A DNA stretch of 64,000 nt from assembly GCA_030704615.1 (NCBI GenBank), contig CM060732.1, forward strand, positions 5,146,001 through 5,210,000. Reading direction: 5' to 3'. A program made the translations under genes and the position numbers. Below, piece after piece: positions 1 through 64,000 of the stretch (positions within the stretch are counted from its first letter, which is position 1; each line of letters starts with the position of its first letter). The DNA is from Takakia lepidozioides (Eukaryota > Plantae > Bryophyta). Below the pieces are notes generated by a model, which saw nothing but the letters and a program-made list of their open reading frames with translations, was not told where the DNA came from and did not search any database.

Positions 1-479
1 CTTATGGAGCTGCGGAAGGGATAGTCAGTATTGCACTGTTTAACAGACTTATTGATTCTAATAGCACTAGAACATACTAGCTACAATAATTCAGCCCATG
101 TGTGGGCTTGCTTGTTTTTGGCTGGGCCTTTTGAGGCATGGATTTTTTGACCTTGTGGCTTTTGAGGTGTCCATTGGGATATTGGTCTCATTTGGATTTT
201 TGTAATGTGATTTATAGGGCTTGTATTGCCCTGTAGTTGACTATTTTCATTCTCCTTGTGGTTGATAGTATGCAGGAGGGATCCATTCTGTTTTCATGTT
301 GGAATTTCACCATGTAATGAAGATTTTAAATCATTTAATTCACTTTCATTTTAAATAATAATATTAAAAATAATACCATTAAAAAAAAATCCAAGGCTGC
401 AATCTCCCTGTTCTTTTAAATATTAAATGAAAACTAAAAATTAAAATATGAACATTTAAAATATAAACTATTTCGGAAA

Positions 480-1201
480 ACAATCTTGATGACACGTGGC
501 ATCACTCTTGCTCAAACCAGAACACGTGGCAGTATATGACACGACATTCTTTATCCATATTTTCACCACGTGTAAAGATCCGTAGTCATATATGCTAGTC
601 ATATATTTTGTCTGTGTGCCACATGTCACATCTCAAGTGCAACAGGTGTCCCGCTAATATCTCTCCATGTAGACATCCCTGTAGTCATATGAGCGAGTCA
701 TGTAGTCACCATGTGTGAAATCTGCCATAGCACACGTGTCTCGCTAGCGCCTCTCCATGTAGGCATCAATGTGCAGACATGTAGTCATATGATCATGGCA
801 AGAAGTCGTGACATGTCAAATTCGCAGTGGCGCACGTGTCCATCCGTCGCCTCTCCATGTAGGCATCACTTTGCAGACATATAGTCATATGATCCCCTGA
901 CGAATGCATGACGTGTCGCTTGCGCAGTGGCACACGTGTCCCGCTGAAGCCTCTCCATGTAGGCAGCGCTCAACAGACAATGTAGTCATATATTAGTCAT
1001 ATAGTTGTGACTGCAACCCTCTCTGCAGCAGGACTCCAGGTGCCACGCAAGCAGTCATGGATATGACTTGCAAAACGCAGTCCTAAAGACTAGTTGCTAT
1101 GACAGGGTTTTTTTCACTACAGAGTGATGTAGTCATGAACGCATATAAGACTGAAAAAATAGTCATATGTGAAGTCATAAAAACGCTCATCTGTTGTAGT
1201 G
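480..1201. mobile_element. CACTA (En/Spm) element right end with subterminal repeats
   Basis: Ends TCTGTTGTAGTG at 1201 (reverse complement CACTACAACAGA). Preceded by ~100-bp units (ACACGTGTC..CTCTCCATGTAG..GTAGTCATAT). Sequence after 1201 matches the intron copies at ~49590 and ~58480, so this is an insertion junction. Confidence 0.75.
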
Positions 1202-1335
1202 AAATCATGCATACATCCTTGCCTTGTTGCTAGCAGCTGACAATGACAGCCTAGATTTTTTCTAGGAAACACCCAAACCCTACTTATCACACTAGTTCCT
1301 ATGCTACTTGCGTCTGCTTCCGAAAATGCATTCAC

Positions 1336-1714
1336 TTTTTTGCCTCGGTTGTCCCACCATTGACTGGGGTCAAAAAAGTATTCATTCCACAACTTCTCCT
1401 CGTCTCTGTTACCTGTTTTTGGATACTTTTCTGTTGTCACATTGGCAGTATCATGTCAACGTCACTCCAAACTATCAAAGATTCACTCAACCAACTAACT
1501 TGCAAAATTCAAGATGAAAATTTAAGGCCGACTCTGATAACAGGGGAAAAAATGGTGAAATGTGTTGAAGAAGGTGCCTGGAGTAGCAGTGCCTGATTTT
1601 ATCAATTGTGCCGATGTTGTGGCTTCCAGTTGACCATCTACCCATGCAGGTTTCTTGTAGCTATCCTTCCACAGGGAATCGTAGATAATATGGAGCTTCC
1701 CCTCTTGGATGAAT
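1336..1714 (-). pseudogene. OSB-type PDF-motif exon remnant (end of one motif, start of the next)
   Basis: AG|IHPRG..KLHIIYDSLWKDSYKKPAWVDGQL, then EEKLWNEYFFDPSQWWDNRGKK|GTGAAT. Matches the PDF motif of organellar ssDNA-binding OSB proteins (W..FF..P..WWDNR..K..P..PDFK....LW....P.WV). Stops lie between the motifs. Confidence 0.7.
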
Positions 1715-3306
1715 CTGGACCCATACTCTATCCCCACTCCTTCAGCACGGCGTGAAGTTCTTCCAGCAAACATGGAATGCGGATGAATCGTGAATGGAAG
1801 TTGGATAAAAGTTGGATAAAAGTTTGGTGGATGGTGGAAGATCAATGAATGAATGTCGGATTGATTTGAGATGTATTTTGGATGAAGTCCGGCACACCGA
1901 TGGAACTCGATTTTAAATAAATCTAGACTTTCCAAAGTCCAGGAATAACATAGATATTGATTTATTGATTTATTTAAATTGAATAAAAATTCACTATGAA
2001 AACAAATTTAAATGATTTTATTAAGTTTATTGTAGATGTTTAGTAAATATTGTTGTTTCCAGAGAATCCATACCCTGATCACATCCCTAATCTAAGTTGA
2101 AATCCTAGTTTTGTACAGTTTCACGGGCAGCAAGGGAGACCTCCTGTCCATCACAATTGCTGCAGTTTTTTAATATTAGCCTACAAAAAAATGCCAAACA
2201 TTGTCACTCCAGAAGTACATGAGAATTATGACTGCTGTCCCAAGTTCGACATCTCCACTAAGGCAAGGGAGATCTCCCGATCTATGATTAGAACATAGTA
2301 AGATAGAAAGTCATCCCGTCAAGATACGTCCCAAAATGTCCAAAGTAATTTATTAGAGCATCACCAAACCAAATTTGTACAGCCATTGAGGTCCCTGGCT
2401 ATGGGCACTTATCAACCATCACCATCCCAGGTGGATTCCCAGGTGGCATGGCCGTTCTGATTATGTGTCATTCATGCAAGTCATATCTCCACGCACAAAA
2501 CACATGCGGACTAGGACAGACGGGAGGTCTCCCCTCCCAAGCGATACACATCAGCAGTAGTCAAATTAAATTGAGGAAGAAACATGCACAAGTTACAAAG
2601 CCATAAGAGAATGAGGGGTCTGACAGGAACATGCACACATAGAAAGACATAGAGGACGGGAGGTCTCCCGTCCTTCCTCACACTCTCTAGTCTACAAGAG
2701 TCTGACGGGTGTGATGACGAAACCAAAACATGCACATAGTCAGGTAGGGGAGATCTCCCGTGGTGATACCTCTCATAACGACATGAGTAATGAATTCCAA
2801 AACCGAACAAAGAGTACCCAGAGAACACAGAGCACAACCATGATATCCATCGCTATGACATGAAATGAATAAAAAATAATGAACCATTTTTATTCATAAT
2901 TTGCACTTAGAGAATAGCGTCATTGTCAATGTATATCATCTACAATTTCCCAACTGGTGGAAGACTGTCATCCGACTAGTAAGAATGGGTAGCGGATTCT
3001 ACTCTCATCCCAGATCTCCCCAGATGGACATTCCGTTGTCATGCATGTGTTTGAGGGCACTGTCCTCGCCAGCAGATCTCCTCCTCATAAATACTTATAT
3101 ACCTCCAGAGACCCTCCTGGCCTGTGGGTTTGGCATGTCCATCCTTCTTCTTGTCGGATGTTGACTTCATCCGACGCTTGGCCTTGACTGGAACAGACAA
3201 ACCAATCCATGAGAAAAATCAGTAGACTTTTTAGGTTCATGGTGCGCAGTAGGGACGAGAGACCTCCCATGCTTACTGACCCTCTCTAACCTCTTAACCC
3301 ACTACT

Positions 3307-4161
3307 CTAAGACACATCGGTTGACATAAAAAGAAGAAGTTGAAAGCAAAGAGGGGGGAACATACCTAAAAACACACAAGGGTCAGTAATCCCTAGGGGA
3401 TTTGCATATCTCGCTAGCCAAATCCAATCAGGGTGAGAGCTATCGACAGGCATCTGAACATTTGCACACTTCCAATAATTCTCCTCCATGTATTCTTGAA
3501 CTGTCGGAGATGACATCATGCCAGAAATGAATGGCCATAAAGCCTCAACAAGATCCTCAACAAAAGAATCTCGTCCCTCCTTGACGATCGGCGTTAGAGT
3601 GCCATCAAAGGATCTCGGGTAAGAACCAGTGTTCAAAGGGTTTCTCAGGGCTTTGGTGGGCTCACCATCAATCAAAAGCGTTTGGCCTTTTAGGCCGTAG
3701 GGCTTAGAACTTCTCCCGAAGTGTTCCCAAAGACCAACAATGTCTTTAATGTAGAACGGCTGTGTTGAGGCAATGTAGGCAGGAAGCTTGGTGCAAGTAT
3801 CTCGACACCAGACAAAGCAAAATTTCCTAACCATATCCTTCGGGAGAAGATATGCCAGAAGAGCCTCAACCATATGTTGAACTCCATAGGACCAGATACC
3901 CACATGGTAATGGTTGAACGCAAGTTCAAGAAATTCCAGAAGACCCGGACGAGAAACGACATTGTCCCAATCGTAGGGAATTTTGGCATGAGGGAAATGT
4001 TCAAGGAACCGCTGTGATCCAACAGGCTTCGGTTTATAGCACAATAAACCAACAACACTCAGAATGATTAACTTACTTTGACCTCCAAAGGAGGCCGTCA
4101 CTCGTGTCTTCCGGCGCAAGAGATTTGCTGCCTCACTCGCTCGAAAATGGTCATGACCCAT
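3307..4161 (-). CDS. FCP1/NIF (HAD-like) domain protein, probably a catalytically dead TE cargo gene
   Basis: KLIILSVVGLLC...VVSRPGLLEFLE...VGIWS...FVWCRDTC...FYIKD...TLLIDGEPTKALRNP follows the NIF pattern, but the DxD nucleophile motif is replaced by SVV. Confidence 0.75.
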   Translation of the reverse strand: MGHDHFRASEAANLLRRKTRVTASFGGQSKLIILSVVGLLCYKPKPVGSQRFLEHFPHAKIPYDWDNVVSRPGLLEFLELAFNHYHVGIWSYGVQHMVEALLAYLLPKDMVRKFCFVWCRDTCTKLPAYIASTQPFYIKDIVGLWEHFGRSSKPYGLKGQTLLIDGEPTKALRNPLNTGSYPRSFDGTLTPIVKEGRDSFVEDLVEALWPFISGMMSSPTVQEYMEENYWKCANVQMPVDSSHPDWIWLARYANPLGITDPCVFLGMFPPLCFQLLLFMSTDVS

Positions 4162-4260
4162 CTGTCAAGATTTGATGGTTAGCTTGGATGTGACCATCGG
4201 CAGCTATATTACTGATGTGTAGTAAAGTGGGAGATGAATCTAGATTTTCTGGCACCTTAA

Positions 4261-4970
4261 CCCTTAAGTTCCCAAGCCATTTTTTGATTTTTTACCAATT
4301 TTGGGTACCCAGCTGCAGTAAATTGCCCCTAGAAACCTACCAAAAATCATCCACAGATTCCAGCCTTATAGCAATGGGCCCAGCTCATTTATGCATGACA
4401 TACCAAAATATGAGCCAAGTCCACCGTGGAAATTGTGAGATTATAGCGTTGGCCCGGACCTCAAATATCAGGCCCCAAATTGCAGGTCCAACTGATTTTT
4501 TCACCTATGCTTGCTCTGCATGCAATTACATGGGGGTTGAAATCTCAAAATTGACAGCAGAAAATGTGCCTCCAAATGAAGTACTTTTTTTTCTACAATT
4601 TTTTTAAAAGCCAACGGTGGATGTGTGCATGTAATGCTCACACACCACAAGGTGAAGTGTTTTTTTCCAAAATTGCTAATTTTCTGCCAAAAATGGCCTT
4701 TGAAGTGCAATCTGTTTTGGGCTTGTTTACCTGCCACGTCAGCGGTCAACAGCCCTTTTTCAGGCCCCAAAACGTAAATTAAAGATCTAAGATATTTTTT
4801 GTCAGTCGCAGCTTTTGTTTTTTTTTAGTTTTGTTTTTTGCATCATACTCGAGACAAATCCCTTGTCATTAAAGGTTCAGGAGTGGGCCCCATCAGATTA
4901 GATCTGCAAAAATTAGGTCGACCCTGCAAATTCAAAGTGACCCGATTCAGGTCGCTTGGGAACTTAAAGG
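4261..4970. mobile_element. piggyBac-type non-autonomous element (MITE)
   Basis: TTAA (4257-4260) then CCCTTAAGTTCCCAAGC ... GCTTGGGAACTTAAAGG then TTAA (4971-4974): 17-bp TIR with 1 mismatch, CCY/RGG termini and a TTAA TSD. Confidence 0.8.
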
Positions 4971-4974
4971 TTAA

Positions 4975-6800
4975 GCAAAACATCCACTGGAAAATTTAAG
5001 ATCTTTGAACATCTCACAATCTGTGCATTTCACGAATTTTCCACCTGGTTTCCGAACCTCAACATTCCCAAAAACTTTCGTTCGAATTTGTCTAATTCCA
5101 GACTTCGACAATGTCTTCAAGCCCATTCGTTTGTTCGTCTAATCCAATGTCAACAATGTATAGAGTTAGTATCGTATTTAGGACGGGAGACCTCCCGTGG
5201 ACATTGGAATTGAGATCGAATTTCCAATATCTAAATCCAAGAGATATGAAAATTTGATAGATGCAAAAAGAACGACAGAAACAAAATTTCGTTCATAAAT
5301 AGATGGACTAACTTCGCTCGGAACGATCCATCAATGGACTATCGGTTAATATGCTGACGATTTGATATCGACTATTAGCACGTGTAGCAGAATGATTACG
5401 GGAGGTCTCCCGTGACATACGCTCCTTGAAAGTAGAATTTTTTTTTATAGAGGCAGATCCGGATTGGGTTGGAAAGCAGTATCCTACCTCATTGGACTGT
5501 TGATTCAGCTCCTTCCAATTCATCTCCACCGGCAGCAACTTCAGAACATCTTGCCTTCATCTCCGATACCTCTCATTTTATGAGGCATGAGGTCACTGTT
5601 TCTGGAAATCAGCGATAACAAATTCGTCTCGGCCTGCAGGGTTTCTGCTCGGGGTTTCTTCATTCTTCTGTTTCCATGCATTGACGAGGTGTATCCATCA
5701 TTACTCTTCCTCTTGTATCCATGGTACGTTGACCTTCCGATTCCATGGATTGTCCACCATGCCTTTTCACAGACCTCAACTCCTTCCATTGTAAGGTAGG
5801 CATGACGACCACAACCTGGAAGTCGGTGTAGTCGTGGGGGGATGTCAAACCCTAACTCTCTCTTTGCATCAAAAGAAGATGCCAAGAACTTACTCCGGAT
5901 AGCCTTAGTTTTTCCCAGCTGAAGTGTTGACAACAGTTTCGAGCACAACAGCTCACAGAGCTTACTGCTTGAATTGACTCCGAATTTAAGAATCGGATCA
6001 ATTTCTTCCCCCTGGAGTTCTCATCTCCCTTTCATTTATACTACGATTTCTTAACTCCTTCAAGGTGGTCATCCTCCGTGTCTGACTCGTGCTCTTCATA
6101 AAACTTTGTGAGCAACTCTGATAGTATGCGGCCGTCTCGAAGTTTTGTATGTGTAAGCCGCCATTTTGTAATTGTCATTAGCATATCCTGAGCTGACCCA
6201 GAGACAGCTGTAACAATCACACGGACATGCTTCTCCCCAAGGTTTTCACCGAGAATAACTTCGTCAGGTAGACCGGCCACAATCCGGCCCTCAGCGATGA
6301 CGCCCATCTCGTCATTGAGAAGATTGCACATCTGATTATGCCAAGTATCTCTTCCGAATATCTGATGTACGCCTTTCTGACTCTCGGCACGCCTTTTTTT
6401 TTTGGTTGTATCTTGTGAATCTTTTGTTCCTGCGCCTTCAATACCATCGGCAGTGTCCTTCTGTATTGTATCCTCCACAACATTCGTGCTCGCTCCAGCA
6501 TCGGACCTAGACCCCTCACCCTCCATTGCACACATTTCTGAACTTGACTAACTTTCCAGACAACGGGTGTCCCCAGGGCTTCTCCAAGAGTTTCCGCGTC
6601 TGCATGTGAATACGGCAAGCTAATGGACTCCATTCCATGTATCACGGTTTTCAAGATGACGCTCACTAAACTACTAGAGAGATGCCTGCCATGACAAAAT
6701 CCCTCTCCCGACGTATTCAGACAGGTACCCTCAGTGACAATTCTTGGAACTGGAGAGCCGACAAGGTGGATTAAATTCGCGGCTTCTCCGACAGACAACT
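4975..6800 (-). pseudogene. DUF7869-like putative transposase, 5' part, with two Tnp1/En-Spm-like (DUF8039-like) N-terminal domains
   Basis: VCEKAWWTIHGIGRSTY...HGN...SDLMPH (5541-5948), LPVEMNW (~5530) and FGNVEVRKPGGKFVKCTDC (~5010-5075) resemble the DUF7869-family N-terminal region. Two domains ..VAEG....HG..L....V.V....LPY....TLGEALG..VVW lie at 6041-6798. Frameshifted, and the catalytic core was not seen. Confidence 0.55.
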
Positions 6801-9800
6801 ATCCACAGGTGGTAACCATCTTCTACCACGGGAGATCTCCCCTGCTATGCCCTCGAGTAAAAAACGGGGAGCAAAAAAGGTAGAAAAGATGAAGATATCA
6901 AATGCGGCGAACCCTCCGCAGGATGACGGGAGATCTCCCGTTCTCGTCGCCTCAACCCTTAAGCTAGAATCCACACAAAAATCCAGGATTGTGCAAGGCA
7001 AGATCATCTATGCACACCACAGATGCAAACACTAAGGGATCACGGGAGGTCTCCCGTTCTGTGATCTCCAATGGGCAGAAAAAGTTAAATAGAAAATAGA
7101 GTTCCAAACAAATTGGAACGGAACTGCTCAGGATGACGGGAGATCTCCCGTCACATTCTTTTGAATCGTATAACTGGAGAAGACCAAGACAGATAAATGA
7201 GATGCAGAAAAGAACGACAAAACAAAGAGAAACTCTAATGTAACAGCCCTTCTTCGCTATGCCAGGCTAAAAAAGGAGACATTGCGTGAGTTGAGAGTAT
7301 AACTCTTCTGGAAAATAGTGAGAGAGAATGATTAACAAACAAGCAGAGATGAAATACCACTCTCAATCCTTCCACCACCCTTCCACCACTCTTCAGTCCA
7401 TCCACCACCTGCACTCCCCAATTCGGCAGGGCTTTGCCGAGACGGAATGAAATGAGAGGGAAAATGTTGCCCTTATATAGACCCGTATTTGCATGCGGCG
7501 GCATGAGGCCAACCTCACCCATACATGAGGCTTGTATAGCAAGGGGAATCGTTTCATTAATTACTTGCCATGAGGGTGAAAACATGCTGATGTGTACCAC
7601 TGACACTCCTGAAAAGGACTAAATTTTGACTGCTGGCGCGTTATACCGCGACGCGTGGACATGACATGTTGCGATGAAAACGTGATAAAATTTACAGATG
7701 ATAGTGGGCACCTCGACCCTATGCATTGGATGCTCGTACACCCTCTTGTACACCTCCAATTTTGCTCGTACACTGCTAATTTTGAGTTTACGATACTAAC
7801 TCGACTTCCATTTGCCACCATTTGCTTTCCCCTCATCATATCCAAGCCGGGTTTGGTGTGTTTGATGCCTACTTCAGTGCTACAGATGCTCGTATAATTT
7901 TTAGGAGTTTATTTGATATATTTTTAATTTTAAAATAATTTGCAATGAATGATACACAATTTGTAAGAACTCATTTTGGCCTCAAATTCAAAATTGGGGG
8001 ACCTTGTAGCCATTTCAAGGACATGACCTTCTTCCTTTTCAGTAGCTAAACACTTTTAGTGAAAGAACTATGTTCAAATTTTGAGGTTTAGTAGTACCAA
8101 AGTTTGGTGCCCCTAAGTTATGCATATCGTGTAGTAGAAAATTCTTATGATAATGGGTATTTCTGGTTTTGTAGGTCTACTATCCTTTTTGCATTCTTCC
8201 ATACCTTACATAAGCACATGAAAATCCCTGATAGGACCTTCACATGTTATGGGTGTGAAAATGAGTCCTAAAGGACTACAACATTTTGGGACATTTGAAC
8301 CTTGTGCTATTCAAGACTCCTTTAGGACCTCTTAAACTTGTCAAATCACAAAAAAATTTACATAGGCATGACAAGAACTTCAAGGGCTTTCCAATGATAT
8401 AATGTTTCTGTGGTTTTATACTGAACTTGATATCCTAAATTTGGATCAATTGCGCCATATGTGTTGGAAAGTAGTTTGTGACATCTTTTTTGGGTCATAT
8501 TAGTGTGTTTTGACCTCCATAATGACTGGGACGGGGGGCCTCCCGTACCCGACAGTACGACATCTGCATGGCCACCACGTGGATAGATATCATCTATGGG
8601 TGTACTTGCACGACGACATCAATGCAATCGGAACCGTCCAATGGGATCCCAGATCTAATCTGAGCCGTCGGATTCGATGGATGTCATATGACCATGATGA
8701 CACTGCGCCGCGCCACGGGAGCTCTCCCCTCGCCGCATTCATCGAAGGTAAGATTTGCCGTAGCGCCGCCGCCGCCGCATTCAGTAACGCTGCAGTATGG
8801 CCGCGTGGACGCGGACATTGAATGTACGAAGAATCCGGGCATTGGCGGCCTCCCGTACTCCGACGTTCCAGCAGATGCGTAACCTGCCTGCTTGCCACGT
8901 GCTGTAATACTAACTATGGATATGCCTTCACATGCGTGCTCAAAAGCATCGTTGAATCTGGACTGTCCATTACATATGGAGGGCATAGAACCTCCATGTT
9001 CATGAGTTGAATGCGCGGTTTCACGGGAGCCATCTCCTAATAAATATGATTGGCTAGGTTTGCGGGCCCTGCGGCCGCCGCCGCTTGAATCTCGCGCATG
9101 ACAGGCGCGTGGCAGACGCCGTTACACGGGAGCCCTCCCCTAATAATTGGCTAGGTTTGCTAGCCGGGGGTTGCAAATCCATGAGCATGAGCGGTGAGCG
9201 CATGAGCATGAGCAGAGGTTCCCGATCCTCGCCCGAACCTATACCGAACCACCTCGAAGGTGGAGGTCGGCAACCAAAACTGCCGACTTCATGCATCTTG
9301 GTAACAGTCTACAGAAATAGGAGGTGGAACGCCTATGACCATGACGTGCAGGTGAGGTGTTATAGTTGCCACAGACTATAACATCACATTCGTTATTGGG
9401 GGGTCCGTAGGGCAATGTTGGATGTTATGGTTGCCACCGACTATATCATCCCCACTCAAAACTGGACCTGTATAAAAATGACAACTAACCCAGGTAGATG
9501 GGGGAGGTTGAAGGAAACGGTGTATGCATTGCCTATTTCTGGACCATACTTCTCTAGTGCCTTAATTTGTGAAAGACACAACAGTCTATTGAACTAAGGC
9601 TGGATAAGTTAGGCAAGAATCTATTATTTACTCATGGTGTGTGAGGTTTAGTGATAGATTTAGTTGAATGGAGTAGAACATATTCTCAGGTTAGGTTGGG
9701 AGGGATGGTTACTATTGTGCTTATAACTTCGTATGTGTGTTGTAAGGTCTTGACCATGTTTGTTCAACATACGAGTGGTTTGTGTGCATAGTACTACAAA

Positions 9801-10699
9801 GTAAAAAACTATTTGTTCTTGAAATGGACACAGATAAAGTGTGGTTGTCTGTGAGAGAAAGAGTGTGCACATAGAGTGTAAAATTTTGCGGCATAGCTGT
9901 TGTCATGTCATGGCAACGGTCTTCACAACATGAGCAGACCAGTGATTGATTCATTTGGATATTTGTCGGAGGTATTTTATGGCTTCAGCAGACCAGGGAT
10001 CAGCACTCCAAGAATTCCAAACTTTGCTTCAACACTTGATTGTCGTTCTGACTCCTCCCATAGCTCAGTATCAACGAGTTTGTTATGCACCAATGCTTAC
10101 AAAAGCTGGAGATCGGAAATGTAGGATAAACCTAAGCAATCCCTCGTAGGTCAAACAAGCACCATCTTGGGACTACCTAGGTCTCACCAAGCTTGTTCTT
10201 AGCCCTCCCTTTCTGCTTGTAATCTGGGTAGTTGCATCTACAGACCTCATTGCGGACGTCCCATGAAGACTGATTATCCCGAGTTTACCCTCAGATGGTT
10301 CATCTAACATATATGAAAGGCATGGAAATGAAGACAATGATGGGCGTTCGAAGGCTTCTCAATGGTTGCTAACTTTTGTACTCCAATCATCTACAGAAAC
10401 CCGTTTGGAAGCACACTCCAAACCAGAATCTTGCTTTCACCAAACTGCCTTGTACACCCTTCTTTTCTGAAACCAGCATTCGTGGTGACTATGATGCGTA
10501 ACTAGAAGCTTCCACACAGGGCTGAAGCACCTTCATATTTAACAATCATTTATGCGTTCTGTCGCGAGGACAAACTTAAAAACTAAAAATGCCCAAGAGA
10601 AAAGAAATTGTTTCATGCAAACATATTGGTTCTTTGAACTCATTCATGTTCATCAGAGAGGTAAATAGTTTTAAGACAATAGTAATAATAATAATGAAT

Positions 10700-11898
10700 C
10701 TATTAGTCGGCGTCGACTTATCTTCGACTATAAACACAAAAAATCAGGTTGGGTTTAAGTTCATCAGAGAATGGGGAGGAAAAAAAAAAAAAACAAACAA
10801 AAAAACTATTAGTCGGCGCCGACTTATCTTCAACTATGAACACAAAATAACAGTTTGGATTTAAAGTCGGCACCGACTTTAAAGATGGGAGGGAAAAAAA
10901 ACAAAAAAAACAATTAGTCGGCGCCGACTTATCTTCGACTATGAACACAAAAAATCAGTTTGGGTTTAAGGTCGGCACCGACTTTAACCAAGGGAGCGGG
11001 GAAAAAATAAAAATAAACTATTAGTCGGCACCGACTTATCCTCGATTATGAACCCTTGAAATCAGCTTAGGTTTAAAGGCGGCACCGACTTTAACCAAAG
11101 GAGCCAAAAAAAGAATTAATAAATTAATAAATTAATAAAAACTATTAGTTGGCGCCGACTTATCCTCGATTATGAATTGGAAAAATCAGCTTGGGTCTAA
11201 AGTCGGCACCGACCTTTAACCAAAAGAACAAAGAAAAAAGAAAAAAAGAAAAAACTATTAGTCGGCGCCGACCTATCTTCGATTATGAACACAAAAAACC
11301 AGCTTGGGTTTAAAGTTGGCACCGACTTTAACGATGGGAACTTTATACCTATGAGCATGAGCAAAAATATTCATGAGCAAAGATAAAAACAACATTATTT
11401 GGATGAAATATAATATTTGGATATACTATTTGGATGAAATATAGTATTTGCTCTACAATCTTGATTTAGTTGGCGCCGACTTATAGGTTTTTCTTTTTAA
11501 AAAAAGAAAAAACTGATTTTTTGTGTTCAAAACTTGAATAAGTCGACGCCGATTTATAGTTTGTTTTATTTTGTTTTTCCGGTTTTTTTTCTCCCATCGT
11601 TAAAGTTGGTGCCGACTTTAAACCCACACCGTTTTTTTGTGTTTATAGTCGAAGATAAGTCGGTGCCGACTTATAGTTTTTTTTTTTTTTTTTTTTTTTT
11701 TTCCTCCCATCGTTAAAGTCGGTGCCGACTTTAAACACACACTGATTTTTAATGTTCATAGTCGAAGATAAGTCGGTGCCGACTTATATTTTTTAATTTC
11801 TTTTTTATGTTTTTCTCCCATCGTTAAAGTCGGTGCCGACTTTAAATCCACACTGATTTTTTGTGTTCGTAGTTGAAGATAAGTCGGCGCCGACTTAT

Positions 11899-11940
<42 letters not shown>

Positions 11941-12148
11941 CTCTCCCATCATTAAAGTCGGTGCCGACTTTAAACACACATTGATTTTTAATGTTCATAG
12001 TCCAAGATAAGTCTGTGCCGATTTTTTTTACTTTAAAAAAAAAAGAAAAAAAAAAAGTGTTTTTCTCCCATCGTTAAACTCGGTGCCGACTTTAAACCCA
12101 CACTGATTTTTTCTGTTCGTAGTCGAAGATAAGTCGGCGCCGACTTAT

Positions 12149-12179
<31 letters not shown>

Positions 12180-12250
12180 CCTTCCCTTTGATAAACTTTA
12201 ACCCAAACTGATTTGTATATTCCTAGTCGAAGATAAGTCGGCAGACTTCC
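10700..12250. repeat. Fold-back array: two inverted arms of ~105-120-bp tandem units, each unit carrying two AAGTCGG-YR-CCGACTT palindromes
   Basis: Left arm ~10700-11340 (TTAGTCGGCGCCGACTTATCTTCGACTATGAACAC...TTTAAAGTCGGCACCGACTTTAA..polyA). The right arm ~11500-12250 is its reverse complement with polyT; the spacer is ~160 bp and AT-rich. Confidence 0.9.
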
Positions 12251-12826
12251 CTTAACCAGCCAGCGCATAATCGGCGTCGTGAATGACATAACCTAGCCGG
12301 CCCAAAACACCAGGAATCACTGTCTTTCGGATCCTACTTGTGCTTTAAAAAAAAAATGTGGCAGGATCAAGACCAAAATGGAGGGGTGGGGCTGAGAGCA
12401 GCAACTGTTGTTGCTCTCAGCCCCCCCCCCACCATTCCAAAAAAAAAAAAAAAAAAAACAAAGCATGGGGGGGGGGCTCAGACTTTAAAATATGAGGCAT
12501 GAAGGCAGATTTGGATACTTATGTCTGTCTCTTGCATGCGTGCATGAAGATGACAGGCCTGGAAATTGGAAAGCAGATGCACGATCGCATTAAATGGATA
12601 TAAAGTTGGTAGAACTGATAGCAGACTGAACGAGCTTATCAAGCACAAAGACGATCCCATGATATAGGCCCTTCTACTTCTCTTTAACCTTATCTGAAAT
12701 CCAAAACCTGGCTGAGAATAAACCCAAACAAAAACCCTATTGAAGCTCAGTAAGCAGTTCATGTTAAGCAATGGAACAAGGAATTAACAAAACATAAAAA
12801 AGATGCGACATACCCGCAGTGGTGGT

Positions 12827-13552
12827 TGTCGCACACCTCACTTCGGTAAACTCCCCTTCAAGTCATAGTTACTCGCTTTGATGCGCGCGCCTGACTCCCA
12901 ACCTGGCCGCCGGGCCAACTTGGAGTTTCGGCTGCTCACCGGGACATAACGGTCCCCTTCCGCTTCCCTCTAAACCCTCCACCTATTTGGGACTAGGAGA
13001 ATTCCCTTTGGTAGGTGGTAGTCCGGAACAGCTCCCCACTCTTTGGCCGCTTTCCGGCTCGCTCGCTTACTCACTAGTTTTTGGTCACCAACGGGCTTGC
13101 ACCGTTCTCGGGGTTACTACTCCCTATATATACTTCTGTAGCTGTCCGCGGGGGTTTCATAACCAGCCATGCTATTTTATGGCGAACCACCACGAAAACC
13201 CTCGACTCCCGGTGATGAGTCGCGGTGAGTCTTGGCCCACTCATCACGGCCCCTATGGACCGTGATGAGTCCCAAGACTCCCCACGACTCCCACCACGAG
13301 GTCTCCGCCCCCATGGTGAGTCCTATGCCACCCCCACTAAGTCCCGCTAAGCTACCACCACCCCTTGTGGAGCCACCCCCACCGCAACCCGGTGTGCGGG
13401 GCTCCACCTAGTGAGCGCCTCCGCCTCCTTGAGTGCCTTGGGTACTCAAGGGTGCTTCAGCCCCCCATATCTATCGCTGCCGATGCCCCCACTACAGGGG
13501 TAGCCCCTCATGTGTCCCGACCCCCCTGCCCTCAAGGCAAAGGGCTGCGACA
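12827..13552 (-). repeat. 3' LTR (726 bp)
   Basis: TGTCGCA...TGCGACA termini; near-identical to 19088-19767. Confidence 0.95.
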
Positions 13553-14402
13553 CACATCCCTACCAACAGGGAGTCGATGTCCTCATCGACTTGTCCATTT
13601 TGTAGAAACGAACATCCAAGCTATGGCGTCCCACATCAAGGAGTTTGTTTCCGTACCATGGCGTCCCATGGCAAAGAACCAAACCCCACACTTGACTCCA
13701 CTCTCCACTAGCTAGTTCGGCCGACTTCCTCCAAGTCCCGGCCAAGGGTGGAGCCTCTCCAGCTCCTCCCAGTGCACTCTTCTTGGCCTACTTCAAGGCC
13801 AAGGAACGATCCTCCCCGAGGATCGAATCGCCTTACTGCAACAACATTGCTTGCGATCGCTCATGATGCCGCTTTTGGCATCACCTTGAGCAAGGGTTCA
13901 CCTGGAACCCTCTTTGACTAGGAAGATAATCTTGAACCAACCGTGCGCCCCAATCACTACAATTGGGTCCGCCTTGGAATGCTGGCCTGAGGTACGGGAA
14001 CACGCCGAAGCCGCACTACGACTTCGTCCCGAGGCTACACGATTATAGTACGTGAACGGAAGCACGTAGCTTCCGCGTTAGCCCGCACTACAAGGCAACC
14101 CCCTCGGTAGCGCAGTTATAGTACGCGCACGCGCCAGGTGCGCACTAGCACGTGAACTCCCAAATAAGGCGCAAGTTTCCTTGCCCCTTGGATGGGAGTC
14201 ACCCGATTTCGGCACTGCGCAAACACACGATTAACCCAATTTACCTCTCCCACTTTTGTAAGCTAGCATGCATTCTACACACTAGCCAACCACACCAAGC
14301 ATCACCATTCCAAACACAATAGGACGCACAATATTTGGGACCCATTTCCTTTATAACAAATTTTTTACAATACAAGTTTTTGCAATCGGATTCCTGAGCT
14401 AG

Positions 14403-17400
14403 CTAAACCGGGCTAAGTATGCATTTCCTCCCCCACGCTCCAAGGTTGATGTCCCCATCAACGTTTCTTCCGCTTTTGAGGTCGCCCTTCGAACGCTGCA
14501 ACTGCCTCGGATGCGTTTCCCATTTCTGAGGCACGCACCCAAGATGCCTCCACAAGATGATAGCCCTTCCATTTGACGAGATACTCCGTTTCTCGGTTCT
14601 TGAACCTCTTGACTTAAGTATTGCCTCCACCTCGTACTCAGGTTCATTTTCATGATCCAACAGCATAGGTGACGGGCGCAACACTTGCTGCCGATTCGGA
14701 CGTGCTTCATCTTTGAAGTAAGGCTTCAAAAGGGAGACATGGAATACTGGGTGCACCTTGCTGTTTGCCGGCAGCTCCAATTCATACACATCCTCATTCA
14801 TAACCCTCCGAATGCGAAAGGGACCCGCATACGGAGGTACGAACTTCGGACTCACTTCCGGAGGTAGTCGAAAATTCTTGATGTTCAACCAGACCTCTGT
14901 GCCTGCCTCAAACTTCACTTCCCTCCGCTTCCGATTCGCCTGCCTTTCATACCGTTTCCTAGCTTTGGCAATGTTGTACTTTGCGAGCTTCAACAAACGC
15001 TCGCGTTCTTCCAGTACCGCCGCTACTGCCGGTTCCTCAACGTCCTGGGCGGCCCAACTTGTCGGCACCAGAGGTGCTTTTCCATAGACCAACACAAAAG
15101 GGGAAACTCCCGTCGCGGAGTGTTCTGTGTTATTATTATAACAGAATCTGCTCTAGTGTCTCCATCTAAGTGTTCCATCCAGTCTGATTGGTCTGCCGAC
15201 ACGTATTCCGCAAGAATTGCTTCACTACGGAATTCACTCTTTCCGTTTGGCCGTCCGTCGTAGGTCGGAAGGCGGTGCTCATCTTCAGCCTCGTCCCCAT
15301 CTTCTTCCAAAGTGCTCTCCAGAATTTACTCGTAAACTTTGGATCGCGGGTCCGAGACCATATCCTTCGGGACTCCATGATGCTTTAAGACGTGGGCGAA
15401 GTAAAGTCGCCCTGTCTCCTGCGCCGTTGCCGTCTCCTTGGTGGGGATGAATGGGCCATTTTACTGAACCTATCTACCACCACCATGATTGCATCGAATC
15501 CTTTTGACAGCGGCATAGCAGTCATGAAATCCATCGAGACGCTTCCCAAGTCCCCTCTGGATCGGAATCGCAAGGGTTGTAACAGCCCCGCTTGCTTTTT
15601 TACGTACTCGCTCCGGTTTTGTTGGCATGTGGTGCATGTCTTGACATACTCCTCTGCCTCCTCCCTCAGTTTGGGCCATAAATACTCTTTCTCTTCAAGA
15701 GTGCCGCAGTGCGCTTGGCTCCACCGTGGCCCGCAAGCGGGCTATCATGGCATTCTCTCAAGAGACTATCCCTGATCCCTCCCTTTGGCACATAGAGACG
15801 TTTTTGCTTATACCGGAGCAGTCCGTTTTGCAAGTGGAACTGCGATTTAACCCCCATTCTCAAGTCCTGCATCACGCACTTTGCCAGCTCATCCTTCCGG
15901 CAAGCCTTCCGGATCTTCCTTTGGAGCGCCGTCTCGCCCTTGTACACCAACAGAGCTGCTGCTTTCTACTTAAAGCATCGGCCACCACATTGTCCGTCCC
16001 GGTTTGTACTGGATATCCACGTCGAACACTGCCAAAGTATCTTGCCACCTAAGTTGTTTTGGGGACAACTTGGGCTGCGTGGCAAAATACTTCACCGTGA
16101 CATTGTCCGTGAACACCTTCACTGGGTTGGAACCAACATAGTGGCGCCAGAGTTCAAGGCAATGCACCACCGCCTTCATCTCTTTTTCGTGCGTCGGCCA
16201 CCGTCGCTCCACTTCATTCAGTTTCTTACTTTCGTAAGCCACTGGACGTCCATCTTGCATAAGTACACCCCCAATTGCGAAGTCCGATGCATCTGTATGA
16301 ATCTCAAACGGACGATCGAACTCCGGGATTTTCAAGACTGGAGCTTCCGTCATCCGCTGCTTCAATTCAGCAAAAGCTTGGCCACAAAATGTGTTCCATA
16401 CCCAGACTTTGGATTTACACAGAAGGTCCGACAGCGGCCCCACGATCTTGGCGAAATTTCTCACATACTTCCGGTAATAGGAGGCGAGTCCTAGGAAGGA
16501 TCGCACTCCCGGGACCGAAGTCGGAGGCTCCCAGTCCAAGATCGCCCTCACCTTTCTGTCATCCATTTTGATCCCATCCTGTGTAATCACATGCCCCAAG
16601 AACTCCACTTTTGTGACCCCGAATTCGCACTTTGAAGCTTTGGCATACAGCTTCCCTTCTCGCAATTTCTGGAACACCCTTTTGAGATGCTCCAGGTGCT
16701 CCTCCTTTGTTTTCGAGTACACCAAGATGTCGTCGATGTACACGATCACGAAGTCATCCAACCACTCTTGGAAAAGGCTGTTCATCAGCGTGCTAAATGT
16801 CGCTGGTGCATTGGTGAGCCCAAAAGGCATCACCAAAAACTCATATGAACCATACCTTGTCCTGCACGCGGTCTTCTCCTCATCTCCTTCTGCCACCCGA
16901 ATTTGGTGATAGCCGGAGCGCAAGTCGATCTGGCTGAAATACTTCGCTCCTGCCAACCGATCGAAGAGGTCGTCGATCCTTGGCAAAGGGTACCGGTTTT
17001 TGATAGTCACCTTATTCAGAGCCCTGTAATCGACACACATCCGCAGCGTCCCATCCTTCTTGTCTGCAAATAGCACCGGGGCTCCGTAAGGTGACTTACT
17101 CGGCCGGATGTACCCCTTTGACATTAGATCCTTGAGCTGAGTCTTCAGCTCGACCAACTCTCTGTGGCTCAACCGGTAGGGCGCCTTGGCAGGCGGTCCC
17201 GCTCCCGGTATCACCTCAATCTTGTGGTCAACTCCTCTTCGCGGTGGCAAGCCGCTTGGTAAGTCCTCCGGCATCACATCCTGGTATTTCTCCAAAATCC
17301 CCTGATCCAATCTGGGCTCGGCTCCCCATCGCCTTCTCCTTTCACTTCTCTAATGTAAAGCAAAAACTGGGACTCGTGTGCCTCCTCCACGGCCCACTCC

Positions 17401-18152
17401 TTTGCTGACAGAAGGTTTATTCGCCCTCCCACGGATTTGGGCGTTTCCGACACTCGTAAAACCTCGTCACCATTCCCACATGGGAGCGTGGCTACTCTCT
17501 TGCGGCCATCTATGACCGCTCCGGATTTGCTCAAAAAGGTCATCCCTAAAATGAGATCCACTCCATCGATCTCGCAGATAGTGAAGTTCTCACGTCCCTC
17601 CCAACTCCCCAGTTGAAGAGGAACATCAAACGCCAACCTTGTCGCCAACTGAGGTTCTCCTTTGGCAGAGCGCACCTCAATAGAGGCCCCCACGTCACTT
17701 GTCGGGAGTCCCAACTTTCGCGCCGCCACCGGCGTCATGAAGGAGTGCGACGCTCCTGTGTCCACCAACAACGACACGTTAGTTCCGGATATTATCCCAT
17801 CCACGAACAATAATTGACTCCCTTTTCGCAGGGCGCCAGTTTCCTGATACAACTCACAAGAATAGTTGCCTACCTTGCAAGTCCTGGCGACTACCGCTTC
17901 CACCAAGCGACTGATGGTATCTTCTGACAGCTCCGTGGTCGCCCGAGTCATGTTCAATTGCCGGGGCTTCGTGCACTTCTTGGCCATGTGCCCGGGCTCC
18001 CCGCAATTGAAACACACTCCATCAAAGGTCGCCTTCTGTCCGCCATAAGCCGCTCCACCCGCTTTTCCTTTCGAAGCACCGGGTGCCGCCTTGACGTGTG
18101 AAGGACCTCCCTTCGATTTCCACGTGCCATTTTCGCCGCGTGGCCTATCCAC
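14403..18152 (-). pseudogene. pol: Gag zinc knuckle + pol (protease, RT, RNase H, integrase, chromodomain), multiply frameshifted
   Basis: CFNCGEPGHMAKKC; LLVDTGASHSF; [20 protein letters not shown]; [10 protein letters not shown]; [23 protein letters not shown]; GPFRI; PEYEVEAIL chromodomain start. Confidence 0.93.
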
Positions 18153-19033
18153 TTCTTTTCCGGTCGGGAGGAGTCACCTTCCCGCCGGGTCTTCTTGTGG
18201 TTCAGCTCCGTACGGCCTTGTCTCTCACCCCTAGGGACATCCGAGAAACATTCAGCTCTCTCAATTGCCTCGTTCAAAGTCTTGGGTGGCTTCTCCTCCA
18301 ACTTCCGCCTAGCCCATGGGGCCAGTCCTGCCACAAAGTTGAAGACCATTTCTGGTTCTGCCATGTCCGCGACTTCGAGCAACAGCACATTGAAAGCCTG
18401 GACATACCCCCGAATGTCGTATGTTTGCTTCAAATTCCTCATCTTGTCCCGGGCAAGCCAGGATGCGTTGAGGGGCACAAACTGTCTCTTCATCAATTCC
18501 TTGAACCCACTCCAGTTCAAGGTTTCCGGGCTTGGGCCTCGGTCGTGAAGGCGTTTCTGCCACCATTGTTGAGCATAGCCCCTCAAATAGGTGGGAGCCA
18601 CTTCCACCCGATCCTCGTCACTCAACTTGGCCGCCCGGAAGTACTGCTCTAGCTCCAGGAGCCAGGTGTTGAGTGCCTTCCGGTTTCGAACGCCCTCGAA
18701 GGTGCCGGGTTCCTTAGGCTTCACCTTAAACTTTGCCTTAGTGGAAGTGGCATTAGCCGCCTTCAACACGTCTTTCAACGTCCCGCCAAACTGCGCCAAC
18801 AACCCTTCCCAAAAGGCTGCCGGCATGGGAGGCATCTCTTGGTTTGTCGGAGCTCTCAAGGATTCCTCGGGCTCCGACTCCTCGGATTCCTCCCGCTCCT
18901 GAGCGGCCTCGTTTTCGGGAACATTCATCGCTTCCTCAAACGGCCGCCTCGGTGACACGTCGCCCCCATCGGGCTCACCGGGATCATCATCTTTTGGGCC
19001 GTTCCGCTTTCGCTTCGGCTTGCCCGACCCCAT
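17954..19033 (-). CDS. gag: Retrotransposon Gag
   Basis: KEPGTFEG...WLLELEQYF...YLRGYAQQWW...W..FKELMKRQF...LKQT..IRGY retrotransposon gag signature. Confidence 0.9.
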   Translation of the reverse strand: MGSGKPKRKRNGPKDDDPGEPDGGDVSPRRPFEEAMNVPENEAAQEREESEESEPEESLRAPTNQEMPPMPAAFWEGLLAQFGGTLKDVLKAANATSTKAKFKVKPKEPGTFEGVRNRKALNTWLLELEQYFRAAKLSDEDRVEVAPTYLRGYAQQWWQKRLHDRGPSPETLNWSGFKELMKRQFVPLNASWLARDKMRNLKQTYDIRGYVQAFNVLLLEVADMAEPEMVFNFVAGLAPWARRKLEEKPPKTLNEAIERAECFSDVPRGERQGRTELNHKKTRREGDSSRPEKKWIGHAAKMARGNRREVLHTSRRHPVLRKEKRVERLMADRRRPLMECVSIAGSPGTWPRSARSPGN

Positions 19034-19074
19034 GGTGAGGTCAATCCCAAGGACGATCGCGTATTGAACTCTAA

Positions 19075-19086
19075 GCTCTGATACCA
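19075..19086 (-). other. Primer-binding site (tRNA-iMet)
   Basis: TGGTATCAGAGC on the minus strand, 1 nt inside the 5' LTR boundary. Confidence 0.92.
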
Positions 19087-19087
19087 A

Positions 19088-19767
19088 TGTCGCACACCTC
19101 ACTTCGGTAAACTCCCCTTCAAGTCATAGTTACTCGCTTGATGCGCGCGCCTGACTCCCAACCTGGCCGCCGGGCCAACTTGGAGTTTCGGCTGCTCACC
19201 GGGACATAACGGTCCCCTTCCGCTTCCCTCTAAACCCTCCACCTATTTGGGACTAGGAGAATTCCCTTTGGTAGGTGGTAGTCCGGAACAGCTCCCCACT
19301 CTTTGGCCGCTTTCCGGCTCGCTCGCTTACTCACTAGTTTTTGGTCACCAACGGGCTTGCACCGTTCTTGGGGTTACTACTCCCTATATATACTTCTGTA
19401 GCTGTCCGCGGGGGTTTCATAACCAGCCATGCTATTTTATGGCGAACCACCACGAAAACCCTCGACTCCCGGTGATGAGTCGCGGTGAGTCTTGGCCCAC
19501 TCATCACGGCCCCTATGGACCGTGATGAGTCCCAAGACTCCCCACGACTCCCACCACGAGGTCTCCGCCCCCATGGTGAGTCCTATGCCACCCCCACCGC
19601 AACCCGGTGTGCGGGGCTCCACCTAGTGAGCGCCTCCGCCTCCTTGAGTGCCTTGGGTACTCAAGGGTGCTTCAGCCCCCCATATCTATCGCTGCCGATG
19701 CCCCCACTACAGGGGCAGCCCCTCATGTGTCCCGACCCCCCTGCCCTCAAGGCAAAGGGCTGCGACA
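19088..19767 (-). repeat. 5' LTR (680 bp)
   Basis: Matches 12827-13552 except for a 45-bp indel, a 1-bp indel and ~2 substitutions seen by eye. Confidence 0.95.
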
Positions 19768-19772
19768 GTGGT

Positions 19773-20850
19773 TGTCCAAAACTGTGTTTGCGCACATGAT
19801 CCTTGACACTAGGAGCATAGGCAAGTTCTTCCAAATAGGGCCATATGACTCCCATCAGCCCACTGTCAACAGGTCCCGTATGATGACTCCATGGCACCGG
19901 ATAAATCCCAGAGTGGGGAGGATTGCGAGAGCCTTTGTATGGAGTATCATCTAGAAGGAGAGTATTGTCCACTGTCCATTGTGGCATCTCCTGCCAGAGT
20001 CTATCACTTGACACTTGTAAAAGTAGGGCTTTGGGCCTCCCCTGCTATCACCAGGTGGCCATGGTGACCTTTCACAATGGGATCGATCCCACGTGAAAAC
20101 AAGTTGGGAAGCGTATTCCCGAAATATGAAGTCAACCGCTGCCTTCACATTATGGGCTTGCGTTGACGACCAGAGGCCAACTTCAAAATGTTAAAAACAT
20201 TCCGCAATGAACTCATACACATAAGGCCTCAAAATGACTTTCTTTGTGCCACATGACTTTGCCACAAGCCCCGAGGGAACATATACAGCCCCGTAATTAG
20301 CATCACATAGCAAGCCATTCAGATCTAGAATTAAAAGATGTTTGGAGGTGGGAGGAGTGGGCTTATCAACTCGTTGGATTGCCGCATCTCTCACGTCATG
20401 TGTGGTAGGTACTCCACTCTCATTTGCAGCTTCAGACCCCACAGTGTTGACTACTGCTGCTGCCGGTGGTGTGCCAAATAGCACTTCATCATCTGCGGCA
20501 AATGTGCTTTCATGAGGGGAATGAACTTTGTTTGTGGTGGTAGACTGCAATGCAGCATCATCCATGCATGGGTCAGCCGAGGTGGGATCTCCATAATCGA
20601 ATGAGAATTTCAGGTCACGTCGGGTTGGCAAGGTTGGCATGACAGTTGACCCATCTGCCAAAGAACTACCCGCACCTGAAGGGTCAGCGCTGGCAGGCCA
20701 AGGAACTCCACATTTGGATGCAAACACTTTGTTCATCTCCACCACTTGGGAGAAGAGAGACCTCATCTCCACCAGCCCACTCTCCATCGTTTCCACCTTC
20801 TTCGACAAAGTCTGTAGGGCAGAATTCTGGTCCTGTCAATAACATGAACA
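19773..20850 (-). pseudogene. FCP1/NIF domain gene disrupted by the LTR element
   Basis: KHLLILDLNGLLC...VILRPYVYEFIAECF*HFEVGLWS...FTWDRSHC...NTLLLDDTPYKGSRNP...SFGQP. The frame resumes past the TSD at 12826 (PLR then a GTATGT donor). Confidence 0.8.
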
Positions 20851-21479
20851 AATGAGATGGTGTCAGGAGTTGGATTATGCGACGCGGAATGGTCTTAAGA
20901 AAATAAGATGTAATTGCAAAGAGTGTCATGGAGGGAAGTTGCTCTTGCTGAAAACAGTGAAAAGCCACCTCATGGAAAACGAGAGGGATCCATACACTAT
21001 TCCGGTACATACCTCCTGCATTTAGTAGTAGTCCGTATTACTACCATGGGACTTTGTGGTGAAAGGGTGGGGCGCCACGTATCACGTAGTCATACTCTTG
21101 ACTGCAAATGGACCACCCCAAGTCAGGCACATCACTGCAAATAGGGGTACTACTCACTACCATGTAGTGGTACCCATCACTTCAGATGGTCGTCATTGTA
21201 CCATTCATTGTCATTGATTCCACTATAGGTCATGGATATAGTCATTACCGTGTCTATCCATGGTATAATCAGTGTTCAATTAGCATCAGGTAGATTACTT
21301 TAGACCTCTAAATGACATATTTGAATTGTGACCGTTTGACAGTTCATTTGAAGTGCTCTGTCAATCTCCAAGTAATGTAGGATGCAATGGAAATCATATG
21401 GAGATCGCAGTTCACGGGGAAAATATAAGTTTACACTGGGCTAGCCAATTATGATCTTCACACTTCAATTGTAAAATCA

Positions 21480-22240
21480 GAATGATGGGGAGCTGTCTTC
21501 GGAGGATGAGTTGGCAGAGCATACACATGAACAGAGTACCATGGATTTGCTGCATGAAACAATTTCGAGCCCCGTGGGGGTGGGAGTAGATATCACCCAT
21601 GCACTTCAAGAGGCTTTTGAAACTACTGATGCAATTCGATCTAACGTAAGATATGAAGCCGAGGATGGGGAAGCAGACAACAGCCAAGAGGACATGGATT
21701 TTCAGCATGATAAATTGAGGAAAGAATCCGCCATATCCCTATATGATGGCTCTCCTCATAATCGTCTATCCGCCACACTAATGATATTGAATACGTGTGT
21801 CACACACAATTGCTCAAATGCCTTTGTCAGCGAGCTGTTATCTTTGTTGGAAAAATCGATCCTCCTCATCCCCAATCGTCTCCCAAAATCGCATTATGAG
21901 GCCAGCACAATGATACGGCAGTTGGGCCTGGGATATGATACGATACATGTCTGCGAAAATGTAGCAACTTATCTTTGAAGACATATTCCGAATCTTGTAA
22001 GCATTGTATCATATTTGGGTCCCCTGCATGTCGGATTAATCCACCACATGGTCAACTTGGCCAGTTCTACTGGTTAACTACAATTTGCCTCTTGGCTTGC
22101 AACCAATTTTTTTTTTGGTGATGTTGACGCTGTTGATCCCTGACAAAGAAGCTGTTACATCTGAAAATCTAGATGTGTACATGGAGCCACTGATGGAGGA
22201 GTTTACAGAAATTGTGGTGTGGACACACTCCACAACATAG
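21480..22240 (+). pseudogene. CACTA TnpD (Transposase_21-type) remnant
   Basis: LYDGSPHNRLSATLMILN...SELLSLL...N.LPKSHYEA..IRQLGLGYDTIHVCEN; later LLIPDKEAVTSENLDVYMEPLMEE (~22130-22200). The middle is deleted. Confidence 0.8.
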
Positions 22241-22242
22241 GT

Positions 22243-22620
22243 CACTACAAAAAAAAAAAATTAGAGGAAATTTTGCTGGCCGATGGGAATTTTGCAGGAA
22301 TATCCGGCCATCGGCAATGCAGATTTTCTGGTGTCGGACCGGTGCATTCTCCGGCCTGTCTGTAAAGGGCCACGTCACTGAATCGGCGGTTTCCTGAGGG
22401 CAATACTCAATTCCAAAAGTTGCCCGGAAATACATAGGGGGCTTACCTCTTCTCCAACCCGGCCAACTGCCCACTGTCAACGACCTTGCTCGTTCCTTGC
22501 AGCATGACAACAACCAAAAATAAGGGGGGATCGAACCCCCTGATCTGCCCCTATGCGTAGACAATCCCCCCTCCCCCAAGCAGCCACACACCCTCCACCC
22601 TCCCAACAACACAACAGTCA
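22243..22620 (+). mobile_element. CACTA left end inserted in the TnpD remnant
   Basis: CACTACAAAAAAA at 22243 abruptly interrupts the transposase-like sequence and is followed by CCGG-rich subterminal sequence. Confidence 0.55.
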
Positions 22621-23877
22621 CCATGTGGCCACATAGAGTAGGCTACGTCATGTTGGAGTACTTTCAATCCAATAGTGGTGGTATGTAGAAGGATCGCCAT
22701 AAATCTGATCACTATCATTTTGACATGTAAGGATAGCCAGTATGAAAGTGATCTATTGTATTGCCCTAGTGAGTTAACACTCTTTTAACTCTTTCATCAG
22801 GTGTGTTAATCTTTCCAGTAGTTGGAAACAAAATTGTGACTACTTAGTGAATTGTAATCGAGACTAATTCATAATGTCCCGCTAACAAGTATAATCTCAC
22901 CAGCCCTGAATGTTAGTTCCAGCAAGATGCCAAGCTACATCATTGATGAGTGACTTTATGAAGATACGAAAAAATTATGTGTTGTGAACAGTTACCACAA
23001 ATCGCGTTATCCTTGTCTGCAAGGATAGCCAATATGAAAGTGGGCTTGCATCGCACTTGTCATGAGTTGAACACTCTTTTAACTCTTTCATCATGTTTGT
23101 GATGATATGTGCTAGTAGGACTGGCGCCGAGCTATTTGCATCCTACGAGTTCTCGCGGGATGCTTGGGACCTCTGGATACAGCATGAGCGAGATGTGTAT
23201 GACAGAACTAGGGTTGCTTTGAGACCGGGATCGCGTAGAGGGGCATTGTAGATATTCTCATGATGTACTTTGTATACATTCGATTAACCGATTGATGTAA
23301 ATATTTCTTCTTGTTGATCATCTTTTGCGACTTTGCATATGTGATCTGGACATACTTAAGCACATGTGGACCAAGGATGAGCTTGAACCAAGTTCATTCA
23401 ATGGGTCATTCAAGTATGAATGCAGAGCTCTACGTGTCGTAGAGACGGAAAACAATGTTTCGTCTGCACATGATTTTTTTTTAATTTCCATTTGCCATAT
23501 GCTTAATGACATCATGTGCAATGTGCATGCAAAATTTGGCAGTGAACAGACGTCATCTGAACCCAAAACTATATTTTCTCCCCTCATTTGTACTCCAAGG
23601 TTGAGGTCTCTTCAACTTCATGCACTCTTCATAGAGAGTTCTGCAAAACGAGGAGCAAAGAAAACACTTTTAAAAAAAATATTTTCTTGGGTCCAATCTT
23701 TTGCATGGAAGTAGTGGTGTGGGAGTTGAATTCATAGAATAAAATATAGCAAAAAAAAAAATCATTACGTAGCAAAAATCCGCAATCCTAGATACTCAAA
23801 ATCCAATATTTATTTGAAATTATTTAAATTCGGTTTAATTCAAATTGGTTGAAAGGGTAGTGCGTCGTTGGCGGACA

Positions 23878-24377
23878 NNNNNNNNNNNNNNNNNNNNNNN
23901 NNNNNNNNNNNNNNNNNNNNNNNNNNNNNNNNNNNNNNNNNNNNNNNNNNNNNNNNNNNNNNNNNNNNNNNNNNNNNNNNNNNNNNNNNNNNNNNNNNNN
24001 NNNNNNNNNNNNNNNNNNNNNNNNNNNNNNNNNNNNNNNNNNNNNNNNNNNNNNNNNNNNNNNNNNNNNNNNNNNNNNNNNNNNNNNNNNNNNNNNNNNN
24101 NNNNNNNNNNNNNNNNNNNNNNNNNNNNNNNNNNNNNNNNNNNNNNNNNNNNNNNNNNNNNNNNNNNNNNNNNNNNNNNNNNNNNNNNNNNNNNNNNNNN
24201 NNNNNNNNNNNNNNNNNNNNNNNNNNNNNNNNNNNNNNNNNNNNNNNNNNNNNNNNNNNNNNNNNNNNNNNNNNNNNNNNNNNNNNNNNNNNNNNNNNNN
24301 NNNNNNNNNNNNNNNNNNNNNNNNNNNNNNNNNNNNNNNNNNNNNNNNNNNNNNNNNNNNNNNNNNNNNNNNNNNNN
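23878..24377. other. Assembly gap (500 N)
   Basis: Run of N. Confidence 1.
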
Positions 24378-24399
24378 CCGTCCGTTTGTAGACCTTCAT

Positions 24400-25075
24400 A
24401 TCTCCAGAACGGAAATGTGGTACCGGCATTTCCGTTCTGACTGAAATCGTGAACCATCGGAACTGAAATGCGGCATCGCATTTCCGTCCGAGTCGCACCT
24501 TTCCGACATTCCAGAACGGAAATGCGGCGCCCCCGCATTTCTTTTGTATATGAGGCATGGAGCTGTGGGACGGAATGGGGCACCAGTATTCCGTCCAGTG
24601 AGACCTTCATACTTTCCCGAACGGAAATGCGCCACGGCATTTCCTGTTCACAACTAAGGTATGTGAAGGTGGAACGGAAATGCGGTACCGCATTTCCGTT
24701 CAGATTGAACACATGAACCACGGGAACTGAAATGCGGTGCCGCATTTCCGTCCGAATCGCACCTTCCGACATTCCAGAACGGAAATGCGGCGCCGCATTC
24801 CCTTTTGTATCTCAGGCATGGAGCTTTTGTATCTCAGAATGGAGCGTGGGAAATGCGGCACCGCATTTCCGTTCAACAACTAAGGTTTGTGAAGGTGGAT
24901 CGGAAATGCGGTGCCGCATTTTCTTCCAACAAGTACGGTATGTGTAGGTTCGGGATGGTACTTAACGGAAATGTGGCGCCGCATTTGCATTTTCACTCCA
25001 ACTCATGAGACGCTGGGACGGAAATGCCATGAAATGTGAACACGTGGAGCAACGGAATTGCGGCATATGTCTGCA
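24400..25075. repeat. Array 1 of GGAAATGCGG-YR-CCGCATTTCC palindromes (~13 copies, ~53-bp period, ~265-bp higher-order unit)
   Basis: Starts at ~24411, 24464, 24518, 24572, 24623, 24676, 24728, 24781, 24849, 24902 and 24967. Confidence 0.93.
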
Positions 25076-25424
25076 CTCTATCTGACTGAAGTGGCACGAG
25101 GCGGCGCGGCGTGACCGTTGGATAATGATGTTTGTTTTTCGGACGGCAGGCGTCCCCTTAACGATTCGAATTTCATAGTGACGCAAAGTCCACGAGGAGA
25201 CACTTTTGTCCAAGCCTTTCGAACCCAAGTGGTGCATCACCGCCGTTTCATCTTCATTTGTCGTGTCTACTCAGTCACCCCTCTCGCGCCCTTTCCATCT
25301 GCACTCTTCGCCCCTTTTCCCTGTTTCTGTTCTTCTTATGCTCGAACCTAAGAGGGAGGGAGTGCAAGCACCAGAGAAGAGACATCGTCGCAAGCTCCGA
25401 AAATTGTACTTCGGACGTAGGCCA

Positions 25425-28400
25425 ATGCCAAAGGGGAGGAAGCAGATGCGTCTACAGGAGGAGATTGCCATCTCGCAGCATCACGCAGGCAACCCAACCA
25501 CCAGTGAGAGCTCCGTGCTATCGGGATTCGCCAGCTGATCGAGCCCCGAAACCCCCCTCATTTTCCTTTTGCAATTCTTAGACTGTATGCTAGGAGACTT
25601 GAATGCATAAGATGTTTGCATGCCTAACCGGAAAGGTGGACGTGCTGGAGGGATCGCAGGAATCCGAAGAGCCGCAGACAGAGTCCGTGGAGCTAGTTGC
25701 AGCACGCACACCCAGCCGATCCACGAGCACGGGTCTTCCTGTCGGGCCTAGCCCTGTGCGTTTTAAGGATGCGGCTTTGAAGGGCAAGTCTTTGCAGTTC
25801 AAAGCCCCAGAGAGCAACTCGCGTTCGAAGGTCATGGAGAATCGCCAGCAGGGGTCTAGCCCTTCTCCAGCAAAGACGAAAAAGAAGCAGCTCGTCCTTC
25901 AACTTGTTTCTGAACCGGACCAGGCCGTTTCCCCCCCACCCAAGCGAATGAAGCATATTCAATTGCAGCAGACACCTTCACCTGCAAGAATGAGAAGCAG
26001 AAGGCAATCAGGGGAAGGGCGGAGCAGTCTCCCGCAAAACCGATCCACGAGCTGAAGCCCAGTTCCTGCTTGATTCCAGCCTGGTGATTGGGGGCGTCTC
26101 TGCTACAGCGAAGGCAATGGGATCGACCGATTTCGTCGATCTGGTACCGGAGGAGGGTGCTGCCGCTCAATGTTCGCAGCAAGACCTGACCACCGTGGAG
26201 GAAGATCTTCAAAATATTGCAGGCCCGGAGGAGGCCTCTGCAATTGCAGAATTGCCTGCAAAGATTCCCCAGAGTGCAGCTCCAGTTGGGGATGCTCCAG
26301 CTGCTCAGCCCCTACCGCCACCAGCAAAAATGTCTCCGGAGGAATTCCAAAGTGCACCAGATACAATGTTGGAGGAGACACACAGTAGCATTGGCAGAGT
26401 TCTGGGCAGCAGGGTGTTCCAGCGGACTCTTCGAATCCCACTCTGTCCCATGGTCTCCCTTCCCATCGTCAGGCAGGCACTTCCCGGAGATGTGGATAAG
26501 CTCAAGTTTGCATTTCGAGAAGGGTACCGTCTAGGTTCGCCAGCCTTCTACGTTTCCCTTGAGAATGAGGACGGCGAATCTCGTGGACCCATTGCGGATG
26601 AATTGTCAACATGGGCTACCCATTGGCACACTCGCAACGACGAATTCGAGGCAATGCTGAAGGGTGATCCAGACTTCGGCCATATGTCGGGTAAAATGTT
26701 CTTTGTGTGGGACGGGAATCACCGACTTCTTGCCTGGTGGGAGTACATCAAGCAGAACCATGCCAAGCACATTGGCTGGCATTACATGGTGGAGTGTGTC
26801 ATCCTCAAGGTGAAGGCGGCAGACTCCTCCCTGCTCAAGAATGCCATGGCGGACCTCAACTCGTAAGATACTCATACCCTCCCAAGCACGTTCGAAATGT
26901 GGTGCCGCATTTCGGTTTCCAATCTGTTTTGTTTCCGTGCTTCCGTGGACTGAACTGGAGAGTGTGCCTTGTAGGGTCACTGAAAATGCGTACGTGCATA
27001 CCCACATAACACATATTTTGTACAGGGTGACGAAAACTGGTCTCACTGATCCGCACATGTTTGCGGAAATGCTGGAGCCCGAGCTCATTCAGAAAGTCGT
27101 GGCAAAAACTGACCGGACATGGTATCATCTCACTATGGATGGAATGGTGGAGGTGATATACGAAGTAAGTCGTCCTCCCATTTCCCTCTACTCATCCTTC
27201 CCCAATTTTCAGTAATCTTTCCACATGAATCGAATGTAACGCTTCTGCATGTTTTTGTTGGCAGTCAAACATCAAGCTGGATTTGGCCCATGCCAAAACG
27301 CTTCTTCATGGAAAATGAGGGGCAGGTCAAAACGTTGCAGTCATTGACTGAGCACTTGAAGGAAGCCGGGGTCAAGTCCAGAACGAAATACAAGTCAAAG
27401 CTTGTGAAGCTAGTGGCCATTGCAGATCCGGCACTTGGAAATGACTTCATCCCCGAGATTGCAAAACACTATTCTCGGGCCATGCAGCCGACCATGCAGT
27501 TGGAGAAACTGCATCACCTCTCAACGGCATGTGTTGAGGTGAAAGAGAAGGTGAGGTTTCAATGCACTGAAGTTCCTTCCTAGCACTAGCCCCTCTTCTT
27601 CCTGCTCCTGACATTGGATCGGAAATGGCAGACACGGTGGCTGTCGATCTGGAATGCATCAGAGAGTATAAGGACAATGTGGTCTTTTCCACTCGAAGTT
27701 TCCGACCCTGCAGTGGATGTGTGGCTCAACCGCATGACTTGGTGGTTCCAGGTAATTCAAGGTACTTCACCATATTTGCCTTTCTGAAATGAATTCCCTG
27801 AACTGCTACGTGACAATGCATGTGGGAATCGCATATAATGACGAATGCGAAGGAGCAAGTCGTAATGCATACAAATTCGTTCGGCTTGTACGTCAAATGG
27901 GATGGAACACAGACATTGGAAGACTACGTGACACGTTTCAGATGTGCGTACCAAGGACAACCTCTTTGCCAGGGAGCTGCAGACAGCAAGAAGGAGCGTG
28001 GAGTTTATACATCAGGAGGGAGCGGGAAAAGCTGCAATGCGAATTGTTTACAGGTGAAGCCTAGTTGTCCTTGTATGCGAAGCCTGGTTATGAGTTTTGT
28101 CTGGGAAATGCGGCACCGCATTCGCATTTTAAGTTTTCGGTTGCACTCTGCGAGTACGTTGGTCTCAACTTTTGCTCACGCATGCTGACTACCCTGCAGG
28201 TATATGAAATACGTGCTTCTTCAGACAGGGGCCCTGGCTCAAGAGCCCCCGTTCTTCATGGCTTGGACCGTGGCGGGCCCAAGCTGTGTCTACACACCAG
28301 AGATGCAGAAACAATGGCATGCCGCGCATCTCGTTGGATGCCCGTGGTACCTGGACATGTCTGGCGGAATTGTTGACGAGTCTGAGAAAGATCTACTTGC

Positions 28401-30550
28401 AAAAGCAGAGGAGAAGAGAAAATAAAGACGTGTCCCTGCTCGGCCAGAGACGGCAAAGGAAGCTGCTGCTCTGGAACAATCCAGAAAGGCAGTTGAGATG
28501 GCACAGAAGACGGTGGATGCAGCTGTGCAGGCTCAACAGAAGGGGTCGAAGAAGCGGACTCGCCAGCAAGGAGCAGCAGTTGTGACACCCAAGAAAACGA
28601 AGAAGCAGAAACAGATAGTGCAGGAAGAGGGTGAGGAAGAGGACTCCGATGGAGACTTTGCAACCAGCCCACCCCCCCGAAACGCAGCCGAAATCCCCTG
28701 TGCCCACCGTTGTCACGAGAGGGACGAGAACTGGCTCGGCAAAGAAGGCACTCTTCAACCCCCCGGGGGGGCACCCTTTCGAGCCGGTGGAAATGAAGAG
28801 GCCAAAAGTGGATCCCGATACAGTAGTCCAGTGTGTAAATGAGAGTTTCTTGGCGGCTTTGGATGGACGGGCAGCCAAGTTGGCATACATGAAGACCATG
28901 GAGGGTCTGAAGGGCAGAGCACTGAAGAAGGCGGCTGCCAAAGAGCCTTCCGACACCCCTGGGTTTCTGAAGATGGTCTCATTCTTTGAGAGGGTGTGTG
29001 CAGACAAGGATTGTAGGAGGGGCGGAAATGCCACCGAGTGGCCTTGCGATATGATCATCTTGGATATTCCGGACGGAGAGCCTGTGGAAGGACTGCAAGC
29101 TTTGCCATCTTGGAACAGGTACTCCGAGGACTTTTGGAAGAAAGGATTCGGGCTCGCCCGCATGGTGTTGGACGGCAGAGGCTATGTGGTTGCCCGGGCG
29201 AGCAGAGGCAAAAACACGCAGACAGGAATTGCGAAGTGGACCCGCAAGAGCGCCGTCCCAATTCTGAAGAAGAAGTGGACGTGCATCAACACATTGGGCC
29301 TTCGGTCGGAAGGGAAGAAGGTAATTACAACATTGGCACTCGTCCTTTCATTTTCTTAGGAGTTTTGAAATGCGGTGCCGCATTTGATTTCTAATCGTTC
29401 CCCACTGTGTATGCAGACGAAGCAGTTCGATGCATACTGCTTTGTGAAGGAGAACTCCACCTTTGCTTTCCGGAAGGAGGGATTGTTGGTTGACCCGAAC
29501 TGTGACCCCATCGATTACGACGTCCTGTTCAACAATGTTCCCACGGAACTTCTCCCTCGTAGCCTCACTTCAACTGAACCCCTCCGGTATTCATTGACTC
29601 AGAGCCCTGCCTTCATTCAGACAATTATGGACACATGCACTGACGTGGAGGGCACAGTGCTCGACCTCATCTGTGGGACAGGTATGCAGAATCTTGTTCT
29701 ATGCTGTTCTGCAAATTCTCGTTATGCTTTAATTCGCAACATCTGAAGGGCCATGTCATAATGTGTGGATGGCATTTTAACAGGTGCCTCAATGTGGGCT
29801 GGGCGGTTTTCCGACCGGCACCTCTTCGCCTACGAGGAGGACACATCCGTTTGGGGAACCCATCTGGAAGGGCTGCAACGGAATGTGAAGGCTCCCATCG
29901 AAGCCAAAGACTCCTCGGATTTGTCGGAGTCGGAGGAAGAGACAGGGACATTGATGCCAAGGAGAACCCGGAATACGAGTGAGTGCAAACATTGTAAGTT
30001 TGCAAAGCCTTCTGGGTGATTTTTTGTCAAACGCATTTCCAGACTGTGCTTCTCATTACTCTCCTTGGTGATTGTTATGTGCAGGATTCCAGGATCCGGG
30101 TCGAAACATGTAGGGCCTACACTTCTTGCCAGGAAGAATGTCCCGTTCTTTGCGAGGGGCGACTTCATGACGAGCCCGGTGAAGGACTACTCCCTTCCTA
30201 GTTATGCAGCGAAACTCGCAAATACAGCGATTAGACGATGTGAGAATCCCAGTAAAGTAGAGCAGATTTTGGAGAGGGCTAGGGAGGACAGAAGGATAAG
30301 GAAAGAGTTGGCAATAGCTGAGACAGGTAGACGGGTGCGAAAGTTCATATGTGATTCAGCGGATGAGAGCGATGCAGACAAGGAGGACGACGAGCCAACG
30401 GAGGTGAGATGGTCGGTTCCGCAAGGTGAAGATGGGATTTTCGAAAGCCTGGCCAACGAGCAGTCCGCTGGAGATGAGAGCAATGATGGGGTGGAGGCGG
30501 AGCAGGACAGTCAAGGACAGGACGACGATAGTGATGATTTTCAAGATTAA
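25425..30550 (+). pseudogene. Gene A: multi-exon ParB/Srx-like domain + beta-class amino-DNA-methyltransferase-like protein (copy 1, most complete)
   Basis: FFVWDGNHRLLAW (26711-26725, ParB/Srx DG.HR motif); CDMIILDIPDG (29063, motif-IV-like); SPAFIQTIMDTCTDVEGTVLDLICGT|GASMWAGRFSDRHLFAYEED (motif X/I/II-like, spliced 29682-29783). GT-AG introns at ~26863, 27165, 27551, 27753, 28054, 29321, 29682 and 29979. TAA at 28423 (GAA in the other copies) and frameshifts. The start codon is uncertain. Confidence 0.7.
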
Positions 30551-30686
30551 TAGAATTTTAATGAACTCTCAGTACATTTAAATTCTATTCCAGAGTATAT
30601 AAAGAAAATTCTCCCCGTCCTTCATGTCCCCTCTCCCATGTGCTTCTCAACAACAACATCGTCCAAACCTGGTCCCTCCCAAAAGC

Positions 30687-31515
30687 GGAAATGCGGCACC
30701 GCATTTCCAAAACCAGGGCAAGAACAATTTTCCGTTTCATGGTTTGGACATCAGAAACTGTTCGGCCGAACGGAAATACGGTGCCGCATTTCCGTTTTCG
30801 ACACGGCAGTTTTGCCGATTGCCAGCTCCTTCCATTGAGGTAAATGGAAATGCGGAGGACGAACATGGAAATGCGGTGCCGCATTTAAATTTTGGAGATG
30901 GACATTTTTCCAACTGCAGACCCATCGACGGAAATGGGGCTCACCATTCCATGATGCTAGACGGGAATGCGGCACCGCATTCCATTGTCCAATAAGAAAT
31001 TTCGATGACGTACATGGAAATGCGGCGCCGCATTTCCAAAACGGACATCGTTGTTTGTCCAATTCGAGACCCTTTGACGGAAATGCGGCACCGCATTCCA
31101 TTGTCCAATACGAAATTTTGATGACGGACATGGAAATGCGGTGCCGCATTTCCAGAACGGACATCGTTGTTTGTCCAATTCCAGACCCTTCGACGGAAAT
31201 GCGGCACCGCATTCCATTGTGCTCTCCGGAAATGCGGTGCCGCATTTCATTGTCCGGTACGAAATTTCGATGACGGACATGGAAATGTGGTGCCGCATTT
31301 CCAGTATGGACATGGACAAGCATTAGCGATTGGACATGCTTGGACAATTCAAGGTCCAATATGGAAATGCGGTGCCGCATTTCCAATTCGAAGTATGGTA
31401 ATGCCATGTCAGGAAATGAAATGTTGTACAACATTTCCATTACAACGACAACGGAGGAAAGGGAGCTGCCAGAAATTGCTGCATGGAGAAAAATAAAATG
31501 CGGTGCCGAATTTCC
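30687..31515. repeat. Array 2 of the 22-bp palindrome (116-bp dimer unit)
   Basis: About 13 copies; core unit ..GGAAATGCGGCGCCGCATTTCCAGAACGGACATCGTTGTTTGTCCAATT..GACGGAAATGCGGCACCGCATTCCATTGTCCAATAAGAAAT.. Confidence 0.93.
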
Positions 31516-31791
31516 GAGCTTCGGCGTGTACATGTTTCGTTTTACTCATATATGGATTTCCTTCACCTCAGGACTCTGATATCGCTGACTCAGGTATATT
31601 CATATGGACAGACACATTGTAGAAATGAGACCACAAATTGTAAACAGTGGGCCAATTACGACAGTTCTTAGGCACGATGAAACACAAGCACACAGAAGTG
31701 AGGTACGATGGGTTGTTTTATTGATCGAACACGGTGTCTCACATTTAGCAACTCCAGACAAATCTAAGCCCTTCCTCCTTCTACATGGGCG

Positions 31792-32448
31792 TCACCAAGT
31801 CGACGGAACTTCGATAGCCCTCAAAACAAGCTCATTACTTATGCGGCACCTCGAGGTAAACTGCAATGCGGTCGATCTGGTGCCCTTGGTGGAGCTGACG
31901 ACAATGTCATGCCCATCAATCATACCACCATCATACATTGACAAGGTCGTTGTGGGCCTAATGTGCCCGTTCGATTCGTCTTTGCAACTCAGCCGAATGT
32001 CTCCATACACTGGAAGAGCGGATCGAACTCCACGAATATAGTTTTCCCCGGTGCCGTCCTCCCTGGTCCACTGGCAGCAGTTCCAGCGCCAAAGTGAGGC
32101 CGTGCGTGATCTGTCCGGCATCCCATTCCACCTTTGTATATCGAGGTCAACAATTTTCAGGACCCACGGACCGCATTGACCCTCGCCCTCACCTCGCTCA
32201 AAGCGGTAATAGCCCTCCAAATACTCCATTGCGCGCAAAGACTCCCGCTTGATTCCAGAAGCGTCTGTGAAAACAGAGAGCCAGACAATGATGTCTCTTG
32301 ATTCTGGTTTGAACATAGCATAATCGTGGCCATGATAAGGGCAGTCAGCAGGATTTTGACGGCACGACATTCTTGAAAAAGAGCAGCGCGGTGGCTGGAA
32401 GAAGTTCAAGCAAACGCTGCAATTCCTCACAAACATTCCAGGGCACAT
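31792..32448 (-). CDS. Gene B, unknown protein (copy 1; internal deletion relative to 37.8 kb, 5' end cut at 32523)
   Basis: 218-aa ORF ...DCPYHGHDYAMF...RWNCCQWT...PVYGDI...YDGGMIDGHDIVV...LQFTSR...ELVLRAIEVP; paralogous to 38378-38995. Confidence 0.65.
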   Translation of the reverse strand: MCPGMFVRNCSVCLNFFQPPRCSFSRMSCRQNPADCPYHGHDYAMFKPESRDIIVWLSVFTDASGIKRESLRAMEYLEGYYRFERGEGEGQCGPWVLKIVDLDIQRWNGMPDRSRTASLWRWNCCQWTREDGTGENYIRGVRSALPVYGDIRLSCKDESNGHIRPTTTLSMYDGGMIDGHDIVVSSTKGTRSTALQFTSRCRISNELVLRAIEVPSTW

Positions 32449-32855
32449 TTAAATTTCCCCCCTACAGGAACCTGCACGGATGAAGATTGGCTGCTCCATG
32501 AATGTAGCCGTTTCAGTTTCCTAAACAGGAGCCAAGAGCCCACATTTGCGGTGCAGGTTGCGCTTCGCCCCTTCCTACATCATTTGCTTTGCAAAGCCTC
32601 CATCCCACGCCTGTGCATATCTTGTGATCATCGCGTTCCATCTCTCATCTCTCGGCTTGATAGTACTTAGAAAACACGCAGGAGAAAGAAAAAAAAAAAA
32701 ACCCAAGTCCCAGCCCTCTAATGGGCAACCCTATAAGCAATTTTTTTTTAAAATTTAACCTTTTGGTTACCAAGCTTGCACTAGAAGTCATTCCGGTGAC
32801 TATTTGGTGGCAAGCTCGCGCTAGTCAACCCTCGTTGACCACCCTTTCCTCTAGT

Positions 32856-33040
32856 GCGGAGTCATACAGTCACGACGACGTCTACCAAAGTAGTCGTAGA
32901 GGACTACGTAGTCACGCAGTCATTTCAACAACTACGTGAAGACCCATTTGGTCCAAAAATACAAAGAAGTCATGGTCAAAGTCAGGAAAACCATGACTAC
33001 CGCGCCTCGGCAGTCAGATATACCGCGATCTGTTGTAGTG
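32856..33040. mobile_element. CACTA right-end fragment truncating gene A copy 2
   Basis: Ends ATCTGTTGTAGTG (same TIR as 1190-1201) with AGTCAT/GTAGTC repeats; followed directly by gene A exon TGGTCTTTTCC (cf. 27680). Confidence 0.75.
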
Positions 33041-35886
33041 TGGTCTTTTCCACTCGAAGTTTCCGACCCTGCAATGGATGTGTGGCTCAACCGCATGACT
33101 TGGTGGTTCCAGGTAATTCAAGGTACTTCCCCCGATTTGCTTTGCTGGAATGAATTCACGTGACAAATGCATGTTGGAAACGCAGGTAATGACGAATGCG
33201 AAGGAGCAAGTCGTAATGCATAGTGATTCGTTCGGCTTGTACGTCAAATGGGATGGAACACAGACATTGGAAGACTATGTGACACGTTTCAGATGTGCGT
33301 ACAAGGACAACCTCTTCGCCAGGGAGCTGCGGACAGCAAGAAGGAGCGTGGAGTTTACACACCAGGAGGGGGCGGGAAAAGCTGCAATGCGAATTGTGTA
33401 CAGGAAGCCCAGCTCCCGTTGTATGCAAAAGCTGGGTTATGAGGTTTGTCTGGGAAATGCGGCACCGCATTCGCACTTTATCGTTTCGATTGCACTCTGC
33501 GAGTACATTCTCATAACTTGTGTTCACGCATGTTGACTGTCTTGCAGGTATATGAAATACGTGCTACTTAAGATAGGGGCCCTGGCGCAAGAGCCCCCGT
33601 TTTTCATGGCTTGGACCGTGCCGGAACCAAGCTGTGTCTATCTACCAGAGATGCAGAAACAATGGCATGCTGCGCATCTCGTTGGATGCCCGTGACCTGG
33701 ACATGTCTGGCGGACTTGTTGACGAATCGGAGAAAGATCTGCACGCAAAAGCGGAGGAGAAGAGAAAGGAAAGACGTGTCCCTGCTGGGCCTGAGTCGGC
33801 AAAGGACGCTGCTGCTCTGGAACAATCCATAAAGGCAGCTGAGATGGCATAGAAGACGGTGGATGCAGCTGTGCAGGCTCAACAGAAGGGGTCGAAGAAG
33901 AGGACTCGCCAGCAAGGAGCAGCAGTTGTGACACCCAAGAAGACGAAGAAGCAGAAATAGAAAGAGCAGGAAGAGGGTGACGAAGAAGACGATGATGGAG
34001 ACTTTGCAACCAGCCCACCCCCAAAACGCAGCTGAAATCCCCTGTGCCCACCGTTGTCACGAGAGGGACGAGAACAAGCTCAGCCAAGAAGGCACTCTTC
34101 AATCCCCTAGGGGGGCACCCTTTCGAGCCGGTGGAAATGAAGAGGCCGAAAGTGGAGCCAAAAACAGTAGTTCAGTGTGTCAATGAGAGTTTCTTGGCGG
34201 CTTTGGACGGACGGGCAGCCAAGTTGGCATACATCAAGACCATGGAGGGTCTGAAGGGCAGAGCACTGAAGAAGGCGGCTGAAGCAGAGCCTTCCGACAC
34301 CCCTGGGTTTCTGAAGATGGTCTCGTTCTTTGAGAGGGTGTGTGCAGACAAGGATTGTAGGAGGGGCGGAAATGCCACCGAGTGGCCTTGCGATATGATC
34401 ATCTTGGATATTCCGGACGGAGAGCCTGTGGAAGGACTGCAAGCTTTGCCATCTTGGAACAGGTACTCCGAGGACTTTTGGAAGAAAGGATTCGGGCTCG
34501 CCCGCATGGTGTTGGACGACAGAGGCTATGTGGTTGCCCGGGCGAGCAGAGGCAAAAACACGCAGACAGGAATTGCGAAGTGGACCCACAAGAGCGCCGT
34601 CCCAATTCTGAAGAAGAAGTGGACGTGCATCAACACATTGGGCCTTCGGACGGAAGGGAAGAAGGTAATTACAACATGGCACTCGTCCTTTCATTTTCTT
34701 AGGAGTTTTGAAATGCGGTGCCGCATTCGATTTCTAATCGTTCCCCACTGTGTATGCAGACAAAGCAGTTTGATGCATACTGCTTTGTGAAGGAGAACTC
34801 CACCTTTGCTTTCCGGAAGGAGGGATTGTTGGTTGACCCGAACTGCGACCCCATCGATTACGACGTCCTATTCAACAATGTTCCCACGGAACTCCTCCCC
34901 CATAGTCTCACTTCAACGGATCCCCTGCGGTATTCATGGACTCGGAGCCTTGCCTTCATCCAGACAATTATGGAGGCATGCACTGACCTGGAGGGCAGAG
35001 TGCTGGACCTCATCTGTGGAACAGGTATGCAGATTCTTGTACTATGTTGTTCTGTGAATTCTCATTCTGTTCAAATTCGCCATGTGTGAACGGCCATTTT
35101 TCAATGAGTGGATAGCATTGTAACAGGTGCCTCAATGTGGGCTGGGCGATTTTCCAACCGGCACCTCTTTGCCTACGAGGAGGACACATCCGTCTGGGGA
35201 TCCCATTTGGAAGGGCTTCAACAAAATGTGAAGGCTCCCATCGAAGCCAAAGATTCCTCGGATTCGTCGGAGTCGGAGGAAGAATGCCGAGGAGAACCCG
35301 GAATACGAGTGAGTGCAAACATTGTAAGTTTGCAAAGCCTTCTGGGTGATTTTTTGTCAAACGCATTTCCGGACTGTGGTTCTCATTGGTCTCGTGGGTG
35401 ATTGTTATGTGCAGGATTCCAGGATCCGGGTCGGAACATGTAGGGCCTACACTTCTTGCCAGGACGAATGTCCCGTTCTTTGCGAGGGCCGACTTCATGA
35501 AGAGCCCGGTGAAGGACTACTCTCTTCCTAGTTATGCAGCTAAACTCGCAAATACAACGATTACACGATGTGAGAATCCCAGTAAAGTAGAGCAGATTTT
35601 GAAGAGGGCTAGGGAGGACAGAAGGATAAGGAAAGAGTTGGCAGCAGCTGAGACAGGTAGACGGGTGCGAAAGTTCATATGTGATTCAGCGGAAGAGAGC
35701 GATGCAGACAGGGCGGACGACAACCCAACGGAGGTGAGATGGTCGGTTCCGCAAGGGGAAGATGGGATTTTCAAAAGCCTGGCCAACGAGCAGTCCGCTG
35801 GACATGAGAAAGGCAATGACGGGGTGGAAGGGGCGCAGGACATCAAGGACAGGACGACGATAGTGATGATTTTCAAAGATTGGTAG
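33041..35886 (+). pseudogene. Gene A copy 2 (3' half, methyltransferase-like domain only)
   Basis: Clearly homologous to 27680-30550 but diverged; DIPDG and VLDLICGTG retained; has its own stops (TAG ~33849). Confidence 0.8.
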
Positions 35887-36019
35887 AATTTTAATTAACT
35901 CTCTGTACATTTAAATTCTCTTCCAGAGCATATAAAGGAAATTCTCACCGTCCTTCATGTCCCCTCTCCCATGTGCTTCTCAACGACACCATCGTCCAAA
36001 CCACGTCCCTCCCAAAATC

Positions 36020-36969
36020 GGAAATGCGGCACCGCATTTCCATGTCGGAACGGAAATGTGGGAACTGCAAGAACCTCGTTTGGAAATGCGACACCGCATT
36101 TCCAAAACCGGGGCAAGAACAATTTTCCGCTTCCTGGTTTGGACATCAGAAACTGTTCGGCCGAACGGAAATGTCGTGCCGCATTTCCGTTTTCGACACG
36201 GCAGTTTTAGGGAAATGGAAATGCCACCCCGCATGCGGAGGTCGAACACGTTATTTACATGGCAGACATGGAAATGCGGTGCTGCATTTCCATTTTGGAG
36301 ATGGATGTTTATCCAACTCCAGACCGATCGACGGAAATGCGGCTCCGCATTCCATTGTCCAATAAGAAATTTCGATGACGTACATGGAAATGCGGCACCG
36401 CATTTCCAGAACGGACATCGTTGTTTGTCCAATTCCAGACCCTTGGACGGAAATGCGGCACTGCATTCCATTGTCCAATAAGAAATTTTGATGACGTACA
36501 TGGAAATGCGGCGCCGCATTTCCAGAACGGACATCGTTGTTTGTCCAACTCCAGACCCTTGGACGGAAATGCGGCACCGCATTCCATTGTCCAATTCGAA
36601 ATTTTGATTACAGACATGGAAATATTGTGCCGCATTTCCAGAACAGACTTCGTTGATTGTCCAATTCCAGACCCTTCGACGGAAATGCGGCACCGCATTC
36701 CATTGTCCAATAAGAAAACTTGATGACGGACATGGAAGTGCGGTGCCGCATTTCCAGAACGGACATGGACATGCATTGGCGATTGGACATGCTTGGACAA
36801 TTCAAGGTCCAATATGAAAATGTGGTGCCGCATTTCCAATTCGAAGTATGGTAATGCCATGTCAAGAAATGAAATGCGGTACAACATTTCCGTTACGACC
36901 ACAACGGAGGAAAGGGAGCTGCCAGAAATCGCAGCATGGAGAAAAATGAAATGCGGTGCCGCATTTCCG
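36020..36969. repeat. Array 3 of the 22-bp palindrome (~16 copies)
   Basis: Starts at 36270, 36333, 36386, 36449, 36502, 36565, 36618, 36681 and 36734: alternating 63/53-bp spacing. Confidence 0.95.
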
Positions 36970-37244
36970 AGCTTGAGCATGTACATGTTTCCTTTTACTC
37001 ATACATGGATTTCCTTCACCTCAGGACCCTGATATCGTTGACTCTGGTATATTCATGTGGAAAGACACATTGTAGAAATGAGACCACAAATTGTAGACAG
37101 TGGGCCAATTACAGCAGTTCCTGAACACAATAAAACACAGCACACAGAAGTGAGGTACGATGGGTTGTTTTATTGATCAAACACGTTGTCTCACATTTAG
37201 CAACTCTTGACAAATCTAAGCCCTTCCGCCTTCTACATGGGCGT

Positions 37245-37998
37245 CACCAAGTCGACGGAACTTCGATAGCCCTCAAAACAAGCTCTTTACTGAACGGGCA
37301 CCTCTAGGTAAACTGCAATGCGGTCGTTCTGTTGCCCTTGGTGGAGCTGACGACAATGTCATGCCCATCAATGATACCACCATCATACATTGACAAGGTC
37401 GTTGTGGGCCTAATGTGCCCGTGCGATTCGTCTTCGCAACTCAGCCGAATGTCTCCATACACTGGAAGAGCGGATCGAACTCCACGAATATAGTTTTCCC
37501 CGGTGCCGTCCTCCCTGGTCCACCGGCAGCAGTTCCAACGCCAAAGTGAGGCCGTGCGTGATTTGTCCAGCATCCCATTCCAGCTTGGTATATCGAGGTC
37601 AACAATTTTCAGGACCCGCGGACCGCATTAACCCTCGCCCTCACCTCGCTCAAAGCGGTAATAGCCCTCCAAATACTCCATTGCGCGCAAAGACTCCCGC
37701 TTGATTTCAGAAGCGTCTGTGAAAACAGAGAGCCATACAATGATGTCTCCTGATTCTGGTTTGAACATAGCATAATCGTGGCCATGATAAGGGCAGTCAG
37801 CAGGATTGCGGCGGCACGACATCCTTGCAAAAGATTAGCGGAGTACGCTCAATGACAACAGCTCCCGGATGGAGGAGGCAGCAGTGCGGTGGCTGAAAGA
37901 AGTTGAAGCAAACGCTGCAATTCCTCACTAACACTCCAGGGCACATTTAAATTCCCCCCCTACAGGAACCTGCACGGATGAAGATTGGCTGCTCCATG
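37245..37998 (-). pseudogene. Gene B copy 2
   Basis: Homologous to 31792-32448, with in-frame stops at ~37628 and ~37304. Confidence 0.7.
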
Positions 37999-38039
37999 AA
38001 TGTAGCCGTTTCAGTTTCCTTCCCTGCCATGCAAACTAT

Positions 38040-38995
38040 GGGCGGTAAGTGCCAGGTGGGCCTATAGCCACTCGAGACGATGAAGTCCATCCCCCTTCGA
38101 TGTAAATGCGGCGCCGAATTTCCATCCGGGGGATGGACTTCGGTGGCAGATTTCAAACTATACCCCGTGGATGAGAAAGAGGTATCGGGTCATCCACCGC
38201 TGGCGTGATGAACACGTTACACGATGGTTGGTGGGTACGTGGGACCCAGATGCTCCATTATTGGAGCCCGCACTGCTCTTCCGCTTCTAATCATTTCAAA
38301 AATCTAAGGGCTTCGTTGCTGTCCGCAAGGTCATTGTCATCGGCATCAAAGACGTCCTCAGGTCCTCCTTTGCAAGGATGTCATGCTTCTGGAACCGGGA
38401 TGACTGCCCTTATGGAGGCTTTGATTATGCAATGTATTCGGCCACATCGGGAGACATCGTTATCTGGTACACAGATTACACAGAAGATACTCGTTCGAAT
38501 GTGGAAACATTGTCCGCTTTTGAGTATATCCCAGGCCACTACGCCTTCGAGCGGGGTGACGATCTTGGTCTGAGGAGTCCGTGGCTCCTGCGCATCCTTG
38601 ATTCCAATTTTCCCAGCTATGACCGGCATCCATGCAGAAGAATGCGCACTGCTATGCTGTTGCGGTGGAACTGCTGCCAGTGGACGTGGGTGGACTCCAT
38701 CGGAGAGACGTATACTCCTGAAGGAGTGCGCTCCTCTTCTCCATTGTATGGGGACATTCTCATTGGTGTGGACGACGAAAACGTGAAGCTTTCCATATTC
38801 GATGGTGGTATGATTGAAGGGCACGACATTGTGGTGAACATCAACAGGGGCGGTACAACGGCTGCAATCCAGTTTACCTCGAGGAGCCCGATGACTCATG
38901 AGCTAGTTCTCAGAGTAGTCGAAGTCCCATTGACAACGTGGCTTGTATTCAGAAGGCACAGGGCTAAAGATTTGTTTGCACAATCAGCACAGTAG
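38040..38995 (+). CDS. Gene B', unknown protein paralogous to gene B
   Basis: 205-aa ORF (38378-38995) MSCFWNRDDCPYGGFDYAMY...RWNCCQWT...PLYGDI...FDGGMIEGHDIVV...IQFTSR..ELVLRVVEVP. Coding-like sequence extends upstream through a stop. Confidence 0.65.
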
Positions 38996-39344
38996 ACGTG
39001 CTTCAAATGCAATTCATGTGGATCAATAAAAACCCCATTGTGCCCTCTTTTTGTTCTATTCTGCATCCATCGTTCCCAGAATGCATCATTCCTCATTTCG
39101 TTTGGGATTGGGAGTGTGGGTGGATTTTGCAAGTGGCTGGTAGGCTGAAATGGGCCCCCATTGTACAGAGCAGTACCACCCTACCATTCGTGAAACATTG
39201 CCTTTCAATATGTAATTCTAAAAAACATTGCCGAACCTCCTTCATCGGGAGGTCCTTCTCCCCCTATGACCGTGATACCCTGAACCCTATTCCCGCGGAC
39301 ACTCATTTCCGGAAAATAGTCCTGCTCATGTTTTTTTCGACACT

Positions 39345-39406
39345 TACGACTCTGCTCATGGCTCATGCCGCTCATGGCTCATGGCTCATGAAATAGCAGC
39401 CCCCCT
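39345..39406. repeat. Element terminus type 1: (GGCTCAT)n GAAATAGCAGCCCCCCT
   Basis: Identity with the copy at 56850-56911 stops exactly after CCCCCCT. Confidence 0.75.
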
Positions 39407-39446
39407 TGAGAGAGCCTAGATCCCAAACGAGGGTGGACTTTGTAGA

Positions 39447-42400
39447 GTGACTGAATCTTACCTTTGGTCCAAATTGAAGCTCAAACCGGGCACAGTTTAT
39501 TTGGAAGAAGAAAGGAAGGATGTTCCTGGACAGATTGACCAGACCATTGTTGTGCTAGGTAATGACGGAGGTTGCGGAATCGAAAGGCACGTACCCCCAT
39601 CAGACACCATCCTGTACCGAGCTGTGGGAATGCCCATTACCTTTCCGAATCAGTCGCTACCCACACCATCCACAAAGGAGTCAGGAAACCGACAGGCGGC
39701 CACTGCCAACAGAGAGGTATGCAACAATAATCATTCCCCACCTAAACCGTCAAGACCCTCCATAGCTTCTCGTGTGGAGGTATTCGACATTTCCGAGAAG
39801 GAAGATGAGTGCATTGAGGTCCCCATGTCCTCCACACGGTCGTTCAAATCCGACATGGACGTCTCTGCAGGTGCTATGCATGTACCCTGGAGCATAACTC
39901 CAACCCGGTCCATTGTGCAGCTCCTACGGCAACATTACCTCGATGGTTCTCGCTCCGAGCTGACTGCTCTCGACTATGCCAAATTTCCAGTCAGGAAGGT
40001 AACGTATCTGCCTCTTGAAGTTGATGGCAATGTCATCTTTGAGTTTCCACCTGTTACTTCCTCAAACAAAGCCTCAGGGATTGAAAGCATGACGGACACC
40101 CCTGGTGTGTGACGAAGACCAGTAGCACGAAAATTGTTGATGGTGTTCGTGTACGATATGTCCTCTGTGCGGGGAAGCTGAGGTGCCTCAATCCCGCCTG
40201 CTTCCACTTTCTCTCCAAAGGAGGGCGGAGAAACGAGACGGATTGGACTGGCACAACCCATCATCCATTCATTGTCTCCAGCCAAGCTCCTGCGGGTACT
40301 TTCAAGTGCGCACATTGCAAAGAACCACCGACGTGCATGTCCATGTGCAGAGCCAAGCAATATTACATAATCCATTTGCTCCCGGACTTGACTAGAGCTT
40401 GCATACACGTTGGGGTCCACTGCCACCCCTTGGCGAGAAGCAACATGCGGGAGGCTGTGCAGGAAGCACACGCCATCATAAAAGAGGAGGTGAAATTGAG
40501 CCCCAGAGCCAGACCAAAGCAGATTCAGCTGAAGGCAGCCCACAAGATTGCTCTTGGCAAAGTCATGTCTGAAGATGGTTCAGACCGAGTGCCCTTGAAA
40601 AAGAGGAGATGCTTGACCTGTTGGAGTCCGTCTCGCACGTTTGTAGTCCGAATATGCGGAATCACATCGTATCTTGCAAGCATGAGTTCGGCCGGGGGTC
40701 GGACATGCACTCAATTCTGGAGGTGAAACAAAGGACTGGATATGACTACATCCAAGGTAGCAGGTTTCCAGGGCAAGGCAGCGAATCCGATAGTTTTTAC
40801 ATTTTTAAAATGTCGACGTGTGGGCCTAGGAGTGGGGTCGACTTGGTCACTCGCATGACAACTGAAAACTTGTCGAATTGGGTGATGTTTGACCACATCA
40901 AGCGAATTACAAACCATCAGTGGGTGACTATGGGTGCGCATGTCTATGACTATCGCTCCAAGAGGCTCATGACGATTGCAATCTGCGAGATGAAAGGGGA
41001 GGACACACAGTCGGAACGTCGGCTTTGTGCGAGCAATTCTCCACTGTGACGCAGACACAGTTGTCTCCACAATGGCTTGGCCATACTGCATAACAACGGG
41101 CGGAATCTGGGGCAAGCGAGCGGTGGGATTTTCTCGCACGGAATCCCCGCTTGAAGGCGATGGCGATCTGGAAACTCTTGGGCTTCCACTGCTGGAAGAC
41201 ACATTGTGCAGCAACATGACGGGACCTCGAGGTGCTGTCCGAATGTTCCTGTCGGATCTCTAGGATTCCTCTTTGCACCCGGGTTCCTCTTCAATCCTCC
41301 GCCTCACAGGGCGAGTACAAATGTCCCCCTCTAGGTGCTCACCTCTGCGGTGCAAAGGCGTCCCTTTGATCTTCTCTCGCAATGTTGTCACCCATTTCAG
41401 TGGATTCTTCGACCTCGAAGCTGTTCGTACCAACAATTCCTCCCTGTCCGGCCCAAAGCCCCATTGTTTCCCGCTCATGAACTTGTAGTACGTGGCTTGC
41501 TGCATGATTGCTCTGTCGATGTCCTCCGTTGTGGCCGTCACTACGTCCACCAGATGTGCGGCAGAAGACGCTCGCCAGGAGGAGTGGACTGATTCTGCCA
41601 TATTTGTGTTCGGCATGTCCATGTCGGAATCCAAGCACCGCTCCTACAAGGACAGAAACAATGGTGAGGGACCAATGGAAAAGTCCGTAATAGAACGACA
41701 ATTGCATGAAAAGGACAACATCATACCTCCCGCATGTACTGTCCGAACTGTCGATACCGGAAATGCCACCACCCCAACCAGCTGTGCAAGGCTCCCAGAT
41801 TGGTTGTCTCCACCGCACCTGACGTGTTCCACCAAGCCTCGATGATAGCAAACTTAACCTCCGCATCATCAAATGTGGGTGCATCCTTCCACGCCGTACA
41901 AAGGACATGGTGTTCAGCCTGGAATGAGCTAGCAACAAATTTGGTAGTGTAGTGAGATAGACTCTGCATCCAATGGAATCCACAGGATCTCTCTTTCCCC
42001 TCCATTGGAACATTGGGGTCCTCACCATACACACACCGCACCGCTGCCCAGTTGGCCTGAGTGTTGTCTGCCATGAATCCCCTGAAATTGGGCTCTGGCA
42101 AACCCACCCTTGCCATCTGCTCGTTTATGCCCTCCCACAGATGCATAAACGAGCATCCGCTTCCACAGCCTCCACCACCGACCCATGTGAGAGCAAGAAC
42201 AATGGGACGCGACAACTCTAAGCATCCTACACACCGTTGGGGGAAACCGAAGAGGCGGCGACCTCCCTCAAAAATGAACGAGACAAGGATGGGGAATGCA
42301 CTTTGGATGAACTGTACAATCCAGAGCTCGACAGAAGTGCCCCCACCAGGCTTCGGGCGTGTGTATCAGATGCCCACGGCAGGCTCAGCTGTTCGCAATG

Positions 42401-42621
42401 AGGTGTACACCATCACCATTTCAGAATTACCTACCTGCAATTGCACCGACTTCCAGATCATGGCGAACAAGGGGGCATCATACTGCCCTTGCAAGCATCT
42501 GTACTACGTGTACCTAAAAAGACTCCGGTGTAATTCCACAACTCATCACTTCATACATGCACCAGGGTTGAGCCCCCAAGAGGTGTGCACTCTTCTGAAT
42601 ATGGATCCAGGGGACCAGTGA
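39447..42621 (+). pseudogene. Gene C: Mutator-like transposase (WRKY/GCM1-like Zn domain, DDE core, SWIM) with an internally inverted segment ~41012-42146
   Basis: + strand: DGHPWC..CAGKLRCLNPAC..CAHC..IHVGVHCHP; VMFDH..TMGAHVYD..CEMKGED. - strand: LWEGINEQM..GFMADN.QANW..SCGFHW; NMAESVH. + strand: YTITISELPTCNCTDF..CKHLYYV (SWIM). Confidence 0.8.
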
Positions 42622-43409
42622 GCTTGGCTTGCGGTCCCCACACAATGGTACGCCCATCCTTTTCGGAGTTTCAGTTATAGTAGAACTGTACTGCTGCAAG
42701 TACCTCTGACTCTGGCCACAGAAAGGTCCGACTTATGTCTTGTCTACCAGTAACCTGTTTTGCTCAAACTAAGATAAGATAATAGTATGTCATTCATTAT
42801 TGTTTCCACGTGCTTGTATTTTTGTTTGTCGGAGGGTTCCTGTTTTTCTGCTCTCCCAAACATTGTTTTCCTCATTCGACCCCCGGCAAGGAAATGCGGC
42901 GCCGCATTTCCAAGTAACGTCGTAGGTACTGGTAGATGCGGCCTTCGTCATAGCAAGATAGTCGCACCCAGCCTTCAGGGAGCCGACCGTTGCCAACACC
43001 AAACTCCCCAGAAATTTCGCATGTGCGAGCCCTAATGCGGCACCGCATTTCCCAGTTGAGTCGCAAATCTTTCCCGCCGAATACCCGAAAATGACAGAAT
43101 TGTGAAGTACTGCAGACTCTATTGGTTCAATCGCGGCAGAAGGGTCAGCTTCATTCCAATGTTAAGGCATGTAAAACTGCGGAATACTCTATAAAGGCCA
43201 GTATGCGACGTCCTTTTGCCGTGGTATACTGGATTTCTCGTTGCACGGTCACTCATTTCCATGAGCGGATCTTAAAAACCATGAGCGGAGTTGTTACTGA
43301 TGACATATCTTCGCCGCATTACAGGATCTGGAACTTCCAAAAACGGCAAGGTCAAATTAAAAAACTATTATTTTAATACTTTTTTAATCTGCCCCATTTC
43401 CAAATTTGG

Positions 43410-43522
43410 AGGAGTCCGCTCATGAAATCCACGTGTCTTAGACTTCGGCTCACCGCTCATGCGGCTCATGCGGCTCATGGCTCATGGCTCATGGTTTCTG
43501 CTCATGAAATAGTAAACCTCCT
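43410..43522. repeat. Element terminus type 2: (GGCTCAT)n..CTCATGAAATAGTAAACCTCCT
   Basis: Shares CTCATGAAATAG + 10 nt ending CCT with terminus 1; PPR coding sequence starts immediately after. Confidence 0.75.
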
Positions 43523-45130
43523 TTGGAGACCTATGAGCAAATGATGTGCAAAGTGGTGAAAACCAACCACATCACATTTGTTTGTGTTTGCAATGCGTGT
43601 GCAAGCCTGGGAGCTCTGGAAAAGGGGAAAAAGGTCCATGGTGACATCGTCAAAGCTGGAATTGTACCTGATGTCATCGTGAACATTGCCCTGGTGGACA
43701 TGTATGCCAAATGTGGGTGCATTAAGGATGCGAAGGGAGTTAATTTCAACACCATGGCTGAACGAGATGTGGTGTCGTGGAACGCGACGCTTGTAGGGGT
43801 ATGCACAGCAAGGGTGTGGGATGGAGGCTTTGGAGACCTATGAGCAAATGATGGGGGAAGGGGTGGAGCCACGTCACATTTGTGCGCGTTTGCAGTTCGT
43901 GTGCGAGCCTGGCAGCCTTGGAAAAGGGCAAAGAGGTGCATGGTTGCATCGCTAGTGTTCGACAGTATGGCTGAACGAGATTTGGTGTCATGGAAGGCCA
44001 TGCTTGCAAGATATGCATAGCAGGGGCGCGAGATTGAGGCCTTGGAGACCTATGAACAAATGATGGGTAAGGGGTGAAGTCCGACCACATCACGTTTGTG
44101 TGCGTTTGCAATGCTTGTGCAAGCCTGGCAGCCCTGGAAAAGGGCAAAGGGTGCATGGTGACATCATAAAAGCTGGAATTGTGCCAAATGTCATTCTGGA
44201 CACTACCCTGGTGGACATGTATGCGAAATGTGGGTGCATTGAGGATGCAAAAGGAGTATTTGACAACGTGGTTGAATGAAATGTGGTGTCGTGGAATCCG
44301 AGGATTGCAGGATATGCCCAGCATGGTTGTCATTGGGAGGTCTTGCAACTATTTGAAGGAATGCAAAAGAACGGCTTGAAGCTGGATAGAATCACCTTTA
44401 TATGTGTTCTCTCTGCATACAGCCACACTGGCCTACTGAATGAAGGAAGACGCTACTTCGATTCTCTGAGTCAAGATCATGGTGTCACCCTGCCAGTAAA
44501 GCACTTTGGCTGCATGGTGGACCTTCTGGACGTGCGGGACAAGTACATGAGGCAGTGGACCTTATTAATAAAATGCCAATCAATCCAGATGTTGTGGTGT
44601 GGAAGGCCTTGCTTGGTGCCTGCAGAATCCATGGCAATGTCGAGATGGCTGAATGTGTGGCAACATCTATCCTCAAGTGGGATCAACAGGATGCCGCGAC
44701 TTATGTGTTGCTATATCAAACATCTATGCTGCAGCTGGCAGGTGGGATGATACTGCAAAGGTGACAAGAATGATGAAGGTCAGAGGGGTTAGAAAGGAGC
44801 CAAATGACAAGTTGCATCCCAGAATTAAGGAAATCCATGCTGAGCTAAGAAGATTGTCTTGGCAGATGGAGGAGGCGGGGTATGTGCCTGACACATGTTT
44901 TTTATTGCATGATATGGAGGAAAAGAATATTCTCTTTGCCACCACAGTGAGAAGTTGGCCATTGGTTTTGGGCTGATCAGCACGACTCGTCAAGAATCTT
45001 CGAGTGTGTGGAGACTGCCACACCTCCACCAAATTCATCTCAAAGATTGTTGGCCGAGCAATTGTTGTATGGGACGCTAACTATTCTCCACCACTTTGAA
45101 GATGGGATTTGTTCTTGTGGTGATTACTAG
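43523..45130 (+). pseudogene. PLS-class PPR-E-DYW RNA-editing factor pseudogene
   Basis: ITFVCVCNAC..LEKGK.VH; ALVDMYAKCG; DVVSWN; HFGCMVDLL; VVWKALLGACRIHGN; SNIYAAAGRW; CHHSEKLA (44937); [10 protein letters not shown]; [13 protein letters not shown] (Trp codon now TAG). Frameshifted. Confidence 0.92.
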
Positions 45131-45849
45131 TGAAAGGATGTTCTCTTAGAAAGATGCTAGTGTCTTGCTTCATTCATTGATCCGTGTAGCTACTCAGACC
45201 ATCCACCATTTCCTGAGAGTACTGACCATCATGTACTGTTGAGTGCAAGATGCAAGTGTCTCGCTTCATTCATTGATCTGTGTAGCTACTCAGACCATCC
45301 ACCATTTCCTGATAGTGGGGTCTACCCGACATTGGTGGGAAGTCAGCCCACAATTGCACTTGACTGAAGGGGTGATTTTTGACTGATTCTGGCAACAGTG
45401 GATGGAAATCAGAGTGCTGTCCTAATTCTAGGTTTGGGTGGTGGAGCTTCTCCAAAGCTTGAAGATGGAAGTGAATACGGATTTTAATGAGCTTGATGAG
45501 AGGGACAGTCCTGTGCACAAGTTTGTTCAGCATCTTAAATTTGGACATGTTTGTTTGTTTCTCGTGGTGTGGCTTTGGATGGAGCCCTTGACGAACTTGC
45601 ATGAATATTGTCAAAAGCTAGCCCTAACCCACCAAGATCCAATCCCACGGTGGATGCTTGAAAGTTCATATAGTGAATGTAAGGGTATTTGGGTATGTTG
45701 TTATTGATTGATGCGGCTTGTGAAAATTGAACATTGAAATGCAGATCCGCCATTTGTCTTCCAGAAAAAACAAAACACGGGATCTCTGCATGTAACACCG
45801 TGGGGATGACCCACCCATTTTTTGTGAAAAAATGAACTTAGTTCTTAGA

Positions 45850-46434
45850 ATTCGTCGCTAGTAGTGCGGAGCAACACGAAGCCCTAGTTTGTTATGTTTA
45901 TATACAATCAAACCACTTATGTTGTGCATGTATGTATAATAGGTGTGTTGGTTAATGTATAGTGACTGAGTGATGTTATAATGAGGAGGTCTTAGGTTCA
46001 AGTGTGTATTCTCTAGTAATGTGTGGGATGGTGTGCGGTCAACCGTTGACATGGGATAGGTCAACGGTCAACGGTCAACGCATATTTTAAATTTTTGAAC
46101 CGCCAAAATTTAAATTTTAAAATTTGAATTTGAATTTTGAATTCGCCACATTGTCAAGCAGGGTTTAAGATAAGCCATCAACAAATCCAGTCGAAACGGA
46201 TGTAAGAAAAGCCAGTCAAAACGGGTGTAAAAAAAACCATGTAAAAAAAACCAGATAGGCCGGGCGCCACGTCAGGGTGTAGATGGGTGTAAGATGGTTT
46301 TTTCGACACCACTGGCTTTTTCTACAGGGTGGCGGAATCAACACGGTTTACCTTACACCCAGGGGGGTGTGAGCAGGTGGGCTTTTTAACAGGTGTAAGA
46401 AAAGGTGTTAAAAAAACAAGTTTCTCTTGTAGTG
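45850..46434. mobile_element. CACTA right end
   Basis: TCTCTTGTAGTG ends at 46434; GGTGTAA subterminal repeats at 46200-46410. The left boundary is approximate. Confidence 0.75.
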
Positions 46435-46499
46435 CATCCACCTCGCTTGTGGTGGAAAGAACCTAAACAATACACGCATTGAAATCATGTAGAAAGAAA

Positions 46500-47552
46500 C
46501 GTGTCGCATACTACACCTGAAAAAGACAAGAAATGTGTAATGTTTTACAGAATGAGTTCTGAAGCTTTCAACAACTTAATTTTAGAATTAACACCTTTCT
46601 TGCAATCTCAATTTCTTAATCATGTGAGGCCACATTAGAGATCAGAAGGCCATTGTTCTATATAGGTTTGCTCATGGATATAGTGCTACACATATGGCTG
46701 ATCGTTTCAATGTGGGTGCATCAACCATACGAAAGTATGTTGATATTGTTTGTGATATTCTAACTGATAGAAATAAATTGTTCAGCAAGTACATTAGTAT
46801 CTTTCCTGGTGACCGTTTGAACAAGATTATAAACCGTTTCCAGGAGCTCACAGGGCTATCTAATGTTTGTGGAGCAATTGATGGCAGTCACATTCCTTTA
46901 GCTGAGCTTCCCAATAAAAGAGTCACACTTGCAGTTAGTGATTTTTACAATAGAAAAAATGTGCTGCAAACCGTTTGTGATGTAGACAACAGATTTTGGA
47001 ATGTATGTGTGGGCCAACCTGGAGGGGTTTATAATGGAGGACAGTTCAAGATGTCGAGCCTGTATACACAATTGAGGGCTCGTGAGATTCTTCAAGAGCC
47101 AGTGGTCACAATTGGAGGCATGAGATGCACTCCGTACTTGATTGGAGATGCAGCTTATCATATCCACACCTACTTGCAGAAGAATTGGAAAACCCGCAAT
47201 TCTACTGGCATAGAAAAAATGAGATTTGATTCTAGAATGAACTCAGGCAAGGTGACAGAAAATGCTTTTGGATCTAAAAAACAGATGGTGTATTCTGAAA
47301 CATTTTAATCCCAGAGTTGATAGAGCTGCTAGAATTGCGGTACCTTGTTGTGTCTTGCATAATTATTGTGAGTTGTGGGGTGCTCTTGAGCCACGGCTTG
47401 CCAATGCCCCAGCTAGAAGAGATCATTTGGCAGGTTTTGGAATTAATAGATTACTGACACGGAGAGATGGAGAGATTGCAAAAGCAAAAGGAGAAAGATT
47501 AAGGACTAAGTTGTTTGAGCAGTGGTTGATAAATAATCCAGCTGAGGCCTAA
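46500..47552 (+). pseudogene. PIF/Harbinger DDE transposase (HARBI1-like)
   Basis: ADRFNVGASTI; CGAIDGSHIP; FYNRK..LQTVCD; YLIGDAAY; ENAFG.LKNRWCIL; CCVLHNYC. Frameshifted. Confidence 0.9.
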
Positions 47553-47673
47553 ACGCCTATTATGTACTCCATTTGGTATTGAGATCAAACAATTTTTTGT
47601 TGCAGCTGTAACTCAACATTTGGATGTTGTCCGACACACAACTTAAAGCACCATAAACCATACCAAGATTGCA

Positions 47674-48010
47674 TTATTCTTTAGGCTTCAGAACCTCTGC
47701 AAAGAGGGCAACCATTTGCAATTGTCCTTGCACTATCATCTCTCTCCCTGCCTGTTCACTCTGAAGCATCTGAGTAGTGAGTCTCTCAGTCATTTCCATC
47801 TTCAGTTTCTCTATTTCTTTCAAACCATCGCCGAAGTCTTTGATAGCATCTGCAATTGCAGAGGACCCTACAGACAAATGCCTCCTCTTCCCACTGCTTT
47901 CCCATTCGGCTTTCCCTGCACACCAGGGAGTTTGCAAGCTTTGATCCTTGGTGAATTAGCCAAAGCAGCCTACTCAGGTGCAACACCCTCAACACCTTCA
48001 CCAAAAACAG
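47674..48010 (-). pseudogene. Probable C-terminus of the Harbinger second ORF (Myb/SANT-type partner)
   Basis: Convergent with the transposase; SSGKRR..AIADAIKDF..EIEKLKMEM coiled-coil tail; the 5' part is replaced by PPR sequence. Confidence 0.55.
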
Positions 48011-48016
48011 GAGTCA

Positions 48017-48502
48017 TGCGTTACCGCTGTGCATACCCTACAAGCATCGCATTCCATGACACCACATCTCGTTCAGCCAGAGTGTGGAAAACTCCCTTCG
48101 CATCCTGAATGCACCCACATTTGGCAAACATGTCCACCAGGGCAGTGTTCAGGATGACATCTGGTACAATTCCAGCTTTGACGATGTCACCATGGACCTC
48201 TTACCCCTTTCCCAGAGCTCCCAGGCTTGCACACGCATTGCAAACACAAACAAATGTGATGTGGTTGGGCTTCACCCCTTCGCACATCATTTGCTCATAG
48301 TTCTCAAAAGCCTCCATCCCACGCCCTTGCTGTGCATATCCTGCAATCATCGCACTCCATGACACCCACATCTTGTTCAGCCATACTGTCGAACACTCCC
48401 TTCATACATGTCCACAAGGGTCTTGTTCAGAATGACATGTGGTACAATTGCAGCGACAATGTCGCCATGGACCTCTTTGCCCTTCTCCAGAGCTGCCAGG
48501 CT
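48017..48502 (-). pseudogene. PLS PPR repeat fragment
   Basis: Reverse complement of the same PPR units as 43523-44300. Confidence 0.85.
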
Positions 48503-49137
48503 TCATGACCAGGCAACCACAGCTAGAATTGCATCAATCTCACGCCCACTGCTTGTTAGAAATCTCCAATCAAAGAATTGTGAGTATATAATACTTTTGA
48601 TCAGCCAGAACACTCGAACGGAAATTGTGTGGCAGAAATTCTGATTGTGCAGAAACAGCCGGCATGTCGGTGAGCTGCCATCAGCAAATGGGGTTACAGG
48701 GAAAGGGCGTGATTACCCAAAGCACAAAGGCTGCCAGCAACCGACCCATACACCCATTCCCATTAAAAAATGGCGGACTGTTATACAATTAGTAAAAAGC
48801 AGTGCTGTAAGTTTGTGTAAGTATGTACCAGCTTGCACACAAAGTAAGCTTCACCACCGTCCTTGCAAAGCATCTGTAAGTGTTGTGAATGTTGCGCAAC
48901 GTCAACATCAGAGTGGGGATCAGCTCTAGCAGCGTTGTATGGTTTCATTACATCATGCCCATTCTGTAGCTCTTTTTGGTGAAGTCTTGCAGCCTCAACT
49001 GCTGACCCAAATTGAGAGACTTCCCTCAATGCAATGTAGTCTCTCTCACAACTACTCATGCCTCCTTGGTGAGATCAAACTCTAGGAGTCCTCCTCTTCT
49101 GAGAAATTGCTGCTCAGAAAAAATCGTGCCATGACGT

Positions 49138-49138
<1 letters not shown>

Positions 49139-49171
<33 letters not shown>
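49139..49171. repeat. (TA)n microsatellite
   Basis: About 16 TA units. Confidence 0.95.
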
Positions 49172-49174
<3 letters not shown>

Positions 49175-49574
49175 TTTCTTCTATGGTGAGGCTGGGTTGA
49201 TGACCAGCCAACCATAGGAGTTCTTGCGGTGGATGCAGGTGCAGGTGCCCTGAGCCATTGGGTTATGACCCTTAGACTGCAACAGGTGCCCACCCGTGTC
49301 ACTATTAGATTAGTACTAGAGCCTTATAGTGTGAGGAGGTGCACATTGTGAGTGTCATTACGGAGTTACCCAAGGGTTTTGAGGGGGGCCAAGGGAAAGT
49401 TCCTTTTGTTCTTCCTCCACGTCATGCAACACAAAACGAGTGCACATATCTGGCCTCCTTCATATGCCCAGATAATCTCTTCAGCTCATCATGGATTTCC
49501 TCAATTTGTGGATGAAATGTGTCTTCTACAAAAAAATTATGTACACTTCAGTCCACTTCAATGCACTCCTTCAG

Positions 49575-50015
49575 TTATCCATGCCTCCGCACAAATCGCA
49601 TACATCCTTGCCTTGGCTAGCAGCTGACAACGACAGCCTAGAATTGTTCCAACAAACAACCCAACCCTACTTATCACACTAGTTCCTATGCTGACTTGCA
49701 TCTGCTTCCAGCAGACATTCACCAGTACGGTGCAGCTGAGCGAGCAGAGATTGAAACACGATTGAAACGCGGCCTGCTAAGACTAAGCTGACTCTCCCAA
49801 GAACCTTGTAAACATTAGGAAGAATACCCATGGAGGATTTGACTGACCATGAACCCAAGAGGACCTCTTGTGTCTGCCGCTTGTGTCTGTAGTCATGTCG
49901 GATTGGTCTGTGAGAACCACCACGGTGTAGCTGAGCGGGCGTCGATTGAAACACGGACTGCTAAGACCAAGCTGACTCTCCCAAGAACCTTGTAAACATC
50001 AGGAAGAATACCAAA
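49575..50015 (-). pseudogene. PDF-motif gene remnant (intron + degenerate PDF motif, internal duplication)
   Basis: Intron homologous to 1202-1335 and 58480-58600; QSVFQSTPAQ..DYRHKRQTQE; reverse complement of 60430-60600. Confidence 0.55.
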
Positions 50016-50025
50016 TCATGGTACT

Positions 50026-53000
50026 AACAGGAGCCAAGAGCCCACATTTGCGGTGCAGGTTGCGCTTCGCCCCTTCCTACATCATTTGCTTTGCAAAGCC
50101 TCCATCCCACGCCTGTGCATATCTTGTGATCATCGCGTTCCATCTCTCATCTCTCGGCTTGATAGTACTTAGAAAACGCGCAGGAGAAAGAAAAAAAAAA
50201 AAAACCCAAGTCCCAGCCCTCTAATGGGCAACCCTATAAGCAATTTTTTTTTAAAATTTAACCTTTTGGTTACCAAGCTTGCACTAGAAGTCATTCCGGT
50301 GACTATTTGGTGGCAAGCTCGCGCTAGTCAACCCTCGTTGACCACCCTTTCCTCTAGTGCGGAGTCATACAGTCACGACGACGTCTACCAAAGTAGTCGT
50401 AGAGGACTACGTAGTCACGCAGTCATTTCAACAACTACGTGAAGACCCATTTGGTCCAAAAATACAAAGAAGTCATGGTCAAAGTCAGGAAAACCATGAC
50501 TACCGCGCCTCGGCAGTCAGATATACCGCGATCTGTTGTAGTGTGGTCTTTTCCACTCGAAGTTTCCGACCCTGCAATGGATGTGTGGCTCAACCGCATG
50601 ACTTGGTGGTTCCAGGTAATTCAAGGTACTTCCCCCGATTTGCTTTGCTGGAATGAATTCACGTGACAAATGCATGTTGGAAACGCAGGTAATGACGAAT
50701 GCGAAGGAGCAAGTCGTAATGCATAGTGATTCGTTCGGCTTGTACGTCAAATGGGATGGAACACAGACATTGGAAGACTATGTGACACGTTTCAGATGTG
50801 CGTACAAGGACAACCTCTTCGCCAGGGAGCTGCGGACAGCAAGAAGGAGCGTGGAGTTTACACACCAGGAGGGGGCGGGAAAAGCTGCAATGCGAATTGT
50901 GTACAGGAAGCCCAGCTCCCGTTGTATGCAAAAGCTGGGTTATGAGGTTTGTCTGGGAAATGCGGCACCGCATTCGCACTTTATCGTTTCGATTGCACTC
51001 TGCGAGTACATTCTCATAACTTGTGTTCACGCATGTTGACTGTCTTGCAGGTATATGAAATACGTGCTACTTAAGATAGGGGCCCTGGCGCAAGAGCCCC
51101 CGTTTTTCATGGCTTGGACCGTGCCGGAACCAAGCTGTGTCTACCTACCAGAGATGCAGAAACAATGGCATGCTGCGCATCTCGTTGGATGCCCGTGACC
51201 TGGACATGTCTGGCGGACTTGTTGACGAATCGGAGAAAGATCTGCACGCAAAAGCGGAGGAGAAGAGAAAGGAAAGACGTGTCCCTGCTGGGCCTGAGTC
51301 GGCAAAGGACGCTGCTGCTCTGGAACAATCCATAAAGGCAGCTGAGATGGCATAGAAGACGGTGGATGCAGCTGTGCAGGCTCAACAGAAGGGGTCGAAG
51401 AAGAGGACTCGCCAGCAAGGAGCAGCAGTTGTGACACCCAAGAAGACGAAGAAGCAGAAATAGAAAGAGCAGGAAGAGGGTGACGAAGAAGACGATGATG
51501 GAGACTTTGCAACCAGCCCACCCCCAAAACGCAGCTGAAATCCCCTGTGCCCACCGTTGTCACGAGAGGGACGAGAACAAGCTCAGCCAAGAAGGCACTC
51601 TTCAATCCCCTAGGGGGGCACCCTTTCGAGCCGGTGGAAATGAAGAGGCCGAAAGTGGAGCCAAAAACAGTAGTTCAGTGTGTCAATGAGAGTTTCTTGG
51701 CGGCTTTGGACGGACGGGCAGCCAAGTTGGCATACATCAAGACCATGGAGGGTCTGAAGGGCAGAGCACTGAAGAAGGCGGCTGAAGCAGAGCCTTCCGA
51801 CACCCCTGGGTTTCTGAAGATGGTCTCGTTCTTTGAGAGGGTGTGTGCAGACAAGGATTGTAGGAGGGGCGGAAATGCCACCGAGTGGCCTTGCGATATG
51901 ATCATCTTGGATATTCCGGACGGAGAGCCTGTGGAAGGACTGCAAGCTTTGCCATCTTGGAACAGGTACTCCGAGGACTTTTGGAAGAAAGGATTCGGGC
52001 TCGCCCGCATGGTGTTGGACGACAGAGGCTATGTGGTTGCCCGGGCGAGCAGAGGCAAAAACACGCAGACAGGAATTGCGAAGTGGACCCGCAAGACCGC
52101 CGTCCCAATTCTGAAGAAGAAGTGGACGTGCATCAACACATTGGGCCTTCGGACGGAAGGGAAGAAGGTAATTACAACATTGGCACTCGTCCTTTCATTT
52201 TCTTAGGAGTTTTGAAATGCGGTGCCGCATTCGATTTCTAATCGTTCCCCACTGTGTATGCAGACAAAGCAGTTTGATGCATACTGCTTTGTGAAGGAGA
52301 ACTCCACCTTTGCTTTCCGGAAGGAGGGATTGTTGGTTGACCCGAACTGCGACCCCATCGATTACGACGTCCTATTCAACAATGTTCCCACGGAACTCCT
52401 CCCCCATAGTCTCACTTCAACGGATCCCCTGCGGTATTCATGGACTCGGAGCCTTGCCTTCATCCAGACAATTATGGAGGCATGCACTGACCTGGAGGGC
52501 AGAGTGCTGGACCTCATCTGTGGAACAGGTATGCAGATTCTTGTACTATGTTGTTCTGTGAATTCTCATTCTGTTCAAATTCGCCATGTGTGAACGGCCA
52601 TTTTTCAATGAGTGGATAGCATTGTAACAGGTGCCTCAATGTGGGTTGGGCGATTTTCCAACCGGCACCTCTTTGCCTACGAGGAGGACACATCCGTCTG
52701 GGGATCCCATTTGGAAGGGCTTCAACAAAATGTGAAGGCTCCCATCGAAGCCAAAGATTCCTCGGATTCGTCGGAGTCGGAGGAAGAATGCCGAGGAGAA
52801 CCCGGAATACGAGTGAGTGCAAACATTGTAAGTTTGCAAAGCCTTCTGGGTGATTTTTTGTCAAACGCATTTCCGGACTGTGGTTCTCATTGGTCTCGTG
52901 GGTGATTGTTATGTGCAGGATTCCAGGATCCGGGTCGGAACATGTAGGGCCTACACTTCTTGCCAGGACGAATGTCCCGTTCTTTGCGAGGGCCGACTTC

Positions 53001-56000
53001 ATGAAGAGCCCGGTGAAGGACTACTCTCTTCCTAGTTATGCAGCTAAACTCGCAAATACAACGATTACACGATGTGAGAATCCCAGTAAAGTAGAGCAGA
53101 TTTTGAAGAGGGCTAGGGAGGACAGAAGGATAAGGAAAGAGTTGGCAGCAGCTGAGACAGGTAGACGGGTGCGAAAGTTCATATGTGATTCAGCGGAAGA
53201 GAGCGATGCAGACAGGGCGGACGACAACCCAACGGAGGTGAGATGGTCGGTTCCGCAAGGGGAAGATGGGATTTTCAAAAGCCTGGCCAACGAGCAGTCC
53301 GCTGGACATGAGAAAGGCAATGACGGGGTGGAAGGGGCGCAGGACATCAAGGACAGGACGACGATAGTGATGATTTTCAAAGATTGGTAGAATTTTAATT
53401 AACTCTCTGTACATTTAAATTCTCTTCCAGAGCATATAAAGGAAATTCTCACCGTCCTTCATGTCCCCTCTCCCATGTGCTTCTCAACGACACCATCGTC
53501 CAAACCACGTCCCTCCCAAAATCGGAAATGCGGCACCGCATTTCCATGTCGGAACGGAAATGTGGGAACTGCAAGAACCTCGTTTGGAAATGCGACACCG
53601 CATTTCCAAAACCGGGGCAAGAACAATTTTCCGCTTCCTGGTTTGGACATCAGAAACTGTTCGGCCGAACGGAAATGTCGTGCCGCATTTCCGTTTTCGA
53701 CACGGCAGTTTTAGGGAAATGGAAATGCCACCCCGCATGCGGAGGTCGAACACGTTATTTACATGGCAGACATGGAAATGCGGTGCTGCATTTCCATTTT
53801 GGAGATGGATGTTTATCCAACTCCAGACCGATCGACGGAAATGCGGCTCCGCATTCCATTGTCCAATAAGAAATTTCGATGACGTACATGGAAATGCGGC
53901 ACCGCATTTCCAGAACGGACATCGTTGTTTGTCCAATTCCAGACCCTTGGACGGAAATGCGGCACTGCATTCCATTGTCCAATAAGAAATTTCGATGACG
54001 TACATGGAAATGCGGCGCCGCATTTCCAGAACGGACATCGTTGTTTGTCCAACTCTAGACCCTTGGACGGAAATGCGGCACCGCATTCCATTGTCCAATT
54101 CGAAATTTTGATTACAGACATGGAAATATTGTGCCGCATTTCCAGAACAGACTTCGTTGATTGTCCAATTCCAGACCCTTCGACGGAAATGCGGCACCGC
54201 ATTCCATTGTCCAATAAGAAAACTTGATGACGGACATGGAAGTGCGGTGCCGCATTTCCAGAACGGACATGGACATGCATTGGCGATTGGACATGCTTGG
54301 ACAATTCAAGGTCCAATATGAAAATGTGGTGCCGCATTTCCAATTCGAAGTATGGTAATGCCATGTCAAGAAATGAAATGCGGTACAACATTTCCGTTAC
54401 GACCACAACGGAGGAAAGGGAGCTGCCAGAAATCGCAGCATGGAGAAAAATGAAATGCGGTGCCGCATTTCCGAGCTTGAGCATGTACATGTTTCCTTTT
54501 ACTCATACATGGATTTCCTTCACCTCAGGACCCTGATATCGTTGACTCTGGTATATTCATGTGGAAAGACACATTGTAGAAATGAGACCACAAATTGTAG
54601 ACAGTGGGCCAATTACAGCAGTTCTTGAACACAATAAAACACAGCACACAGAAGTGAGGTACGATGGGTTGTTTTATTGATCAAACACGTTGTCTCACAT
54701 TTAGCAACTCTTGACAAATCTAAGCCCTTCCGCCTTCTACATGGGCGTCACCAAGTCGACGGAACTTCGATAGCCCTCAAAACAAGCTCTTTACTGAACG
54801 GGCACCTCTAGGTAAACTGCAATGCGGTCGTTCTGTTGCCCTTGGTGGAGCTGACGACAATGTCATGCCCATCAATGATACCACCATCATACATTGACAA
54901 GGTCGTTGTGGGCCTAATGTGCCCGTGCGATTCGTCTTCGCAACTCAGCCGAATGTCTCCATACACTGGAAGAGCGGATCGAACTCCACGAATATAGTTT
55001 TCCCCGGTGCCGTCCTCCCTGGTCCACCGGCAGCAGTTCCAACGCCAAAGTGAGGCCGTGCGTGATTTGTCCAGCATCCCATTCCAGCTTGGTATATCGA
55101 GGTCAACAATTTTCAGGACCCGCGGACCGCATTAACCCTCGCCCTCACCTCGCTCAAAGCGGTAATAGCCCTCCAAATACTCCATTGCGCGCAAAGACTC
55201 CCGCTTGATTTCAGAAGCGTCTGTGAAAACAGAGAGCCATACAATGATGTCTCCTGATTCTGGTTTGAACATAGCATAATCGTGGCCATGATAAGGGCAG
55301 TCAGCAGGATTGCGGCGGCACGACATCCTTGCAAAAGATTAGCGGAGTACGCTCAATGACAACAGCTCCCGGATGGAGGAGGCAGCAGTGCGGTGGCTGA
55401 AAGAAGTTGAAGCAAACGCTGCAATTCCTCACTAACACTCCAGGGCACATTTAAATTCCCCCCCTACAGGAACCTGCACGGATGAAGATTGGCTGCTCCA
55501 TGAATGTAGCCGTTTCAGTTTCCTTCCCTGCCATGCAAACTATGGGCAGTAAGTGCCAGGTGGGCCTATAGCCACTCGAGACGATGAAGTCCATCCCCCC
55601 TTCGATGTAAATGCGGCGCCGAATTTCCATCCGGGGGATGGACTTCGGTGGCAGATTTCAAACTATACCCCGTGGATGAGAAAGAGGTATCGGGTCATCC
55701 ACCGCTGGCGTGATGAACACGTTACACGATGGTTGGTGGGTACGTGGGACCCAGATGCTCCATTATTGGAGCCCGCACTGCTCTTCCGCTTCTAATCATT
55801 TCAAAAATCTAAGGGCTTCGTTGCTGTCCGCAAGGTCATTGTCATCGGCATCAAAGACGTCCTCAGGTCCTCCTTTGCAAGGATGTCATGCTTCTGGAAC
55901 CGGGATGACTGCCCTTATGGAGGCTTTGATTATGCAATGTATTCGGCCACATCGGGAGACATCGTTATCTGGTACACAGATTACACAGAAGATACTCGTT

Positions 56001-56911
56001 CGAATGTGGAAACATTGTCCGCTTTTGAGTATATCCCAGGCCACTACGCCTTCGAGCGGGGTGACGATCTTGGTCTGAGGAGTCCGTGGCTCCTGCGCAT
56101 CCTTGATTCCAATTTTCCCAGCTATGACCGGCATCCATGCAGAAGAATGCGCACTGCTATGCTGTTGCGGTGGAACTGCTGCCAGTGGACGTGGGTGGAC
56201 TCCATCGGAGAGACGTATACTCCTGAAGGAGTGCGCTCCTCTTCTCCATTGTATGGGGACATTCTCATTGGTGTGGACGACGAAAACGTGAAGCTTTCCA
56301 TATTCGATGGTGGTATGATTGAAGGGCACGACATTGTGGTGAACATCAACAGGGCGGTACAACGGCTGCAATCCAGTTTACCTCGAGGAGCCCGATGACT
56401 CATGAGCTAGTTCTCAGAGTAGTCGAAGTCCCATTGACAACGTGGCTTGTATTCAGAAGGCACAGGGCTAAAGATTTGTTTGCACAATCAGCACAGTAGA
56501 CGTGCTTCAAATGCAATTCATGTGGATCAATAAAAACCCCATTGTGCCCTCTTTTTGTTCTATTCTGCATCCATCGTTCCCAGAATGCATCATTCCTCAT
56601 TTCGTTTGGGATTGGGAGTGTGGGTGGATTTTGCAAGTGGCTGGTAGGCTGAAATGGGCCCCCATTGTACAGAGCAGTACCACCCTACCATTCGTGAAAC
56701 ATTGCCTTTCAATATGTAATTCTAAAAAACATTGCCGAACCTCCTTCATCGGGAGGTCCTTCTCCCCCTATGACCGTGATACCCTGAACCCTATTCCCGC
56801 GGACACTCATTTCCGGAAAATAGTCCTGCTCATGTTTTTTTTCGACACTTACGACTCTGCTCATGGCTCATGCCACTCATGGCTCATGGCTCATGAAATA
56901 GCAGCCCCCCT
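50026..56911 (+). repeat. Second copy of the 6.9-kb segment (CACTA end, gene A 3' half 50544-53390, array 53524-54472, gene B 54749-55502, gene B' 55553-56499, terminus 1)
   Basis: Near-identical to 32524-39406. Confidence 0.96.
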
Positions 56912-58430
56912 CTCGAGCCTCCATCCCGCACCCTTGTTGTGCATATCTTGCAATCATCACACTCCACGACACCACATCTCGTTCAGCCATACTGTCAAAC
57001 ACTCCATTTGCATCCTCGATGCACCCACATTTGACATACATGTCCACCAGGGCAGAGTGTTCAGAATGAAATTGGGTACAATTCCAGATTTGATAATGTC
57101 ACCATGGACCTCTTTGCACTTTTCCAAGGCTGCCAGGCTTGCACACGCATTAAATGCAAACAAACATCATGTAGTTGGGCTTCACCCCCTTCGCACATCA
57201 TTTGCTCATAGGTCTCCAAAGCCTCCATCCCGCACCCTTGCTGTGCATATCATGCAATCATCGCACTCCACGACACCACATCTCGTTCAGCCATACTGGC
57301 GAACACTCCCTTCATACATGTCCACGAGGGAATTGTTCAGAATGACAATTGGTACAACTGCAACTCTGACCATGTCGCCATGGACCTCTTTGCCTTTTTC
57401 CAGAGCTGCCAGGCTTGCACACGCATTGCTAACGCATAGAAACGTGATGTGGTTAGGCTTCACCCCCTCCCCCATCATCTGATCATAGGTCTCCAAAGCC
57501 CCCATACCACGACCCTGTTGTGGATACCCTGCAAGCATCGTCTTCAATGACACCACATCTTGTTCAGCCTATTGTTGAAAACTCCCTTTGCATCTTTAAT
57601 GCACCCACATTTGGCATACGAACGTGATGTGGTTGGGCTTCACCCCTTCGTACATCATTTGCTCGTAGGTCTCCAAAGCATTCGTACCACACCCATGCTT
57701 GGTAAATCCTGCCAACATTACATTCCACGTGATCAAAGATGGTTGAGGCATTCTGTTGAACACTTGGTGAGCATCCATGATGCTCCCGCACTTAACATAC
57801 ATGTTGACAAGGGTGTTGAGTAGAAAAACATTTTGCTAAATCCACTTTGGATAATGTGAGTGTGCACCTGCTTTCCAGCTTCAAGGCCTTTCATCTTGAT
57901 GCACTTATGTAAGAGACAAACATACGTATCTGAATCTGCTGAAATGCCTCATTGGTTTAAAGTCTCTTCTTTCAGTCAGTCTGCCTCACAAAGCATCTTC
58001 ACCTGCCCAGAAGTGCCAGAAGAGGCATTGTGGACTCCCTCTCTTGATCCTCTTCCAGAAGCTGTGGTCATGGTTGAGGCGCTTGATGAGATGGAAAAAC
58101 AGGGTGAAATAGGTCGAAGAAGAAGGTGCCCTCACCACATTGTCCTTGAACTTGTGTCATGACCCAAGAATGCCTGGACTAGCAGTGCCTGATCTGTCAG
58201 TCTGCCTTCCGCACAAACATGCCCAGAAGTGCCAGAAGAGGCATTGTGGACTCCCTTTCTTGATCCTCTTTCAGAGACTGTGGTCATGGTTGAGGTGCCT
58301 GATTCTATCAACTGTGTCGTTGCAGATGCTGCCTTTAGTTGACCATCTACCCATGCAGGTTTATTGTAGCTATTGATCCACATGGAATCATAGGTCATCT
58401 GGAGCTTGAAGTCCGGCCCTCTGGGTGAAT
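56912..58430 (-). pseudogene. PDF-motif + PLS-PPR fusion gene remnant
   Basis: PRGPDFKLQMTYDSMWINSYNKPAWVDGQL, a linker, VKMLCEAD.LKE, GISADSDTYVCLLHKC..GKQVH, MYVKCGSIMDAHQVFNRM, then further PPR repeats, all on one strand. Confidence 0.8.
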
Positions 58431-58619
58431 CTGTCCACCCACACACTATCCCTGCTCCTTCAGCTATCCATGCCTCTGCACAAATCATACATACATCCTT
58501 GCCTTGTTACTATCAGCTGACAATGACAGCCTAGATTTGTTCTAGGAAACATCCAACTCAACTCATCACACTAGTTCCTATGCTCAATTGCATCTGCTAC
58601 TCTATGTAATCCAATAGGC

Positions 58620-59060
58620 ATTGGTCCACGAGGGTATTGTCCAGAATCACATCTGGTACAATTCCAGCTTTGGCGATGCAACCATGCACCTCTTGGCCCT
58701 TTTCCAGGGCTGCCAGGCTTGCACACGCACTGCAAACGCACACAAACGTGATGTGGTTGGGCTTCACTCCTTCCCCATCATTTGCTCAGAGGTCTCCAAA
58801 GCCTCCATCCCACGCCCCTGTTGTGCATACCCCTGCAAGCATCGCATTCCATGACACCACATCTCGTTCACCCATAGTGTTGAAATTAACTCCTTTCACA
58901 TCCTCGATGCACCCACATTTGGCATACATGTCCACCAGGGGCAGTGTTCAGGATGACATCTAGTACAATTCCAGCTTTGATGATGTCACCATGGACCTCT
59001 TTCCCCTTTTCTAGCGCTCCCAGGTTTGCACATGCATTGCAAACACAAACAAATGTGGTA
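58620..59060 (-). pseudogene. PLS PPR repeat fragment
   Basis: TFVCVCNACANLGALEKGKEVHGDIIKAG; close homolog of 43523-43950. Confidence 0.85.
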
Positions 59061-59725
59061 CGTATGCTAAATGTAAGCCCCAAATATAAAGCCCTTGCAG
59101 TGATGGCCACTAACCACATTTGCATGCTTGCCTCTATCTCTCTCTTCAAATGGGCTCTGGTGTTGAACAAGAAGACTGATGGATGAAAGGGTTCAGACCC
59201 ACTCCACAAGTGCTAGACATAGTAGCTTCACCCCCGTGTTTCCTTGGTGCATTCCTCTCGTGGGCAATCTAACAGCAATGCAAACAAATCAGATATGCAG
59301 GTAGTTCAAATGCCAAAATCATACCCAAAGCAGACACTGATGAAGCGTTGAGTATCTCCTGACAGTGGGGCACCTCCAAAGATCAATCCACGGAGACCGC
59401 CCCCAAGAATAGTCTGAATTTTCGTGAATACCCAAGGCATCCCAGAGCAGTTTCTCGTCCCCATGCTCCAAATCAGTTTCCTTCAATCGCTGCAAGCCTG
59501 CGCTTGAACGCCAGATTAAACAGAGCCTTGGATAGCCCTCCCGTGAAATCAACCTGCTCCAAAGAGGTGATCAAATGAATTAGCCCGACTCGGCCACCAC
59601 TTCGAGGCATGTTGGGAGTTGGTCAATTAGATCCAAAGGTCAATCCATTGAGCAGGCAGCAGAGCATGTTGGATTGCATGTGACATCTGTTAAAGAATTC
59701 TGTAGGACAATCAAGAAATAGACAT

Positions 59726-60160
59726 CACTACAAGAGATCCTGGCTTTTTTTACACAAAATTTTACACCCCTGTAAAATTTCGATGGTGTAGAATGAGCCA
59801 GTGTAAAAAAAATCGCTTCGTGTAGACTAGTCTACACCAGGCTCACACCTTCTGTGGTCAACGGTTGTTGACCGTGAAGGTGTCCAACAGTGTACAAGGC
59901 TTATCTCACTCCGGTATGAGAATGAGCCATATAGTGTAAGTTAATCCACACAATGGGGTGGAACCATATGATGTGGCATGCTGACTATACATAGTGTGAG
60001 AAAGGTTACTTGGTTTATTTTACACTAGTGTAAATTATGCCACATTGGTAGTACACGTCGATTAAGGGACTCAGAGGTGGCATGCTGACTAGACATGGTG
60101 TGAGAAAGGTTACTGGGCTTATTTTATACTAGTGTGGATTATGACACATTGGTAGGGCAA
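59726..60160 (+). mobile_element. CACTA left end
   Basis: CACTACAAGAGA at 59726 (complement of the 46423-46434 TIR); TTACAC/GTGTAA repeats; ~80-bp tandem duplication at 59973/60077. Confidence 0.75.
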
Positions 60161-60311
60161 AATTCTAGCGACGACCGAAGGTCGGAAGCTAGTTTAGCGT
60201 AGAGAAGATATAGGGTGCCATAGTGCCTCGCCATCGTCGTCATGTCATCGTCGCCACGTTTTGTCGTCGTCAAATTTCGTCGGACCTGCCCGCACAGCCC
60301 GAACATAACAG

Positions 60312-60355
<44 letters not shown>

Positions 60356-60429
60356 GAAAAGAAAACCGGGAGAGATGTGCGCGAGGAAGGGAGGATGATG
60401 CCCCCGCGTCCTTGAGCGCGTTTACGAGG

Positions 60430-60826
60430 TTCTTGGGAAAGTCAGCTTGGTCTTAGCAGTCCGTGTTTCAATCTCTGCCTGCTTAGCTGCACCGTGGTGG
60501 TTCTCACAGACCAAGCCGACATTACCTGACTACAGACACAAGCAGCACACACAAGAGGTCGTTTTGGGTTGATGGTCGTTCAAATCCTCCATGGGTCATG
60601 CCACAAGGTCAAGGACAATGTGGTGAGGGCTCCTTCTTCGATCAAATCTGGAATTGTGCCCGATGTCATTCTGAACACTGCCCTAGTGGACATGTATGTC
60701 AAATGTGGGTGCATCGAGGATGCAAATGGAGTATGGCTGAACGTGATGTGGTGTAGTGGAGTGTGATGATTGCAAGATATGCACAACAAGGGTGCGGGAT
60801 GGAGGCTTTGGAGACCTATGAGCAAA
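60430..60826 (+). pseudogene. Degenerate PDF motif followed by a PPR fragment
   Basis: WWFSQTKPTLPDYRHKQ..TQE..WVDGRSNPPWV, then SGIVPDVILNTALVDMYVKCGCIEDA. Confidence 0.65.
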
Positions 60827-62896
60827 TACCACTTCCAAGATAGGGTTTGTTCTTGTGGGGATTACTGGTGAAACACCAGTCTGGATGGCAGAAGTGTGAG
60901 GGGGAGTTGAGACAAGAAGGTCTCTAAGCACTTGTGCGAAGAAAGGCCAGCTTCCAATATGGTAGAAGTATGGTGAAAAGGGTAGAGGGGAGAATTTGAC
61001 TCCATGGTAGGCCCAAAGTTAAGTGACAAGCAGCTCGTGGCATAAGAGAGAAGAACTGTGGACCTTGGCTTTATCATGTCCAGGGGAGGCTCGAGAAAAA
61101 GTGACACACAGAGCCAGAGAGCGTACTCGAAAAAAGTCAGTGAAAGGAAGAGATGCATATCAGGAGCTTGTGATACACGATTGAAGAAATGGAACAGGTT
61201 TGAGGTTATGTGACCCTAGCTCCAAAAGCATCTGAGCTACTGCAGATGCTGGCAACAATAGTGGTGCAGACACTCTCACCAGCCAGGGCAAAGGTGGGGC
61301 CCACTCATTGGATTAGCATGCAAAGGAGTGAAGGTAAAGGCATAAACAGTAACTGTAACTGGTCTTAAGGGGACGTTGGGGGCCCGCTATCAGGCATTGA
61401 CCAAGGTCTACAGTAGGATGATGCGGCTGGGTGAATGCACACCTTCTTGTGATGCGGACACACCAGTGACTTGTCTCCTTTCTGTTTGTGTGTGAGAGGG
61501 TAGGAGGCTCCACACACTTCTTGCCGTAGACCTCTCCGGCATGGATAGGGTTCGGGAGGGGGGGTGGTGCATGCATATTCACTTCATGGGTTTTACAATG
61601 CTTTTAATAACCCGTGTACTTGCCCCCAGAGCCATGCTCTTGCCACCATTGAAAAAGTTTGCAGTTTCTTGAATATGATTAATAAATGTCATGGATACTT
61701 CCCTTGAGACAATCTAAGAGTAAAACCGGCAGTACAGGTCTCACAGATGCTGCCTTGGCAGCATATAGAAGATGCCAACATTGAGAGAGCCAAGCAGGCC
61801 TTTATTGAACAGATCATGCAAGTGCATGTATTTGGTCCAAGTTCAGTTAAATGTTGTTCTGTTCATACCTTGCCTAGGACTGACACATAAAATTGGAATG
61901 AAACTAAACCCTATTGGCAGTTCATTGTCTGCAAGCAAGTGCCTGACTCTGGACTTGAACATTGCACAATTTCCTAAAGGTGAAAGCAGACTAAGGTGTC
62001 TACATTTTTGTGTCACAGCAGTGTTGTACATGACATAGTTTGATTCAATTGTACCTTAGAGACAAATTTATTACAATGATGAAATGGGACTCACTCTTAT
62101 GTTTCCAACTACTACAAGCTATAATCTTTAAATTCTTGCCAAGACATGAAGTTGATTTGTCGAAGTAATAGACTTTAGAGAATTGCATACGCAGTGTCAC
62201 AGTCCAGAAAAAGACTTCTTATGGATTTTTTGCACTCACTATAGAAAACAAATATGATAAAAAGGACTCATATTAGTATTGATCTATTCTTTAGGATACT
62301 AAAGTCCTATAAAAAACATCAAAAAGTGAAATTTCTTATTTCTATATATTATTATGAACCTCGAAAAACTGATTTTTGCCAAAGTACATCAATGCATGGA
62401 AACAAAGTAAAACAATGGACTTGCTTCACTAAAAGATACATTTCATGTAGATGAAGAGTAGCCCCGAGTCCCACTATGCGATATAACGAAAATATAAAAT
62501 ATAGGAAATAAAGTAAGAAAATAAAAATAATAGCTTGTACTAGGAAAAATAGAAATAATGCCATAGTGTCTGATACTGTCAACTTTAGATGGTTCATATC
62601 TTTCAGCATGGATGGATCTAGCGACTACAATTTTTCCATAATCATCAAATCAAGACTCTGAAAAACCTTAGGACTTCTTGTGTAGGCCACACAGTGGACT
62701 TTTTCTAGCCACCGTAGTTTGCTTTCACCCTAAGATAACAGAAAGAAGCATCCAAATGAGCATAACCCTTCCCATGAGAGCTCGGTCCATTTTTCTATGG
62801 TTGGTTTTGATAAACAAGCACCTGAGCGTGTAAGGGGAAGCACCGAGCTTCGGTAAAAACCAATGTTGTGCAGGTAATGTCTTTTTAAGGAACCCG

Positions 62897-63072
62897 ACGG
62901 GTCTAGGTTCGGGTTTTCTTTTGGAACCAAGTCTGGGTCCGGATCCAGTGTTTTTGAAATTTGGGAAAATCCGGGTCCGGGTTCGGGTCCGGGTTTTTCA
63001 ACATGGACTCGGGTCCGGGTCGGGGTAGTTGTTAAGAAGTATTAGCGGGTTCATGGGTTCGGATCCGGGTCC
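62897..63072. repeat. GGGTCC/GGGTTC-rich repeats, probable hAT-type subterminal region
   Basis: Multiple CGGGTCCGGGTTCGGGTC units; CAGTGTTTTT at ~62946 resembles a hAT terminus. No partner end was seen. Confidence 0.4.
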
Positions 63073-64000
63073 TAATTAATTGATTAAATAAACTAGAAAA
63101 ATAATATTAATTAAGGATAAAAAATTGGCTGGAAAAAAATTAAATCCTAATAATGAATTTTACTTTAAGATACATTCCTTCAAAATATACCATGAATATG
63201 TATTCCTCATTTAAAACAAGAATTAAACTAAGGACTCCTAGGGAAGCCATGGTCTCATCTGTAAACTGCCTCCATCGACTCCTGCATCTGGGCAGAGCTG
63301 CCCCCACAAGCTGGCGAGACGTCCGGACCCACTTCACGACATCTCCTGAGTTCAATCGCGAAATAAACTGGAAGCATATCAAAAATGCTTCAAAAGCCTC
63401 TCGGCCTCTCTACAGATGACCAAGTGATCGGGCCAAGTCAACGCCCTTATTAGGGTCATCTTTATGGTCTTAGCAGCAGTCCCATTGGTTCTCTCTTTGC
63501 TTTTTCATTAAGGAAGTCACGATTGTTCTTACTTGGTATGGTAATGTTCCTCCTCGGTTCTTGTGAATGTTCTTGGTCCGCCCTCTTGGAGAGGGGTTGG
63601 GTTCTTTATTCACTGACTACGGTGTGTGTGCCTTATGGCGTATCAGGGGTTTTAATTTTTTTTCCCCACCAATAATTGGCGTGACACTAATCCGTGGATT
63701 GAACCCACAACCACCTTTGAGGTGGTATGTGGCCATTACCACTAGGCTACAACTTGGTGGGGGCTGCTGCTGCAACTGCCTATTGCTCGTCCCCTCCACA
63801 CGTTGCAAAGACTAGGGCTTCGCGTTGCTCCGCACTACTAGCGACGACTTCTGAGAAGGACGTTTGGACGGATGGGCTATACTCGAGGATCATGAGAGAG
63901 AGTATGGATCCGATTGATGGGGGGAGGAGGGAGTTGGAGGGGTTTTCCATTGGTCGTCAATATTATTATGACTTCCGGACGGATGGCCATACTCGAGGAT

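Follow-up and report, generated by a model that had tools for sequence, protein, structure and literature searches.

The stretch of Takakia lepidozioides DNA analysed here (64 kb, hereafter the window) contains a Mutator-like transposable element that carries, besides its transposase gene, a cargo gene for a predicted ParB-like protein, two further ORFs (ORF2 and ORF3) and arrays of 22-bp palindromes. The element is broken, present in high copy number and interrupted by an assembly gap.

Gene content and layout of the element

The spliced cargo gene (25600..30550 of the forward strand, the 5' end being approximate) comprises a predicted ParB/sulfiredoxin (Srx)-fold domain, a helical region and a beta-class N4/N6-methyltransferase-like domain; the copy in the window carries frame breaks. 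Relatives of its product form 455 protein clusters at E <= 0.001. The ParB/Srx-fold exon (26393..26862, forward strand) contains the sequence GNHRLLA, an instance of the GxxRxxA motif. Of 150 matches, 88 yielded the motif region, and 64 of these retain GxxRxxA. The predicted model of this exon has a pLDDT of 92, and its best structural matches were KorB, PadC, ParB-N and Srx, with Z scores of 5.5-7.7 (KorB, Z 7.7, rmsd 2.8, 92 aligned residues; PadC, Z 7.7). The top Foldseek matches were Srx, Noc and ParB, none of them at E <= 0.001. Over residues 94-454, the model of a full-length homologue can be aligned with the ParB-N structure 5k5d (Z 7.8, rmsd 5.2, 209 aligned); the helical region that follows the ParB-like domain, where ParB proteins have a helix-turn-helix, aligns only loosely. 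The cargo protein did not match Pfam ParB_N, a PDB sequence search gave no match and a word-based search gave no relatives of the exon among longer proteins. The peptide pattern DGNHR retrieved no relative of the plant domain from prokaryote genomes and viral contigs, which is weak evidence, this being one pattern. On these models the N-terminal domain is predicted to adopt a ParB/Srx fold, with middling fold scores (Z < 8).

In the methyltransferase-like part, the motif IV region (29018..29209, forward strand) reads DIPD in place of the (D/N/S)PP(Y/F/W) of active enzymes, and a motif I-like sequence, VLDLICGTG, follows it at about 29657-29683. Motif IV before motif I is the order of a permuted Rossmann fold. 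The model of a full-length homologue has a beta-class methyltransferase fold (Foldseek E 3e-6; Z 14.9 to M1.HpyAVI), and the domain matches PF01555 (E 5e-5). In the window, the exon with motif IV is assigned to the family with a probability of 96%, the motif I exon reaching just E 0.06. Motif IV takes the form D(L/M/I/F/V)P(T/S/I/F) in all 20 homologues (of 35) in which it was found and is canonical in none. Since this motif is non-canonical throughout the family, the domain has likely no catalytic role and serves to bind or shield DNA. The beta-class fold, together with the first Asp and one Pro that motif IV retains, could instead mean that the cargo protein binds the palindromes and writes its own N4-cytosine or N6-adenine mark on them, its methyltransferase being active in spite of the unusual catalytic motif; writing of an own methyl mark has been proposed for algal ParB-methyltransferase cargo (PMC12477816). 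We regard this as improbable, given the altered motif IV here and in the homologues and the motif TSPPY of the active 4mC enzymes of Marchantia.

ORF2 (31792..32448, reverse strand) and ORF3 (38291..38995, forward strand) encode unknown proteins; ORF2 is an inverted paralogue of ORF3 (64% nucleotide identity), and no homologue of ORF3 was found by word-based protein search. A Pfam scan of the window ORFs assigned no family, and no VANC-type match, to those for the cargo, ORF2 and ORF3, and it detected no ATPase family among the 26 ORF pieces scanned, the element being broken and gap-cut.

The Mutator-like transposase gene (39420..42621, forward strand) shows a Cys/His N-terminal region, the series D, D, CxxH, E and a SWIM-like finger whose match (E 0.019) is below the Pfam cut-off. 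Its segment 41012-42146 is inverted, in this copy only. The motifs FD, AD, CGFH and E, which we take to be those of MULE DDE transposases, are visible and, by alignment, conserved in relatives. The Pfam scan gave no match to a MULE family for the window ORFs, and for related loci, where 56 ORF pieces out of 75 listed were scanned, Pfam identified no other transposase family.

One likely element end (39354..39406, forward strand) consists of GCTCATG heptamer repeats, at which a 99.8% copy and the contigs of other copies terminate. The likely other end (43455..43520, reverse strand) has similar repeats and is a candidate short imperfect TIR partner of the first, the two sharing about 50-60 bp of heptamer repeats in a rearranged locus. 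The ends at 43520 and 56911 adjoin PPR-like fragments, and a target site duplication, which in MULEs measures 8-11 bp (PMC6446971), was matched only in degenerate form and by eye. No TIRs were found in six long related loci; MULE families without TIRs do exist.

Parts of the locus are duplicated. Segment 27678-32522 recurs at 33039..38020 (forward strand, 89-92% identity), where it holds the intron sites 33453 and 34709 and array 3 (36020-36968), and segment 32524-39406 was copied again at 50026..56911 (forward strand, 99.8% identity), with a fourth array at 53524-54472 that adds nothing independent. Arrays 2 and 3 had been numbered separately in the preliminary description; because the segments that hold them are duplicates, arrays 2, 3 and 4 count as one, and their use as independent evidence was rejected.

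The palindromic sites

The palindrome GGAAATGCGG-NN-CCGCATTTCC occurs at 59 sites in the window (<=3 mismatches), 39 of them within 24400-36969, while 0.01 sites are expected from 100 shuffles. The 22-bp palindromes of the preliminary description are thus real. They are confined to non-coding DNA, on both sides of the cargo gene and within three of its introns, and no strand is assigned to any of them. Array 1 (24411..25041), upstream of the cargo gene, has about 12 sites, 8 of them at <=3 mismatches, and four to five unrelated spacer types at 52-54 bp; its 68-bp interval contains a 22-bp duplication that is apparently absent from most other copies. Array 2 (30687..31515), downstream of the gene, is built of a 116-bp unit (63+53) plus intervals of 85, 95, 33, 82, 54 and 77 bp. 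Single sites are located at 26893..26914, in intron 26863-26974 (GT..AG, with homologue P0005 aligning on either side), at 28104..28125, in predicted intron 28054-28199 (GT..AG), and at 29366..29387, in predicted intron 29321-29416 (GT..AG). Another single site (38102..38123) lies between ORF2 and ORF3, and two sites 141 bp apart (42890..43052) lie past the 3' end of the transposase gene, before the element terminates. The singles in the three introns and the sites at 38102, 42890 and 43031 had been overlooked before. The exact palindrome was absent from the metagenome contigs searched. A CRISPR-like reading was rejected because the spacers recur in tandem and single sites stand within introns.

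The centre of the palindrome had been described as a free dinucleotide shaped by CpG decay, and this part of the earlier account was abandoned. The 46 non-redundant sites have TG (18), CA (16), CG (6), TA (4) or CT (2) at this position, so that 44 of them, as well as 27 of the 30 sites of relatives, carry a pyrimidine-purine (YR) step, mostly CA/TG. In addition, none of 32 centre positions differs between duplicated copies. The centre is therefore not free, and CpG deamination is not supported as its main explanation, since the YR class is held across families and the centre is not hypermutable here. Where perfect sites within the 116-bp unit differ from one another, decay of CG to CA/TG is still the simplest route.

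The CpGs of the arms do mostly persist (intact in 77 of 92 half-sites). Between dead duplicates, arms have changed at 24 of 320 positions (7.5%) and spacers at 41 of 496 (8.3%; p 0.79), and in the refutation test proposed in the preliminary description CpG decay in the dead duplicate was 5/26 for arms against 9/27 for spacers (p 0.35). Across genomic copies, 2 of 60 arm positions are variable versus 14 of 61 spacer positions (p 0.002, among the 40 of 46 rows listed), a difference that cross-mapping between units can inflate. Array spacers are CpG-rich (observed/expected 0.79-1.09, against 0.43-0.65 in the flanks), a figure pseudo-replicated by the tandem units and reaching just p 0.05 against the element's own exons.

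With respect to spacing, array 1 measures 52-54 bp, plus intervals of 68 and 65 bp, and the exact 63/53 bp alternation at 36270-36734 was borne out, as one 116-bp tandem unit. The spacers of array 1 are indeed unrelated to those of arrays 2 and 3 (between-class alignment scores <=23, the 99th percentile of the null being 23), and six mutually unalignable spacer types retain the 52-54 bp spacing. The proposal that the sites are helically phased holds strongly if repeated units are counted, but such units pseudo-replicate the spacings and the raw p value (<0.0001) was therefore discarded. After de-duplication p lies between 0.02 and 0.06 (0.057 under a uniform null for 12 distinct spacings), and there are clear off-phase exceptions at 68, 77, 82 and 141 bp. 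Phasing is weak in relatives: the 48 spacings taken from other families have a mean cosine of just 0.21, and none of seven other spacing sets is significant by itself. A second family in the window has one interval fixed at 54 bp and another varying freely from 51 to 74 bp. A nucleosomal period of 10.0-10.2 bp was rejected (mean cosine -0.28 to 0.01), the best period being 10.6-10.8 bp. Phasing of the sites can thus be considered suggestive and modestly supported.

Related loci and candidate functions

A centre-blind search of 41 de-duplicated related loci for CGG-NN-CCG with palindromic outer arms found 30 core sites in 188 kb near the gene and 3 in 186 kb further off, with 1.6 expected by shuffling, a 10-fold enrichment beside the ParB gene. 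Divergent relatives (28-49% protein identity) have palindromes of their own near this gene, with a common CGG-YR-CCG core and outer arms that vary by family. The core site is absent in 25 of the 41 clusters and occurs three or more times in only 3; loci L005 and L027 have other palindromes, that of L027 perhaps resembling a chromosomal parS. The transposase is head-to-head with the cargo gene in 8 of the 14 clusters having at least 8.5 kb upstream. The sites, their layout and a centre kept to YR are observed directly, as is the linkage of sites, cargo and transposase in divergent relatives. The claim that the palindromes are selected sites for a dimeric, parS-like protein, rather than a neutral satellite, is well supported and acquires a candidate protein, since the sites surround a gene of predicted ParB/Srx fold and occupy its introns, and relatives keep the CGG-YR-CCG palindrome beside it.

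Template switching occurs at quasi-palindromes, and stable hairpins are predicted for single sites (-9.3 and -10.7 kcal/mol). Neutral tandem repeats could in this way keep their arms complementary and flip the centre from CA to TG, with near-whole-turn lengths arising by chance; the dead duplicate, in which arms decay as fast as spacers, and the borderline de-duplicated phasing would agree with it. This explanation seems very unlikely, as it accounts neither for isolated copies in three introns nor for the enrichment beside the ParB gene, the core and YR centre common to divergent relatives, or six unrelated spacers of equal length.

As to the binding protein, the two sites near the transposase end make the transposase a possible binder; if it, or the product of ORF2 or ORF3, bound the sites, the ParB-like gene would be a mere neighbour. 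The transposase has a Cys/His N-terminal region, and a Mutator transposase acting by itself has been reported to bind motifs of its own family and to demethylate that family (10.64898/2026.08.24.746577). However, the AtMu1 peaks in that report were at TIRs, whereas here the majority of sites lie close to the cargo gene or in its introns and the ends bear a different, heptamer repeat. Moreover, in several relatives (loci L021, L043 and L067) sites are retained next to the ParB gene although no transposase match lies within 8.7-10 kb upstream, and in a red alga inverted-repeat arrays accompany a ParB gene that belongs to an element of another transposase superfamily (10.1101/2025.02.11.637652). 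Binding by the transposase or an ORF product is accordingly judged unlikely, and the cargo ParB-fold protein probably binds the palindromes.

We somewhat favour the view that the palindromes form an array on which a dimer of the element's own ParB-like protein docks, with a likely anti-silencing role as in VANDAL/VANC. One subunit would dock on each arm, the pyrimidine-purine centre would likely be a hinge that can bend, and the spacing of 52-54 bp would likely put neighbouring dimers on one helical face; in this way the element could recognise copies of itself and, likely, protect them. By analogy with VANC and VANDAL, there is a nearly even chance that the element is kept unmethylated and transcribed. 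Nucleotide-gated loading at the arrays and spreading from them, as in ParB, is a more tentative analogy. A ParB fold and a sopC-like array grammar could also serve transposition or inheritance, the clamp tethering excised copies or pairing ends and targets. This seems very unlikely, as the ORFs of the element include no recognisable ParA-like ATPase and both the placement in introns and on the promoter side and the CpG-rich spacers suit a chromatin role.

The boldest extension of the docking-array reading, which we consider rather unlikely, is that a transposon clade of non-seed land plants adopted a whole plasmid/phage-type ParB-parS module, in which a nucleotide-gated sliding clamp would load at phased, family-specific arrays and spread along the element while a disarmed methyltransferase domain shields it from host methylation. 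If true, a ParB clamp would operate in a eukaryote, anti-silencing would have a mechanism with no relation to VANC, and the protein-to-palindrome code would be small and potentially retargetable. The family provides defined sites, a rule for the centre, a favoured spacing and numerous natural pairings of protein and site (455 clusters), which makes binding, spreading and demethylation directly testable in a tractable liverwort or moss.

Comparison with known systems

The sopC centromere of the F plasmid, part of a ParB/parS system of type Ia, is also an inverted-repeat array, with a two-base non-palindromic centre held to one purine/pyrimidine class and a spacing near whole turns (43 bp; 44 and 45 bp in relatives) (PMC3177203). 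It has in common with the palindromes described here a centre restricted to a single class, the near-whole-turn spacing and a ParB-family protein encoded alongside. However, the sopC centre is purine-pyrimidine and not pyrimidine-purine, its sites measure 16 bp instead of 20-22 bp, and the spacers of the present element are unrelated in sequence, unlike those of sopC. SopB-sopC serves plasmid partition; no ParA was seen here, and partition is not the expected job of a chromosomal transposon in a eukaryote.

The same domain order as in the plant cargo is found in phage ParB_N + N6_N4_Mtase fusions, the nearest named clusters to homologue P0153 by language-model features (0.82-0.83, a lead only). 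The plant genes differ from them by introns, a long helical insert and the altered motif IV.

VANDAL elements are Arabidopsis Mutator-like elements in which VANC has family-specific short motifs, in tandem, in introns and intergenic and terminal non-coding regions (PMC5735166). The combination of a Mutator-like element, a cargo protein and family-specific tandem non-coding motifs is found here as well. In contrast, VANC motifs are of 8-9 bp and the word stem "palindrom" is absent from the text of that paper, while the sites here are palindromic; the cargo gave no VANC-type Pfam match and has predicted ParB and methyltransferase folds instead; and demethylation, shown for VANC, is only inferred for this element. 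How anti-silencing spreads over kilobases from short motifs is left open in the same paper.

In algae, ParB genes have been reported as transposon cargo, for instance in Sola1-1_Ec32 of Ectocarpus (PMC12477816) and as PAG3 in Plavaka elements of the red alga Bostrychia, where the gene goes with inverted-repeat arrays (10.1101/2025.02.11.637652). No land-plant ParB cargo in transposons was found in the literature searched, in which subscription journals were thinly covered. The host element of PAG3 belongs to a transposase superfamily other than that of the Mutator-like element studied here, and PAG3 has an oxygenase and no methyltransferase, whereas the present cargo has a methyltransferase-like domain. 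Compared with the algal cases as far as these sources describe them, the element of Takakia is distinguished by a land-plant Mutator-like host, a non-canonical motif IV, sites in introns too and a defined site grammar of CGG-YR-CCG core, family-specific arms and 52-54 bp spacing. ParB cargo in transposons has thus already been proposed for algae, and the site grammar is the addition made here.

Palindromic arrays and their duplication

With up to three mismatches allowed, the palindrome GGAAATGCGG-NN-CCGCATTTCC has 59 matches in the window, where 100 shuffles predict 0.01, and 39 of them lie in the region 24400-36969. The palindromes are real and would belong to a novel version of the self-recognition systems already proposed for transposons. 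The main proposal of the preliminary description, that they are selected candidate sites for a dimeric protein, is upheld. Array 1 (24411..25041) shows a spacing of 52-54 bp for most of its length, in agreement with the ~53 bp first described. The exact 63/53 alternation reported at 36270-36734 was also found, and it constitutes a single 116-bp unit. Arrays 2 (30687..31515) and 3 (36020-36968), numbered separately in the preliminary description, are one array together with a fourth (53524-54472), since both blocks are duplicated: 27678-32522 has a second copy at 33039-38020 (89-92% identity), and the 6.9-kb block 32524-39406 is copied at 50026-56911 (99.8% identical), stopping at the likely element end. 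This last block, an inversion of 41012-42146 unique to the window copy in comparison with public contigs, and the split PPR-like flanks suggest that the locus was rearranged recently or that the assembly contains a duplicate. These flanks (43520-49000 and 56916-60830) contain many broken repeats in both orientations, which we take to be PPR-like from their motif.

Centres, arms and spacing of the sites

The central dinucleotide of the 46 non-redundant sites is TG in 18, CA in 16, CG in 6, TA in 4 and CT in 2, CA and TG being the same site in opposite orientations. When duplicated copies are compared, changes affect 0/32 centre, 24/320 arm and 41/496 spacer positions. Outside the sites, 33/84 CpG changes are not of the deamination type, so a free centre should drift away from pyrimidine-purine (YR). 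The centre, initially described as free, is in fact restricted by class, as indicated by its lack of changes between duplicates and by the YR centres of related loci. Within the 116-bp unit, CG to CA/TG decay may be why the perfect sites vary; the centre at 24738-24739 is variable between contigs.

Related loci (103 found, 80 kept, de-duplicated into 41 clusters) were searched with a centre-blind CGG-NN-CCG pattern, allowing up to two transitions and demanding complementary outer arms; some of them had already been inspected when the pattern was set. Thirty sites appeared in 188 kb near the gene versus 3 in 186 kb farther away (1.6 expected from shuffles), with YR centres in 27 of the 30, CA/TG in 22. 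At least one site is present in 16 clusters, at least three in 3, and none in 25. The outer arms are particular to each family. For instance, L012 carries seven sites spaced 64-65 bp and L039 nine spaced 50-51 bp. Loci L005 and L027 carry different palindromes: 17 sites about 138 bp apart with mostly TA centres (L005:1754-5836), and sites with AA/TT centres, an exception to the YR rule (L027:9223-9617). A second element of the window (10683-12242), AT-rich and mirror-symmetric with heptamer repeats in its middle, contains 23 palindromes of two types, TAAAGTCGG-YR-CCGACTTTA and TAAGTCGG-YR-CCGACTTA, in pairs at fixed 54 bp, the other interval being 51-74 bp. Both types have the same CGG-YR-CCG core. 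This element probably belongs to a sister family, as its non-autonomous partner.

Arm CpGs persist, as previously noticed, in 77/92 half-sites. The proposed comparison of CpG decay in arms and spacers did not distinguish them on the dead duplicate (transitions in 5/26 arm versus 9/27 spacer cases, p 0.35), and arm CpGs are heavily decayed in AT-rich relatives; recent copies therefore decay neutrally. On a longer time scale the arms are retained and the spacers are no longer alignable. Contigs covering three adjacent sites vary at 2/60 arm versus 14/61 spacer positions (p 0.002, among the 40 of 46 rows listed, with cross-mapping possible). That the arrays are neutral repeats, corrected via hairpins, is most improbable. 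The CpG o/e ratio is 0.79-1.09 in array spacers, 0.43-0.65 in flanking DNA, 0.66 in element exons and 0.56 in element introns, a weak hint that the arrays may have had low methylation in the long term.

The 52-54 bp spacing is held by six mutually unalignable spacer types, and the preference for five helical turns is real. A 68-bp interval includes a duplicated 22-bp stretch where contig depth is very low, so it is likely damage to the window copy. Phasing was tested on manually compiled spacings at a single period of 10.5, under uniform and jitter nulls, giving respective p values of 0.0008 and 0.0004 for 18 spacer classes, 0.030 and 0.018 for 13 classes (array-1 53-mers counted once), and 0.057 and 0.039 for 12 distinct values. 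For four other families, the most frequent spacings (54, 64, 51 and 138), picked after inspection and omitting three sets without a clear mode, gave p 0.03; all 48 other-family values gave a mean cosine of 0.21 (p 0.04), and none of the seven sets was significant singly. Helical phasing as originally suggested has moderate support after de-duplication (p 0.03-0.057, uniform null); strict phasing is plausible.

The cargo gene and its element

The spliced cargo gene (about 25600-30550, + strand) is flanked and interrupted by palindromic sites, single ones being present in three GT..AG introns; a homologue aligns to both flanks of the first of these. Exon 26393-26862 has 455 relatives (E <= 0.001) among 50% clusters, the named ones being from one liverwort and one fern. 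Taken with the PPR-like fragments, these named relatives suggest that the host belongs to the non-seed land plants. Its model (pLDDT 92 from 85 sequences) resembles KorB (Z 7.7, rmsd 2.8, 92 aligned), and also PadC, archaeal ParB-N and sulfiredoxin; Foldseek placed the ParB/sulfiredoxin superfamily on top, with no match at E 0.001. The model of the full-length homologue P0188 (mean pLDDT 60.6) includes a domain folded like the beta-class N4/N6 methyltransferases (E 3e-6, Z 14.9), and the methyltransferase exon of the window matches this family at motif IV. An active methyltransferase is quite unlikely: the motif reads DIPD in the window and is non-canonical in the 20/20 homologues where it was located (35 examined).

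Located 3' of the cargo gene are two paralogous ORFs of about 220 aa in opposite orientation (31792-32448 and 38291-38995), heptamer repeats that likely mark an element end, and a gene resembling transposases. The ORFs gave no Pfam family and no homologue, and were not seen in the 80 related loci. The transposase would be Mutator-like on the basis of its D, D, CxxH and E motifs and SWIM-like finger; no Pfam MULE match was found for it. Of the 14 related clusters with 8.5 kb or more of upstream sequence, 8 have it head-to-head with the ParB gene. Array 1 would therefore likely correspond to the DNA separating two divergent genes, with the window copy rearranged. The family is high-copy in public contigs (44101 aligned, run X1), which differ in frame from the window copy at 27295.

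Another heptamer-repeat end resembling those of the element occurs at 9150-9450 (heptamers at 9180-9210); after it come two CA-centred, degenerate palindromes at a distance of 65 bp. The window also contains an LTR retrotransposon (12827-19767, terminal repeats 93% alike), presumably Gypsy-like from its motifs, and a NIF-phosphatase-like ORF (PF03031, E 4e-9) with transposase-like neighbours at 3307-6800 and 20191-21978, likely cargo of another DNA transposon.

Possible mechanism and known systems

ParB genes have been linked to transposons before. In Ectocarpus, a ParB and N4/N6 methyltransferase gene opposite a transposase was put forward as a hypothesis (PMC12477816), as was the adjacency of a ParB gene to inverted-repeat arrays in red-algal Plavaka elements (10.1101/2025.02.11.637652). 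The accessible text of Iyer et al. describes ParB-linked methyltransferases of algae and fungi, the present family not being included (PMC4738411). Searches of the available literature for ParB cargo in transposons listed no land-plant case.

A dimer of the cargo protein would likely bind every palindrome, one subunit on each arm, with the YR step as a probable hinge and the 5-6 turn spacing probably promoting side-by-side assembly. That the transposase is instead the binder is unlikely, in spite of a published precedent (10.64898/2026.08.24.746577). The bound cargo protein, possibly spreading, would likely maintain open DNA at the promoter region, in introns and between genes; a tethering role is highly improbable. 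The F-plasmid centromere may serve as a model for binding, hinge and spacing: its 16-bp inverted repeats have a purine-pyrimidine centre in 205/205 sites, required for full binding, and are spaced 43 bp, close to four turns, with 44-45 bp among relatives, as reported in PMC3177203. For the step that would keep the DNA open, the possible model is VANC (PMC5735166).

Follow-up and report, generated by a model that had tools for sequence, protein, structure and literature searches.

A transposon-associated plant gene family fusing ParB-like and beta-class methyltransferase-like domains, with pseudogenised copies in Takakia lepidozioides

A spliced fusion gene and its surroundings

The window analysed here is a 64-kb stretch of DNA from Takakia lepidozioides. 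On its forward strand, at 25425..30550, lies copy 1 of a spliced gene in which a ParB/sulfiredoxin-fold domain is fused to a beta-class methyltransferase-like domain. Two further copies, palindrome arrays and the relic of a transposase gene lie around it:

24464..24988, no strand: upstream palindrome array, 8 copies; left end masked by an N gap (23878-24377)
25425..26410, +: low-complexity N-terminal region with a putative start codon; several indels relative to other copies
26411..26862, +: ParB/sulfiredoxin-fold domain with VR, GNHRLxA (GxxRxxA) and a late conserved Asn
26863..26974, +: GT-AG intron with one palindrome inside (26893-26914)
26975..28053, +: middle exons (26975-27164, 27265-27550, 27632-27751, 27835-28053); two frameshifts (near 27313 and near 27952) and an acceptor that reads AT (27833-27834)
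28054..28199, +: GT-AG intron with one palindrome inside (28104-28125)
28200..28978, +: remainder of the middle domain plus a Lys/Glu-rich linker; stop at 28423-28425, frameshift in a C run near 28678
28979..29320, +: methyltransferase-like domain, part 1; motif IV is DIPD at 29063-29074
29321..29416, +: GT-AG intron with one palindrome inside (29366-29387)
29417..29890, +: methyltransferase-like domain, part 2; SAM-binding motif I, DLICGTG, interrupted by an intron at 29682-29783
30085..30550, +: probable last exon with acidic tail; candidate splice donor
30687..31515, no strand: downstream palindrome array, 12 copies
33039..36042, +: copy 2, 5'-truncated, lacking the ParB exon; 91.9% identity, with stops and frameshifts of its own and its own array behind
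39420..42621, +: relic of a Mutator-like transposase gene, broken and with part of its interior inverted; motifs GCM-like Zn finger, D..D..CxxH and SWIM
50542..53546, +: copy 3, 5'-truncated, within a 6.9-kb duplicate (50026-56911) that is 99.8% identical to 32524-39406

The fusion of ParB and methyltransferase parts is real, but copy 1 is dead: it is a pseudogenised member of a many-copy plant gene family with introns and has no function itself. The original prediction missed that it is a pseudogene, overlooking the stop, the three one-base frameshifts and the splice acceptor that reads AT in place of AG. The stop and the frameshift near 28678 are not present in the high-depth X1 contig, and there are more indels between copy 1 and the X1/X2 contigs at 25993-26135. 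The first intron has no canonical donor near 25535. The motifs that had been quoted are present (IP at 26435, VR, WDGNHRL near 26710-26730 and DIPD), and the SAM motif, VLDLICGT/G, is divided by a GT-AG intron as described.

All three copies in the window are broken. In copies 2 and 3, the first homologous base is the equivalent of 27678 and the ParB exon is missing; what had been said of 'all three copies' holds for the 3' half, with DIPD in each, and fails for the ParB half. Between copies 1 and 3 we count 16 changes in 550 non-synonymous sites and 19 in 161 synonymous sites, a ratio of 0.25 that suggests constraint. The near-identical stretch at 28979-29416 takes in an intron in which only 1 of 96 bases differs, so its conservation partly reflects recent exchange rather than selection.

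Once its four breaks are bridged, copy 1 runs colinear to predicted proteins from both Riccia and Adiantum. Its ParB domain and middle region align with the single predicted proteins P0264, P0225 and P0226, and its methyltransferase part with P0264, P0226 and P0250. Because single predicted proteins align across the ParB, middle and methyltransferase parts, this is one gene and not two, as originally proposed. With introns 29321-29416 and 29682-29783 spliced out, the methyltransferase part matches Riccia P0265 colinearly over 230 residues (E 5e-9). One contig of run X2 joins the exons across introns 27551-27631 and 27752-27834; this run, like X3, is only presumed to be RNA. No contig bridges the ParB and methyltransferase exons or spans the SAM-motif intron.

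Related loci comprise many divergent, decayed copies across 80 loci. Gene models of the family are annotated in Riccia and Adiantum; Riccia has at least 14, mostly partial, and its P0264 is 1207 aa long. A homologue search with the window's methyltransferase exon as query found none.

Domain assignments

Structure modelling supports a ParB/Srx core fold for the N-terminal domain, where the original prediction had placed it. The model has a pLDDT of 92.6, and 31 of the 32 chains among the Foldseek matches listed belong to the ParB/Srx superfamily (best E 0.007). In VIA, the top 11 of 15 rows are ParB/Srx (best Z 7.9, rmsd 2.8, 95 aligned). Over 135 rows, conservation is 91% at R21, 92% at G102, 87% at R105, 86% at A108 and 93% at N150, and the GxxR motif (Box II) is present as GNHRLxA, 86-99% conserved. 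None of the queries run by sequence against solved structures (the ParB exon, alignments A2 and A6, P0264, P0265) had a significant match, and no relatives of the ParB exon were found in viral contigs or annotated phages.

For the C-terminal part, the evidence supports a beta-class amino-methyltransferase-like domain. Motif IV lies ahead of motif I, which is the beta-class order, and the window's exons are tied to this class through their colinear match to P0265, Pfam and PHROG scans of the exons themselves having found no relevant family. This Riccia homologue matches N6_N4_Mtase (PF01555) with an E-value of 2.5e-5 and 24.8 bits, under the cut-off of 26.7, and reaches 0.95 in Atlas with 190 features in common. 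The methyltransferase model is also that of P0265: Foldseek matches it to CcrM (E 7.6e-4), from a poor model (mean pLDDT 43.9) whose fold alignment covers N-terminal rows only, the C-terminal exon fragments being misplaced in alignments A3-A5, and whose C-terminal half is unstructured. The motif order and family first proposed are thereby borne out. The SAM-binding motif I (D-x-F-x-G-x-G) reads DLICGTG in the window and DFAGGWG in Riccia; in most metagenome loci, which are decayed copies, it is degenerate, with the glycines gone in many.

Motif IV reads DIPD in all window copies, outside the catalytic pattern (D/N/S)-(P/I)-P-(Y/F/W), and the differences listed for the X1 contig include no change there. 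Across 20 distinct readings from the family, Tyr never occurs, Asp comes first in 17 and Ser in none. The original prediction treated DIPD as a departure from DPPY, which is right for the lost Tyr but not for the Ile, since DIPY enzymes work. We considered DIPD as an eroded DPPY and ruled this out: DIPY is what active beta-class adenine methyltransferases have, and the nearest phage match has it too. Because the family has Asp first and matches this adenine type, the Ile was likely inherited and the Tyr alone lost.

The type of motif IV points to 6mA rather than 4mC ancestry, and the link to 4mC that had been suggested is not supported. The known eukaryotic 4mC enzymes, N4CMT of bdelloids and MpDN4MT1 of Marchantia, are described as active host genes without ParB that read SPPY or TSPPY; they share with the window family a beta-class amino-methyltransferase fold in a eukaryote, but not the leading Ser.

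Palindrome arrays and transposon context

A 22-bp palindrome, GGAAATGCGGYRCCGCATTTCC, has 59 matches in the window, against 0 in 100 shuffles, all confined to 24.4-43.1 and 50.9-55.7 kb. The copies are concentrated on either side of the copy 1 gene and reach past the transposase relic, with two just behind it (42890 and 43031); in copy 1, the palindrome is found in three introns and in no exon. Other related loci have different palindrome arrays upstream. Upstream arrays of at least seven copies are seen in 5 of 26 locus clusters, three of them A/T-rich, and most loci have no clear array. Locus L018 was left out of this count and dropped as support, as most of its palindromes lie within an apparently unrelated insertion inside the gene.

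For the transposase relic, Pfam gives SWIM alone, below threshold, and we infer the Mutator-like family from its motifs; the architecture agrees with the WRKY-GCM1/DDE/SWIM layout as published. In the window, the relic lies downstream of copy 1 on the same strand. In related loci, a transposase relative lies upstream in 7 of the 14 clusters with at least 7 kb of flank, head-to-head in 6, and downstream in 0 of 17. No terminal inverted repeats with target-site duplication were found around the gene in the window, the region being rearranged and bounded on its left side by an N gap. Two GCTCATG-rich ends, at 39406 and at 43520, were rejected as termini of this element, having no inverted partner within the window. 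The upstream transposase relatives and the palindrome arrays support the association of the gene with a transposon, as had been suggested.

A host origin for the gene, by domestication or by capture of a host gene fragment, with the repeats around it incidental, is very improbable: its eight introns, the spliced X2 contig (presumed RNA) and the annotated models in Riccia and Adiantum would fit, but three broken copies within 64 kb, the decayed copies across 80 loci, the mostly partial Riccia models and the upstream transposase linkage stand against it.

Comparison with known systems

The pairing of ParB and methyltransferase is itself already known, having been published for an Ectocarpus transposon. 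Sola1-1_Ec32 is described as encoding an accessory protein of 1104 aa, ParB-like with an N4C/N6A methyltransferase, for which binding and modification of the element that encodes it have been proposed (PMC12477816). Compared by description, the two agree in both domains and in a strand opposite the transposase, and are similar in size (1207 aa for P0264); the present family differs in occurring in land plants, in its Mutator-like rather than Sola transposase and in a motif IV without Tyr. Neither this published precedent nor the palindrome arrays featured in the original account. In Bostrychia Plavaka elements, PAG2 and PAG3 are reported as two genes, with ParB fused to a 2OG oxygenase and a methylase fused to SET (10.1101/2025.02.11.637652). 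There too a ParB-like accessory gene adjoins inverted-repeat arrays and the same element has an N6_N4_Mtase accessory gene, whereas the window family has ParB and methylase in one gene.

The DIPY-type beta-class N6-adenine methyltransferases are described as the M.HindIII group (PMC12294265). They share the order of motif IV before motif I; the window family, unlike them, has lost the Tyr, is spliced and carries ParB plus a long middle region in the same protein. Around motif IV, Lactobacillus phage Lrm1 ABY84344.1 reads LVIADIPYN, compared with LVIADIPEN in locus L001 and MIILDIPDG in the window. The phage protein is 42% identical to the Riccia protein over 52 columns around motif I; its tblastn match is weak (E 4e-3). 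Descent from the DIPY subgroup is a lead suggested by these motifs.

Phage ParB_N + N6_N4_Mtase fusions, which rank highest among the named Atlas clusters for P0264 (0.82-0.83; a lead only), have the same domain order; the plant family differs in about 500 additional middle residues and in a ParB exon without a phage match at the sequence level. ParB-terminase loci have been described as the source of other eukaryotic methylases. Bacterial ParB-parS, KorB and Noc share the fold, the GxxR motif and a repeated palindrome flanking the gene, but here there is no ParA, a Pfam scan of P0264 found no helix-turn-helix, and no C-terminal dimer domain was identified. VANC of the Arabidopsis VANDAL elements is a works-like analogy only, its protein being unrelated. 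This transposon-encoded protein is reported to bind family-specific motifs piled up in the introns and non-coding parts of its own element; the motifs are 9-bp and not palindromic, and demethylation was shown (PMC5735166).

Proposed role and alternatives

With confidence about evenly balanced, we propose that the spliced plant ParB-methyltransferase gene serves a large Mutator-like DNA transposon as an accessory, and that its intact product loads on the element's own palindromes. Working copies likely help the transposon to mark or protect its own DNA. The intact protein would recognise the palindrome via its middle region, and nucleotide binding at the GxxRxxA pocket would let it load there and spread over the element in the manner of ParB from parS. 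Such coverage could mark the element as self, so that it stays expressed or mobile. The methyltransferase domain in this lineage probably still binds SAM and contacts DNA; because the motif IV Tyr is missing, methyl transfer would be weak or absent.

A doubtful alternative is that the domain still works as an adenine (or N4-cytosine) methyltransferase, its active site having been rebuilt, and is directed by ParB loading to mark element DNA. The catalytic Asp and second Pro are retained, motif I looks intact in the window and Riccia, and the substitution ratio is low. In RlmJ, the role of the motif IV Tyr is reportedly taken by a Trp located elsewhere, and the family has a conserved P-x-W downstream of motif IV. 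However, position 4 is unconstrained, with D, T, S, I, E, R, G or K found there and an aromatic residue in only 2 of 20 readings. Adiantum P0250, with DVPF, would suit an active enzyme; the DIPW of L056 was set aside as evidence of activity, as its W may have arisen by decay of the R seen in L047, a close relative. Further against activity are the motif I glycines gone from many metagenome loci, albeit decayed copies, and published work in which Tyr-to-Gly abolishes a DPPY enzyme and loss of the Tyr inactivates or weakens related ones.

We also think it unlikely that the palindromes are transposase binding sites and the ParB-like domain a nucleotide-dependent switch or enzyme that clamps no DNA. 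The two palindromes right behind the transposase-like gene fit this, as do the scarcity of clear arrays in related loci and a sulfiredoxin as best Foldseek match. ParB folds fused to enzymes are described as binding various NTPs without an obligatory clamp role, and their NTP specificity as not predictable from sequence. Yet the palindromes cluster on both flanks of copy 1 and in its introns, and red algal elements with a different transposase are reported to have arrays adjoining ParB-like accessory genes as well. A bolder version of the preferred reading seems improbable: that giant Mutator-like transposons of liverworts, ferns and other land plants carry a transplanted bacterial ParB-parS, whose nucleotide-gated clamp loads on palindromes specific to each family and slides along the element, while an active non-canonical D-I-P-x methyltransferase that it brings writes 6mA against host silencing.

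Significance

A large pool of genes of the beta-class methyltransferase-like kind exists in non-seed plants, separate from the 4mC enzyme of Marchantia. With protein family and palindrome as a cognate pair, the proposal published for algae can be tested directly. Should intact members prove to load on their own palindromes, they would form a ParB-parS-like clamp in plant chromatin, and, if true, this would be a new route of transposon self-recognition or protection, comparable to VANC and built from bacterial parts.

Gene structure

The original prediction placed at 25425-30550 (+), here copy 1, a spliced gene joining a ParB/sulfiredoxin-fold domain to a beta-class amino-methyltransferase-like domain. 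The fusion proved real, but copy 1 is a dead copy rather than an intact gene. Its splice features, besides a putative first intron, are:
26863-26974, +, intron
27165-27264, +, intron
27551-27631, +, intron
27752-27834, +, intron
28054-28199, +, intron
29321-29416, +, intron
29682-29783, +, intron
30084, +, putative acceptor of the last splice

A read-through model has to bridge four breaks (each written X), namely the stop at 28423 and three frameshifts, near 27313, 27952 and 28678. The acceptor at 27833-27834 is AT, versus AG in copies 2 and 3 (33039-36042 and 50542-53546, both +). Because a high-depth contig from sequencing run X1 lacks both stop 28423 and frameshift 28678, an open form is present in the gene family. 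Two of these introns are absent, with their flanking exons joined, from a single X2 contig; that contig is a related copy, and run X2 is RNA only by guess.

The two parts belong to one gene, not two, since the read-through model aligns across both with single proteins, themselves predicted gene models, from the named relatives: P0264 of the liverwort Riccia sorocarpa (residues 103-687, E 6e-20; 780-990, E 5e-6) and P0226 of the fern Adiantum nelumboides (111-557, E 4e-22; 795-827). Many of 80 related metagenome loci, which collapse into 37 clusters, also have methyltransferase-like segments 3' of the ParB exon and co-oriented with it.

Copies 2 and 3 share 91.9% identity with copy 1, have their own stops and lack all sequence upstream of copy 1 position 27678. 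They lie in a 6.9-kb duplicate (32524-39406 and 50026-56911, 99.8% identical) that begins in PPR-like sequence and may be a recent duplication or an assembly artefact. At their truncation point (32880-33030) lie brief repeats of the GACTACGT/ACGTAGTC type, which may mark where another element ends.

Domain assignments

The ParB/sulfiredoxin fold is borne out by a confident structure prediction (pLDDT 92.6, alignment of 135 rows) and by structural searches. In Foldseek, 31 of 32 listed rows were sulfiredoxin, ParB, Noc, PadC, KorB, SerK or SbnI, none with E below 0.001; in VIA, the top 11 of 15 rows belong to the superfamily, with PadC matched at Z 7.9 (rmsd 2.8, 95 aligned). The exon conserves a GxxR motif with flanking Arg and Asn and belongs to a large family, with 456 representatives at E <= 0.001. 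The bound nucleotide of ParB-fold proteins is not predictable (PMC12704722, excerpt).

The amino-methyltransferase assignment holds through a second Riccia predicted protein, P0265, to which the spliced segment of the window aligns over 230 residues (E 5e-9). P0265 falls slightly under the cut-off for Pfam N6_N4_Mtase, matches five PHROG methyltransferase families and scores 0.94-0.95 against Atlas clusters of the N6_N4_Mtase family. Prediction of its structure gave low confidence overall (pLDDT 43.9), but the half modelled with confidence resembles CcrM (E 7.6e-4), M.BceJIV and M.MboIIA, amid many Rossmann methyltransferases.

Between copies 1 and 3, this domain has 16 non-synonymous changes in 550 sites and 19 synonymous in 161 (ratio 0.25), compared with 1.43 in the last exon and 0.29-0.72 in the linker. 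Across part of the domain and one of the introns the two copies agree at 99% of positions, a pattern suggestive of recent exchange.

Catalytic motif IV

Phage matches to the methyltransferase comprise only three records (E 4e-3) of one enzyme type, with motif IV LVIADIPYN and 78 close records. Working beta-class adenine methyltransferases of the HindIII type use DIPY as their catalytic motif (PMC12294265, excerpt). The family shows at least 20 distinct readings, hand-counted and many from decayed copies: DIPD (the window), DLPT, DLPS, DFPI, DVPF, DIPE, DIPR, DIPI, DIPW, DVPR, DVHG, DILG, DLLE, DMLG, DVLG, DMLK, DVIG, EMPR, NILR and NILG. An X3 record aligned at 29060-29264, with the same species label, represents a more divergent subfamily around this motif (~82% alike).

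None of the 20 readings has Tyr or a leading Ser. The motif IV Tyr stacks on the target base, and losing it inactivates HP0593 (PMC3036652, excerpt), but RlmJ offers a precedent for Trp in its place (PMC3814359, excerpt), so some activity is conceivable. That the domain is an active enzyme we consider unlikely.

Palindromes, transposase-like gene and neighbours

Allowing up to three mismatches, a 22-bp palindrome has 59 sites in the window versus none in 100 shuffles, all within 24.4-43.1 and 50.9-55.7 kb. Around copy 1 there are eight upstream, 12 downstream and one in each of three introns. Copies 2 and 3 are likewise followed by arrays, and a transposase-like gene is followed by two sites. 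That the palindromes are transposase sites seems improbable to us.

Among related loci, near-palindromes in at least seven copies occur in 13 of 55 (6 of 26 clusters scanned), versus at most five in shuffles; dropping L018 as array support leaves five clusters. Array sequences differ by family (15 sites at ~60-bp spacing in L042, 11 in L077, four in L002; patterns picked post hoc). An A/T-rich palindrome, TTTTTG(C/T)A(A/G)AAAA, is common to three clusters (L026-L029, L034, L051, L057) in 7-11 copies upstream of the ParB exon.

The transposase-like gene (39420-42621) has, by eye, the GCM-like, D..D..CxxH and SWIM layout described for Mutator-like transposases (PMC1702500, excerpt); Pfam SWIM is below cut-off (E 0.015), and the middle (~41000-42100) is inverted relative to the ends. 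A transposase relative lies upstream in 7 of 14 clusters with at least 7 kb of upstream flank, six head-to-head, and downstream in none of the 17 clusters whose downstream flank reaches 7 kb, a flank partly filled by the fusion gene itself. That the fusion is a host gene is very doubtful.

The surrounding DNA is plant-like and rich in repeats. It contains a Harbinger-like nuclease as well as the NIF-domain relics, Ty3 retroelement, PPR fragments and other features listed here:
14403-19123, -, Ty3 retroelement, almost intact, in which the gag, protease and reverse transcriptase frames are long
3307-4164, - (Pfam NIF E 3.6e-9) and 20191-20835, -, two NIF-like phosphatase frames lying among repeats, which may be cargo of other transposons
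43500-44750, 48000-48500 and 56900-60800, both orientations, many degenerate PPR gene fragments
31792-32448, -; 37240-37950, -; 38291-38995, +; 55796-56398, +: two related unassigned Cys/Trp-rich frames (~220-230 aa)
39324-39406, 43248-43520 and 56828-56911, GCTCATG-rich ends (ATGAGC on the opposite side at 43261-43281), probably marking a small separate element

The Cys/Trp-rich frames, in opposite orientations between palindrome array and transposase-like gene, had no match in a Pfam scan and are possibly further accessory genes.

Interpretation

Our preferred reading, held with about even confidence, is that the gene encodes an accessory protein of a transposon, one loading onto its element's own palindromes as ParB does on parS, with a methyltransferase domain that is constrained but probably weak or dead. 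Such loading might involve nucleotide use by the ParB-like domain and could affect silencing of the element. Motifs lying in introns and flanks are also what the targets of VANC, the anti-silencing proteins of Arabidopsis VANDAL elements, look like (PMC5735166, excerpt).

A ParB-like domain joined to an N4C/N6A methyltransferase domain has been published as an accessory protein of the Ectocarpus transposon Sola1-1_Ec32 (PMC12477816, excerpt). In Bostrychia Plavaka elements a ParB-like gene adjoins inverted-repeat arrays (10.1101/2025.02.11.637652, excerpt). Iyer and colleagues described ParB-linked methylases, few of them noted in land plants (PMC4738411, excerpt). Our literature search, with subscription papers largely outside its coverage, found no land-plant or Mutator-borne ParB-methyltransferase fusion. 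The domain architecture is a known one, although the lineage and the type of element that carry it here are new; the DIPY link of motif IV and the putative cognate palindromes are additions to it.
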